A DNA stretch of 64,000 nt from Epithemia pelagica (lineage: Eukaryota; Protista; Bacillariophyta). This document shows, one piece after another, positions 1 to 64,000 of this stretch. The notes below the pieces were generated by a model. That model had not been told where the DNA came from. It saw only the letters and a list, made by a program, of their open reading frames with translations, and made no database searches. A program made the translations under genes and the position numbers. Where the stretch lies: positions 2,728,001-2,792,000 of the forward strand of contig OX337231.1 of the NCBI GenBank assembly GCA_946965045.2, given 5' to 3'. Positions within the stretch are counted from its first letter, which is position 1. Every line of letters starts with the position of its first letter.

Positions 1-3000
1 ATTGTTGCACTTACCAGAAGCATGTGAGAGGAGTCCAGTGAGTGTACGAAGTTGGGCGGAAAGGCTGTTACTTGACGCTGTCGATGGATGGGATTGTCAT
101 CTGGGGTCTCTCGCAGTGCGACAGTTTGGCGAAGCGTCACAACGGTAGAATCTTTTTCGCGGCGATAAGGCTGGAACGCGGGTAAACCAATGGGTGAAAT
201 CCACGCCACAGGATATCCATGTTCCGATAGAAGACGGGCACAAGAGGTCAACCAGTTCATTGTCCCTCGCGCTCCTTGAAACAAATCGCCCATGACCTCC
301 ATGGTTGTTTTCGCTAGGTAACCACAAGCTTGGAAGATTTCTTTGTCCATGGCGTCTATGTCTTTCCCTTCTTCTTCGAGCTTTTCTTCAATCTTCTCTT
401 GGATTTGTGTTCGCGCCCCGATGTACGTGACTCCATATACACTGGTCATTACGGTTCGTTTCACGACACCACGATCAATCTTTCCATTCACGAGCTTTGC
501 TGCGTTGTTCTTGTTTAGTTCTTTTTGTTGGTCCTTTGATAGTTTTGATGGATCATTTACGTCAAAATCAAGCGATCGTTGAGCCTCCTCCGATACACGT
601 TTTATAACTTCATGCATCACTCCAATATATACATCTTGCGGCTTATCTGTTGCGCAGAGATTGACCGCCTTCCCCCCAACAACGTCGCGTCCAAGAGCCG
701 CATAGTGTTGCAAGCCGTTACAGGAGCCGTCCATGTGAACAGGCAATGAGCACATGTAGGATTCGGGATCACCGGAGTCGATTGCGTTAATGATCTCTGT
801 ACATGTCGCAAGTCCTTGGAATGGATCATCAAGTCCCATCCACCATCTCTCACCGCCAAATGGATCTTCCGCTGATTCTCGAACCTTAGCAATATTCTCT
901 TCAGTAAAAGCAGCACGTTCGTCGAACGTTACCTTGTCTTTTCCTCCCAAGTTTGCCAGATGAACCTTTAACCAGTAAAGCCCTTTCTTGCCCAATGGCT
1001 TTGCAGAAGCAAACGCAAGCATTCCTCTACAAAGGTCGGAGCCAACGTTGGACAAATGAGGTGGAACAGGGTAGGCTCGGCCTCGGAAGTCAACATTGTA
1101 CGGAAAGAAGATTTTGTCAAACTTTTCGAATTTTTCCGCTTGGTCAAGTTTCAGAATGGCAGAGCATCGCAGACTGTGCAAATCTCTATTTTTCTGTTGA
1201 AATCGACGATATTTTGCAAGTTCTTCTGTGTATCGCCTCAGGTTCTCAGCATGAGCCTTGAACTCAGGACTGTCTCGTTCTACGAATCCATCAATCTCTG
1301 GTCGGGTCGGTTTTTCCGGTAGGTCGAAATTTGTTTGTGTCGGGATATCACCAAGAGAAATGTTGTCGTCCCAACAACGCCTCGCAACTTCCAAAATCTT
1401 TGAGTTAATTTTCCATGGTACAGCACCCAGAACATTCAGGCCATCGAGAAGGGTGCTGAGATCCGAGTTGTCCAAAAGCTCACGCTGCATCTTACAGCCA
1501 TGAAAACGCATCAATTCAGTTTCAAGCAACAAGTACCCTCCCTCTGAAGCACTGGTCCATCTTGCTGGAGGTACCACCATTGGTTTATATCTCACAGATT
1601 CCCATGATATCCACTCAAGATCGTCTTTTGTAACGAGGTTGGCAAATGCCTCATTGACCGACACATATCCTTGCTTTTTCAATTGCTTGACCCATCGAAG
1701 TTCATGTTTGAAAGCAGGTTCGTCTTTTCCCTCCACCTTTACTGTTGTATTTTCAAGAAGTACATGTAATAGGGCCGTGCCTACCTGTATCTTTCGTTTG
1801 TCGGGCCAGCTGTCGGATTCTTCGAGCAAAAGTCGTGTCTTCCGTAAAGCATTTCGAAGGGCTGCTTCGTTCTTATGATTCACGCCAGGATCGTACTTGA
1901 TCATGTCTTTGAGAAAGTTTTCGAGGTTCGACCGGGCGTATGCTCTGTGTGCATTGATGGTTTTTGCTTGGTTTGTATCAGTGCTTTGGGGTTGGTCGTT
2001 GTCGTCCGTGTGGATGTTCTCCTCATCATCATCGCCGTCCGCATCAAACCCTAAATCTTTCTTTCTCTGTTTCTTCTCTAACATCTGTTGGTGTAAAAGC
2101 TTCTCAACGAGAACTTCTTCCTCCATCGCGGCCCCCAAACGTTTCGTTAGTTTGGCAAAGGTGACGCCATTATACTTTTCTCTCAGGCACATAACAAGAG
2201 CTTCCTTGGCTGTAATCACGGCCAGCTTTGACGGTGACAAGGCGCAGAGATAAGGGCCAAAGCAAGTTTCCGATCTCTCCATTTCACCTCTTGTTTTGGT
2301 GAGGTATTTCTGTTGCATTTTAGCAAATTCCGATTCTAGGATTGGGAACCATTTGACAACTTGGGCCTGGACCATTGGCATACTGCCCAAATCATCCCTT
2401 GATCGGGTCTTGTTCATAACGTCATTCAATTTTCTGGCACTTTCGTAATACGATTCGCACTCTAGCCATCTTTGATAGTTCTCTAGATCAGTGGTGTCTG
2501 GTTCAACTTCATTTTCAAAGTTCTTCACGAGCTCTGCCATTGACTTTTTCTCCGGAACAGCAGTTTCTCCGCTTGTTGTCTCCTCGACTTGCTCCATGTT
2601 CTCCATTTCTTGTTCCTCTTCCTCCTGCACTATATCGGATCCACCAAGCGCGTAGGTTGGGTCAATTGGATAGTCGTCCACCCATGATTCTTCCGGTGGT
2701 GGAACAACTTGTGGCGGTACCTCACTGGCTGTCGTTTGGCTGTATCGAAAATCAACCCTCTCATGGTAGTCCAAACTGTTGTCCAGGTTGTTGTGTACGG
2801 CAGAGGAGGCATAGGGATCCACTCTCAGGGCCGGATAGCTGCTTCGGGATGGTACGGTGAGATGCAGATTGCGGGAGTTACTGTTCATCACGGTTCTCGG
2901 TCTTCGCGTCGAAGGTGCGGGGGTGGTGGGAAAGCCATGAGTGCACGTTGTGCTAAATGTGGTAGTCGTTGTTGTCGTCGTCGGGCAGATGGCGGAAGAC

Positions 3001-3083
3001 TCGCTCTTGCGCAGTTGCTCATGGAGTGCGTGTATCCTTCCTCTTCGTGCAAGTATTCTTCTTCGCAACAGGGAGTTCATCAT
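1..3083 (-). CDS. RPOT: Phage-type (T7/T3-like) single-subunit DNA-directed RNA polymerase, probably mitochondrial; 3' end runs off the window
   Basis: Manual translation from ATG 3083 gives an open 3069-nt exon (15-3083). It contains YNVDFRGRAYP, motif A HMDGSCNGLQHYAAL, motif B RGVVKRTVMTSVYGVT and AFPPNFVHSLDSSHM, followed by a GTAAGT donor at 14. The N-terminus MMNSLLRRRILARRGR looks like a mitochondrial presequence. It is absent from the ORF track, probably because no stop falls inside the window. Confidence 0.95.
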   Translation of the reverse strand, partial: MMNSLLRRRILARRGRIHALHEQLRKSESSAICPTTTTTTTTFSTTCTHGFPTTPAPSTRRPRTVMNSNSRNLHLTVPSRSSYPALRVDPYASSAVHNNLDNSLDYHERVDFRYSQTTASEVPPQVVPPPEESWVDDYPIDPTYALGGSDIVQEEEEQEMENMEQVEETTSGETAVPEKKSMAELVKNFENEVEPDTTDLENYQRWLECESYYESARKLNDVMNKTRSRDDLGSMPMVQAQVVKWFPILESEFAKMQQKYLTKTRGEMERSETCFGPYLCALSPSKLAVITAKEALVMCLREKYNGVTFAKLTKRLGAAMEEEVLVEKLLHQQMLEKKQRKKDLGFDADGDDDEENIHTDDNDQPQSTDTNQAKTINAHRAYARSNLENFLKDMIKYDPGVNHKNEAALRNALRKTRLLLEESDSWPDKRKIQVGTALLHVLLENTTVKVEGKDEPAFKHELRWVKQLKKQGYVSVNEAFANLVTKDDLEWISWESVRYKPMVVPPARWTSASEGGYLLLETELMRFHGCKMQRELLDNSDLSTLLDGLNVLGAVPWKINSKILEVARRCWDDNISLGDIPTQTNFDLPEKPTRPEIDGFVERDSPEFKAHAENLRRYTEELAKYRRFQQKNRDLHSLRCSAILKLDQAEKFEKFDKIFFPYNVDFRGRAYPVPPHLSNVGSDLCRGMLAFASAKPLGKKGLYWLKVHLANLGGKDKVTFDERAAFTEENIAKVRESAEDPFGGERWWMGLDDPFQGLATCTEIINAIDSGDPESYMCSLPVHMDGSCNGLQHYAALGRDVVGGKAVNLCATDKPQDVYIGVMHEVIKRVSEEAQRSLDFDVNDPSKLSKDQQKELNKNNAAKLVNGKIDRGVVKRTVMTSVYGVTYIGARTQIQEKIEEKLEEEGKDIDAMDKEIFQACGYLAKTTMEVMGDLFQGARGTMNWLTSCARLLSEHGYPVAWISPIGLPAFQPYRREKDSTVVTLRQTVALRETPDDNPIHRQRQVTAFPPNFVHSLDSSHMLLVSAT

Positions 3084-3471
3084 GGTTGTGTTCTTGGTCT
3101 CTGATCTTCTTCACAGCCAATCTTCACTCACCCTTGTCGGTCTCGCTCTTGGATCTTCGATTCTTTTCGGATTTTACGGCGATAGCTTAGATTTCAGAAC
3201 ATCTGTCGGTATGCGAGACCACATAGAGAATGTGGTGGCCTCCACCGAAGAAAAGCGACGCACAGACGCAAATGCGTCTGTAAGGCGTACGATATCTACG
3301 TGTATCTTTCCCATCGAACTTCATAGCGAGAATAGTTGACGCAAAATTCTCGACGAATGAGAAAATGATGAAGAAATCTGTTTGAGACGGTTGGTTCATC
3401 ATCCTGTTATATATCTCTAATCCCTCGACCACAAAGAACGCATTCAAGAAAGCAGCAAACGAAAGTGTACA

Positions 3472-4536
3472 ATGTCAGACGATGATTTGGACGAAGCAGT
3501 GATCTTCAGTGGAAGCTCCAGCAAATCCGAAGAAGATCCAACCGCAGAAGAGGAGGAAGATGCCACCGCCGCCGAGGCCCAGGATGAGGATGGAACAACG
3601 ACTGAGCCTCGCTTTGCTCAAACAGAATCATTGGGGCCTGGACCAAATCGCTTTGCTGCAAAAGGCGAACGTCCAATCAGCGAACAGATTGCTTCTCTCT
3701 CGCCGGAGGAACGTGAATGTTACAACAGTTTAAGAATACGCTGGAAAGCCTTGCACCCGGATCGACCCTATTCGGATGAAATGTACCTTAGATTTGCCAG
3801 ATGCAGTCCTGGAAAGACCAAATTCAACGAAAAGACGGCGTGGAGAGTCATGAACCGATTTGATCGACGCTACCTGGTGTTAACTGCCTCCAGACTCGAA
3901 TCGCAACTTCTAAGTAAGGTACGGCTTGGTGTTTTTTGGGGTAGTTGCATTTTGCATGCAAACCAGAAACATCTGAAAATCTGCTTATTCTGCCTTGCTC
4001 AGACTCTGTTTCCAGTTCCAGGTCTCTCCACGAAAGAAGGCCATGACGTGTTTTATATGCGCGCTTCGCGATACTTCCCCCGCCAAACATCCACCAGAGC
4101 GATCATTGACAATCTCGCTTACTGTATGACAACCATGGTGGAAAAGGAAAAAGCGTGCGCCGAGGGTATCGCCTTTTTGGCGTATATGAATGACTGGAAA
4201 ATGAAGAACTTTGCTCCGGATTACTTTGTCCAATTCATGAGGACCTTGCAAGGACGTATTCCGGTCCGAGTTCGACTTTTCTTGATTGTTAACCCACCAA
4301 AATTCTTTGACCGCGTATGGATGATCATCAAACCTTTGCTGTTAAAAGAATTTCAAAATAAGGTACGCATGGTCCAAGAAGAGAACCTTGGTGACTTCTT
4401 GATGGACACGTATACAGATTTCCTGCCGGATGACATGGCCAGTGGCACTCAGCCTGCCGATTTAATGGTGAGCGACTTTGTGACGTATAGGAAACATGTG
4501 GAAGGCAACAACCGACTCATTGGACTACAAGATTAA
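3472..4536 (+). CDS. CRAL-TRIO/Sec14-like lipid-binding domain protein
   Basis: Motifs DEMYLRFARC, GHDVFYMRASRYFP and LQGRIPVRVRLFLIVNPPKFFDRVWMIIKPLL. Probable in-frame 84-nt intron at 3919-4002 (GTACGG...CTCAG). Confidence 0.75.
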   Translation: MSDDDLDEAVIFSGSSSKSEEDPTAEEEEDATAAEAQDEDGTTTEPRFAQTESLGPGPNRFAAKGERPISEQIASLSPEERECYNSLRIRWKALHPDRPYSDEMYLRFARCSPGKTKFNEKTAWRVMNRFDRRYLVLTASRLESQLLSKVRLGVFWGSCILHANQKHLKICLFCLAQTLFPVPGLSTKEGHDVFYMRASRYFPRQTSTRAIIDNLAYCMTTMVEKEKACAEGIAFLAYMNDWKMKNFAPDYFVQFMRTLQGRIPVRVRLFLIVNPPKFFDRVWMIIKPLLLKEFQNKVRMVQEENLGDFLMDTYTDFLPDDMASGTQPADLMVSDFVTYRKHVEGNNRLIGLQD

Positions 4537-4588
4537 GAAAAGAAATAACTTGCCAATCAACAGGTATTTCTACAACTAGTCAAAGGCT

Positions 4589-5880
4589 TCACCTACGGGT
4601 TCGTCTCCGCTTTTTCCTCTTTACCACAACCGGCCGATGAGGTGCCGAGTATCGATTGTTTTCCAGTTTATCCGACTTGGCAGACCACGGGGTAGCTGGC
4701 TCAGCATATCGTGGATCAATGGGGTTTACATTGGCCATGTAATCGTCCCATACATCCTCATCGTTTGTATCAATACCCCAGATTGGATCCTGGAACGACC
4801 ACAAGTAGTCCAACTTGTAGAATTTTCTTGCTCGCTCCGTTTGAATATGAACTACATAGTTTTGGCAATCGACAAGCATCCAAACCTCATCCGGGTCACG
4901 AGGGTTCCCCTGGGGCCCTTCAATGGCACTGGGAACCCCGACTTCCTGGAGTTTGCGATTGCGAAGTTCATGAACCAACTGTGAACCAAGCTGACCCAAA
5001 TGTCGATGCGAAGGTGCGGTTGCAATAATTTGACTGTGTCGTAGGACTTTTGTTAGGTGGGAGGTCTCTCTCATTGACATTCTGCGTGGCAAAGGACTGA
5101 AGGAAATACGTACCCCATTATCCCTCCCATGCGAGGTTTCTTCGGATCGTCCATAAGCGTCACAATGTCTTGACCACCATATGCATCCAACACAGCTGCA
5201 ATTTCTTTTCGAGTCAAAAGCGTGTGATGTTTAATAGGAATCACAACCTTTCGATTTCCAGTGTTAGGATCACCAACGCTGTAAAGTGACTCTGGTATAT
5301 TACCCAGAGTGGGCACACCGGTAAGAGTCTCTCGACGAGTCTTCATCCAATCTACAGTAGCTGGCGTAGAACTTTCCTTACTAACATTCATGGCTTTGCG
5401 ATCTTCTTCTTTGAGAGCCTCGTATTCTTTTTGAAGTCGTTGGGATTCCAAGGTATCTTCGTCATGAATGGAATCCGAATTTCCGACTAAACTAGTGGTT
5501 TTCCCTCTGTCACCCACCAACGGCTGATTGGGTGGAATCCAGTCCGTGTTGACATTGTCGTCGTCATTTGCGTTGTCTTGAGTATCATTGTCTGTGGTGG
5601 TATCTTTCCCAGAAGCTCCAGGCACAGAAGAGGAAGACGAAGAACTTGTACTAGACAATAAACGGCATTGGATGTCGCACCGAAATGAAGCAATCAGAGG
5701 GGAAGTCAACCTTTTTATCGGGCTTCTACCAAGAGAAGACTGATCCCAAATTTTTGGGAGACAGATGGTGTGGTAGGAGGCTTCCGTAGTTTTACGAATC
5801 CGTGAGCCACTGACCGAGACTCTACAGCTCGATGTAAGAGACTTGGTGCCTTTGGATGATAAGTGGTACAAATTCTTCAT
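4589..5880 (-). CDS. rsfS: Ribosome silencing factor RsfS/Iojap family (MALSU1-like), with an organelle-type N-terminal extension
   Basis: Two ORFs are joined in frame by intron 5034-5113 (GTACGT...CACAG). C-terminal motif WMLVDCQNYVVHIQTERARKFYKLDYLW; Ser/Arg-rich N-terminus. Confidence 0.8.
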
Positions 5881-7229
5881 AACTGTCTCTATTCGAGGCC
5901 TAGAAATGGCACCTTGCCGAATGGTTCATGGACATGGAACTCTTTTCTGGTTGGCGGTGATGGAATAATCCGTAATGGAGTTATGGAGAAGAAAAAGATA
6001 CCATCTGTGGAAGTGGGGGGGGCTCCTCAGGTGTGGTGTCCCTGTTTGGGGGCGAACATGCATCAAGACTCCATCTACATCTACGGCGCTGTTACCCAAC
6101 AAATTGCGCATTCCACAAATGGACGAGTCGCATTTTCGTTTGTAATTTGTCCGATTTCACACCCCATCGTTCGTTCCTAGCGTTGAATTTCCTAACGAGT
6201 TATCATTTCCTATCGTTTTGTTTTCGAAAAAAAATTTATGTGTCCGTCTCAGGTATCGTCCTCATACGCCTCCTCCATGATGCCGTTGATGACGGCCTTC
6301 TGCAGATACATCGTACAAATAGTCATATCGACAATGGCAATGGTAGGACCGCACCAATTCATGACTTTTCCATTGAAAACTCTCCATCCAAAATTTGACA
6401 CCATCGTTCAGAAATCGTCCCCCGTCTCTCATTTTTGTCCCCCGAAGGCATATTTGCGACCCTTCTGCGATTATGTCCCATTAGTCGATTTGTCGAATGG
6501 CGTAGGTCAATATGTCGGATTTGTGTCAGACACATCGCACATCTTGTCAAAATTGGCCATTTTACGCCCCATTTGTCTTCTACAAATTACAAATGAATTT
6601 TCATGAGTCAAAATGCATACTACAAATTGACTATTACACGTGTAAGCCCGACATGCCTTCATTAAGACCATATTTTTGTCTATATTTTCATTTAATACTT
6701 ATTTCAAACATAAAACCAAGCTGGGAATTCTCATATAAACTCATTCTTCATTGTACGAATCTTCATTCTTCCGATAAAGATTTCCTTATTTCACCCCGAT
6801 ATGAATTCATTGGTCCCAGACTACAATAGTGATTATCTGTACATTTTCTAAATTAATGCCCATACTTCTCTACGTAACCATATCCATCTATGAATGAATG
6901 AAATATGGCCAACTACTCTCATTTCTTGTGTAGTCCTTTCAATATCCACTATATATGAGGATAATATGTTTATATATCGTGATTGACAGCGCTGTCACAC
7001 CGTCACACCATGGCAGGCTTCATTTTTCCCAACACACACCTCTCCTGATTACTGTTACAACCAAAACAACACTCTCTCTCTTTTCCTTGCTGAAAGCACT
7101 CCGTACCTATACTTCCCATTCTTCTTGCTCTATCTTCTGAGATTGCTAAGGTATGAGTATATTCCTTCCCTTTTCTCCTTTTCTGTGCTATTTCTCATTT
7201 ATCATGCCGTTTGCATCTGTCAACTTTGT

Positions 7230-7439
7230 CTGTTTCTACTATCCTGTTGTTGGAATTCCTTTCCTTTCAAGAAGTTGACACGTCATTCTTTTGGTAGGAT
7301 ACGACAGTGTGGTAGCTCTGCCATTGAATTACGTTCTGTTTCTACTTTCCTGTTGGTGGAATTCGTTTCCTTTCAAGTTGATACGTAATTCTGTTGGTGG
7401 GAGACGACAGTGTGGTAGCTCTGCCGCAGAATTACGTTC
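7230..7439. repeat. Imperfect tandem duplication, unit about 106 bp, 2 copies
   Basis: CTGTTTCTACT(A/T)TCCTGTTG...ACGACAGTGTGGTAGCTCTGCC...GAATTACGTTC occurs at 7230-7335 and 7336-7439; copy 2 lacks 3 bp. Confidence 0.9.
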
Positions 7440-7442
7440 CTC

Positions 7443-9846
7443 ATGCCAAGGAAAAAAAGGAAACATATTGCCTCAAGAAACTGACAAATCTCCAAATCGT
7501 CCCAAGTGTCCGACATATTGCCTCAAGAAACTGACAAATCGCCCCAAGTGTCCGACATATTGCCTCAAGAAACAGACAAATCGCCCAAAGTGTCCGACGA
7601 ATCGCCCTTAGAATCTCACGGATTGTCTCATGAGTCCAACTTATTGCCTAGAGCGTCAGACAAATCGACCCAGGCGTCCAACGTATTGCCTCAGAAGTCC
7701 GACATATCACCCCAAGTGTCCGGCATATCGCCTCAAAAAACAGACAAATCGCCCCAAATGTCTGACAAATGGCCTCAAGAAACAGACAAATTGGCCCAAA
7801 TGTCTGACAAGTTACCACTTAGTTCGGACAAATCGCCCCAAGTTTCTAACAAATTGCTTCAAGAATCAGACAAAACACCCAAAGTGATCGACAAATTGCC
7901 CCAGATGTCGGACAAACTGCACCAAGTGTCCAACGTATTGCCTCAAGAGTCGGACAAATTGCCTTGTGAGTCCAACAAATTGCCTCCTAAGTCGGACAAA
8001 TTGACCAAAGTGTTGGGCAAGTCGTCTCAAGATCACAACAAAGTGGTGTCTGGAGAAGAGATTGTTATCATGCCTTCACCACAGCCTTCTGATCGACGGC
8101 ATCTGAAGACAATTCCACTGGCCAATGCGTACCAACAAATTATTGCATCAGGTAGTTTTGTCGGTGCAAATAGGAAAGACAAATTCATTGTTTGTCACCT
8201 TACTTGCAAAGATTGTTCTTGTGGTCAATCGACCAAAGTACTTCAAGTCCCATCGGGTCAATGTCTCCAGCATTACTTTTCAGATCGTTCTCAAAAGTGG
8301 CTACCGCATTCGTTGGTACACAGCTTCGGCACATTGGTAGAGCACTACTTTCACAACAGGACTATACTGTTCCATAATTCAACAGCAAACTATTCGAAAG
8401 CAGATCTTTCAGAAATGAGAAAGTGGAAGATGAAGACATATAATTTGAAAGATCAAGATCCCTACGTTAAAGAGATTATTTCTCTTGGTTTTGGCAAAAG
8501 CCATTATGTTGTAATCCACATCGATATCGACAAGAAAAAAATTGATGTCTATGATGGAATGTTGGGGGGAAACGATCTTTCACTGTGGAACAAGAGTGCT
8601 CTGGCGACTTTATGGTATTACGAATTCCTACAGCAAGCAGACAGTAATGTGCGTCCAGTCCATTGCTTGCAGACAGATGACAGCCACTCATCGTCTGCCT
8701 TTTGGACGATTGCATATGATACAATAAATAACGAGGGTAGGCTGCTTAGGGCACGAGTGCCGTTACAGCTGTTGGCGCACGAGTGCATGCAGCTGTCCAA
8801 AAGGATTTGCACTCCTGTGGAGTCCTTGCTTCTTTGAGTATTATGTATTTAATGAGGCCTGTATTGAAAAATCTCTCGAAAAGGAAAGATCTACATCCAC
8901 CAACACGTTCCGAAGATACTTGGCGATCCACAGTCGGAAACATATTCGAGAAAATAATCATCAAAGCATGGAAAAATCTCAATTCTGCATTACGGCAGAA
9001 GTTCCATGAGGAATATACATCGGTCGGTCAGACGTCGTTGAGAGAGCAATATTTGAATTATCTATCTGGTTTCATGGACACAGAAAAAACTGAAGAACCA
9101 ACACGTCGCTCGCAAAGAAACCAATCCAAGAAGTAAGTTGTTCTCCTTCCATTCCATTTGCTCTATAGTAATACTCAGATGTACGTGGATGTAATTGTAG
9201 TTTTCTTATGATAGACGATACGACAGAAAGGCAATATACTCGATATGAAAATATATCCACTCGCCAGGCGGAACAACGAAGACAAGCGACCAAAATGATA
9301 AGGATGAACCAGCAAGCTGGATTCCGAGTTTCCGTTGGAGACGCTGTAGCCCTGTTTCCTGACCCTCGAGATCGTGCAAACCAGAGCCGCCATGGAATAC
9401 ACTGCCTTGTTTTTGCGGTCTCTCACAGTTTGCAACCATCTGTTAGATTGGTACTGCCTGAAGGGATTATAGGAGATAAACGAACAAGAACACCAACATG
9501 GTATGCACGGGACACGTACAGTGTTATTCATTCTTCTTCACCAATGGGCAAAGCACGTCGAGATTTACAGAAACAGATTATTGACAAAACATTTGATCCC
9601 ACTAAAATGGCTTCTTTGTCGATCCGTGACGCTCATCGAATCGCAAATAGTCAGGAAGGACAGTTGAAAACGAAATGACGTACTACTAAGAGTTATGGCA
9701 CTGGATGTTCTTGTAAAGCAAGCAGTTCTCAATGTACGACGAACAACTGTGGGTGCAGGAAGAAAAATCAGGCTTGTGACGCAAGCTGCAAATGTAGTGA
9801 AAACAGGTGTATGAATCGGAATTTCCATCAACTTCCAGGGGTTTGA
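7443..9846 (+). pseudogene. Repeat - Ulp1/C48-like cysteine protease - SH3-like region - CXC (9-Cys) protein, disrupted
   Basis: Possible start MPRKKRK at 7443 with a TGA at 7482. Protease motifs SHYVV (His), YDG (Asp) and VQKDLHSCG (Gln/Cys). A frame change near 8737-8786 is explained by a 32-nt GT-AG intron or a 26-bp duplication. Intron 9133-9200 (GTAAGT...TGTAG) joins in frame to RQATKM...VSVGDAV. An in-frame TGA at 9676 precedes CSC-x6-C-x4-CGC-x6-C-x3-CKC-x4-CMN, which ends at TGA 9846. Confidence 0.65.
7464..8040 (+). repeat. 42-bp tandem repeat array, about 13 progressively degenerate copies (14-aa ILPQETDKSPQVSD units)
   Basis: Consensus CATATTGCCTCAAGAAACTGACAAATCGCCCCAAGTGTCCGA; the first copies are nearly identical and they decay towards the 3' end. 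Confidence 0.9.
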
Positions 9847-10946
9847 GTCAAGGCAGGTAGGGACAGCCCAAAAAACCAGCCAACAGTGTGGGGTCCCCGT
9901 TTGGCACTCGTAAGGGACTCTAAGGAACGGACACATTTATGAACACTTGTGCAATGACGGATAACACGTCCATCAAATAGTATAGAAACTCCGTGGGAGA
10001 GTCGAATTACCAAACCTGAGTAAGTTGTCGAGTCAATTTTTATCGAAACATTGGGCATGACAAAGTACCAATCGCGTGCAGATCCAAGCTCTGTCTCTGA
10101 AAATAGAACAACTCCAACACTAGCATCGTTGATGTCAATGTGTGAAGAGTTCATAAGATCGACACTGATGGCAATGTTACTGCTGCAACCGTTGGCGTCA
10201 CCACCCAAGCCGTCTGGGATTTGGAGCCCTCCAATGGTCCGTAAACTTTTCAACAAGGAAAGTGTTCCAGGAAAATTATTTGATATGAATTCCGCTGCCA
10301 AATGACACGTTTCTCGAACTCTCTCAATCAAAAGACCATCGCTGTCATGGAAGGAAATGCTGTTGATGCATCTCTTAAAACGATGTAACATTTGTCCATA
10401 AGCGCTCATAACACCATTGTCACCAGTCTTTTGTCGACAATTTCCTCCTTTAGAGAAACTTTTGGATGATGTGTATAACCGAGACGCCACATTTAAAGTC
10501 TTGTATAACTGGTGTTCCTGTGGAATCAAGCATACCACAATGTTTGATTGGGAAATCGGAAGCTTATTTCCGTCAAGGATGGACGCTTGAAAACAGGCAT
10601 TATTGCCAGCTGTAGATGGATCGTAGATGTAAGCTGAAGGAGGAATGTTTTGGTAGAGCGCACCTGAAACATACCGTCGACAACCAACCTTATTGGAAGG
10701 AGATGAGTCAAAAAGGGACCGGTACAAGGAACGCTGTGCTTGTAAATCCTTAGTGGGTATGTTGGACCCAATTTGATCGGGTGGTAAGAGTGGAGAATCC
10801 GGATCATCGTCGTTGAAATGTAGACAGTGATAGACACGAGGCAAAGAAGCTTTTCTCGGTAAAAAGTCAATCGACCAAACATGGTTGATTTTTTTTATGA
10901 AGCCACCCCGTGCAGGCAAACCTGTTTCTGTACAAGTCGCAACCAA
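9828..10946 (-). CDS. TET/JBP-like 2OG-Fe(II) dioxygenase (candidate nucleic-acid base-modifying enzyme)
   Basis: GDNGVMSAYG (G-M-x-x-G strand), NIAISVDLMNSSHIDINDAS (HxD plus downstream N/D), YFVMP and IRLSHGVSILFDGRVIRHCTS (distal His). Order and spacing match the TET/JBP double-stranded beta-helix. The true 5' end probably lies in the upstream ORF. Confidence 0.7.
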   Translation of the reverse strand: MVATCTETGLPARGGFIKKINHVWSIDFLPRKASLPRVYHCLHFNDDDPDSPLLPPDQIGSNIPTKDLQAQRSLYRSLFDSSPSNKVGCRRYVSGALYQNIPPSAYIYDPSTAGNNACFQASILDGNKLPISQSNIVVCLIPQEHQLYKTLNVASRLYTSSKSFSKGGNCRQKTGDNGVMSAYGQMLHRFKRCINSISFHDSDGLLIERVRETCHLAAEFISNNFPGTLSLLKSLRTIGGLQIPDGLGGDANGCSSNIAISVDLMNSSHIDINDASVGVVLFSETELGSARDWYFVMPNVSIKIDSTTYSGLVIRLSHGVSILFDGRVIRHCTSVHKCVRSLESLTSAKRGPHTVGWFFGLSLPALTQTPGS

Positions 10947-11626
10947 GAGGTAGGCAAAGAAGTCATGGGAGACTTGGTGATAGACGACCCAATTCCAAAG
11001 GAAACGTCACCAGTAGGGATGAAGCTGTCGGCAACAAAGGCCTTTGTCCAAAAGCAAGCAAAGTAGGGGGAAATTAGTATGACCGTACGGAAAATCGCAT
11101 CGTTCTCATCGTTGCAAAGCAAACGGGATGTACGCGTTTGGTAGATTGTTTCGTAATAACGTGATTCGTTTGAAATTCTTGGCTTCTTGTGAGTCCGGGA
11201 CAAGATACAGTCAACCAAGTAACATCCATGTAGTTCTTGTGTTAATTGCTTTGGTACTGCGTCTCTTACAATCAAATTAGCTTCTTGAAGACAAGAAGCA
11301 TGTTGTGCTTGGAGAGCACGAAACCCATCAATGATACATCTTGTAAGAACGGGAATATCGGGAACCGATGTATCGATGGGCAACGGAAAGATAGAAGTAA
11401 TAGAACGCATTGAATGGCGTATGAAATCTTCTTGGTACGTAGGGGGGATGCACAAGGAGTACATCTCAGTCAGAAGCAATTTGAAGTTTGGGGTATCGAA
11501 ACATCCAAGTTGATGCTTCGTTGCGTTAGGAAATGATCGAAGAACATGAATGACACCAGGTGGGCGGTTAGATGTAACGCCGGTTGTCTTATGTTTGGCA
11601 ATACGGTTGACTCTGATTGTCGTCAT
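10895..11626 (-). CDS. Probable N-terminal part of the TET/JBP-like gene; weak chromodomain-like segment
   Basis: ORF from ATG 11626 (MTTIRVNR) overlaps the dioxygenase ORF by 52 nt next to an 8-A run. It contains YLVDCILSR...YFACFWTKAFVADSFIP. The splice or frameshift junction is not resolved. Confidence 0.4.
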   Translation of the reverse strand: MTTIRVNRIAKHKTTGVTSNRPPGVIHVLRSFPNATKHQLGCFDTPNFKLLLTEMYSLCIPPTYQEDFIRHSMRSITSIFPLPIDTSVPDIPVLTRCIIDGFRALQAQHASCLQEANLIVRDAVPKQLTQELHGCYLVDCILSRTHKKPRISNESRYYETIYQTRTSRLLCNDENDAIFRTVILISPYFACFWTKAFVADSFIPTGDVSFGIGSSITKSPMTSLPTSWLRLVQKQVCLHGVAS

Positions 11627-11979
11627 CGTGTTTGTCGTGTTGGGATGATTTCCTAAAGGCAATGGAGGTGCGATGTGAGTCCAAAAAATGGACGGACAGA
11701 TAGGGAGTATAATGCGAAAGAGGAGTATTAAAGTCATTTGTGATTTGTGGGAACGGATTGACCAACGCCCCAGGGTGGGTCAATTTGTATAGTGCATATT
11801 GACCCCGTGAGTCAATATGTCTCTTGGGGCTATTTGTTGGGTAACAGCGCCACTTCAGGAACAAAGAGCAATGCCAATCGCCATGTCATTAGGTTGAGAA
11901 GTTGCTTGTTGCTTCCCACACAGACCAAAGAAAAGACTTGAACACAGGAACGAAGAAGGCTAGTCTTCTTTTTGACATA

Positions 11980-12802
11980 ATGTCGTCCTCAACATCCTCC
12001 GATATTCCCGCATCTCCAGATGAGTTATCGTCAGAGCGCCAAATGAACGATACATCCATACCAACACAATCCTCGGATTCCCTCGTACCATCTTCTGAGG
12101 AGGTGGAAGAGGAACGGCACATGAATGACACAACAATGCCTCCTCCAAAACCTCGCAGCCTCCATGGAAAAAACACCAGCATGCCACCCCCACCACCATC
12201 GCTTCCATCCGGGAGCATGAGTTCGAGTACGACTCCCACTCCGTCTCCAAACATGGTTGTGGGGGCTACGGCTTCGTCTCGTGTGCAACAACAACAACAA
12301 CCCTCACGACGTCAAAAGACTGGGTTACGGAAAGGCTTTGGTTTGTCTGATTGGAACCGGTTGCTAAGTGTGTCCAAGGACTTGGCTCAACGACGTGGTC
12401 AAGCCATTCGGAGAATACGTTGGGATGAAATCAAGAAGCACAACTCCCCGCATGACGGGTGGATCGTCCTCAAGAAGAAAGTATACTTTATTAGCCCATA
12501 TATTGCCTATCATCCTGGAGGAGAACGTATTCTCAAGCCTGTACTGGGAAAAGATGCAACGGCTCTCTTTAATAAATATCATCGATGGGTCAATGAAGAA
12601 CCGTAAGTCTATCTCGCTTGACCAGCAACAAACCTTGACTTGAATACGACTTTGCCTAACTATCTTGTGAATTTACTCTCTTTTGTACAGATTAATTGGT
12701 AAATTGCTGCTGGGATATTTAGACACTTCTTCGCCAATGGACGGTATCGATGAGGACGACGAAGAGGAGCAGAAACGAAGCTCGTATCTACCTGCGATGT
12801 AG
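11980..12802 (+). CDS. Cytochrome b5-like heme/steroid-binding domain protein (b5 reductase 4 N-terminal type)
   Basis: GFGLSDW, HNSPHDGWIVLKKKVYFISPYIAYHPGG and KYHRWVN. Intron 12603-12690 (GTAAGT...TACAG) continues in frame to LIGKLLLGYL and TAG at 12802. Confidence 0.85.
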
Positions 12803-12931
12803 GTAAAGCTTCTTTTCTCGAACTTAATGAGGATACAGGTAATTGCTTTGGAGGCCAATGACAAGTATCGAGTCTGGTAAACAGCTCTAATTAAAAACAG
12901 CAATTTTGAGTACCGCCATGTCTCACCAAAT

Positions 12932-13726
12932 CTACTCTCTGGGGAATCCAAATTCACGGCAATTATACAGAATAATTGCCAGCAACGCAACCAATAGTGC
13001 AAGGCTGTACGTCGGCATCAATGAGCTGTTCTTGCCTTTTCCAGTGCCGTCGTCAAACTCAAAATCTGGATTGATTATCTGGCACACTTTGACAGTTGCA
13101 AGTTGCATCTCCTTCAGTCGTTCTTCTGATAATGGCGGCTCCACGACCACCTTGGCCAAATGTGGCCAAATATTTTCAATCCAATCTTGAATGACTTTGC
13201 TCTGGAGCTCCTCACCCGTGCCACTTGCATCGGCCTTCCCTAAAGGTCCCACGCGTTTGGCGCCAACCAGATGCATGGCTTCATCAATTCGTTTGGGATT
13301 CTGGAAAAAGGTCGTAAACTTGGAGTCTCCCAAGCCACACATGGCAAAGGATAGTCCATCCAATACACCCTGGTGTTGTTTATCATTTTGCATGTCCTCG
13401 TACCATGCGTCGGAAAGATCGCGGTAGCGATAGCATCCAAGCGGTGCCTGTCCAACTCCGTAGCTTGAAGTGATAATGATCATAAGTCGTGTCCATGTAC
13501 ATTTGTCCAACTCCAAGAAGTCGTCTAATTGCATATGCGTGGGTTCCACCGTAATCGTCTCTTTTGTTCCAGTGAGTTTTTGAATAATCGACGGGGACAG
13601 CTTCGAAGACACTTGGGAGCACAACTCCTTCGCCCATTGTTCTGAATTTCCAGTCTGGGAACCATACAATACATAAACCTTTTCTGTGCGTGCACCCGAA
13701 GAAGTTTGCGTCGCCATGGTCGTCAT
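12932..13726 (-). CDS. Stand-alone flavodoxin-like FMN-binding protein with a C-terminal membrane anchor
   Basis: VYVLYGSQTGNSE, SSYGVGQAP, FAMCGLGDSKF and GPLGKADA; C-terminal hydrophobic LALLVALLAIILY. Confidence 0.85.
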   Translation of the reverse strand: MTTMATQTSSGARTEKVYVLYGSQTGNSEQWAKELCSQVSSKLSPSIIQKLTGTKETITVEPTHMQLDDFLELDKCTWTRLMIIITSSYGVGQAPLGCYRYRDLSDAWYEDMQNDKQHQGVLDGLSFAMCGLGDSKFTTFFQNPKRIDEAMHLVGAKRVGPLGKADASGTGEELQSKVIQDWIENIWPHLAKVVVEPPLSEERLKEMQLATVKVCQIINPDFEFDDGTGKGKNSSLMPTYSLALLVALLAIILYNCREFGFPRE

Positions 13727-14311
13727 TGGGCTATGTTGTGTTGAAAGCATTGTGATGAGAACACACAACCGCGCGATACTCGAACAGCGCGACCGGAAAA
13801 AGGAGTATGCTAGCTGCTATGTTCGTTTCCCCCTCTAGCTTGCAGCTTCTCCAGAGTGCTCCATCTGATGTTGTTTTGTAATTTTGTAATGATAGTTGGA
13901 TCAAAGACGGCAACAATGTGAAAATTGACAAAATCACTGCTGCCTCTGATAGGAGAGAGGAGTTTCAAACAAATTTTCTGTTCTCGAACAACGCGTGCCG
14001 CAAAACGCTACAACTATGCACTCATACTTTTACGTGTTGAGTTGTACTACATCATTAAATGATGTAGTCCTGTCCTAAGAGCCCCGATTTGAGAGTGCAT
14101 TCCGAATTCTGAACTCCAAGGTCTTGTCAACTCTGCCTTTTCCCGTTGAGAACTTTGTGGAGCCCAATCGCGCAGCTAATACAATCGCACTGGTTCGAAG
14201 TCGAGTCGCCTCCGCGACTGGAAACTCGCAAATGCATCTATCTAGCTAGACCATAACCAAGGTAAGACAAAACAAAGATCTCTTCCCACATTCGATGTTT
14301 CGTAGAAAGTC

Positions 14312-15385
14312 ATGACGTCTATTGGGGCCGAGTTCGTTCTGGTTCATGTGGACGTAGACGATGGTGACCATGGTGACCATCACTCCGGTAAGACGAAGGG
14401 CGATTCAATCTTTATGGATGTTAACCTTGACAAAACCACAATCTCTGATTGCGCAAGGTGGATCTCGCAGCAAGTCCAAGCACCGAAATACAGTTTCACG
14501 ACAGCCACCTTTCTGTTGGGCGACTATGGTCCAAAAACTTACAGGGCATATCACAATACTGAAGAGTTCAGCAGTGATGTCATAGAAGACGACAATCATG
14601 TAGACTACCTGAACAACTATCTGTGTCGTGATCGCCCCATAGTTGTCCATTTTCATGCAGCACTTCACCCCTTTAAGCTTTATATAAGAACATTGATGGG
14701 CAAGGTCATCCCTTTGTCGATCATGCACCGAGCGGCAAAGATGAAGCACGTCAAGGAGGCCATTTATTTATCTGAAAAGATTCCCCCCGACCAACAACGT
14801 CTGATTTTCGAGGGAAAACAGCTCGAAGATCATAGGACACTGCAAGATTACAGTATTTCGTCAGGGAGTACCCTTCATATGATATTGCGTCTTCGTGGTG
14901 GAGGAGGTCCGCCGGTTGTGGATGTCACGCGTTCCATTGCTCTGCGGACTTTTGCGTGGAACAAGGATGCTCCAAGATGGAGAGTAGTCGAGCCAGGCCT
15001 GTGTCTTGAAGGGATATGCAGAAATCCGTCGTGTTGCGCCTACCGAAGAATGGTTATTGCCAACATGAACATTCGAAAGGTTGATCTGGCCAAGTCAATT
15101 GAAATATCTTGCCTCTGTCCCGTGTGTCACCAACGATTCCAACCCATCAAACCTGGTTTTAACAACTGCTTTTGGAAGATTAGTGCCGTGAAAGAGTCGT
15201 TTCCCGAATCAGTCTTTCACACTCCGTGGAAACGGGCAGAAGACGCATATACGACGTACAACGAAGTAACCGCCGGAATGAGTGTGTTCACTCGTCTGCA
15301 AATCTTTGTGCGCCCTCTTTCTATGAAGAGTGATGACACGGGATTAGCGATCCCTCGCATTTCACCTGTTGTCTGTCCCATTTGA
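14312..15385 (+). CDS. Ubiquitin-domain fusion protein with a C-terminal Cys-rich domain
   Basis: LYIRTLMGK...[26 protein letters not shown]...[10 protein letters not shown], followed by [21 protein letters not shown]...CPVC...FNNCFW. Confidence 0.75.
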
Positions 15386-15386
15386 T

Positions 15387-16075
15387 TTAGTTTGTTTCTC
15401 GAAGGACGAATTCTCGTGCCTCAATGAGCTGCTCCTGTTTAATTCTTGGTTCATGGGCGACAGACTTGGCCAGTATTGGTGACATGGAGTCGATCCAGTC
15501 CTGTATTTCTTTCGATTGCCCTTCGGCACCATTCTGAGCATCAGCCTCACCTCGCTCACCCACCATTTCCGCTCCCAAGAGTGTCAGAGCCTCACAAGTG
15601 ACTTCAAGAAAGGCAACACTGCATGTGAATGAATCTACTTGTAGTAGCAAAAACAGAGTCAAATGTTTTGTCACTCACCTTTGGGGTTTTTCATGTATGT
15701 CTCATAAGATGAATCTCCTAATCCGCACAAGGCAAACTCGATTCCTGTTAATGGTTTTGGCTTGTCCGGGTTATCTTGAAAGGTCTTGATCCAATTATTA
15801 CAACGCTTTCGGAACTTTCGACCCTGCATGGGACCATCTCCCGAACCGAAACTTGACACAAAAACAACAATTAAGGGACTCCAGTTTGGTTCTTTCAAGA
15901 AATCATCCAGGGAAATAGGGCCTTCACAATTTACATCGACGTCGCTTTCTCCTGCAATGTCCTTGATCTGCTCCACGGAAAGAAACTTTCTGGATTGCTC
16001 AACAAAGTCTTCAGCTGCTTTCAGCGAAGCTCCCCTGCTTGTTCCATATAGTACCGATATGTTGCGAGAGGGCAT
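15387..16075 (-). CDS. Second flavodoxin-like protein, paralog of 12932-13726, with no membrane anchor
   Basis: ISVLYGTSRGAS, SSFGSGDGP and FALCGLGDSSY. Intron 15602-15678 (GTGAGT...TGAAG) joins in frame to VTCEAL...GEADA...IQDWIDSMSPILAK, colinear with the first copy. Confidence 0.8.
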
Positions 16076-16600
16076 TTTATTACAAAGCGGAGAGATTGTT
16101 GGCGTCGTCTTCTTGTTTCGCGGTCTATTTGGTCTTTGGTCACTTCAATTGAATGACACCAATGAATCCAAACTCAAAAAGTGAGACCGCGAATCAATTA
16201 TTAATTATTACGAGTACGAAGTACGAATACGAATTGGGGGAGTTGAGGTTCCCCTTCGAGTTTCGAGGTTTGGTCATAAAAGGGCGGTCACAGTCACAGT
16301 TAAAGTGTCCGTCGTCCGCGAACCACACCCCGCTTTTTTCGAACGTAAATCAAGATCACCCCCTTTTTTGAAATCGAAGAGAGTGGGAGGCCCCTTTTGC
16401 GGCCAGCATGAGATGAAGCATGGAATGACACGAGACTTCCGAGGCGACGTTGTTGTCAGAATTATTAGACTCTGTTCTCCCTATGCAAGGAGGATTCGTA
16501 CAAGTCGTCATATGTCGAAGGCCTGAATCTTGTTGACTTGTTGTGGTTGTTTCCTTTTTCTTCGACTTGCCAGAAAGCTCACCTCTGTAGCATCGTGTTC

Positions 16601-18139
16601 ATGAGAGTTCCATGTTTTGCTGGATATACCAGACGAGTCGTTGTGCCGCGGGATAGCCATGGTATCATTGCACGAGTCACCCAGCCTTGGGCTGTCAATG
16701 AAAGATATTTTCGTCCTGTTGCGGCAATCGCACCCTTCACGTCTCAATCAGGACGTGGTGGAAGCAAAACATCGTCCTCGTTGCCGTCGACCGCGAAACC
16801 AACAACAGACTCTGACGACCGAACGTCATCCTGCAACTCGACCAAGACAACCAACCATTTGACAGAAGAGCGTGACGAACAGAATCGAGAATCAAAGAAA
16901 GCCAATGAAGAAAGCGTCCAATCAGGCGATGCTGGAGACGAAATGAAGGGCAACCAAACTCCAACGACAAAGAATTCAAGGGCACCGTCCTTGTTTCCTC
17001 GTCACCTTCGACGTTTAATTGTGCGACGAAATGACATTTATTTCAACAGCAAAAACAAGAACTCTTCGACATCCCAAACAGATCTTCAGCAATTGGTGGG
17101 AACCTACAAGCGAACACCAGTGGCGCAATCCGAAATCCTCGATTCATTTGGTCAGCTCATCCTCAAGCCAGCATCAGTATCGTCAAAGTCGTTTCGTCAT
17201 TACTTACATCAAGAAGACAAGTTTGATAACAGCAACAACGCGGGTGACACTCTCGAGTCGAGACCATTGGGGGTGAAGAATGAGTTCTTTGTCGGAAAAA
17301 CGCAATTTTCAACAAATTCTCTTCCTTTACTGAATGTTGCAGTCATGCTTGACCCTACCAAGTATGTCAAGTCTATGGATGCGAGTATGGTTCGTTCCGG
17401 AACAGAAGCAGCTCGTCGTATTCTTCGGGGACGCAAGGAATGGTATCGAACGGTTCGAAAGCATGCAGAGCGAGGCCTCGACCCTTCGTCAATCCCACTC
17501 TGGCCAAACAATCTCTCTTATCCCACGGACAGTATGAACAGAAGGGCCTCGTATCGGTTGACAGGACACGGGGTTCCCCGAGAGCTACTCCAGGATCATA
17601 TTGACTATGCGGGTGCTCTTCTTTCACAGAACCAAGCGACTTCTGTGACCTTAGCGTCAAGAGACTCGATCCGAGTGCGACGACCTGATGGGAGTCATCA
17701 CAACGTACAGGTCCCGGAAAATTCTCATTCTCTTGATTTGTACATGGCCGTCATGGAACGCATCTCCAAGACACTTTCAATCGTTTTACATCGTGAACCA
17801 TACTTTACCCAAAGACCTCACAGTCCAACGCCCGCATCTGAAGGCGAACCTTTGGAACAACCCGAAAGTGGGATTGATCCGAACGGTGACAATGATTCCC
17901 ATGCAGCAACAACAGATCGACCGTCATCAGGACCCTCAGATATGCCCATGTGGCACGTTGAGTTCACCCGAGGATGGGTTGTTGCGGAACCGACAGTGAA
18001 CCAGCTGGAACCGGTCGTTGAATGGGTTTGGCCAAGGCAAATCTTTATACGACTGCGAGGACGACCAAAGAACAATCCCCGAATGGCAGTTGCTCTAGCC
18101 TACGACGCAACCTTTCCAACGGTTGGAAAGAGATTGTAG
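16601..18139 (+). CDS. Hypothetical protein; weak resemblance to a degenerate IPNS-type 2OG-Fe oxygenase fold
   Basis: Long intronless ORF. YRLTGHGVPRELL and YMAVMERISKTL recall DIOX_N-type segments, but no HxD...H was found. Confidence 0.5.
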   Translation: MRVPCFAGYTRRVVVPRDSHGIIARVTQPWAVNERYFRPVAAIAPFTSQSGRGGSKTSSSLPSTAKPTTDSDDRTSSCNSTKTTNHLTEERDEQNRESKKANEESVQSGDAGDEMKGNQTPTTKNSRAPSLFPRHLRRLIVRRNDIYFNSKNKNSSTSQTDLQQLVGTYKRTPVAQSEILDSFGQLILKPASVSSKSFRHYLHQEDKFDNSNNAGDTLESRPLGVKNEFFVGKTQFSTNSLPLLNVAVMLDPTKYVKSMDASMVRSGTEAARRILRGRKEWYRTVRKHAERGLDPSSIPLWPNNLSYPTDSMNRRASYRLTGHGVPRELLQDHIDYAGALLSQNQATSVTLASRDSIRVRRPDGSHHNVQVPENSHSLDLYMAVMERISKTLSIVLHREPYFTQRPHSPTPASEGEPLEQPESGIDPNGDNDSHAATTDRPSSGPSDMPMWHVEFTRGWVVAEPTVNQLEPVVEWVWPRQIFIRLRGRPKNNPRMAVALAYDATFPTVGKRL

Positions 18140-18205
18140 TGATAATTTAATAAACAAACATTCAATTGGCAACCAGGCCAATGCGCATCGTCTTCAGTGG
18201 TTAAA

Positions 18206-21200
18206 TCAAGACGAAGCGAGAATCCGTGCGCTCTTAATGCCTTCCTCGCTCATCTCCATTCGATCAAAGTGATCTTGGAGAGACTGAACCATCCGATCGC
18301 GAGCAGAAAGGACCACCTCGCGAAATTCATTATCCGAAATATCACCATTTTCAATCGCGGCATCGACAAGATTGTACAAAAGATCGATCGTCTCGTAAGG
18401 CACGAAATCCATGTCACCTTTCTCTGGTAAACGCATTGCCGGTGAATTTGGTGCTGCCTCCGCAGAATCCAGGACAGAGGAAACAAGTTCGAAGGCAAAG
18501 TGGTACATTCCAGCCATCATGTATATGTTCAAAAGAGCACAAGGGTCTCCCAGGTACCCCACAAACCCCTTTTGTGGGCGCCTTGCGAACAAACCAGGAG
18601 TCCAATGGCACGGAAAGCTTCCATACTTTAACAGAGAAACCAGCCACTCTGGAAGTGCTGCAACTCTGTGGTCTACAACAAGGCAATCTGCAACTCTTGC
18701 TGCAAAAGGGGTCTCTGCCGTTGTATATGTTTTTGTAGCACTCTCTAACAACGCAATGGAGGCAACACGGATCGACGCAGCCTGAGGGTCTTCGTCGCGT
18801 CTGGGTGAGGGACCAAGCAGTACTGGCGGCTTACTTGATTCGCCAACAGCATCATAAGCAGCAAGAATCTGACTAAGGGAGGGGGTCGACCCTCCCCTGA
18901 CTCCCAAGGTCAGAGGAACGAGATGATCGCATAGAAAGCAGCTCAATGCGGTCAGAAAAAGGTCGCTACCTGGCAAAGATTCTTTCATTTGCAATGTCAA
19001 GATCAATCCTTGGTCGTAATGTCCGGCCTTGAGTAGTTCCATGATCAGCAATTGGATTCCCGTTCCATTTTCGTCTCTCTCCGACAACAGGAGCTGGACA
19101 AGCTTTTGATCAAACACATCATCAATCCAAAGTCTACGGACACCCGTCGCAACTATCAAACGAGTTCGCAAGTCTTGGCAGTCATTGTAACGATCCAAGC
19201 GATACTCATACAAGTTCTCTCCAGTGGCTTCTTTCTCTTCTTCGGAACGCTCCTCGTCTTGGTTGTCCACGCCGTCACGAGGACGCTTTATGATTCCGGA
19301 GGCTTCATCGGCATTCGACACAGTGAATGGTACCAGCGATAGTTTCTCGTACTCCCCAGATATAATGAATTGAGACTCTGGGTCCTCCACTAAGCACAGC
19401 GACTCATGAGCACCAGCTGCAGCCAGAACCAAGTCATCCAAAATGAGGCGAGTTCGTTTAAAAACAGTCGCACTATCCATGGGCAGTCCATTTGATGAAG
19501 AAAGCAATTTCGTCGAGTCGAGAGCAAGGGCGGATGTCGCGTTAACGTATCTTAATTCCATGGCTTGGGCAGCCTTCCTCAACTCATTCCGTGATAAATG
19601 AAGCGCGTACAAGGCGCCTTGGTAGTCGGAGATAGAATCTGATCCACTTGCAAGGTGGGTGTACCAATCACGATGTCCTGCTTTTCCCAAGATGTCCACA
19701 GCAACACTGTAGAGATCCATCCCACGCGCATTGTCCACTTCCTCTGTGTCCTCACCATACAGAGAACACATAGAAACAAGGCGACATAATGCTCCGGAAT
19801 CAACCATCGCAGTCACTAATCTTTGAAGATGATCCCGCCTTTGCAGTCGATTGGGGTTATATTTACATGCGATCAGCGCTTTCCCCCAGTCATTTGCTTC
19901 AAGTGATTTATAGAACAGCAAAGAGAGAAGTTTTTTGTATTCGGTGCTCCCAGACAAGAACTCCATAGAATACTGCTCTTGTAATGACGGAATCGCTTCA
20001 CCGATACTTGTCACCAGTCTCGACCTCGCCACAACATGCTGCCGGAGCTTATTCATTCTTCGATAGCTATCCTCGAGATTATGAGCATCGAAGCATAATA
20101 TATCATAAGCTCGATCTTCCATTATGCTTGCTGTCACTTCAGGATAATTGCTCGCCAACACCAGCAGGCATTCTGCCGTTGTTTCGAGCACCTCGCGTCT
20201 AGTTGACGTTTCCTGGTTCGACAATGAAGCCAACAAAAACGGAGACAGGAGTGTCAAGACAAGTTTTGGTTGCTCCATATGGGCACCCTTCGAAACCGAT
20301 GGGAGCATGAAACTGAGTTCTTGAGAAAGAGGGTCTTGCTCCACACCAGTAGGGCTAACGGAATCAAACAATCGGAACAAAGCCGTTTCCACCCGTTGGT
20401 ATAAAACCCGCGAATATGCCGGCAAGTTAGTAAATTCGTTCTCATTGTCTTGAACAAATCCTTGATTCACATTTGCGAGAAAACAATCAAGCATGGTAGT
20501 AACATTACCCATGCCCGCTGATAGCAAAATGGACTCTGACTGCATGCTGTCGAAGCTTGGCCTCTTTTTGGGAGGTAATCCATCTTGTTCAGTGTCAGTG
20601 GTCGCAACGCCTCTTGGTTGACTCAAACAAGGAACATGATGGCAAGAAGCCACCAAAAGCGAACCCGTCCGCAAGTATCCTAACCATGCTGACTCTCGAA
20701 TTGCAACAGGCGCATATAGTCCACAGAGCACGAGGTATCGCCCAAGGAACAGTTGCTTTACCTCATCCAATCTTCGTGCACAAAGGCTTGCTGCCGTGAG
20801 TCGCTCCTGCACGGACATGAATCGCGATGAAGACGGTTCCATCTCTATTTCCTCTTTATCTTGTTGACTCATGCTTGCACCCAATGACCCCCAATTTACT
20901 TGTTGCACATTGAAGACCCAGTCTTCAACACTGCTACTATTCAACGAACGTTGAAGATGATCAATTTCATTTTGAGACATGACAGCATCCCGGATACCTT
21001 CAGTCAGGAGACTCAACTCACTCGCAACGGCTGCGGCTGTGGGAGTCATGTCCATTGTACAATTGGAAAAGGCCAACATTATTCGTTGTTCTTGAGCATA
21101 CAACTGACTGGCCAAGTCACCTTGTGTTGCAATCTTCTCCAATATATGGGCAGCAACACGATCCAGAAGGTTACCAGACAAAGAAGGTTTGACTGGATTT

Positions 21201-23437
21201 GCCAACAAGGCACTGACAGAACCTGATCGAAGGATAATCCCTTTCTCTGGTGCAAATGCCAATGGAATCCGATCAACCGCCTCTTCATTCCAAATATGCA
21301 CCAACAACTGTTGCCATTGTTCCTCGTATTCTTGGCGTTCAAGTATGGTAGCGTCTCTGTCGTTTCCCTCTTCGTTCATGTTAGTGGGTGTTTGCGGTTC
21401 GGAAACACCCGTCCATTCTGGTTCTTGAGGTTTCTGTAGGGATTCATAGAAAGACTTCGGCGTGAACCCAACTCCTTTTCCCGGTGTTTGGACGTTGGCT
21501 GGCACCAATTGCATGATTGGACCTCGTTGCGCAGCCGAGCGGCTAGTTCGCCATTCGTGCATTGCCTTGATCACCTCAAGAGCGACATCGTTCATATTGC
21601 TACTGGTGACACCAACTCGATACTGTGGAATGCACTTTTGCAATGCCATGCGAATGCGAGAAGCAGATGGTGGCAAGACATGTCCCAACCCACGACATGC
21701 TTTGGGACGAAACAAGTAATGTGAATAGAGAACATCCAACTCATGAACTGACATGTTCGCCGAAAACGACGGGAAATACTCAATGCACCACAATTCTTGT
21801 CCCGCAACGTCGTCCAACGAACCGTATTGTATGTCCATTGTCGGCACAACTTTTAAAATATGTCCTCCTTCCTGACCAGATGAAGTCCCTTCGATCGCTT
21901 CGTAGCGAACTAGTGCTGTGGCATCATCTTTGGCTATCAGGGCCGTCAGTGAAGGAACATTGCCCATAAATGCGGCCCCCACGAGAGCCGATGGACCATC
22001 GGGAAGTCGCACTGCGTGGGACACCGAGACAAAGTTGTCGGGCAACGATCCGGACGCCGCCGACACAATGAGACGTGATCCTCCAAAAGGCGTGACATAC
22101 ATGTCATTCTCGTTTTCTGCGCCAGTCGGGACTCTTCCATTCTCTCCATCATTGCTATCGAAAAAGGATGCACCCGGCGAGCTGGCGGCATTCTGTTGAA
22201 ACATCATAGGCGACCGTGTCGTCTGAATAAAGAGAGCTGCACAGAACAAAGAGTCACTGGTCTCGTTGTCGTCGTCATCCCCCGAAAGAGGTACCCCGCC
22301 AGAATCATACGAATGGGCCACCAAACGAAGAGGTTCGTCGCTCCAGTCCTCTTCAGAGGGCAAATCCTCCAGTGGGATATCTTGAACGCTATCCGGTACC
22401 AGACAACTTCCTCCAGGGCAACGCCATTTACGCAGCATGCCACCAGAGTGAAAGGTGAAAACAGTCGTGTAGTCATTGTCTGCTGTGCAAAGGGAGAGGA
22501 TGGGGTTCATGTCAACCGGGTTTTGGGCATCTGGAAAAAGAGACTGAGCGCCGCTGCCACTACTTCCAATGAATATTCCTGTAAAAAGCGAAGAAATGGT
22601 GGACGACGACGACGAAGTGTTGGACGCCGTCCGTCCTTGTTGCAAGGACCATACGGCAACTTTATTTTCCAGTACATGAACGGCCATCAGAAACGGATTG
22701 GTGGCAAGCAAGATACGGTTCTTGTCTAGAAAGGTGACTCGTTCTTGAGTCAATTCGAACGTAGTCATGATGGAGCTACTCTCAGGCCACTGAGAGGCCA
22801 ACAATGACTGAACATTTATAATCCTAAGTGGTGTTCCGTGAGCTGGCTCCCATGTATCCACGTCAATCGAGATTACGGCGATGAGGCCATTGGAATCCAC
22901 CACGCACAAATCAACCTGATGGACCATTAAGCTCGCAAAGGCCTGTACGCTCACAATTGATCCAAATTGCGTGGACATGGACCAATCCAGTCGTAACAAC
23001 CTGGAACTTGATGACATTTCTTGATCATCATCGTCCAGTAAGAACGCGACATTGAGCATGCGAGGGGCATCTACCGATGCACTGGTAGTGATTGTGGCAC
23101 GTTTGTTGTGAGAAGTGATGATTGAACTAATACTTGCCATTCCTCGTAGGAAGAATTTGTCCACACCAAACTGATCAAAGTTTCCCCTTGAATCGACCGC
23201 ATTATTTGCTTCGGTATTGCGTGTTCCCGTCGAGGCGTTGTAGATGGTTGCATTCTCATCATCCACAACAAAGACGCCCGCGCAACAACTGTGGGCAGAA
23301 GAGGGCACTTCCAATGATGGGAAAAGCAGAGGAACTTCCTTGGGAGACTCGTTCCTCAGAGAGGCTGCACGTTCCAATACCTCATATTGCGGAGGAAGAT
23401 CCCTCCGTAAGTTGTTCTCTGGTGGTGAAGCCTCCAT
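18206..23437 (-). CDS. NUP160: Nucleoporin Nup160/Nup120-like
   Basis: 1743-aa ORF with a beta-rich N-half and helical C-half. Segments LFYKSLEANDWGKAL...DHLQRLVTAM, YQGALYALHLSRNELRKAAQAM and LPEWLV...PCALLNIY match Nup160 C-terminal patterns. Confidence 0.7.
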   Translation of the reverse strand: MEASPPENNLRRDLPPQYEVLERAASLRNESPKEVPLLFPSLEVPSSAHSCCAGVFVVDDENATIYNASTGTRNTEANNAVDSRGNFDQFGVDKFFLRGMASISSIITSHNKRATITTSASVDAPRMLNVAFLLDDDDQEMSSSSRLLRLDWSMSTQFGSIVSVQAFASLMVHQVDLCVVDSNGLIAVISIDVDTWEPAHGTPLRIINVQSLLASQWPESSSIMTTFELTQERVTFLDKNRILLATNPFLMAVHVLENKVAVWSLQQGRTASNTSSSSSTISSLFTGIFIGSSGSGAQSLFPDAQNPVDMNPILSLCTADNDYTTVFTFHSGGMLRKWRCPGGSCLVPDSVQDIPLEDLPSEEDWSDEPLRLVAHSYDSGGVPLSGDDDDNETSDSLFCAALFIQTTRSPMMFQQNAASSPGASFFDSNDGENGRVPTGAENENDMYVTPFGGSRLIVSAASGSLPDNFVSVSHAVRLPDGPSALVGAAFMGNVPSLTALIAKDDATALVRYEAIEGTSSGQEGGHILKVVPTMDIQYGSLDDVAGQELWCIEYFPSFSANMSVHELDVLYSHYLFRPKACRGLGHVLPPSASRIRMALQKCIPQYRVGVTSSNMNDVALEVIKAMHEWRTSRSAAQRGPIMQLVPANVQTPGKGVGFTPKSFYESLQKPQEPEWTGVSEPQTPTNMNEEGNDRDATILERQEYEEQWQQLLVHIWNEEAVDRIPLAFAPEKGIILRSGSVSALLANPVKPSLSGNLLDRVAAHILEKIATQGDLASQLYAQEQRIMLAFSNCTMDMTPTAAAVASELSLLTEGIRDAVMSQNEIDHLQRSLNSSSVEDWVFNVQQVNWGSLGASMSQQDKEEIEMEPSSSRFMSVQERLTAASLCARRLDEVKQLFLGRYLVLCGLYAPVAIRESAWLGYLRTGSLLVASCHHVPCLSQPRGVATTDTEQDGLPPKKRPSFDSMQSESILLSAGMGNVTTMLDCFLANVNQGFVQDNENEFTNLPAYSRVLYQRVETALFRLFDSVSPTGVEQDPLSQELSFMLPSVSKGAHMEQPKLVLTLLSPFLLASLSNQETSTRREVLETTAECLLVLASNYPEVTASIMEDRAYDILCFDAHNLEDSYRRMNKLRQHVVARSRLVTSIGEAIPSLQEQYSMEFLSGSTEYKKLLSLLFYKSLEANDWGKALIACKYNPNRLQRRDHLQRLVTAMVDSGALCRLVSMCSLYGEDTEEVDNARGMDLYSVAVDILGKAGHRDWYTHLASGSDSISDYQGALYALHLSRNELRKAAQAMELRYVNATSALALDSTKLLSSSNGLPMDSATVFKRTRLILDDLVLAAAGAHESLCLVEDPESQFIISGEYEKLSLVPFTVSNADEASGIIKRPRDGVDNQDEERSEEEKEATGENLYEYRLDRYNDCQDLRTRLIVATGVRRLWIDDVFDQKLVQLLLSERDENGTGIQLLIMELLKAGHYDQGLILTLQMKESLPGSDLFLTALSCFLCDHLVPLTLGVRGGSTPSLSQILAAYDAVGESSKPPVLLGPSPRRDEDPQAASIRVASIALLESATKTYTTAETPFAARVADCLVVDHRVAALPEWLVSLLKYGSFPCHWTPGLFARRPQKGFVGYLGDPCALLNIYMMAGMYHFAFELVSSVLDSAEAAPNSPAMRLPEKGDMDFVPYETIDLLYNLVDAAIENGDISDNEFREVVLSARDRMVQSLQDHFDRMEMSEEGIKSARILASS

Positions 23438-24240
23438 GGTCGAAGCGGTCGGTCCACGTTCAAAACCTTAGGACTAAAGACATGCCGAAAGATTTCAACA
23501 ACGGACAGGGAAGGACAATGTGGAAACTGTCAGTAAGTTAATGAAGCAAGATGTCAGTGGTCAGTTACCCTTGGTTCGTCCACGGAAGTCGTCCGAGCGT
23601 GCCGGGCTCTCAAGTGGGCCGGCTGCGCTCCTCCACACGCCTCTTCTGCGAGAGAGAGAAAAAAAAGGCAACGAGAACCTCACGCGCTTTGTCTCATTGT
23701 CCCCTTCAAACGAATGAAATCAAGTTTCCCATCCAGAAGGACGACGCTGCAAGGAAGCATCGTAGCGGCGCCTTGAAGCCTATTCCCAACTCCCCCCCCG
23801 TCGAGAATCATACCTACAAACTGAGTTGTCGTGTTGTTGACTCGACATTGTGGCATTCCTTCAACGATATTTACAAGGTCATCATCTGATTGCTATTTTT
23901 GACGAGTCGGGGAGCTTGGTCTACTCCGACACGAGAAAGCAATTGGATAGAATATTCGATCCTTGGAGTAGAGAGATTGAGAGCTGATTTCCATTTCTGT
24001 GAGGTACTTGGCACTTGGCAGTCGACGTGTGTCTTTCTCATTCAAGAAGTTGATCGTATCCATTCTGTTGCTGTCAAACAAACGAATACTTCCTCTGAAC
24101 GGCATTGCTCCCGTACTTACCACTGTGACCGAGACAGCTCTTCAGCTTCGTCAATTTTGATATTTAGGGAAGAGTCCCAACGAGTAGCCGCAGTACAGGA
24201 ATTGAAGTCGAACTTTTGCTGACAAGTTAACTTTTTCACA

Positions 24241-25991
24241 ATGGGCAACGTTGTATCCGAGGAGGAAGAGAATACCTTCTTGGAGGAAGGCTTCAATTTG
24301 GAAAGTCCGGGTGCTGATAAGGTTATCAATTACGGAGCCTCCGCGCCTCGATGCCAACCAAAGCATACGGAAGTTGAGCTGTCAGATCCATCACCGAATG
24401 ATGTCGGCCAAGAAGTGATACTGCCACCTGAACTGGCTGGTGATGGTACATCTGGCCAAAAGCACAATTTGGAACGCAAGAATTCCGCAACGGCAGACGG
24501 CGCGTACAGGGGAAAGCGACAACATACAAATGGCACCGAAGCCGCTCCGAATCAGCAACAGCAGCAACCACAACCGCAGCAGCAACAGAAACTATCCTAT
24601 ATTCAAATGGCCCGTCTGGGATACCAGGAACTTGTGAACGCTATCATTCGGCCTCCTCGAGCCGATTACAAGGTACGTGGGTTGCTGCAGCAGAAGGTTT
24701 AGTTTTACAGATGGGGAGTTTGCTTACACAATATTTTCCTCAGATGGAAGCTCTGGGTCCTCCTGCCTTCAACTTTTGTCGGAAAAGGTTCACAAGAACT
24801 GATTTTACTTTGCGGACGAAAAGGGGCTTCAATCTGGAATGCTCCCACTGGGAACCGGTTGAACGAGCGATGGATCGAATTCCTGTGGTTATTTATATGC
24901 ACGGAAATTCCTCTGCTCGTGTTGAAGTCATCCCACAGCTTTCCTACTTGCTGTCTCTCGGGGTTGCTGTGTTCGCGTTCGACTTTGCTGGTTCTGGAAA
25001 ATCAGATGGAGAATATGTTTCGTTGGGATATTTCGAACGGGAAGATTTGTCTTGTATCGTGGCACATTTACGGGCCACCAATGTAGTCTCCACAATTGCA
25101 CTTTGGGGGCGTTCCATGGGTGCTGCTACAGCCCTCATGTTTGGCGACCGTGACCCTTCCATTGCCTGTATGATTCTTGACAGTCCCTTTGCGGACCTAA
25201 CATTGCTGTGCGAAGAAATGGTTGAAAAGGCTCGCGACCAGGGAATTGTTGTACCAAATCTTATTGTTTCTGTTGCCATCCGCATGCTGCAAGGCTCAGT
25301 GAAGAAGCAAGCCGGCTTTAATATCAAACAAATCTCTCCCATAAGCCACGCGGACAAGTGCTTTATTCCGGCTCTTTTTGTTGCCGGCGAACACGACGAC
25401 TTCATTAAGAAACACCACTCAGAAGATATATATGAGAAATATGCCGGGGACAAGAATTTGATTGTTGTCGAAGGTGACCACAATTCTCCTCGCCCTAAAT
25501 TCATGTTCGATTCCGCTAGTATCTTCCTACAAACTTGCTTACAGATCCCGAATGAATGGTCCTTGCAAGTCCCTGTCAGCATGAATCTCATGTGCCCACC
25601 ATGGTTTTTTGAACTCTACCAGCAACGGCACCAGCCGAGACGAAATGTGGTGCCGAGGCGCAAACCAGATGATGAGAAAAAAGCATTCGCGGATGGATCA
25701 GGCGACAATGGCTACAACCACGAAGAAATGGGAATGACAGCGGAACGACAGCGCGTAATCCAGGCTAGTTTGTTCAAGATGCTGGGACAAGCAGATGGTG
25801 CGGAAGGCGAAGGCTACGACGAAGGATCGGACAATAGAAAGGAAAGCCAGGCCACTGATTCATCGCAGAAGAATGACACAAAGGAAGGAGTCGCCGCCAT
25901 GGACGAAGCTTCAATTGAAGTTGGGATTCCAGTTGTCATGAACAACCAAAGTTCGGGTGCACAACCAACATCCAGCGGAAGCAGCTCATAG
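24241..25991 (+). CDS. Alpha/beta-hydrolase (S9/YqkD-like serine hydrolase), possibly N-myristoylated
   Basis: LVNAIIRPPRADY, intron 24673-24743, YMHGNSS, FDFAGSGKSDGEYVSLG, nucleophile WGRSMG, GEHDDF and GDHN. Starts with MGN. Confidence 0.85.
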
Positions 25992-26249
25992 TCATCCATA
26001 TTACCTCAACAACTCAAGTCATTATTGTTCTCATAGCCGAACGACGGTGTATATACTCTTTTTCCTACCAAGGTGGTGATTGTAAGTTGGTACTTTCGTA
26101 GGAGTAGTAGGAGTACTTCTATGAGTTCAAATTTCCAATAGCTCGTGATTTGGAGAAGTGTATATATAGCTAACCCGGATGTACATGACCATCCTCCATC
26201 CACCACCCACCACCAACCATTTGAACTTTCTTCCTCTACAACCTACACG

Positions 26250-26615
26250 ATGGGCACCGGAAAAACCGCAGCCAAGCATGGCGCTAGAAGCAAAAACAAG
26301 AAGTACAAACGAAAGGTTTGGCTGTGTAATAGACAGAAGGATGTGGACCAGATACAGGACGAAATAGCAAAAGGAGACGCGCACAAATTCGAGTTTGACG
26401 ACGAACTTCCTGGTGGCGGTCAGTTTTACTGCGCCGAAACAGGAAAACATTTCATCGATGCAAAATCCCTTGCTGATCACAAGAAATCAAAGTTCTACAA
26501 GAAAAGAGTTAAGGAGCTGAAGGAGGAGAAGTATTCGCAAGATGTTGCTGACTGGGCGAGTGGTATGAGCAAGGAGAAGCTCCCACCAGCACACCCGACA
26601 AATACAGAGTCATGA
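26250..26615 (+). CDS. BUD20: Zinc-finger ribosome biogenesis factor Bud20/ZNF593
   Basis: DVDQIQDE...LPGGGQFYCAETGKHF...HKKSKFYKKRVKELKEEKYSQ; ATG taken at 26250. Confidence 0.85.
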   Translation: MGTGKTAAKHGARSKNKKYKRKVWLCNRQKDVDQIQDEIAKGDAHKFEFDDELPGGGQFYCAETGKHFIDAKSLADHKKSKFYKKRVKELKEEKYSQDVADWASGMSKEKLPPAHPTNTES

Positions 26616-26910
26616 TACATCACATTTGGTGTTTGGAGGATACTTTAGGGGTACAAGAAATTCAGCTTGGGTTGAGAAGATGAACGACTGGAATCCATTT
26701 ACCGAATCACCATCTGTACATCGTCGATGTACCGCTTTACATGCTGACAACGAGCTGCTTTGCTACGTAAGAAAACAGCAACAACTACAAAAGTTATCGC
26801 AATCAGAGCCTAATCCTTTTGTTATTCTGGATAATGGATGTCAGTTGGAGTCCTGATAATGTAAGATGATACAATATGAAGGTATGCCTTCTTCTTCTTC
26901 TGTTGCTGCA

Positions 26911-27570
26911 CTAGGACCGCAAGTTTGCGAGGCGACGACCTCCATCATACGTACAACCTTCTTGAGTAACGTTGAAAAGAACCGAAAGGTCGAAGCCCAT
27001 ACCACTGGCAATGCTACGAGCTTTGTTGATGGTTGTCTCGTTACGTGTTTGAGACCTCCCAAAAATCCACAGACCACCTGTGTAGCCTCGGTTGTCCGTG
27101 CGGCATGTATTGTTGCCAACTTCGATGGTCGGCTGTCCTCCACTGACAATTGCATAGCCATGTTCTCCTTCTTCATAGGCCACAACCCAGTAAGCACCAC
27201 TAAATAACTTGGGAAGGAAACAAGGTGCGACGGCAAGCTTGGCGGGATCACTTTCTTTGTCTGTTTGATAAGCACACAAGCCACCTCCTTTCTCTTGGCC
27301 GGACTCGTCCTGGGCTTCGTTGTTGACCCTTACCGTGTATCCCCACAAAGTCCTGTGGAACCAACCTCCCACCTTACTGTAATGTGCACGGACACAAAAG
27401 AAATCTTCACGCGGGAGATAACTCACAACGGCTTGTTGATGGACATACCAAGGTTTGTGAATGTACATGTCCAGATCGAAGTCGGGCTTGACGACGACTG
27501 TTGGGCAAGTCGCTGCCACAAAGATGCCAACGACGGCAAGGACCACAACAAGAAAAAGAGGAATCTTCAT
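26911..27570 (-). CDS. Secreted lipocalin-family protein
   Basis: Signal peptide, FDLDMYIHKPWYVHQQ (lipocalin SCR1-like), APCFLPKLFSGAYWVVAY and GLWIFGR. Confidence 0.75.
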   Translation of the reverse strand: MKIPLFLVVVLAVVGIFVAATCPTVVVKPDFDLDMYIHKPWYVHQQAVVSYLPREDFFCVRAHYSKVGGWFHRTLWGYTVRVNNEAQDESGQEKGGGLCAYQTDKESDPAKLAVAPCFLPKLFSGAYWVVAYEEGEHGYAIVSGGQPTIEVGNNTCRTDNRGYTGGLWIFGRSQTRNETTINKARSIASGMGFDLSVLFNVTQEGCTYDGGRRLANLRS

Positions 27571-28226
27571 CACTCAATCGAAGGAGATCTCAGTAAAAAA
27601 TGATAGAAATCTTTTAGCTTTTCGAATATCGAAAGTGTCCATCCCTATCATCCAGGACTTCACCTTTCCTGGACTCCGTGAAGACAGCGACATAACAATT
27701 TCTCTCTTTTTGTTCTCGGATGTTCATCATCCGGGATACGGGATAAGTCCGCCGTGGTGAGTGATTAGCGTTGAGCGTTGAGTTGGCAGGTTTGTTGAAT
27801 ACGTGCGAAATCCAGAAAATCTCTCTGTAGCTCTGAGCTCTGGCATCGGCAGTGGGTAGCCTGCTACTTGGGCTGGTGGGTTCCTGCTCGACGTTTCGGT
27901 GAGTCATTGATTAAAGTTCTGTAGAGTTGGCTCTTTTCCGGGATCCGGGACAGTTGAGAGACGGCGCAAATAAAAAGTGAGGGGTGAGATGATGATCGTC
28001 TCAATCGTCATTGCTCCCTACAATCCACACTAGTGTGAGATTATAATAGTGTAAGGACTTTGTTCCGAATAGATCCCTCCGATTGCGGGGGTACCTCCCG
28101 TCTGCTGTCCATACGGTTATTCCCAAATTTTCCTAAAAATGTAAAAATATTTCTGTCAAATTTCTTTTGGTTTAGCACATTATTATAACGTCCAAGCCAA
28201 CTGTAATTGGCTTCGCCCTATTGTGA

Positions 28227-28400
28227 TGAATAAATCCCGCCAACAGGTCGCATATTGGCGGATACATGGTCGCATATTGGCGAATATGCATCGCCTACAT
28301 ATGCTGCTACGCATCTAGTTTTCTAGTCATAATTTTGGTCTAGCCACTTGTTGCACACCGTATACACCGTGTTGTAGCGTGTAGTGGCAAGATTTATACA
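28227..28400 (+). repeat. 5' LTR (174 bp)
   Basis: TGAATAAATCCC...GATTTATACA; contains GGTCGCATATTGGCG twice, at 28246 and 28268. Confidence 0.97.
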
Positions 28401-28415
28401 GTTTATCAGACCCAA
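28401..28415 (+). other. Primer-binding site, non-CCA (half-tRNA type)
   Basis: GTTTATCAGACCCA directly follows the LTR. Its reverse complement TGGGT-CTGATAA-AC reads as a tRNA anticodon arm. Confidence 0.55.
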
Positions 28416-28423
28416 ACGCTGCA

Positions 28424-28487
28424 GCCGCAGTAGTTTAGTTGGTTTATGTACGCTGTTGACATGGAAGGTCTGGGGTTCGAATCCCCA
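28424..28487 (+). promoter_or_regulatory. tRNA-derived segment with Pol III A-box and B-box in the retrotransposon leader
   Basis: A-box-like TAGTTTAGTTGG (28431-28442), anticodon-loop-like TTGACAT (28456-28462) and a perfect T-arm TGGGG-TTCGAAT-CCCCA (28471-28487), at near-tRNA spacing. The acceptor, D and anticodon stems do not pair. Confidence 0.6.
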
Positions 28488-29118
28488 TGATTTATCGGAC
28501 GACCGGCCGTTGGACCCTGTAACGGGACCCACCTCTCCGATGGTAGATCAAAATGACCAGATAGTGCATCGGCGTCCGACTGTCCCCTAACCATATTCCA
28601 ATTCTAACCAGGTCTATGCTGCCTCGGATATGCTAAATGCTAAGGCGCTCTATGTGCACCATGTGAGAACTCTGTTGAGTTTCGCTCTTTGCCTTTTGCC
28701 CGTACTGGTAGCGGCTGATCACCGCTTGGGAGTGTTCGCGCTAAGCTACTCGTCACGGTATGCTTGCGGCACTACTTATAGTTCACACTCGTGATGTGTG
28801 ACCCATGGCACTCTCCCACGTGACGGGGAGCACTCGCTTAAGTGAGTGATTGTTTTGGTAATCTTTTCTCCATACATGAAAATATAGATACCTCCTTTTG
28901 CACTGTGCCGACGCACACGTCCTAAGTATTTGTTCTCTGCCGACTGCAGCGCAAACGCAAGTCGACACTACTTGTGCACCTTAATTCCAGGTAGAATCGC
29001 GAAATCTGCGATCTGCATCACCTTTTGGCAATGCCTCCACACTTCTGTGTTTTTTGCCTGTGTTTTGCTCTGAACCTCTCCTGCTTCTGGCTCTCTTGCT
29101 TTCCTTTTGCCTTCCACC

Positions 29119-30672
29119 ATGTCTTCATCCACTGCCCCTGAAAATCCCAAGGAAGATTTCAAGGCTGCCGTTAAACGCTGTGGATACAATGATGCCACCG
29201 TTACCTACATCATTGAGCAGGGTTTTGATGATGCTCAATCGTTCATGACTGTTGCAGTCCATCAAGTGCCGTCGATGTTGAAGATGATGGCAAAGACCCC
29301 TCCAGAGAACGGGGCCTTTCCCTTCAGTGCTAACCTGCAGCTCCACGGCTTCGGAATGTGGCTCGAATACCGTTCGTCTCGTGGTCAGGCTCTTAAAGTC
29401 TCACTTTTCTCTGATCCGCCCCTGATCAAGAAATGGACCAAACGTACCCAGGAACTGTTTGCACTCAACAAGGAAGTTGCCTCCGATGAACTGACCCCAC
29501 CGAAAGAGTTGACTTCGTTTACTCAGTGGGAGGTGTTTAACGATGCCTTGCTCACGTTCCTCGCACAGCATCGCAATCCCACAACGGGTGTCCCTCTGAC
29601 ATACATCCTTCGTGAAACTAAGCCTGTCGGTTCTGAAGCAAGGAATGCTGCCTACGATACTATCGATGACGATTTGATTGCTACTACTATCCTGCAAGGT
29701 GATCAGTATGCCCTTGACAATCAACGCGTCTTCACACTGATGAAACCTTTTCTTGTTGGCGGACCTGGCCTGACGTTCATCAAGCCACACCAAAAGAAGA
29801 AGGACGGCCGTGAGGCGTATCTTGCGTTGACTCGCCAAGCTACTGGAACAGCAGCTGTCACCATCCGCAAGAAAGAAGCATACGCTGCTATTGCCGACGC
29901 GAAGTTTACAGGCCGCGGTCGTTTCTCGTATCAACAATATGTTCACCGCCATCAGAAAGCTCATAATACGTTGGCTGAACTTGATGAACCCGTTGCCGAA
30001 ACCAAAAAGGTAACCGATTTCCTCAAAGGTATATCGGATCCCTCTTTGGCGGCGGGAAAGACGGTCGTCAACGGTGACGCAGCAAAGCTTTCTGATTTTG
30101 AAGCATGCCAGCAGTATTTTGGCACGTTGATTGCTGCATCCCGTACCGACAAGACCAATGACGAGAATCGAAAGATTGCTGGTGTGGGTACGACTAAGAC
30201 TAGTGGAAAGAAGAATGGTCGTAACAAGCAGAATAAAAAGAAGACACGTCATTACAGTTTGGATGAATGGCGCAAGCTCTCTGATGAAGAGAAGGCCGAA
30301 ATCCTCCGTGCCCGTAAAGAACAGAAAGACAAAGAACAGAACGACGCTAATGGAAAGCGCAAGGCCGGAGCCGTGCGAACTGAAGATGAAAATGGCTCTC
30401 GCAAGTTGAGTAAAACTGAAACTCCAAAGTCTGATGACATGAAATTGGAGACCACTGACCTGGATGGCGACGACGCGCCGAACCATTCCGAGCCTGATCC
30501 TCCTGTTGCTGATGAACCGACTGTTCCCAAAACCTCAGCCGGAAACAGTTTCGGACGCTTTGCCCATAGTAAAAAAGGATCTACAAAGCCGCACAACCCT
30601 GATGAAACCAAGGAGCCTACAACTGCCGTTGCGAAAGCTGCCCTTGCTGATAAGGCCACAAAGCAGACCTGA
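29119..30672 (+). CDS. gag: Copia Gag
   Basis: ORF after a 718-nt leader. GVPLTYILRE, DGREAYLAL, YVHRHQKAHNTL and KVTDFLKGISDP are typical of diatom copia Gag; ends at TGA 30670-30672. Confidence 0.9.
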   Translation: MSSSTAPENPKEDFKAAVKRCGYNDATVTYIIEQGFDDAQSFMTVAVHQVPSMLKMMAKTPPENGAFPFSANLQLHGFGMWLEYRSSRGQALKVSLFSDPPLIKKWTKRTQELFALNKEVASDELTPPKELTSFTQWEVFNDALLTFLAQHRNPTTGVPLTYILRETKPVGSEARNAAYDTIDDDLIATTILQGDQYALDNQRVFTLMKPFLVGGPGLTFIKPHQKKKDGREAYLALTRQATGTAAVTIRKKEAYAAIADAKFTGRGRFSYQQYVHRHQKAHNTLAELDEPVAETKKVTDFLKGISDPSLAAGKTVVNGDAAKLSDFEACQQYFGTLIAASRTDKTNDENRKIAGVGTTKTSGKKNGRNKQNKKKTRHYSLDEWRKLSDEEKAEILRARKEQKDKEQNDANGKRKAGAVRTEDENGSRKLSKTETPKSDDMKLETTDLDGDDAPNHSEPDPPVADEPTVPKTSAGNSFGRFAHSKKGSTKPHNPDETKEPTTAVAKAALADKATKQT

Positions 30673-33600
30673 GACTGTGTGCCCAGTGATGAAATTGATA
30701 AAACGAATCTTATCCGTCCACATTTCTCACTTGTAGGCACCCCTACCTTCAGCTTAGCCTTTGCACACCGTTTATGTGCTGCCGTATCACAGTCCTATAC
30801 CACTGATCCGATTGATCTGACATGTGAAATGGACTCGCATGCTGACACTTGTTGTGTTGGTCGCAACTTTGTGAAAATCAGGGAACCTGACCGTTACATC
30901 ACTGTTTCCCCATTCTCAGAGGAATATAAACCCCTCGAGCGTATCCCCGTCACCACGACCGCCACTGTCTGGACTGATGCCCACAACAATAGTTATCTAT
31001 TGCTGTTTCACGAGTCGTTATTCTTCGGGGACCGATTGTCCCAATCATTGATTTGTCCCAATCAGCTGCGTTCAAACGGCCTCATTGTCCATGATGTGCC
31101 GCGTCAGTTTGACCCTTACAGCACACACAGCATTCGTATTCCCGATGCTGACCTGACCATTCCTCTAGAAATGTCCGGTGTTATCTCTGGCTTCGCGACC
31201 ACGAAGCCAACCCCGGAGGAGCTCCAGTCGCTCCCACGGATAGTCATGACTGCTGATTCGGTGTGGCACCCTCATTCGTCCACCTTCGCTGCCGCGGAGG
31301 AGAAAGCCAATGCATCCAATGCATCTGCTGTCCGCCAAGTTGATCCGAATTCGATTGCCGCATCCTGTGTCCCGCGATTGGTTGCTGCCGTCCGATCATA
31401 CGACGAAACCTATGGCTATTGCATGGAACTTGAGAATGACAAGGATGAACTATGCAACCGCTTAGTTGCTGCCGTTCGAGTGTCCCATCCACCGAGTGCC
31501 GAGGACACTGTGGACATTGAGGACCTTGATCCCGACGAATACTTTCTCAAAGCCGTTAAGTCTGCTTCGTCACGACCAACGAAAGCCGTAAAAGTCTTGC
31601 AATCTTCTTCTAAGACTGTACTTGATCCCCAGACCTTGTCTTCTCGATGGAATGTCGGCCTTACTAAGGCCAAGAAGACTTTACAAGTGACAACCCAGGC
31701 TGGGGTCCGAAATGTCCTTGTCCCATCCAAACGCAAGGTCCGAAAGAAAGCTCCATGGCTCAAATTCCCGAATGTCAAGGGACGATGGTTTTGCGACGAG
31801 ATGTTCTCCAAGTGCCCATCGCTTGATCTTCACACGGGTGCTTCCGTATTTACTGATGGAAAGGGCTATGATTTTGTCTATCCCTGGAAATCAAAGAAGC
31901 AACACCCTGAAGGTCTGATGTCCCTTATCCAGAATGTCGGAATTCCTCAGACGTTAATTTCTGATGGTGCGCAAGAGCTATTTCATGGACGTTCTCGTGA
32001 GATCTGTAATGAGTACCGTATCAAACAAGAAGTGACCGTCCCATACAGTCAATGGCAGAATGCCGCCGAAGCGAGCATCCGTGAGTTGAAGAAAGGTGTT
32101 ATTAGGAAGTTATGTCAAACTGGTGCACCACGACGCACATGGTCCTATGCGCTGAAGTGGGTTGCCTCTGTCCGCCAGTTAACTGCCTCTGATATCCCTG
32201 AACTTAATGGACGAACGCCATTTGAACACGTTCTTGGATCGACACCCGACATCTCTCCCATGGCTTTGTTTGATTTCTATCAACCTGTATACTATTATAC
32301 GCCGTCGCATGACTTCCCTCATGAGCGTAAATGTATTGGGCGCTGGCTTGGTCTTGCCGATGACTGTATTGATGACATGGCCTTCAACGTCTTGACAGAG
32401 AAAGGTCGAGTTATTGTCCGAAAAGATGTGTGGGCAATCCCTGACGACGATATGAAAAATCCCACAATCCGTCAACAACTGGAAGTCTATGATGGTCTTA
32501 TCAAGACTCTCCTCGTGGATACATCGCCGTCTTCCGATGAAGATGCCGCCAACGTTTCCCCTGATCCACCCGATGATTTCTTTGGAGAAGACGAAAGCGA
32601 ATCTCTCTTTCCTGCTGCTCTTGACTCCGATACACCTCTCCCTGATGCTGACAACTACACTCCGGAGGAGTTAGACAAATATCTCACAGCCGAAGTCATG
32701 CTGCCGCATGGCGGGGACCAGGCCAGAGCCAAGATCATAGGCCGCTCCAAAGATGAACATGGCCGACCAATTGGCAAACGTGATCCAAATCCAATCTTAG
32801 ACACACGTTTCTATGACGTGCTGTATCCCGATGGATCGACCGAATCTCTTGCTGCCAATCTCATTGCCGAGAACCTTTACTCTCAAGTCGACACTGAGGG
32901 CAACTCCTATGCCATTGTAAAGGATATCATTGGACATCGCAAAACCAAGGACGCTGTCCTCCGAACGGATCCGGACTGGTTGAATGGCCGTAAACGCCAT
33001 ACAACCGTTGGTTGGGAACATGAGTGTGAACTCTCCGATGGTTCTACTGTTTGGATCCCTCTCAAAGATCTCAAAAACGATTCGCCTGTACAACTAGCCG
33101 AATATGCTGTTGCGGCGGGGCTTGCCAAAGAACCGGCCTATGCCTGGTGGGTTCCACATACGTTACGCAAACGTGGTGTGATTCTTGCGAAAGTAAAATC
33201 TCGCTATTGGAAACGTACCCACAAATATGGTATTGAACTGCCCAAAACCGTTCAAGAAGCTCTTGAGATTGATCGTCGAACGGGGACTGATTTCTGGCGG
33301 AAAGCCATCGAAAAGGAGATGAAAAATGTTCGCATTGCCTTTGAATTCCGTGATGATGACAAAGTACCAATTGGATACAAACATATCCCATGTCATATGG
33401 TCTTTGATATCAAGTCTGATCTTCGCCGTAAAGCCCGACTGGTTGCCGGCGGGCATAAGACTGATCCACCGAAGGAATCCACGTACTCCAGTGTTGTATC
33501 CCGTGATAGCGTACGAATTGCATTCACTATCGCTGCCCTTAATGGCCTGGACGTGTTGGCCGGGGACGTACAAAATGCATACCTCAATGCACCAACAAAA

Positions 33601-34929
33601 GAGCGAACTTATATTACGGCGGGACTAGAATTTGGTCCCGAAAACGTTGGCCGACCTGCACTGATTGTTCGTGCTCTGTATGGTTTGAAGAGTTCTGCTG
33701 CTCGTTGGCGTGATCACATTGCCGCAACACTTCGTCAAATGAAGTTCAAAAGTTGCTTGGCTGACCCTGATGTCTGGCTTCGACCTCAAGTCCGACCATC
33801 TGATGGGTTCCAATACTATGAGTATGTACTTGTCTACATAGACGACATACTCTGTGTCAGTCATGATTCGCGATCGATCATGAATGATCTGGAAAAACGG
33901 TATACAATCAAACCCGAGAGTATTAAAGACCCAGACGAATACTTGGGATCTGAGATTCGACACTATACCATACCAGATACTGACGATCCTGAGAACAAAC
34001 CCCGATGGGCCATGTCCTCCGACAAATATGTTAAACGTGCCATATCTGAAATTGAGACCGAACTGTCTAAAGTCGGCCAAAAGCTACAGACACGAGTCTC
34101 AACTCCACTTGCCACTGGGTATCGTCCTGAGGTCAACTCATCTCCTGAACTGGACCCCCGACGTGCAAATTACTATCAGGGACTAATTGGTATCCTTCGT
34201 TGGGTTGTGGAACTTGGTCGTATCGATATCATTGTTGCCGTATCACAACTATCCCGATATCTAGCCATGCCACGTGAAGGACACCTCGAACAGGCCTTGC
34301 ACATTTTTGCATACCTAAAAGCGCATGGACGTTCCACCCTAGTGATCGACGACACAACTCCGACCTTCGACGAGGATGGTTTCTTCCAGGCAGACTGGTC
34401 TGAATACTACCCTGATGCTAGTGACCCTTTGCCGCCCAATATGCCACCACCTCGTGGACAGGCTGTTACCACAACTTGTTTTGTTGATGCCGATCACGCT
34501 GGTTGTCTTGCTACGCGTCGCTCACAAACTGGTATTCTTATGTTCTTACAACGAGCACCTATCTTGTGGTATTCCAAACGACAGAGTACTGTTGAGACAT
34601 CAACATTTGGCTCCGAATTTGTCGCAATGAAGACTGCCATCGAACAGATAGAGGGTTTCCGTTACAAGTTGAGAATGATGGGCATTCCACTTGATGGCGA
34701 AACCAATGTGTTCTGTGATAATGAATCTGTGTTCAAGAGTGCAACCATGCCTGAAGTCACTCTGAAGAAGAAACACAATGCGATTGCTTACCATCGCACA
34801 CGTGAGGCACAAGCCGCCAACATCGTGCGTATCGCCTGGGAAGAAGGTGAAACCAATCTTGCGGACCTGCTGACAAAATCGTTACCAGGACCCCGATTGC
34901 GTTTTCTAGCACAACGTGTTTTGTGGTGA
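30673..34929 (+). CDS. pol: Copia Pol (protease, integrase, chromo-like insert, reverse transcriptase, RNase H), in frame with gag
   Basis: Protease DSHADT; integrase WFCDE, ISDGAQE and QNAAEASIRE; RT KARLVAGGH, DVQNAYL, ALYGLKSS and YIDDIL; RNase H FVDADHAG, EFVAM, CDNESV and NLADLLTK. The 1416-aa ORF is uninterrupted. Confidence 0.97.
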   Translation, partial: DCVPSDEIDKTNLIRPHFSLVGTPTFSLAFAHRLCAAVSQSYTTDPIDLTCEMDSHADTCCVGRNFVKIREPDRYITVSPFSEEYKPLERIPVTTTATVWTDAHNNSYLLLFHESLFFGDRLSQSLICPNQLRSNGLIVHDVPRQFDPYSTHSIRIPDADLTIPLEMSGVISGFATTKPTPEELQSLPRIVMTADSVWHPHSSTFAAAEEKANASNASAVRQVDPNSIAASCVPRLVAAVRSYDETYGYCMELENDKDELCNRLVAAVRVSHPPSAEDTVDIEDLDPDEYFLKAVKSASSRPTKAVKVLQSSSKTVLDPQTLSSRWNVGLTKAKKTLQVTTQAGVRNVLVPSKRKVRKKAPWLKFPNVKGRWFCDEMFSKCPSLDLHTGASVFTDGKGYDFVYPWKSKKQHPEGLMSLIQNVGIPQTLISDGAQELFHGRSREICNEYRIKQEVTVPYSQWQNAAEASIRELKKGVIRKLCQTGAPRRTWSYALKWVASVRQLTASDIPELNGRTPFEHVLGSTPDISPMALFDFYQPVYYYTPSHDFPHERKCIGRWLGLADDCIDDMAFNVLTEKGRVIVRKDVWAIPDDDMKNPTIRQQLEVYDGLIKTLLVDTSPSSDEDAANVSPDPPDDFFGEDESESLFPAALDSDTPLPDADNYTPEELDKYLTAEVMLPHGGDQARAKIIGRSKDEHGRPIGKRDPNPILDTRFYDVLYPDGSTESLAANLIAENLYSQVDTEGNSYAIVKDIIGHRKTKDAVLRTDPDWLNGRKRHTTVGWEHECELSDGSTVWIPLKDLKNDSPVQLAEYAVAAGLAKEPAYAWWVPHTLRKRGVILAKVKSRYWKRTHKYGIELPKTVQEALEIDRRTGTDFWRKAIEKEMKNVRIAFEFRDDDKVPIGYKHIPCHMVFDIKSDLRRKARLVAGGHKTDPPKESTYSSVVSRDSVRIAFTIAALNGLDVLAGDVQNAYLNAPTKERTYITAGLEFGPENVGRPALIVRALYGLKSSAARWRDHIAATLRQMKFKSCLADPDVWLRPQVRPSDGFQYYEYVLVYIDDILCVSHDSRSIMNDLEKRYTIKPESIKDPDEYLGSEIRHYTIPDTDDPENKPRWAMSSDKYVKRAISEIETELSKVGQKLQTRVSTPLATGYRPEVNSSPELDPRRANYYQGLIGILRWVVELGRIDIIVAVSQLSRYLAMPREGHLEQALHIFAYLKAHGRSTLVIDDTTPTFDEDGFFQADWSEYYPDASDPLPPNMPPPRGQAVTTTCFVDADHAGCLATRRSQTGILMFLQRAPILWYSKRQSTVETSTFGSEFVAMKTAIEQIEGFRYKLRMMGIPLDGETNVFCDNESVFKSATMPEVTLKKKHNAIAYHRTREAQAANIVRIAWEEGETNLADLLTKSLPGPRLRFLAQRVLW

Positions 34930-35083
34930 TGACATGATCGAATTCATTGTCCTCACACCCCCTCTTTTATTGTCCGAATAGACACCCCTCTTAATTGAGA
35001 AAAAATAGTCCTGATGGACCGGCCTCTGCTGAAAAAGTCGTGGGCGACCTAGTCGAAATGCTTCCGATCTAGCTCGCGGGGAC

Positions 35084-35257
35084 TGAATAAATCCCGCCAA
35101 CAGGTCGCATATTGGCGGATACATGGTCGCATATTGGCGAATATGCATCGCCTACATATGCTGCTACGCATCTAGTTTTCTAGTCATAATTTTGGTCTAG
35201 CCACTTGTTGCACGCCGTATACACCGTGTTGTAGCGTGTAGTGGCAAGATTTATACA
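35084..35257 (+). repeat. 3' LTR (174 bp), preceded by a short purine tract
   Basis: Identical to the 5' LTR except G35214 versus A28357; GCGGGGGAC lies immediately upstream. Confidence 0.97.
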
Positions 35258-36750
35258 GTGAAGCCGCTTGCGCTCATGCAAGTGAAACAGGAACTGTGAG
35301 CCGTGAGACTTGACGAAAGAAATCTACAAGCCCATTTTGTACTCTATAGTCTATATTGTTTCAGAAGCAAGTACTCTTTACGCAGTAGTGGATCAAGCTT
35401 CACGGAATCATCACACACACACACCAAACCATGAAATACACACACACAGTGCAATGCACCTCTAGGAGTATGAACACAAGCTCCTGGCACTTTGTCTATG
35501 GGAAATATAAAAGTATAGTCCACTACTAGTTTAGGCTTCCTGCTTCCTGGGCTTATATACCCCATGATGACGCTGTCAAACCTTGGCTTCATCATTGCGC
35601 AGTGGTTGATTGTTCATTGCAGTGGTTGATTGTCATGTTTCATGTTGTCATCCTTCCTTTGATACATTCCGCCTTCACTTGTGATCTAGGTGGATGGTTT
35701 TGACCACAAAGTTGTCACTGTGGTCGTTCGTACGGCTGGATGGTTTTCTTTTGGTTTTTGGTGTGCTCATGGTCGTCTTTTGTGGTGTTGCTCGAAAAGT
35801 GAGACGATTCCTGGCCCAATACAAGGCGTGACCGGCGCGTCGATTTCGAACGATCGAAGGGAGGCTGGCGATATCACCCGGCTGGCGCTTTGGGAAAAAA
35901 TACGGGATAATTTTTTTCCTTTCGGATGACGGACGAACAAAGGTACCCCCCCAATCCCCAATCGCACCCATTGTCCGTATGCTCGCTTCTGATTTCTGAT
36001 GGACTTCGCTGAATAATCAAGTGCATATCTATCGTAGCTATTTCTCTATATCCGTAGCTCCACTCTAGCTTTGGCTTGGCGGCTTCGAAGAGTGGTTGTT
36101 GGGAAATGTTCCTACTATTGTAGACCTAACATCATGGAGGATTCACACTTGATCGCCTTGAGGTGAGGGTCTCTCCGTTGGCCGTTGGAGCTATAGGGTC
36201 GACCATTACCAGGCTCAGGGACAAAAATTGACACCATGATGATGATGTAGGAGGACAAGATAGAGAACGACGTTGCAGTGGCTAAACTACTATAATTCCA
36301 ACAAGTATTTGCTGTTCATAGGAACACAAAGACATCGTTAGTTGCTCCAGCAGATTTTTCATTTTATCAACGTTTGCCTACCTGGTTAGTTCAATTACGT
36401 AGTTTCGTTTTCATACTCTGCTCCAACCTGGTGCCGTTGTAAGCTTTCGAATGAATCGGCATACAAACAGACATGTTGTTTGCTGCATATCCACGGTATT
36501 CCTCGTCCCGGAACAGCAATACCAATATCTTCTGTTGCATAGAACAGAGAATCCGTTGCTTCGCGGACCCCAACAAGATGAACTGAAGGACGAGCAATGG
36601 GACAATTCTTTGATAACAGATGGCAATCTGCAAAATAAACATTATCTTGCTGGTCATTAAAGGATCAAATTGTGTAGTCCCGATTCCCGATGCCCCTCGT
36701 TCAACGGCATCATCGAAAGTGGACGAATATGAAGATGATTAGTTCACGGA

Positions 36751-37668
36751 TCACGACGATTTTTCTGATTTTGTGGAGCCATTTGAGTGGAACGATGCCA
36801 TTGCTTCTGCAGCTTTTGCCAGTGCTGCTGCAGCAGCCGCCAATTGTTGCCCACTTTGATCGGATGGCGAATCAGGCCTCTGAACTCCCTCCAAAGTGGT
36901 AATAGTATTTTCGGACGCCTTTAGTGATGCAAGATTAGACTCCGAGGGTGAATTTTCTGAGGAACCCACTGCATTTATTGATGGAGCAGGATTAATCAGC
37001 TTGTCCTCTCCGGTCTTCAAAGATTTACCTGATTTTTGTGTTGCCCTTGGCTTGGAGGAGTCTGTTTTGGGTGTCACCTTTCGATCTCTTTTACTGGTTC
37101 TGCCAGCAACTTCTTTGACAGAATTTTTCGGCGCGACAGACGGCACAGATTCATCAGCATTCTCAACACTCTTCGTGTCAGGAAGTGTTGAAGATTCACC
37201 GTGTTGTTTCGACTCGTATGCTCTGATCTGCTTCATTGCCGCTTCGTACTTTGCTTTCCACTCCGCAACCTCGCTCTCCAATTCAGCGATCCGGTTTCGA
37301 ATTCTCTGTCGAGACGCCGCAGCGGATTCACGGTTGCGTACCCGACGAGCTTCTCGGCGCCATGCTGCTAACTGTTCCTTGTTCATAGGTACATCAGGGT
37401 CGTACCTGATCTGCGCACGCTTATTCTTGTCGTTATTTTCAAAAGAACCATTTGAACTGTTAGATCCCTTGCGTTTCCTGCCTTTCTTGTTCGACTCTAT
37501 GGCACTTTTATCGTCCTCTCCAGTTACAGAATTACTATCCGAGACGTCACTCGCGACGTTGCTAATGTTTTGCTGCTCAGATTCTTTGCGCTGAGATTCA
37601 ATAATTGCTTTGCGCCGTTTCCGTGCCTCAGATGCCGCTGGCGTTGTTGATTGTGAACCCTCACCCAT
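36751..37668 (-). CDS. bZIP transcription factor (copy A); 3' end uncertain
   Basis: RYDPDVPMNKEQLAAWRREARRVRNRESAAASRQRIRNRIAELESEV basic region plus zipper. Confidence 0.9.
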   Translation of the reverse strand: MGEGSQSTTPAASEARKRRKAIIESQRKESEQQNISNVASDVSDSNSVTGEDDKSAIESNKKGRKRKGSNSSNGSFENNDKNKRAQIRYDPDVPMNKEQLAAWRREARRVRNRESAAASRQRIRNRIAELESEVAEWKAKYEAAMKQIRAYESKQHGESSTLPDTKSVENADESVPSVAPKNSVKEVAGRTSKRDRKVTPKTDSSKPRATQKSGKSLKTGEDKLINPAPSINAVGSSENSPSESNLASLKASENTITTLEGVQRPDSPSDQSGQQLAAAAAALAKAAEAMASFHSNGSTKSEKSS

Positions 37669-38301
37669 CTTCCGCCGTCCTCAGATCTCCGTTTGGGAAA
37701 GATGTAGCGTCTATTGAGATGATCAAGTGTGAAAAGAGAGACCTTCTCTTCTTCTGCATGCGAAGCGAAACAAACGTTGTTCTCTGCGCATGTTGTTGTG
37801 TCTCTCGTTGTCTTTGTCCTTTCCGTCTTAACACTTAACCCTTGTGTAGTCCAGGAGGGGCCCGCGCGCGTTCGCCCTTCTAGAATGCGCGCGCGGGCTC
37901 GAACCTCGCCAGCAGGACGCGAAACACGGATACCACGCAAAATCGCCACGTGACAAAAAATCCAATCGTTTACGTCGTTGACCCGACCAATACGGGCAAT
38001 AATGAAATTGATTCCTGAACTCTTGCAAGAAGTTTAACCAGACGTGGCACTGACGGTCACATATAAGTCTCACCAAGCCAAAGTGAAACGATGAAGAGCA
38101 CGATTGATCGTCTTGATGCCCATTTCAATACTATCGATATTGGGCTCATTTCCCACAAGCGAACGATCATAGAAGACGTACAATCGTTGATGTTCTGACA
38201 TGTTCGCCAAACGTGATTTGTTGATGGCGCCAGCCACCAGCCACCCAACGCATACTCATTCACCCATAACTTGGATAACGAGAGACATTTGACGCAACAA
38301 A

Positions 38302-38949
38302 ATGACCATGGTGGAGGAAAACCCGGCCCTAGCACGCAAACGACGCATAGAACAGAGACGCGCTGGTCAACGACCAAGCGACATCGAAGTGTCAGATGGA
38401 TCCGAAGGGAAAAGAGCCCGGGTGGATCAGGTGGACGAAGATGACATCTCTTCGGAGTCGGACGATGTTAGCAGTCGTGCTGTCCCTTCAATTCGAGGGA
38501 TCAAGCGTCAAGCTCGCTATGAGCCGGGTGTTCCCATGACCAAGGAAGAACTTCAGAAATGGAGAAAGCAAGCCCGTCGTGTACGAAACCGTGAGTCTGC
38601 GGCGGCCTCAAGACTGAAGACTCGCGAACGCATCACTGAATTGGAATCCGAGGTATCGGACCTGCAGCTCGAACTGGCTAAAGCAAGGGCTCGAATCGCT
38701 GAACTGGAATCAGGATCTCAACCCACTTCTTCGTCTCTTCTCACTCCCAAAGTAGAAACTGATGAGAGACCACTATCTCCCACGGTGTCCAGCCCTGTTA
38801 CAGCTCCACAAGTGTCTCCAGTTCCGTCTCCAACGGCCTCTCCAATGTCATCACCGAAGTCCCTTTTGCAGCATGAAAGCTTTTCGTTAGATTCCTCTGC
38901 ACCCTCCGTTCCCCTACCATCTATGATATCTCGACCAACAGCAGATTGA
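38302..38949 (+). CDS. bZIP transcription factor (copy B); possible extra exon at 39011-39198
   Basis: RYEPGVPMTKEELQKWRKQARRVRNRESAAASRLKTRERITELESEV. Confidence 0.9.
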   Translation: MTMVEENPALARKRRIEQRRAGQRPSDIEVSDGSEGKRARVDQVDEDDISSESDDVSSRAVPSIRGIKRQARYEPGVPMTKEELQKWRKQARRVRNRESAAASRLKTRERITELESEVSDLQLELAKARARIAELESGSQPTSSSLLTPKVETDERPLSPTVSSPVTAPQVSPVPSPTASPMSSPKSLLQHESFSLDSSAPSVPLPSMISRPTAD

Positions 38950-39631
38950 GTCAAGAGTCAATTCAACGCATAGATCAACCCTTGATCTTGCACCCTAATC
39001 TCTCTTCCAGCCGCGAAGATTCATACCGTGGGAGGAACGGAAACGTGCATGGAATCAAGCGACGAGTCTTCTTCCGACAAGAGCGGACAAGACAGTGATG
39101 ATTGTGAAGCCAATGATGCGGAACTTGGAAACTTCTTGTGGGACGCCTTTACGGACTATGATCCTCTTCTATCGGACCTTGCAGACCTTTGTGCATGACC
39201 ATCCTCGTGATATATCACTTTCCATGCCTCTAAGTCATGTGAGAATTGCCCCTTTTAATCCATTGCATGTCCTCCAGCTCCAGTCGCAGTAACCAAGTCG
39301 ATTAATTATATGATAATTAAGTTTCATGATTTGATTTTGAACAGGAAGTCAATCTTATCCTCTCCATTATGCACATCAAGCTAGTTTTGCTATGCGGCTC
39401 ATCAGCACATTGACGGATATTCCAATTTGCATGTGTCCATCAGGCGCCTTCAACGAATGAGATGAAGAATTAACCCAAGAAACTCTTGGGTCAAGTGCCT
39501 CTGAACTTCTTCCTTAAACCAGAGTACAGACCACACCATTGGTTGGCATGCCATCTTATCGCGGTTAAAGTTCATAAGCTTCGTGGAATTGGAGTAGTTG
39601 GACTCAACGATAGACGTAACACAAAATCTCG

Positions 39632-40093
39632 TTAGCCTTGACTATAGCGGTCATTGATCACTGCAATACCAAGTCCTTGAATGTCGGGAACTTGGAAGGA
39701 TTCTTCTGTTTCACCGTGGGGAACTTTGGTTTGCTTTCCATCGGTAGACGACGTAAGAGTAGACGGCCAGTCCATTGTGTGGGGATTGGTCGCCTTGGCC
39801 ACCGAAGCAGAGTTGAGAAGAAAGTAAACCACAGGCGCCGTCCAAAATAAGATCACCAAGGCAGCAGGAACAATGATGGACCACTTTTGCACAAAGTAAC
39901 AAATCTGTCTTGATTGTATTGGAGCTAGAAATAAGGCTTGTGGGTCGTCACCGGCATTCGTGAGACCGTCGTCCCCTTGGAGGGAGAAGCAGCCAACATA
40001 GATGCATCCGAATGCAACCAAAACCAAATGCGTCACGAAGCCGCATTCTTCAAGCGGCCGATGTGCTCGTTCTGCTGCAGTTTTCGTTGACAT
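39632..40093 (-). CDS. PIG-P-like subunit of GPI-GlcNAc transferase
   Basis: Small two-TM protein with ECGFVTHLVL..., KWSIIVPAAL and C-terminal VPDIQGLGIAVIN, matching the PIG-P layout. Confidence 0.55.
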   Translation of the reverse strand: MSTKTAAERAHRPLEECGFVTHLVLVAFGCIYVGCFSLQGDDGLTNAGDDPQALFLAPIQSRQICYFVQKWSIIVPAALVILFWTAPVVYFLLNSASVAKATNPHTMDWPSTLTSSTDGKQTKVPHGETEESFQVPDIQGLGIAVINDRYSQG

Positions 40094-40245
40094 GAGTGAA
40101 ACGGTGGAAACGAAAGGTCTGACCAAGAGTCATTGGCCATCCCATACCCATTGTCGTCCCCCTATGGCAACGAGGCGAGAGTCACGAAAACTAAAGGCGA
40201 CCGGATTGGTTGAGTAGATATATGAGGACTATGGCTATTTCTCTT

Positions 40246-41286
40246 TCAAGAGGGTGCGTTTGGTGAAATCTCTAGTCGATTGCGAAGAAAGTCAGACTGC
40301 ACAATATACTTTAGAAGTTCAACCGAAAGGACAGCCTCTCGTTCCACTTCTTTTTGCAATAGTTTCCTCAACAACGACGACGACCTGTTGTCGCTGTCTC
40401 CCACCAGGTGACAAATGGGATCATGGATATAGGGACATGAGGATCCTCGCCGACAACGACCATGCCGAGCGAAAGCTCTGCACATTCCTCGTTTCCCAGG
40501 AGAGGGCGGCGTCTCAGATGAGGGGGGATTGACAGATTTTGTTGGTCCGTCCTCCGACGCAGCCACTGGCAGGTTCTCCGTTTGCTCGTCTGCTGATTTC
40601 GTCTGAGTAACTTTATCGTTTGGCAAGTCGCTGTCTGACGACCCATAGCCTTCCAGCAGGGAAGAAATCGCACTTTCTTTGGTTTGCGTATTTTCTGGAG
40701 TCCTGGTCGCTGCATCACTGCTTGGACGCTTCATTCGAGGGAACTTTTTCTTCCGTTCTGCAATCCATTGTTGAATATCTTCTGGTCGATTCCCAACACA
40801 AATTCGAAAGCTCTGCACAGGACATCCTGGGATGGAAACTGTCACTGTTTTAAAGCCACTACCAGAAAATTTTCCGTGAACGGACTGATAATGTCCTTTG
40901 ACAATTTTAGGTGCTGCGCAGAAACCACAGATCGTGCAGCTTGTGTGACTGGCACGGTGAGCGTCGTAAGCAGATTTCGACTCCAGGTACAAGTCGCATG
41001 GCTCACAATGAAATTGCTGGAGAGGACGCTTTCGAGAAGTGGAATCTGGATGTGAACGTTGCGTCGCATGGTTCATTTCAGGGAACAACTTCTGTTGACC
41101 AAGCGGACGAGAAGCATCTGCAGACTGACTTTTCCACCAAGGACCATCTCCGTGGGAGGAGGATTCACTTCTGCTCATTCTCAATCGCTTCGAGTTGCTG
41201 TAATCATAATGATAGGTGGGTTGCTCACTTGCAGTTCCAGGTACTGGTGGAGGCGGTGGAGCGTTGTTCATGTTCTTGATCGGCAA
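40246..41286 (-). CDS. NUFIP1: NUFIP1/Rsa1-like snoRNP assembly factor with C2H2 and CCCH zinc fingers
   Basis: CEPC...H...H, CTIC...H, PEDIQQWIAERKKKFPR and CRAFARHGRCRRGSSCPYIH. Confidence 0.75.
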   Translation of the reverse strand: MPIKNMNNAPPPPPVPGTASEQPTYHYDYSNSKRLRMSRSESSSHGDGPWWKSQSADASRPLGQQKLFPEMNHATQRSHPDSTSRKRPLQQFHCEPCDLYLESKSAYDAHRASHTSCTICGFCAAPKIVKGHYQSVHGKFSGSGFKTVTVSIPGCPVQSFRICVGNRPEDIQQWIAERKKKFPRMKRPSSDAATRTPENTQTKESAISSLLEGYGSSDSDLPNDKVTQTKSADEQTENLPVAASEDGPTKSVNPPSSETPPSPGKRGMCRAFARHGRCRRGSSCPYIHDPICHLVGDSDNRSSSLLRKLLQKEVEREAVLSVELLKYIVQSDFLRNRLEISPNAPS

Positions 41287-41922
41287 TTCTCATCGGCAAA
41301 ACCATGGTCGCTGCTGCTCTCCGGCTACCTCGTCTGTTTTGATGGTGACCGACAGATGCGTCTGGCCATTTGTCGAAAGACGAGGCTACCAATGAAAAAC
41401 ACCGCAATGACCACACCTACACCTTACGTACGAAATACCGAGAACAATGGACAGTTTCAATTTTCAATGGAGGCATCGCCCCGAACTTTACCATGGGTCA
41501 GCTCTCACGACATCATACTTGGAGAGATGGAGTGTATTTCGGAGTCACAATAAAACACGACCAGAAAATAACACTACTCGGCGGTGGCTTCACCTAGTTA
41601 AAAAACAATGGGGCATATATTTTTGTTGATACGAACAATTTGTCCACGACAGCGGCAAATTTGTGCCCAAACGTTCATCCCAAACAAAAATCTTACGGTC
41701 GGTTCGACGACCGCCCTCCCCCTTTCCCACAAAGTCTTTTGCCTCGCATATCGCATTACGAGTTACGAGTAAGAAAGTAAGAGCGATCTAGAAGAGACGA
41801 CATTGCTCTACGAATATTCAGTATTCACACACCCTTTAGTCGAAAGCGTTGTGGTCTGTAAAAGCAGAGAGCTACCATACGTTCCCACTTAGTGAATACT
41901 TTTCTACGAAGAGATTTTAACC

Positions 41923-42307
41923 ATGATGGACGATCATGAGGTGGGTTGTTCGAGTTCATCAAATGACCTTTGATCCAAACAGCTGCTGATTTTGTCTGAC
42001 TTTGTTTGTGTGATCACCATGCATTTAGAAACGAGTGGACGATGAGATCCAACAATTACTTGTCGATATCCGCAGAGTCGGTGAGGAACCTGGTTCCCCT
42101 CGAGTAAAGTTTGGAGAGTTGTTCGATGACGACGATGTTCAGCAATACTACGAAGCCTTGGTCGGAACTCTGAAGAGTGCTAAGAAACGTGGTGTCATTG
42201 ATTTTAAGGGTCAAATGCTTCTTAAAGGTATGCATGATGATGTGGTAATTTCCATATCATCTTCAGAACTAGAAAAGGAATCCAAGCTGCAAACCGCGTC
42301 GCCCTAA
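41923..42307 (+). CDS. Costars/ABRACL family protein
   Basis: Short exon 41923-41940 and intron 41941-42028, then VKFGELFDD...EALVGTLKSAKKRGVIDFKGQMLLKGMHDDVVI. Confidence 0.9.
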
Positions 42308-42495
42308 TATTGGGGCAAGCCCCATGTTGTCGGCTTCATTGCGACACAACCGAGGAATGCCTCGTGCTACACTCACTAACAAATTGACACAAGTTACATC
42401 AAGAGCCATAAAAGCGGCAACGATGCCTGTGGTCAACGCAGAATCACAACCAGGGAGAATACCTGTCCCCGTTAACATCTAATATCGAAGACTGT

Positions 42496-43259
42496 TTATC
42501 CGGCTGAGATAATCCGAGGGTCTGAACCGTCAATCGATATAATTCCAGCTGCCAAAAATGAATACGATTGTGAGCGAAATACTCTTCGCTGTGGGTATTA
42601 AGCAATCTGCTCGTGAGGGGTAACGCACCAGATTCATGAACACGTTCGATGGTGAAGCGAACCAACGTGTTTGTCGATAGTGTTTTGTTGTCATCCTCAG
42701 CATGCACCCATCTACATCCACTTGTGTCGTATTTGAACCCCGAGTCTCTCAGGTGTTGTGCAGTGATGCTCGCGTTGAAATATTGGTGCACGATCATTGA
42801 CACATGTGAATCAAAGGATTCTACTATCATACCGTTCATTTCCACTCCAGTCTGTGGCTTGAAAATGAGAGCTGAGCATTCAACTTCGTAGTGAATATAG
42901 GGAAGCTCTCCGATTATTCGTCCTTTTCCGCCATTTATGACCTCCAGGTCCTGGAAAGCAAGTAATATCCCACCAAAGCCCGCTGAGAACTTCAGCAGAA
43001 AACCTTTCATTGCATCTTCCAGGTTTTCCTTGACAGATCCGAGACTCACTGGCAACAGAGATATTATCATTGATAATCGTTGTTTGTGAAGTAGTGGCGA
43101 GACAACATTTGGAGCATGTTTCGTTGTTTTGATTTGATCTGTTTCTTCTTGTGTTTGTTGTTCGTCGCTTTCTTTGGACCTTCTTTTTGTCTCTTTCTTA
43201 AGTCGCTTACGCTGCCTACTCTCAGCTTGAGCCTCATTCACTCTTCGTTTTGAAACCAT
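42496..43259 (-). CDS. RPA43: RNA polymerase I subunit RPA43
   Basis: LLKFSAGFGGILLAF...GRIIGELPYIHYEV...FKP...SHVSMIVHQYFNASI. Intron 42549-42628 restores GIISIDGS and TAA at 42496. Confidence 0.85.
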
Positions 43260-43420
43260 GGTTTAGATTCAAGAACAGTCGTTCGCGGCTCGAGAGAAGT
43301 TATTTTGATGGATGGTTGCCGTCTGTCGAAAAAAAGTCCGGTCGCGCGAGCACTTTCGGCGGTCGCGCGACGACATTTTACGCACAACAATTTCATTGAT
43401 TCATTGACCCCTTCAAAACA

Positions 43421-44388
43421 ATGAGATTGAAGCGCTTGGAGAGGACATTTATTGTTTTCCTGATAGCGCTCGTGCTGCTAATGTATCGGCGAGGGAGCTT
43501 GGCAAATCTCAGACGTCCATTGACGTACAATCGCACCACTCCAAAATCGGCAACCAGCAATCCGAGTGGTTTTCCTCTGGTAGCTGTACGAGTTCCGTCT
43601 GCTATAAACTCTACGACCTCTTTACACTCTTACAAAAGCAAGCTTTCCCGGAAAGTATTCTTACTCAACACTACTGAACGCTTCTCGGCAGTGGCTCCAT
43701 ACAGTTCCAACCTATCCCGCGAGTTGAGACTTGAACGAGTATCAAAGCAAGCTAGACGGCATCGTTGCGCTTGGGCGACTAATGGTGGCCCGTTCAACAG
43801 GGATGGAAGCACTTCAGGCGCCCTCATTGTCAATGGCCAAATTATAATTGATGACTTTGGTGGGGCGGTGGGCTTGGGTGTGACAGCAGGGCCTTCACCC
43901 CAATGGATTCTTGGACCAATAAAAAAAGAGGACGTACTTCGATTTAGTTTGCTTCACTTTGTCACAGGTTTCGACTGGCTTGTCTACAATGGGGTGAACG
44001 TCGCACCAGAGCAAAAGTTTAAGCCGGCAATCAAAAGAGCTCCGAGGACAGCCGTCGGGGTCGACAGAGCGGGCAATCTCATTGTTATGGTGGCTGATGG
44101 ATGTGAACGATGGTAAGTGCTCGTAGACTATGTCGATGAGGCGCCAAGGCCGGTATGCTGACATTCTGGAAAAGCATCACCAAGCGCGGACCGACTTTGA
44201 ACGAGACAGGAGACTTTCTGGTAGAAATTGGACTTGTATTCGCTGTTAATATGGATGGTGGAAGCTCATCCACCATGACTCGGAAGGGCAAAGTAATCAA
44301 CAAGCCAACGTGCATTGATATTGACGTCTTGAGTTGTTCGCGACCAGTGGCTTCTGTCTTATGCATTGGAAACGACGCAGTCATGTAG
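43421..44388 (+). CDS. Phosphodiester glycosidase (NAGPA/uncovering-enzyme-like)
   Basis: N-terminal TM, WATNGGPF, APRTAVGVD...VADG, intron 44113-44174 and AVNMDGGSSSTM. Confidence 0.8.
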
Positions 44389-45192
44389 TCTTTTCGTATT
44401 GGATCGAATCTTGTAATCGATGACGTGAAGATTCATTCGAAGCATGTAGAAGAACACGGCACAATTTGATCCTGCTCTTGCCAAGACAAACGGAAAGAAG
44501 ACTGTATTGTTGCGTTTCCCAACCAACTGCTGCCCTGCTTTATTCGCGGAACATATCACTTCGATGAAATCGGTATAGTCTGTAGATACACTTTTACCAT
44601 CCAACTCACATCGGTGGAGGAAACGGTTTGAAGCAATCGCGCATTTTAGAGATTCCCCTCCTCTGTCATGAATACTGTTGTTGTGGAGGTTCAATCTCCG
44701 CAGTGAGTTGTTCGTGGTCAGAGCATGCGCTAGCGACGACGCACCAGTATCGCCAATGGAATTGTGGTTCAGTTGCAGCAATTCTAACTTGCGGTTGAAT
44801 TGCAATCCTTCCGCGATATGAACTGCGCCGTTACTGTTGATGGCGTTGTAGTCAAAATACAGTTCGACTAAGCTGCAATTGGAAGCCAAAGAAGAACCAA
44901 GGTCATGAAGATCTTGAATTTGATTGTAGGATAAATGAAGGACCTGAAGGGAAGTCGTCAACGGCAGGGCTATCTGCAATAGAGGGACGAGGGCGTCTGC
45001 GTGATCCGTGATGGAGCTTGTTAAATTGAGAACCTCAAGTGACTGCGACTTGTGAAGCACATTCGAAAGCTCTTCCATCATCAATCGATCTACGCGACGA
45101 ATGTTCAGGTTTAGATTGGTCAAAATTTCATCTTTATTGTCGAGTCTCCTGCAAATATCTCTGAACCACTCCTGCGGCTGGGGAGAATTCAT
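44359..45192 (-). CDS. Leucine-rich repeat protein (RNI-like, 28-aa repeats)
   Basis: Repeated LxxLxLxxNxIxxxGAxxLAxAL units; its 3' end overlaps the neighbouring gene by 30 bp. Confidence 0.85.
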   Translation of the reverse strand: MNSPQPQEWFRDICRRLDNKDEILTNLNLNIRRVDRLMMEELSNVLHKSQSLEVLNLTSSITDHADALVPLLQIALPLTTSLQVLHLSYNQIQDLHDLGSSLASNCSLVELYFDYNAINSNGAVHIAEGLQFNRKLELLQLNHNSIGDTGASSLAHALTTNNSLRRLNLHNNSIHDRGGESLKCAIASNRFLHRCELDGKSVSTDYTDFIEVICSANKAGQQLVGKRNNTVFFPFVLARAGSNCAVFFYMLRMNLHVIDYKIRSNTKRLHDCVVSNA

Positions 45193-45425
45193 GGTCGATC
45201 GCAGAAAAACAAAGAAAAAAGATACCTTACCACACGAGAAAATACTGACGGTTCTCTGTGTGACCTAAGAGCGACTGCAAAACACGATATTTTGGACTTT
45301 TGCCCTCACTTTTTGGCGATTCCCCACTTTTATGTTGACTTTGTTGGGAACCCTCACTGATTACCAACAAACAATGTCAATATCACCCTTTTCCATCTCT
45401 TCTTGATCGAGTCTAGAAAGAAAGA

Positions 45426-46468
45426 ATGACGGTTCGACGAAGGTTGACATTACCACTAGAGAATGATGAGGGTCCAACGTTGAAGAGTACGATATTGGAC
45501 GACGGATGTTTCTCACAAAACGGTGACGCAAGAATGAGAAACGAAAGCTTGATATCAAGGCTTCATGTCATGTTGGTGTTCGTGCTTTCCTTCGCTCCGT
45601 GGATTCCTTCCATGTTCGTTCGGTTCAGGATAGAAAGGGTCAAGTCAGAGCTCAATTATTCACATAAAAGAAATGAAGCCGTGCTTGATGATTTGGCAGC
45701 TGCCATCAACCACCGACGACATCTCAAGGAGAAAGTAGCGCTCTTAGAAGATCAAAGTACTTCTCTCATGGAATCTCTAAAAGCGAAAGGGGACATGGTG
45801 GATCCGACCAATGATATGTACAGAAATGCAGAGGGGGTCGAAGAGACCTACTTGTTGCGTATTGGTCAATTGGAGGCTGAGATTCAGGACTGGAGCAAAC
45901 GTAGAATGAAAACCAAAAAGCCATACGAAGGAAACGAAGGAGAACATTGCTTTCAGTTCGCTTTTGTGAATAAAAAGGATGGATCAATTCACGCATTCAG
46001 AATGGCTGCTTTTTCCTACGGCAACATTCCGCATTCCATTGCTGTTTTTCACGAACTTCTCGAAAGTGCTGTCATGGTGAACGCTTCCGTTACTTTCGAT
46101 GATGACTCTGTATGTTTCAAACTTGTACCGAGTGATACGGAGCATAAATCGCTCCTGCACAGTATTCGATTTTCTGAGATGCCTCACGTATCACCACCAA
46201 CCAACGAGAATATCACAGGTAAGGTCGACGGAAGAGAATGCATTGGACGATCTAACAGGTCGCTCTCTAATCAACACTTTCTCTTGCAGTGTGGTTAGGA
46301 TCACGACGAGATTTTCATTCCTTTCTTTATTTCTGTCCAAACAAGGGAAATGTAAATCAGGAGGAAGGGATGGTGACGAGTCTTATTGGTACTGTTGTTG
46401 AAGGCGAAGAAGTCTTTCACAGAAGACTCTCGGATGCTTGGAACGTCGAATCCGTCAACATGTTGTGA
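45426..46468 (+). CDS. Membrane-anchored coiled-coil protein with a cyclophilin-like C-terminal region
   Basis: TM segment, coiled coil and RMAAFSYGNIPHSIAVF. Intron 46219-46289 gives a final exon with LIGTVVEGEEVF. Confidence 0.5.
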
Positions 46469-46973
46469 AAGGTACAAAGTCGTATGGCGAAGGATGACTC
46501 ATTCAGTACGATGAATGATTTGTTCGCAGCACGAACCGAGGTCTTCACTATAACAAAAGAGCATGCCTTCATCACCTGTTTTTTGAATCAGTTGGATCAC
46601 TGAATCCCTTTTACTGTGAAGAGCAAACGCAACGAAAGACTAATCAAATAGTACTGCAAAGCAGCTCAAGTATGTGTTGAGATCATGACATTGCAGGTTT
46701 CCCGATGTTGTATGCATCCTCCTTCAAAGGAATCCTAGAAACCATTTTAATGTTGGATGTATGATATCAACCACAACAAGAAGACAACTGCTTTCAATGA
46801 ACAGTGACCGATCTCATCAGAAAACAAAGCCTATCGCACTCTGCAAGTAGCTGATAATGAAACTAATCAATGAGTTCAATTTGAAGTAAGATACGAGTGA
46901 CAAAGTCGTATAATCTGGCGATTGACACGACAGAGCTCTCGCGTTTCGTTTCATTCGAAACCGTTGTACTTGT

Positions 46974-48623
46974 TCATACTCGTAGCTTGTCGATCGTTTC
47001 CTGAAGGAGCTTCTTTTTTTCAATACGAAATCGAACAGCCAATGTCTGAGATGCCTCCATATCTTGTTCCAAGGTTGTCGCCTTGGAGGCTAGTTCCTGC
47101 TCCAACGCTGTCTTTGCGGCGAGTAGGGCAGCCCTCTCGTTTTCAGGTGAGACAGAACTCGCAAAGTTACCCACTGCCGCACCCGCGGCATCCCATTCTT
47201 GATCGTTAGAAAAAAGCGCCCGGAGTGCTTGAACTACGGCAGGATCAATGCCATCGATTCGATTGACAACCACACCACCCAAAGGGTTGCTGACTTCGGC
47301 AGGACTACCGGTCATGTCCGTTGCGTTTTCTTCGTCTTGTGAAAGGCTACCCAGCAATCCCGCTCGATTCAATTTGTCGAGCCTCCCAGCTGCAACTTTT
47401 CTGCCAGTCGCCTCTTCCATGGCTTGAAGAGGCCATTCACGAAGTGGAGGCATGATATATACATCTGATGGGTTGTCCTCTTCCACAAATCCATAGTATT
47501 GTAACAATTGATCATTGGATCGACCTCCATAGGATATCTCTACAGGTTTTCCTTTGGAAACACTTTGAGATGAAACCATACTGTAGGTATTTGCGAAATA
47601 CTCCAACGACACTTGGGCGTTGAAGTTCACCGAATTGTGATTGGCCATGTCAATCACTGGGCATATAACGTATTGCTTCTTTTTGAACAATTTCGGGACG
47701 ACAAAGTCTTTGAGAACAGATGCGGAAAAGACAACACCAGCTCCATTGGCTGCTTGTTCCAAAGTGCCCAACCCCAAACCGACATAGACGGCAACGAGCA
47801 GCAAGGTAAAGGCATAAATTCCTGGATTGAAACGCCCCGCGGTGGTTCCTGAGAACGCACGTGATCGAGCAGTTTCACAACCCCATACAAAATCCTCCCA
47901 CGAAAGAGACCCAAAGGCTCCTGATTTGGAAATTTGGTCAAACTGAGATTTCCACAAGGCTTCTTGGCGAGCGACAGATCGGTCCATTGCTTCGTACTGT
48001 AGTTCTTGGCGTTGATCTTCTGTCCAGTGAATTGGGGTATCGAATGAGGATGGCAGAGACGCAAGCCACGGAGATCGGTCGATTTCGCTACCATCGCTTT
48101 TCAAGGAGTGTAGATACAGAGAAAACTGGACATACCAAGGCATTTCTTTCAAGATCAGATTATTGGATTCGCGACACCGTCGCTTGAGATTGCCATTGTC
48201 ATTAGGCCCATCTCCAGGCGACTCCACCGTTAATGCAACATCGATCGGAACTTGTAGAAGGATTTGTCCAGAAGATATGTCTTCTTTCGCAACGAATCCC
48301 AGTCCAGAATCCTCCGATGACGTCAAACCGATACCAGAACTGTATATTTGAATCTTCGCCTGCGCTGTGGCCCAATCCAAAAGAGACGTAATGCGATCTT
48401 TGCGCGAACTCACAGGTGATTCGGTTGATGAAGAGGATAAGGACAGTCTCATCGATTGCCAGTTATTTCGATTGACGTGGTGCTTTGTTGTCTTGTATGG
48501 AAAAGGGTGTGGATGATAGACGGCATTTGTTCTCCCCTGGAAACCACGCACTTGTCGGTGCAATAAGGCGACATGAACAGTCACCAACAACACTATCCCT
48601 GTAAATTTAGATATTTGTTTCAT
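46974..48623 (-). CDS. Rubisco-LSMT-like SET-domain lysine methyltransferase, plastid-targeted
   Basis: Signal peptide ending VRG-F plus transit peptide; PVIDMANH and ISYGGRSNDQLLQYYGF. Confidence 0.85.
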   Translation of the reverse strand: MKQISKFTGIVLLVTVHVALLHRQVRGFQGRTNAVYHPHPFPYKTTKHHVNRNNWQSMRLSLSSSSTESPVSSRKDRITSLLDWATAQAKIQIYSSGIGLTSSEDSGLGFVAKEDISSGQILLQVPIDVALTVESPGDGPNDNGNLKRRCRESNNLILKEMPWYVQFSLYLHSLKSDGSEIDRSPWLASLPSSFDTPIHWTEDQRQELQYEAMDRSVARQEALWKSQFDQISKSGAFGSLSWEDFVWGCETARSRAFSGTTAGRFNPGIYAFTLLLVAVYVGLGLGTLEQAANGAGVVFSASVLKDFVVPKLFKKKQYVICPVIDMANHNSVNFNAQVSLEYFANTYSMVSSQSVSKGKPVEISYGGRSNDQLLQYYGFVEEDNPSDVYIMPPLREWPLQAMEEATGRKVAAGRLDKLNRAGLLGSLSQDEENATDMTGSPAEVSNPLGGVVVNRIDGIDPAVVQALRALFSNDQEWDAAGAAVGNFASSVSPENERAALLAAKTALEQELASKATTLEQDMEASQTLAVRFRIEKKKLLQETIDKLRV

Positions 48624-49044
48624 CTCCGTAAGTCCTCTTGTCTTATTTTGTTCGGTATGCTGACAACAAAGAGCAAGATCTTTGATTGATGGCAGGAGGG
48701 TAAGTCAATAATGAGCAGCAGTCTTAACATTGGAAATCATGGCTGTGATAATGTGCACAAACATTGATATGCCTGACTTTAGTGCATGTTATGACTCTAT
48801 CTTAGGTACAGATACGTAAGCTGGTATCTTATTAAGAGCGACCCAGGAGCGTTCCAAGAAGATTGTTTCTCCTCCACCAATCAATTTTTCCACTCCTTCT
48901 CCCACTTTCCATCAAAAACACCAGAAATCGCGCCACCACCCGCCAACACATCGTCCACGTGACAAATGAGAAACTCGGACTGATGCCAAACATTGAACTT
49001 GGAGAGGACAACAAAGAAACGCTAACCCATAATTCACTTTGAAT

Positions 49045-50998
49045 ATGTGCGGAATAATCGGTTTACTCCTGGCGAACGAGAACGCACATGTAAGCCCTGC
49101 TGTTTTGTTTACAAAGGAGAATCAGTTTGTCGCGAGAAAGATACTGATGGTCATCCATCACGGTGTACTCATGTTCGACCCATATTTTAGGTAAACCAAT
49201 TGCTTTTCGATGGCTTAACGGTTCTGCAACATCGAGGGCAAGATGCAGCGGGGATTGTGACTTCAGAGCGGCGCCGTTTGCACCTTCGAAAAGACAATGG
49301 TATGGTTCGGGATGTCTTCCAGCCCCATCACATGGCCGAACTTCGCGGTCACCTTGGTATTGGACACTGTCGCTACCCGACAGCTGGAACGAGCAGTTGT
49401 GCTGAAGCACAGCCACTTTACACAAACTTTCCTCACGGAATCTGTATTGCGCACAATGGAAATCTCACCAACGCCAACGACCTTACCCTCATGCTTCGAG
49501 AGAAGGTCGGTCGACATGTCAACACAGATTCTGATTCGGAACTGCTGCTGAACGTTTTTGCCGAACATCTCATGGACGAGGAACGGAAGCGAAATTTCCC
49601 ATCACTTACCTTGACTGCTTCGTCTTCCGACACGGCAGAGGCGATCTTTGCGGCCATGACCCGCCTCATGCGAGACTGCAAGGGTGGATATGCTGGTGTT
49701 TACTTGATCAATGGTATTGGATTGGTTGGATTCCGTGACCCCCATGGTATCCGACCTCTTGTTTTTGGTTGTCGACGGAACTCCACATCGGACAGTACGA
49801 ACGGCGTTGTTGCTGAAATGGACAATCCCATCAATGAGTTAGGAATTCCGCAAACTCCTGCAGATATGGAATCTGTGGAGAAAACGCTCGACTACGTTTT
49901 CTGCTCTGAATCGGTTGCGATTGATACACTGGGGTTTCAACTAGTTCGGTACGTAGCGTCCGCGCATTCTCGTTGGAAGAAAGAACAGTGCACTCATACA
50001 GCAGAAATAAATATTTGGTCGGCCACAGTGATGTAAAGGCTGGGGAAGCAATATTCATTGACATGGACGGCAACTGCCATGCACGTGTGTGTCATAAGGA
50101 AACTCCTTCACCTTGCATCTTTGAGTACGTGTACTTTGCCCGCCCAGATTCCATCATGGATGGGATCAGTGTGTATGAAACTCGGTTGAAGATGGGTGAA
50201 AAACTTGCAGAAAAGATTAAGCGCGTTCATCCAAATCACGAAATTGATGTCGTTATTCCTATCCCGGATACATCTCGAACGTGTGCTTTGCAAGCGGCTT
50301 ATCAGCTTGGCCGACCCTTTCGAGAAGGATTCATCAAAAACAGGTACATTGCCCGAACATTTATCATGCCGGGTCAGGAAACACGGAAAAAGTCAGTTCG
50401 GCTTAAGCTCAACACGATCAAAAGTGAATTCAATGGTCGAAACGTCTTGTTAGTGGACGATTCCATTGTTCGTGGTACCACAGCACACGAAATAGTACAA
50501 ATGGCTCGGGATGCGGGTGCTCGCAAAGTTTTCTTCTGCAGTGCTGCTCCACCAATTCGCTACCCTAATATATATGGAATCGATATTCCGACGCGAAATG
50601 AACTCATCGCGTATGAACGCCAGGAGGACCAAATCGCTTCCAAAATAGGCTGTGATTGGATCGTTTACCAAGATTTGCAAGATTTACAGGATTCCGTCTT
50701 GGAATCTGCACCTGCAGGTGTTTCAATCCCTCAGTTCGACACCAGTTGCTTTAGTGGCAAATACGTGACTGGTGAACAAATTGGTGACTCCTACTTCACC
50801 CGACTGCACAACGAACGAAATGATGGGGCCAAAGAGCGGAAGAAGCGCGGAATCAATGGAGACAGTTCACCAAATAAGCAGAAGAAGCCACTCACAAGCA
50901 ACGATGGATGTGAGTCTGTTTCAAACGACAAGAGAGAAAAGGATAAAGAAATGGGGCATAGCGTGACAAGTCGCTTGGAGCTTCACTCGAAAGCATAG
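49045..50998 (+). CDS. purF: Amidophosphoribosyltransferase (glutamine PRPP amidotransferase)
   Basis: MCGIIG N-terminal nucleophile, LQHRGQDAAG, GHCRYPTAG, AHNGNL, CIFEYVYFARPDS and LLVDDSIVRGTT. Introns 49090-49190 and 49949-50028 keep the frame. Confidence 0.97.
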
Positions 50999-51320
50999 TG
51001 GCGTCCTTGTTTCCACCCGAAGAAGGCACGTTGGTCTTGGGAGTTCCCCATCGGACCAAAGCTGCGAATGAACCTGTGTTTCGCAAAGACGTATATTGGT
51101 ACATGTGGCGATGAGGAGATGTGGGCGCTTAGTTTCACAATTAAATTTGCACATATCTTTTGTTCTCACTTTTGAATTAACCCATTGAATGGATAGGACT
51201 ATGAACTACTCCTATGACTATGAGGTTGGTGTGGAGTTGGACGATGGACAGATAGTATAGACAATAGACAGACAGATCCATCTTCGGACTACGGACGGAC
51301 GAACGGTGCTCCGTGCTACC

Positions 51321-52455
51321 ATGATGTTTTTATCTGTTGCCCGTTGTCCCACCCACCTGGCGCTTACAAACATGATGCAGAGGAGAATCTGGATTGGACT
51401 TATTACTTGCAGCACTCTTCTTCTATCTGATGTTCGGCCGATACTAGTTGAAGAAGTTCTGGAACCTGAAAATGGTGCATCAGAGTCTTTGACCATTGAG
51501 ACCCCTTCCCCATCGAGTTCTCATGCAGAGAAGCTCGGCAACGGGGGCGAGATGGAAGGTGACAACAGCCAGTCACCAAAAGAAGTGACTGATGAACCTG
51601 AACAGGATGTGACTACGAATGAAGCGACGCCCTTAAAGGATGAACATCAACCGGATGAATTGTTCGTCGGAGCATTTTATGTACTCGACTCTTCGGTGGG
51701 AACGGACTCTAATTGGGACATCAGCCAAACAACTGGGGATGAATTTGATGACAGAACTTTATTGGACATATTTGGGGAAGTTACGAAAGAGTTTCTGACG
51801 CAACGTGTTGTAAGTTTGCAATATCTGTCTTATTTGGCAGTGGTTTCTGTTGAGTCATCCTACCCTCGTGACTGACGTTAGTCGATCCCCTGCAAAGATC
51901 CCCGACACAGACGAGGAATGCCGATGGGATTGGAGATCCCTAAGATGCGAGCCTGCATGTGAATGTTTCTTTGAGGGCAAATGGGGTGATTATCACTTAG
52001 GGAGGTCGTGTAGATTAAACAGTGGGCAAGTTGACGATCGATGCGTTCCAGTTGATCCTGCCATTGTGCTAAGGGAAGCTCCAGTCCCCAAACGAATCAT
52101 TTCACTTGTCTCCCAGACCATTGATATTCTCAAAAGTGAGGTTCAAGTCTTTCTTGAACGCTTCCGCAACCGAATAGCCGGTCGTTGGCAGAGAATGAGG
52201 AAGCATCTCTGTCATGATACATGGTCGTTGGCATCACGCCTTTCGGCTCAACGTCAGCAACTGTACAACCCCAAACAGGGAAAGAACGACAACAGTACTT
52301 GCGTACCTCCTTCAATGACATTGACATTATATTCTACACGATCATTGTGGGAACGTGCTCTGTGTGGCGCACCGTTGGAGTTTGAAATTTGTGAATCCTC
52401 GTCTTCGACCAAGTCCTCATCACCACCTAACAAACACAACAAGGGTTGGGACTAA
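51321..52455 (+). CDS. Hypothetical protein with a hydrophobic N-terminus, acidic linker and Cys/Trp motif
   Basis: Two ORFs joined in frame by candidate intron 51810-51897; motif CRWDWRSLRCEPACEC...GDYHLGRSCR. Confidence 0.55.
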
Positions 52456-52641
52456 TGCATGTCGTTTTGTCAAAGCTAAAGAGACAATGCAATACTTCCC
52501 AAGTCAAAATGGTTCCATACATTATTTTACGATCTCATACACCATTCCACACAAACGTGTCCAAAGTTTTCACTTCTTCGTTGTGAAGCATTCACTGTAC
52601 ACAGGCAAGCGAAAATGGAACAAAATAAAACGGGGACTTTA

Positions 52642-55600
52642 TCATTGTCCGTCACCTTTGACAGGTTCATCGGCGAACTGTGAAGCAGTCGAGGGTGTTC
52701 CAAACATAGCACTCCAAAGTCCGCTTCCACCAGTTTTCGCAGCCTCGGCGCCATTGCTGGGGTCCTCAGTCGTTCCAACATTGTCTTCCGTGTCCGGCGG
52801 AACTCCTTGCTCTTCCGTTTCACCGTTATCTGGGTTGTCGTGAGATCCGTCTGGTGACGTATCTTCTTCGTTAACATCTTCACCATCGACTAGAGCAGTT
52901 TCTGGAGGCAGAACTTTACTGTCAATCCTATCATTCATTCCATCAAGTTTCTGGAGGCAGAACTTTACTGTCAATCCTATCATTCATTCCATCAAGTTTC
53001 TGGAGGCAGAACTTTACTGTCAATCCTATCATTCATTCCATCAATCTTTTCCAACATCTTCACATATTCCTCGTTGCTGGGGTATAGCAGAAGAGCTCGC
53101 TTGACTGATCGGTTACTTAATGCCGCCATTCCACCGGATGATATCAAATAGAAGTGACCACAAATGACAATGAACGCACCCCATAGAGTCGCACTCATGT
53201 CCTTACTGGCCCATTCATTGCAAAACTTCTGGAATTCCCCTCCGCACCTGATCTCATCCAATCCTAAGGCGTCAAAGCGAAGACAGATTCCGTCCAACGA
53301 GCCAATGACATCATCGCAGATTTGTCCAAACGCGTAGGCGAAACCAACGTTGAAAACAGCCACAATGACCATGACAACGGCCAGGATAAGACTCACAAGA
53401 AGCAAGGCAAAACTAACGAGGAAGAATACATCGACGACTTCCGCGCTGTATACAATGCGCTTCTCAAAAGGATCAAACCGATTCCTTTGTTCTGTTTCGC
53501 CGACAATATCGAAGTAAGTCACATTGATGCGTCGCCAAAGATCTTCAGTTCGAAGCCAAAGAATAATCAACAACATCGAATCAATGACCAGAATGAAGAT
53601 GCCCAAAGCCAAAAAGATGACCTCGATAGCGCTGAAGTTAATTCCAGAGAAGGTTTCTTCCAGCAAATCAGTCAGAGCCGAGTATCCAACGAAAAACAAA
53701 AGCGCACCAATGAAAGTGACCACATATGCCCCAGAGTAGATCCACGCATGAAGAAAAACCCATTGTCTTGTCTCTTTGTTGGGTTGAATATACCGCCCGT
53801 CCTCGTCAGTCAAAAGGACAGGACGTACGTCTTCATTCCGCTTTCGGAGGAAGTAGATGACATTAAAGATAGTGAAGAACACGCACATCATAAGAATACC
53901 AATGATATTCTTCGTCAACGGGAGAATGTCGACGTCAGTAGAAAAGAGGTCTTCATTCGGAGGTTTCGACAGTCTCTCACAATAAACTTCAGCGGTATAA
54001 TTTGTCTCAACTGTGGGAAGACCCCAGAGCGGAGCATTACCAGGGACGCGCAATTGCCAATAGAAAGATCTGGTGGCCGGACCTGTCGGGCCAGTAAACG
54101 TATCCGCAAACATTCTGCGGAAAGCGGTTCGTACATCCCGCGCCGCTGATCACAAAATTAAAGAACTTTGGTCAGCCTTTCTCATTTCTTAAATGCCAAC
54201 ACTATGCTATGGCTGAAATGAACTTACATGCAATCACCGAGTCAACAGAGTCTTCCACACCAAGCATTTGCATCACCCACCAAAACACAGGATTTTCCTC
54301 GTGCGTGGGACAATCCGCGTCGTCCATATCAGTTGTTGCATTCTCATCGTCCGTTGTATTTCCAAAACATTCTGGCTCGTCTCCATTTACCTCATGACCC
54401 GTATCTTGCGAACTTCCCCAGTTCCCTCCGAAGGCTGGCCAGTATGTGTCATCTGTAACATTATCAGGAATGCTTTCTTGTTCTGGGATGCGGATCACAT
54501 TGGTTGAGTTGGGTGCATAGTACCGAAAGTTTCCTTTCTTATCTTTGAAGGAAGTTCGATCCACAACCAACACTCCCTGAAGATTGAGGAAGAATTCCAA
54601 TGGCCAGACTTCCGCATAAACAATCTCACTGGCCGAAAATGGGTAGACAACATGGCTATCAAGAGTGACAAAGCCAACAGGATTTGTAGGACTGTCTCGA
54701 TGAAACGTGCATTCACCCTGAGTGCAATCAAGAACCTGACCATGACCATGCTGCCTGTACGTTAACGAAAGTGGCTGGCTCGGTGTCGAATGCTTGCACA
54801 CGGTGACACTCATTGATTCTGACGTATTGGGTAAGAAGTTGAGAACAGCACCAGCACAATCAGTGTTTAAGCGTGTAACGTCACTTACCCCAGTCGCCTT
54901 CGTGTACACCAAACGGAGGAAGCCGGAATCGGAAATACTGACCAACTCTGAACAAGCTCGTTACAATCCCTATGCTCGCTGGTCCATTCCAAGTATAGTA
55001 CATGAAATAATTGAAGGTCAGTGTCCCATTGCCGGAATCGAAAGCACGATAGTAAATTGGGGCCCTTGATATACCGTTCGAGTCAAATCCATCTCCTTTC
55101 TTGTATTCGTTGTCAAGTAAGCCTCCAAGATCGTGTTCAAAGTAAAATCGGTGTGAGTGCATAACATAGTCGACGTCTCGGGTAGTTTTAAGCAGGGATT
55201 CTTGACGCAATTCCTTATCGAACAATTCGACACCATTGAGTTTATAATAAATTCGACCCTGTGACGGCTGTCAAAAGAATTGAAGAGGCGGACATTTCTG
55301 TGAGAGAGCCACACAATTTCGTTTCAATAACGACAATATGACCTTACATCACCAAAGGTTCTTTCCACAGAGCTCATTGTCCATTTTTCACGAGGATGGA
55401 AGTAGAGAAAGGGAGCATAAGCCTGCGCTAGTTGTTGTATAGCATCATCATCATCAAGCAAAATATCATCCGTTTCACATAGACCATCCGTTGGTTCAAA
55501 GAGGAGGGAGGTGTTCTGGTATGGGGGGATACTGCAGAATGGAGCATCCTCGTCCTCTGGTACGAACTGCTTGTTATCATCGCTGGCGAACTGGTTTTCT

Positions 55601-55692
55601 CCTGAACACCTCACCAGGAAAGAAAGGAGCAACAAGCTACTTGCAACAACACAAGGCCTATCCATGAGGATAGAACCGCAACTTCGCTTCAT
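52642..55692 (-). CDS. Signal peptide - Vps62-like domain - multi-pass membrane domain; C-terminus frameshifted by a 49-bp triplication
   Basis: Four exons joined in frame by introns 55268-55347, 54819-54888 and 54146-54227. Vps62-type motifs YAPFLYFHPREKW, FMYYTWNG, GVHEGDWE and WPAFGGNWG, followed by five or more hydrophobic segments. Confidence 0.7.
52897..53043. repeat. Perfect 49-bp tandem repeat, 3 copies, inside a coding exon
   Basis: AGTTTCTGGAGGCAGAACTTTACTGTCAATCCTATCATTCATTCCATCA starts at 52897, 52946 and 52995. Confidence 0.97.
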
Positions 55693-55967
55693 GATCTTTT
55701 TCTCAAACGATCAATGACAGATAATTGCTGTGCGTAAAAGTCAAATCTTGATCTCAGGGTAAAAATGGGGCTTTGTGAGCCAAAAGCGGGAAAGCATAAA
55801 GGTTCGAATTTAATACCCCCTTGCCCCTATCAACTATAGGCACTTTCAACCACCAACAGCAACTTCCGGTAACTACCCGTGAGTCCCATATCCGCTAGCA
55901 ATACCCAGAGGACAAGACCAAGAACTTCTTCGACAAAGGATCGATATTAATACAAAACACGTATTAT

Positions 55968-56297
55968 GAAACCATAGAGTATGGTTTCCCATTCTCTAGT
56001 ATGGAACAAACGGGAATGTCGTGAGGGATGTCGTTTGATGTCGTGAGGGATGTCGTTTGATGTCGTTTTATGTTGTTTGATGTCGTTTCGGGCTCGCGCG
56101 GAAACATGGTTTGGGTCAAAATCAAGCGGTGCTCATTCAGTTGATTCAGCGATGGGCCTAGCGTCAATCAGTCGCTTGTTTTCTGTTGAAGAATACCAAC
56201 TGCTAGAGAGTAGAGCTTCTTTTGGCGATATAACAACAAACGACATCAAACGACATCAAACGACATCAAAAGACATCAAACGACATCAAAAGACATC
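55968..56297. repeat. Foldback structure: 9-bp hairpin plus two inverted arrays of a 10-bp unit
   Basis: Hairpin GAAACCATA-GAG-TATGGTTTC (55968-55988). About 7 GATGTCGTTT-type units lie at 56016-56088 and 6 AAACGACATC-type units at 56238-56297, with a 149-bp spacer. Confidence 0.9.
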
Positions 56298-56950
56298 TAC
56301 AATGTCCCCCGACATCCGTGACTCGGGATGCATGCCTCATATCGAAAGAATCTGCATCTAATATGATCATATCAGAGCTATTGGTGTGTGATAACGCAAT
56401 ATGAAAACGGTTGTTTTATCGTGACGATACTCTGAGAAGTAGAAAGATTTCGTACGTTTTGAGTCCATTACCGGAAGTTGCAGAACATCTTTCTTGAGAG
56501 AACTTCACATGCGAGAGTGGCATGGGGGCAATATAATGATACGCTGAGATGTAATAGCATGTAGTGCTTAGTAACATGCTATTATTGTAAGGGGAACTCC
56601 TTCCCAGCGGAGCGGTCATCAGGCACATCAAAGGTGCACCCGAATTCCAAGATCGACGCCGACTTGCTGCTGTCGAAGCAAAGACGACTCTCACCCACCG
56701 CAGAGCGAGTCAAGTACCAAGCGACCGAGCCCTTATGCAAGCACAAGTCGGCGAGCGGGGCGAACCACCACTATTTGCCATCTGTCCCTCAAGTCACTTG
56801 CCAAAGTGCTAGAGTTCCAGAACTCAATCATCCCGATCCTTTCCACCACTCCAACAGTAGGATCGTTAACGACAGACAAAAGTGGATGGTCCACTATTAT
56901 CCTTCTCCCCCACCTTACGTTTCCTTCTTGATATAGAATTTTGAAAGTCT

Positions 56951-59539
56951 TCACAGAGCTTGAGAGAACTGCAGTCATGTCTCTAACGCGGCCACAACGT
57001 CCGTGTAGAGATCGATCATGTTCGCATGAGCGAAGCGCGCTCCAGCAGACTCCTGGGTCCTCCAACGGTTGTTCAAGTCAACCACGTTCTTGGGTATTTT
57101 CTTGTTTCGGGCTTGAGTAGTTGATCCTCGTCGAATGGACCTCCGAACACTGAATTTGGTTATATCTTCTGTGTTCTCTCCTAACAAATCAGGTCGTTGG
57201 TCTTGTAAATCTGTCATGGCTGAGTGCAACCATACATCGAGTTGGCGTATTGTGATGGCCCGCTCACTCGTGGGGTGATGACGGAACAGAGGTCCTACGG
57301 TGGTCCCAGCAGCTTCGTATTGCAGTAGCAACTCCACCAGCCATGTCACGTTGCTAATTCCTGATGCCGTGACTGGGACGAGAGGAATCTTGTGTTTCTG
57401 TCGGACATTGACTCCTTTGAATCTTCCTTCCAAAGCGAGCAACACATGTCGGCGTTTCGGGTGCTTGAGACCTTGTACAGTGTGAATCAGTGTATCGTTC
57501 AATCTGACATGCCCCAATTCTTCTCCTCGTAGTCCACTGGAGAAACCCAGCGTCAACACCGCTCCCAAGACACATATTTGAAATTGTTCTTTCTCGTCTC
57601 GCGCCTCTTTCGCCGATTCCAACTTGATTTTCAACAATTCTTGTAGCGCAAGGAGTACATCGATTGACAACGCGGGGTCTTGCAACTTCACATCACCCAT
57701 GCGTTCATGACAGCCGTCCATGAATCGTTTAAACCATAAGGAGTTACTTGAACTTTCTGTAATCCTCGTGGATTTGCGGCCGTCACTTAGAACCGCCCCG
57801 CTTAATCCCAATGGGGTGGTGTGAACAAAGTTGGAGTAAGCCGTACGGATTCCACACATCGTATCCCATTGCACGGTCTTGGAATTACGTCCCGAATCCA
57901 ATGATCGCTGTAACGACGCCACAGCAGGGATCATTCCAAACGAATCTGTTACCGGGAAGGGGCCGCGGACGAATACATCGGATGGAGAGTCGATCCTCAG
58001 TTGATGTAGAATCGTCATCAATTTATTGACTTGTCTCAAATTGCCTTGGACAGTACTTGGTCGTCGTGCCCAGAAAGCATCCAGATTTGCCCGTATGATG
58101 CATTGAATAAGCCACTTGTCCTGTGCCGAGGTCATATCCGGATTGCGTTTGCAGATGTTTCTGAAATGGCACAATTCACACTGAAACGGAGTAATGAAAT
58201 GATCTCCCGCTCTTGCCTCGCAATACAACTTCTTTAAATCTGCCGTCTCTGCTTCAGTCGTTTCCCATCCTTCCGCTTCCTCCACAAGAGTCCCTTCGGC
58301 GTTTTGCTCCATGAGACGAGGTTGAAGGTTGCGGGGAAAGGGATCGACGGTCCATGGTACAACGTAACATGGACCGTGAAATGCCGCTCGACAAGGAGTC
58401 CAGTGACCTCGAGTATGCCCAAAATTGGCGCATACTATCCCTTGCGTGTGACATAGGCTGCCTGTGCATCGAGCGCAGGTCATTTCTTCTTTCGACCAAA
58501 AATTTTGTGAATTTACTCGCCACGGCCGACTGTTGAGCAACGGGAAAACGAACGCAAGCGTTAGTGGCTCATGCTCAGATTCTTTAGGCCAACAATCCGC
58601 ACTGAACGGCATAACGCAAAACAAATCACAAGTTTTTGTTAGCATCCGCCGCCAACGGCCACTCAACAAGGAAGGAGTTAACAACACGTGAGTGTTCCAT
58701 GGGCGAAGGTGCCAGGCTTCCGCAATTAGAAACACAGCCACCTCAGCAATGCAAGGTGGAGGTGTCCATATGAACGTGCCGTCTGTTCTTTGAGGTCTCG
58801 AAAACCATTCCTGAGGTTCCAGCGAAACTATATCCGGTGCGTCGCCAAGAATCTGATTTAGCAGTTCCGAGATTACACGGGGCTGTCGTTCTTGCGCTGT
58901 CTTGTGCAACGGTACAAAGTCCAGCATAGCTTCACCTCTCATGACCCCACTTGTCAGGTCAGATCTTGAAAGCCCGTCAGTGCCTTGGACGATCATCCGC
59001 TTGCCCGCGACCCACACCACATGGATAAACACGTCGCCATGCATGAGAATTTTATGAAGTCGTAGCATGAGACGCAGCACTTCCGGGGACTTCGCCGTTC
59101 CGCGATAAAAAGCAGATTCGGCATGCATGTTGTCCGTGAAAATAAATGTTTCGCTGAGACCATTCAACTTTCCTTCAGCGAACATCTGTTCGACTTTCAT
59201 CACGATATTTGCGAGTTCGCGGAAATTTGAGGAAGTCTTCGCCATTTTGTTTTGGTCCCAAGAGCCGAAGTCAACTTCTATCAAATCGTCTCCTGGCGTC
59301 CAGCCAGACATCCCAAAGCCGGCTCCCGACGCATCTCCAAAATAATAGCGAGCGATCGCCCCTTCTTTGATGGGGCGCAAAGTTCTTTTGGGAGGGCGTT
59401 CATCCTTGGTCAGAGCTTCGAGTGCTGCCACATCCAGCTCCATTCGCGGAACCATTTTGACTCGATTCGGAGGTCTGTCATTACCAGACTCAGTGGTTTC
59501 CCCCAACGACTCCGAGCCCATCTTCCAGCCCTCTTCATC
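56951..59539 (-). pseudogene. RNase H - MT-like - Cys-rich - tyrosine recombinase region
   Basis: RNase H YFGDASGAGFG, SSNFREL, IFTDN and QGTDGLSR; MT-like FIWTPPPC...TPSLLSGRW; YR GFSSGLRGEE, RRSIRRGSTTQA, NRWR and LYTD. The TGA at 56975 is followed by LQFSQAL and a TGA at 56951. Confidence 0.85.
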
Positions 59540-62134
59540 TCAATCTGGGCGCCAACTATTCATGGATGCGTATACCCCATTCAGGTAAATACGCATGACA
59601 TGATAGGCCCGTCCGATATGGTTGAGATATCCAGCCACTTGCTCCAGGACCTTGGTCGTGATGGTCCCTACAGGTGTGGCCGTTCCACGGCCATCGATCT
59701 CTTCTCGAAGTCGCTGAATTTCCTGTTTCGTTTTGTCCCACTTTTCTTGTGTGACGGCCATGTAAGGCCGCGTGGGATATGTTCCACAGACCACACCAGC
59801 CCATGCTCCTGGTTGTTGAGTCTGTTCTCGCCGCTTTCTGGCCGCATCTTGAACTCCGTAAAAGGATGCCGTTTTTGCAATTCGCGAACTCACTTGCCAA
59901 GCGTCCTCTGCAGATACGCCTGTACCGCGAAGGTCGTCTACGTAATCGTGAGCATCAGCTGCTAGCACGCCATCTTTTCTGACTTTAGAAATCCACGGTG
60001 TCCCGGGCTGATATTCAATGGAGCCGGGTAGATTCAAATGGACTTTCTCCCAACGAAACACGTTTTCCTGATCGTGCGGGTTGCCCAACATCACTTGTTT
60101 TAAGCGACGAGTTTGTTGCACCATGTTAAACGGTGACGGGCTTTGCCCCACAGGGCAGCGTCGCCAACCTTCAATTTGTAGTTCTCCGTTCTTGTTCTTG
60201 CCTAGAATGGGGGTGAGATCCATTCCGCTGTAGGCTTGGAGATCTGGGTGTAGCCAAAAATTAAGGAACATCTCTCCATAATCGTTGTCTACACACCAGA
60301 ATTCTTCATCCAAAGTACAAATCAAGACATCGGCATCTGGCAACGGAAACCAAGGTGCGTAGAGACAGGCGTTTAGCCCGCTCTTGGTTCCATCGTATAC
60401 CATTCGAATATCCGACTCACCCTTCGGGACGGCGAAATAATTCATTGTCGCCAACCATTCTCCGTCACCCACATAACCTTTGTTTCGTACGTCGGCTAAT
60501 TTTTCCTCGATCTTAGCGATCATACTTTCGTCGCCCAAACCTTGCTGACGTTCAATGATTTGCTTGGGCATTCCGGTCCATAAGGGAGGGACGCCGATCG
60601 CTAGGTCCGAAAGGTACTCTTCTGGCCATCTCCAAAAGAAAACTCCGGAACCATGAGGCCATCCCCATAAAGTCGCTTTCATCGCTTGACAACATGCTTG
60701 TTTGCCTCGCTGGTGAACAAGCGACCACCACTTGGGTTCATTTGTTTTTATATTGTTTGAAAACCGGTTCCACCATGCAGACCAAGACTTGCGCACATTT
60801 CTTTTCCATCGGACAAGCATGACCTCTCGAAGGCAATCGAACGCTTTTAAATGTTTTGGGGCGAGTTCGGTGAGGCCCAAGAGATGACGGATACGATCGT
60901 TCCAAAGTTCAATAGGTACGGCTGCTTTGTCATGCTTCACCGCCTTTTCTGTACTTGTATCCACCGTCGTCATTCTCACGTAGTCCTTCATTCGACCCGC
61001 CAGCCCTGTCGATTCGGAGATTGGCGTCGCGCCGCCCATGCGCTCGATGGTGTTTGCTGCATGATCTTGGACTACCAGGTTTTCTCTTTGCTCTCTCATT
61101 TGTGCGTCTCCTGCTTGCGATGATTCCTGAATTGCTTGCTCCGTTTCATTAAACGACCGTTTCGACCAGACAGAAATGCATGTACCAATGGCTGCCCCAA
61201 CCTTGACAGGAAGGGTGAGACCGCGGGCAACACACTCTTGAGTGGTGTCATTAAGCTGTTTTAAAATAACGGCAGGAATATCAAGGCAGGAACAAACTTC
61301 GTCGGGTCCCAGTACGCGGTAGACGGTTGCATCTTTCCCGAAGACCGAGGGTAATAGTCTTCTTCTTCTTCTTTCTCGCTGCAAAGATGTGATTTCGACT
61401 TGCTCCGCCTCTTGGACTGATACCGTAGTGCCTGGTTTCGACCGTTTACCCGGTCGCGTCTTGTGTATAAGATCGAAGAATCGACTTGGAGCTCCTACGA
61501 ACAACTCTGGGCGAAAAAATGACGATGGTTGTGCCGCAGTTGAGCGATGCCAGGTGTGGATAAAACCAGACCATGTGGTAACACCTCCAAGTTCCTTGTG
61601 ATGAAATTGTCTGCTTTGTGCTTCCCAACCTGCGGGCGCGTCCCCTCGTATAGACCGTTGGGATACCACTAACTGCAAATTGATGTCTGGCCACAGACGC
61701 GATACTCCTTTTGGAGGTCTTGCTTTGTCCTCGAATATCAGAACTTGGGGAGGTAGCCGGCTCATTTGCTGTAGCACTTGTTCCTCCATGCCCTTGTTTT
61801 CGTCGTACCATTGCACCTCCACACCTGTGGTAACCAGATGTTGCCAGTGGCTCTGAGAGCAAGGTAGCATGATCCACCTCAGTTTGCAGTTGGTTAAATT
61901 GTCAGAGAGAAAGACCCATGGAGAGATGCCGAATGTCACTACACCCAAGATGAGTTGTCCTTCCCTCAAAGACACAAGACGACGAATCCATGCAGAGTAC
62001 GCTTCACGATTCAAGTCAAGTTGATGATCATTAGACGTCGAGTTGAAACTAGCTGAGAGATCCTGATGCAGTTCATATGCCTCGTCCTTCTCACTTCTCG
62101 TCTCGACCTCTGGCTCGACGCTCGATGTGTTCCC
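59540..62134 (-). pseudogene. Reverse transcriptase region of the YR element
   Basis: YFAVPKGESDIRMVYDGT, DNDYGEMFLNF, CPVGQSPSPF and YVDDLR. Bounded by in-frame TGA codons at 62135 and 59540; the second splits WRPD*DEEGW. Confidence 0.9.
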
Positions 62135-64000
62135 TCAGGAAGAGCCCTCTCCTTGCGCCTTAGTTTTCTTGGATGGCAGTCGCGACTGAACATTCTTGAT
62201 CTGACTCTCCACTGCATCTGCTTTACGTTTGGCCTGCTGAGCCTCAGACAGAGCCTTCTTTACATCATCCAAGATGGGGTTGACGTCGTCGTGAAAACTC
62301 ACGACATCCAACAGGAAGTGCGTCAGCATGGGCCCCACCTTGGGATGATTTTTAAAATTATGCTCGAGAAAATCTTTCTGGAGTCGATAAGTTTGTAAGA
62401 CTGCCCACAATAGCTCCGGGGCTCGCTCCACACTGGTTGCTTGTGAAATGGCGATTTCACTGCAAGCGCGTCGAGGCTGGCTCAGAACCTCGAATACAAT
62501 TCGAGTGATGTTCTGTACCAAGTCCCAACGACGTTCTTCTGAAAGATTGGTATCGGACCCATAGTCCTCCACCTGGTCCTTCATATAGATAAACAAAGTA
62601 TCTAGAAAACGACGGGCCTCGGACAACAGACTCTTGGCGATGACCTTGGCTTCCCGAGACATCGGCGAATTCGATATGTCAGACAGAAAGGCAGAGTATT
62701 TTTCAGACATCATCGCCCGGATAGTGTTGGCTGCTCCGGAGTCTCGTGAACCCGACCCTTTGAATTTGGAATAGGTGTCAATCTTGGGGAGCTTGCTAGG
62801 GTTGTTCCTGGCTTGCTCAGGAGTTCCAGCCAATGCCGTCGGGGCAGTGAGCTGGAAGGAGTACAACACCTTCTGGTCCCCAGGTGACTCCATGTTCGAA
62901 CGGTGGCCCTCGTACTGGACCTTGACATTTTCCGAAAAGCTCTGCGAAACCAATGTTGATTTTTCCATGAGTCCGATTGGATCCACAAACTTGAGGATGT
63001 CTTTGGCCATGCTGTTTGAATTCACAAAGGCGGCGACTTGCGAGAGAGATGCGAATTTGAAACCTTCTATCTCGACCGTTTGATTTTCGGAGCGTGCTTC
63101 CAAATCGCTGAGCCGAGTGTTGTTTGACCGAGTCTCCTCTTCAAGTTGGCTAATGATCTTTTTGAAATTGCTTATATCCTGACTCGACAAATTAAACATG
63201 GACGTCGTTTGTCCGCCAGGTTCTCCCCCGGCCCGAATAGCAGCCGCTGTGGTTTTCCTGATATGATGCTCAAACTCGTTGAGCCCTCCCTTGAGGAAGA
63301 ACTTTTCGGCCACTTGCAGGGTAGGAGCAGAACGCGATAGTTCTTGCCAAATAATTCGATTGACCTGCTCGGTTATGAGCGCAACAACCTCTTTTCGGGA
63401 TGAGTGCATCGCTTCGGTCTTGATCATTTGAACCTTTCGATTCAAGTCATCGATGGAGTCGTACATTCGCTGAAAACTGGCTCCGTGTTTCTCTTGTGTC
63501 TCACTAATGGCAGCCAGCAAGCGAGGATCAAGGGATCCGAGTTCTGATTCGGGCGATTGGTCGTCGCTGATCGCTTGCCAAATTGTGGCGGCCTGAACTC
63601 CACTTGGTGGTGTGCCAATTATTCCATTGAGCACATTTATTTTGTCCACTAGCACATTGATTAGGTCTGTTTGTTCCTGTTGCCGAGTCCGCAACACCAA
63701 TACCTCATTCGTCAGTAGACGATGAGATTTCGCCACCGCCCGAGAATTCTGGATAACCATCGCTCGGAAAGTCTTGTCGTCCACGTCCGCTGGAATTGGG
63801 CGAGGCCCATTGTCTTCCTCGATGGGCGAAGGTACTTCAACTTGCTCCAACGCCAATCTCTTCGCGGGTGTAAAGGCGGCTCGTTGCGCTTGCTTCTGCA
63901 GTTGAGAGAGCGACTTCATGCGTAGCGGAGTGGAATCTCGCACAGCCGTCGCCTGCAGGTCGTGAGAGTCATCTTCCTCTCCATCCTCAGGAATGGTAGC
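62135..64000 (-). CDS. Gag-like ORF1 of the YR element (5' end outside the window)
   Basis: The frame is open to the window edge and coiled-coil rich; LWAVLQTYRLQKDFLEHNFKNHPKV resembles ORF1 of such elements. Confidence 0.7.
   Translation of the reverse strand, partial: ATIPEDGEEDDSHDLQATAVRDSTPLRMKSLSQLQKQAQRAAFTPAKRLALEQVEVPSPIEEDNGPRPIPADVDDKTFRAMVIQNSRAVAKSHRLLTNEVLVLRTRQQEQTDLINVLVDKINVLNGIIGTPPSGVQAATIWQAISDDQSPESELGSLDPRLLAAISETQEKHGASFQRMYDSIDDLNRKVQMIKTEAMHSSRKEVVALITEQVNRIIWQELSRSAPTLQVAEKFFLKGGLNEFEHHIRKTTAAAIRAGGEPGGQTTSMFNLSSQDISNFKKIISQLEEETRSNNTRLSDLEARSENQTVEIEGFKFASLSQVAAFVNSNSMAKDILKFVDPIGLMEKSTLVSQSFSENVKVQYEGHRSNMESPGDQKVLYSFQLTAPTALAGTPEQARNNPSKLPKIDTYSKFKGSGSRDSGAANTIRAMMSEKYSAFLSDISNSPMSREAKVIAKSLLSEARRFLDTLFIYMKDQVEDYGSDTNLSEERRWDLVQNITRIVFEVLSQPRRACSEIAISQATSVERAPELLWAVLQTYRLQKDFLEHNFKNHPKVGPMLTHFLLDVVSFHDDVNPILDDVKKALSEAQQAKRKADAVESQIKNVQSRLPSKKTKAQGEGSS

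Follow-up and report, generated by a model that had tools for sequence, protein, structure and literature searches.

Architecture of the locus

Positions 6090–11846 of the 64-kb window (the whole stretch of DNA analysed) are occupied by a copy of a transposon, 5,757 bp long, that runs from TGT to ACA and is flanked by the target duplication GCGC. This copy is decayed and non-autonomous, having lost an internal part of a young Ginger2-like DNA transposon of the cut-and-paste type. A perfect 15-bp terminal inverted repeat, whose first bases are TGT, marks both ends, and loose ends of the sequencing-run contigs at 6089 match the left boundary; no empty allele of the insertion site was seen in these contigs, nor a second copy of the element within the window. 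The insertion occupies a gap of ~340 bp between two host genes transcribed divergently, the left one of the RsfS family and the right one for a cytochrome b5. With a GC content of 0.427, against 0.472 and 0.476 in its flanks, the element has a lower GC than any other 5.7-kb tile of the window. An earlier note on this DNA had described a low-GC block of ~5.4 kb among housekeeping genes: composition and neighbours agree with that description, whereas its limits, 6400 and 11840, fall short of the true ends at 6090 and 11846. The two convergent genes that it reported, with a 19-bp overlap of their 3′ ends (9828–9846), are present, but both are broken in this copy. The features are as follows.

6086–6089, unstranded: left target-site duplication, GCGC
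6090–6104, plus strand: left terminal inverted repeat, 15 bp, perfect, TGTTAC first; same end in the sister copy L001
6105–6700, unstranded: left subterminal region, in which an ACAAAT-core motif common to the coding array recurs at scattered places
7229–7439, plus strand: 103-bp repeat, two copies, directly upstream of the transposase start
7443–7462, plus strand: transposase start codon and first codons, deletion junction
7463–8003, plus strand: 21/42-bp coding tandem array, a 7/14-residue linker within the transposase polyprotein
8112–9010, plus strand: protease domain within the transposase, Ulp1-like (C48), with the codons of His at 8502, Asp at 8553 and Cys at 8816
8725–8795, plus strand: copy-specific 71-bp stretch in place of 12 bp inside the protease domain, frame shifted
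9133–9200, plus strand: predicted GT-AG intron of 68 nt that separates the protease exon from the C-terminal one
9201–9846, plus strand: C-terminal exon with a conserved D-x-R-D-R domain and a CXC cysteine cluster
9828–11737, minus strand: dioxygenase gene of modelled TET/JBP fold, encoding 636 aa where intact; here a 1-bp loss near 10924 splits it
11730–11831, unstranded: right subterminal region, array-like motif inverted
11832–11846, minus strand: right terminal inverted repeat, GTAACA last
11847–11850, unstranded: right target-site duplication, GCGC

Sister copies and families

The full-length element measures 8.35 kb, and the family is found on about eight contigs of the same assembly (the family-1 dioxygenase on 8). 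One full copy, L001 (8,348 bp), retains the integrase and is 98.8% identical to the window copy; full copies encode a single integrase–Ulp1–CXC polyprotein together with the convergent dioxygenase. Sister copies are bordered by 4-bp target duplications (GACC, GATT, GAGT and GATC; one mismatch in copy L006), and ends with target duplications are seen in five copies from three families. TGTTA stands at both termini in all families of this genome, while the terminal inverted repeats, 15 bp long in the family of the window copy, are shorter and imperfect in the others. Four other families of this genome likewise pair the dioxygenase with the same transposase tail, and the same convergent tail occurs on three independent metagenome contigs. 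The proposal that the block is mobile is thus borne out by a multicopy element with defined ends, target duplications and full-length versions carrying a transposase, and the pairing of the two genes is kept across families and samples. The tree built is of a quick type and unrooted, and the order of events is not drawn from it.

An integrase-type transposase and its decay

The full-length transposase comprises, in order, an H2C2-DDE integrase, a repeat linker, the Ulp1-like protease and a CXC tail, a make-up that agrees with the TGT...ACA ends and the 4-bp duplications. The Ulp1-CXC 'gene' of the window is the 3′ half of this transposase with the integrase deleted: what had been taken for a second, separate cargo gene is instead the C-terminal domain of a Ginger-type transposase. 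The deletion spans 2,614 bp (1375–3988 of the full element), removed the H2C2 zinc finger and the DDE integrase, shows a 3-bp microhomology (ACA) at its junction and leaves the downstream part out of frame. The Ulp1, CXC and dioxygenase frames of the window copy are all broken. Its C-terminal exon carries a copy-specific stop at 9676–9678, for which CpG deamination was rejected as the origin because the change is TTA to TGA. The 68-nt intron at 9133–9200 is a prediction that agrees with a donor at the equivalent place in three other families; an intron joining the two dioxygenase reading frames was rejected, the break being a 1-bp loss relative to intact copies.

The full copies contain a Gypsy-like integrase (H2C2 and DDE) and no reverse transcriptase, as Ginger elements do. 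This integrase-type transposase, together with the 4-bp duplication (8 bp in Zisupton), excludes a KDZ or Plavaka identity. The integrase domains are nearest to KRBA2-like clusters, and KRBA2-like integrases derive from Ginger2 (PMC3575427).

The protease domain shows a His-Asp-Cys triad with a Gln before the Cys in four families, while the L005 copy has Gln in place of the triad His. Its matches to Pfam C48 (E 0.044) and yeast Ulp1 (E 0.07) are weak, so that deSUMOylase specificity, one half of the 'two-part anti-silencing kit' proposed earlier, is weakly indicated. The likely task of the protease is to remove SUMO or ubiquitin-like marks from the transposase or from chromatin nearby.

A motif common to ends and coding array

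The repeat motif said to bracket the block is real. The 7-mers of the coding array (7463–8003) occur 56 times in the non-coding ends of the family, against 13.3 expected, a count reached in none of 500 resamples and in no host tile (at most 27). Covariation of array and ends is clear only in family 1, partial in two families and absent in one. The shared motif could simply be a binding site of the transposase.

The dioxygenase belongs to the TET/JBP fold

A structure model of the dioxygenase (pLDDT 94) most resembles TET2 (Z 19.4), followed by CMD1 (16.1), NgTET1 (15.6) and CcTet (15.3), so that the best four matches are all 5mC-acting TET/JBP enzymes. A first model, built on 7 sequences, was of low quality (pLDDT 55.6) and was left out. 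AlkB and prolyl hydroxylase structures score at most 11.4, AlkB/FTO lying 4 Z units lower than the TET/JBP group, and an AlkB or prolyl-hydroxylase identity was rejected. On this modelling, the enzyme is a TET/JBP-fold dioxygenase closer to TET than to either of those groups, as the earlier note had supposed; none of the three observations that the note named as refuting its reading was made. The dioxygenase of the window copy has no match in Pfam, only 1 of 75 family members matches Pfam Tet_JBP (E 0.0033), and searches of PDB sequences with longer profiles did not identify it. The enzyme family is large, with 1,083 clusters at 50% identity, and is unnamed. Its HxD...H iron triad and the Asp at +5 are invariant in 75 of 75 members; in the window the corresponding codons lie at 10142 and 10136 (HxD), 10127 (Asp) and 9956 (distal His).

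The dioxygenase is under purifying selection: dN/dS between families, where computable, is 0.07–0.19, and five families that share ~50% identity have kept the frame open in most of their copies. These values, far below 1, and the position of the gene within the terminal repeats in every complete copy have already largely refuted the reading of the dioxygenase as a neutral passenger, or as a host gene beside a transposon remnant. That reading is very improbable, even though the window copy is broken and fungal TET/JBP genes move passively between transposon types (PMC12730594).

Structural similarity, as judged from the model, does not fix the substrate. The enzyme might hydroxylate thymine, as JBP and dinoflagellate enzymes do, or another base, in which case the mark would not serve to undo 5mC and might even be silencing; in dinoflagellates, 5hmU made by TET/JBP enzymes is enriched on repeats and tied to silencing (PMC11572971), and phage Tet_JBP clusters are near neighbours of the family. 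We regard this as unlikely, since the dinoflagellate enzymes keep an H...R motif (PMC11572971) that the family lacks, the top solved structural matches all act on 5mC, and an element would gain little from silencing itself.

A non-standard co-substrate pocket

The family has no conserved counterpart of the last-strand Arg that binds 2-oxoglutarate in TET/JBP dioxygenases (positions 614–625, with the strand register approximate), and its co-substrate pocket is non-standard. Trp or Phe is found at +13 relative to the HxD His in 147 of 153 proteins, and the Ginger-borne copies of this genome have Phe. In CMD1, the residue at the same spacing is Trp358, which blocks 2-oxoglutarate (PMC7854593). 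The missing Arg and the aromatic residue at the Trp358 position together make non-2-oxoglutarate chemistry possible. CMD1 is also the top match of the core profile among PDB sequences, albeit a weak one (E 0.12), with equal spacing at D+2, D+5, W+13 and F+26; the Asp(+5) equivalent in CMD1 reads cytosine N4 (PMC7854593). The vitamin C pocket of CMD1 is formed by R244, H249, S335, T337, W358, T399 and S414 (PMC7854593). By spacing, its R, S/T (−8), W/F (+13) and T are matched in the family, whereas the positions of His249 and Val342 hold Asp and Asn.

These likenesses suggest a more specific version of the 5mC-modifying enzyme set out below, overlapping it: the enzyme may be CMD1-like, using vitamin C or another non-2-oxoglutarate co-substrate and adding a group to 5mC, with 5gmC or a new base as product. 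CMD1 is the second-best structural match, but TET2 scores higher; the Phe of the Ginger-borne copies and the Asp and Asn noted above also speak against this version, which we hold to be possible rather than probable. Moreover, two conserved residues that adjoin the distal His, Arg591 and Arg594, could stand in for the missing Arg. An assignment of His582 and Arg594 as distal His and 2-oxoglutarate Arg, taken from the tail of the core-profile alignment, was not retained: in the model His582 lies in a turn, and the invariant His is His595.

The loss of the last-strand Arg would also fit a catalytically altered or inactive reader of methylated DNA, perhaps acting at the ACAAAT-core motif, that shields the element or guides its choice of target; the motif common to ends and array recalls the target repeats of VANC (PMC5735166). 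Against such a reader, the iron triad is invariant in ~150 diverse members, which argues for catalysis, and the motif may have its role in transposase binding. We judge a reader improbable.

Proposed role of the element

We favour, with some reservation, the overall explanation that the locus is a decaying Ginger2-like copy whose family carries a TET/JBP enzyme modifying 5mC against host CG methylation. Diatom CG methylation represses young transposons (PMC9998398). The TET/JBP-fold enzyme would flip out and modify 5-methylcytosine in DNA, this modification would remove or mask CG methylation of the transposon, and its loss or masking would keep the family active. An anti-silencing role is thereby suggested for the element-borne enzyme, and the TET-type build combined with the unusual co-substrate pocket raises the possibility that the element undoes its own silencing by non-standard chemistry. 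Against this explanation, no RNA run contains the stretch, and CpG observed/expected ratios of 0.75–0.91 in the elements and the many CpG-type transitions (15–16 of 35–52 changes) indicate that the elements are not fully protected.

More tentatively, diatom-associated transposons of several superfamilies may share an unannotated TET/JBP clade with non-standard use of 2-oxoglutarate that marks the transposons' own DNA with 5gmC or an undescribed base, the Ginger element perhaps aiming its enzyme through the motif of its ends and array. If true, a CMD1-like or novel chemistry would mean a new DNA base or a second enzyme of the vitamin C type. One genome contains near-identical copies that have, or lack, an intact gene or integrase, and so offers a natural comparison of methylation.

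Comparison with known systems

The element resembles Ginger2/Tdd and KRBA2/SCAND3 (PMC2836005; PMC3575427) in its TGT ends, 4-bp duplication, H2C2 and DDE motifs and KRBA2-like integrase lacking GPY/F or YPYY. Its termini fit the Ginger consensus TGTNR and its duplications the Ginger size of 4–5 bp. The terminal repeats, ~10–15 bp against 45–300 bp in the described Ginger2/Tdd families, lie outside the Ginger range of ~40–300 bp, itself descriptive (PMC2836005), hence the label Ginger2-like. Its targets are mostly G-N-N-C/T rather than the RTATAY preferred by Ginger2/Tdd, and it adds a cargo gene and an Ulp1 domain. The latter, C-terminal to the integrase, is an architecture already described in Ginger1 (PMC2836005), which likewise has introns in its transposase gene (predicted here). 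Unlike in Ginger1, no YPYY or GPY/F motif is found in the integrase of the full copies, CCGG/CCGT is not among the target duplications, and the host is not an animal.

DNA transposons that carry TET genes have already been described (PMC12730594; 10.1101/2022.06.16.496473), so that the element is a variant rather than an undescribed kind of system, for which the earlier note had named it the best candidate. The fungal TET+ transposons (PMC12730594) likewise bear a separate TET/JBP gene that moves between superfamilies and for which escape from methylation has been proposed. Their carriers include Kyakuja, Dileera, Zisupton, Plavaka, hAT, Harbinger, IS3EU, EnSpm, ESTA as well as Helitron; none of the 11 carrier lineages is Ginger, and the words Ginger, diatom and algae are absent from that paper. 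The enzyme family of the element, in contrast, is mostly missed by Pfam Tet_JBP. In the literature covered, which leaves aside the papers of Iyer et al., no Ginger carrier of a TET gene and no diatom case was found; the element adds an integrase-type (Ginger) carrier and a diatom to the range of transposon-borne DNA-base oxidases.

CMD1 on DNA-1_cRei of Chlamydomonas (10.1101/2022.06.16.496473; PMC7854593) is also an algal TET homologue on a DNA transposon, with the same core residue spacing, including the aromatic residue at His+13. DNA-1_cRei, however, has no recognisable transposase and makes 8-bp duplications (10.1101/2022.06.16.496473). The two enzymes share ~11% identity and differ in several vitamin C contacts, and CMD1 retains an Arg410, which points away from the site (PMC7854593), where the present family has no Arg. 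VANDAL/VANC of Arabidopsis (PMC5735166) offers an analogy only, in an element-encoded anti-methylation protein and family-variable tandem repeats: VANDAL belongs to the Mutator elements, VANC is no dioxygenase, and binding to the repeats is putative in the element described here.

Element architecture and transposase

L001 was reached through homologues of the protein on the minus strand; at this locus an 8,348-bp copy, 98.8% identical to the window element and flanked by GACC, sits within a Copia-type element. The additional 2.6 kb of this copy supplies two domains, an H2C2 zinc finger and the DDE core of an integrase, and in the copy at L005 a single 1,371-residue frame spans integrase, repeat linker and protease. 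A predicted short intron, whose splice donor position is common to four families, precedes the CXC exon. The Ulp1-CXC gene, described in an earlier note as a gene of its own, therefore makes up the 3' half of the transposase gene. The dispersed copies and full-length versions with a transposase that the note had proposed to look for do exist: sequences of the family-1 dioxygenase occur on 8 contigs, of which five are full or near-full length.

The element proves somewhat longer than the block first delimited (6400-11840), with its actual ends at 6090 and 11846. Both ends carry a 15-bp inverted repeat without mismatch, whose first bases are TGTTAC, and GCGC flanks each side. An inverted pair of 15 bp is by itself no rarity in 64 kb (0-3 per shuffle); the ends are proven because a sister copy aligns from first base to last, with a different duplication. 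The low GC content noticed earlier (0.427 versus about 0.475) and the two convergent genes overlapping by 19 bp are both borne out by the window sequence. Insertion took place in the gap separating two start codons, that of an RsfS-family gene and that of a cytochrome b5 gene; one lies 205 bp away and the other about 130 bp.

The element agrees with Ginger transposons in their TGT ends, 4-bp duplications and integrase lacking reverse transcriptase (PMC2836005). YPYY and GPY/F motifs were looked for in the transposase and are absent, and the integrase is closest to KRBA2-like clusters, a group derived from Ginger2 (PMC3575427). The Ulp1 fusion is shared with Ginger1, for which it has been described (PMC2836005), whereas the short terminal repeats and G-N-N-C/T targets match neither Ginger1 nor Ginger2. 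Judged by ends, duplications, motifs and nearest clusters, the carrier appears Ginger2-like and is named accordingly.

Words of the coding array, a 21/42-bp tandem repeat within the transposase (7463-8003), are about fourfold enriched in family 1's own non-coding ends, and a GACAAAT core is common to arrays and ends in three families. This motif may serve to bind the transposase or, by analogy with VANC (PMC5735166), may instead be a target repeat.

Fold and co-substrate pocket of the dioxygenase

The dioxygenase model, built with 75 aligned relatives, has a pLDDT of 94 and a pTM of 0.93. Foldseek places TET2, CMD1, CcTet and NgTET1 within the first 25 rows, ahead of every AlkB protein. In a wide structure search, TET2 (Z 19.4, rmsd 3.7, 267 aligned) is followed by CMD1 (16.1), NgTET1 (15.6), CcTet (15.3) and then FTO (11.4), so that the model favours the TET/JBP-like assignment made earlier over an AlkB-type enzyme. 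The family comprises 1,083 clusters and is almost entirely missed by Pfam. Among eukaryotic Atlas clusters the nearest consists mostly of Bacillariophyta, which makes a diatom the probable host. The family's iron triad and an Asp five residues past the first His are invariant, and dN/dS between families is 0.07-0.19 where computable, with synonymous sites near saturation.

No conserved arginine is present on the last strand of the family, and 147 of the 153 proteins have a Trp or Phe 13 residues past the first His. In CMD1, whose co-substrate is vitamin C, Trp358 occupies the place of the 2-oxoglutarate arginine (PMC7854593), at the same spacing as the Trp/Phe of this family, and CMD1 is the top PDB sequence match of the core profile, a weak one (E 0.12). 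However, the residue is Phe in the copies of this genome, two of the vitamin C contacts are different, and Arg591 or Arg594 might replace the missing arginine, so that the co-substrate may be 2-oxoglutarate or another compound such as vitamin C.

Linkage of dioxygenase and transposase

The note took a lack of linkage elsewhere as a refutation of its reading; the two genes are in fact linked outside the window as well. In five families of the genome, about 50% identical, they likewise stand tail to tail, the overlap being 19-79 bp in families where both genes were compared. Three contigs from independent metagenomes (L010, L016 and L017), too short to show the integrase, also have the CXC tail facing the dioxygenase, at 35-39% dioxygenase identity. 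In the tree, a single supported branch (17 rows) unites every Ginger-linked enzyme, along with other sequences; the row labelled 'other', L008_1_1131, is a Ginger copy.

More distantly, a family member at L041:2826-3752 faces a DDE_Tnp_4 (PIF/Harbinger-like) transposase gene. Further members lie beside long, putatively Plavaka-like ORFs, for which Pfam gives no match. At L012:3480-11540 a dioxygenase lies downstream of a 1,066-residue ORF akin to these, with an additional 358-residue ORF bearing an H-x-D motif. A second kind of carrier is seen at L008 (6466-11944 and 13089-18813), where the dioxygenase follows in tandem a 1,003-residue RING-finger ORF; units of about 170 bp, arrayed over 5.7 kb, come after the dioxygenase, and a truncated Ginger copy adjoins the second carrier.

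Decay of the copies

The window copy carries four lesions:

7462/7463 (junction): integrase deletion, with 3-bp microhomology
8725-8795: 71 bp in place of 12 bp
9676-9678: TGA stop
near 10924: 1-bp loss splitting the dioxygenase

Its two dioxygenase ORFs are identical to the proteins P0016 and P0013, which makes assembly ERZ21939226 the most likely source of the window. In the searches, spliced and broken gene models were used as separate pieces. In public run contigs the predominant form is free of all four lesions, at about 3.5-4x the depth of the flanking contig, depth being a rough guide. A separate integrase-deleted copy at L002 belongs to another family, indicating that derivatives of this type recur. 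All three full family-1 copies examined have flaws as well: a frameshift in the early part of the transposase in L001 and L004, and Gln in place of the protease His in L005. Inside the 71-bp stretch are an internal repeat and a GT...AG interval of 56 nt (8737-8792); the stretch has no match in the rest of the window or in the fetched loci.

Other elements and repeats

At L005:18030-18377 a left end directly abuts 308 bp of right end, head to tail, with about 6 terminal bases gone, the pattern expected of a circle or of insertion in tandem. At L003:9041-9800 an element of 760 bp, bounded by terminal inverted repeats of 30 bp, is nested about 50 bp inside a Ginger copy end, and at L007:9765-21200 one Ginger-TET family lies within the transposase tail of another, in opposite orientation, with a GATC duplication.

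Within the window, 28227-35259 has 176-bp direct repeats (99% identical) and frames of 532 and 1,418 residues; it is probably a young Copia-type retrotransposon, in view of a partial match to the RVT_2 region at L007. Inverted arms of 91 bp (75% complementary), 1.2 kb apart, mark a possible small transposon at 37262-38660. Three identical copies of a 49-bp tandem unit occupy 52897-53044, and arrays of 10-bp units face each other, inverted, about 150 bp apart at 56016-56302.

Proposed role and comparison with known TET transposons

For an element whose mobility, architecture, fold, selection and linkage are demonstrated, known biology suggests that the dioxygenase would act on 5mC and so relieve host CG silencing of the element; in diatoms, CG methylation represses young transposons (PMC9998398). 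CpG-type changes are still common among the copies, which argues that any protection from methylation would be at best partial. No RNA run contains this stretch.

The system is less novel than was first suggested, as TET-carrying DNA transposons are already known in 11 fungal lineages (PMC12730594) and, in Chlamydomonas, CMD1 itself is carried by a transposon (10.1101/2022.06.16.496473). No report of a Ginger carrier of TET, or of a diatom case, was found in the literature searched, the scope of which excluded the Iyer papers. The Ginger-type TET carrier, here as a decayed copy, is thus a well-supported and real addition to the known TET transposons.
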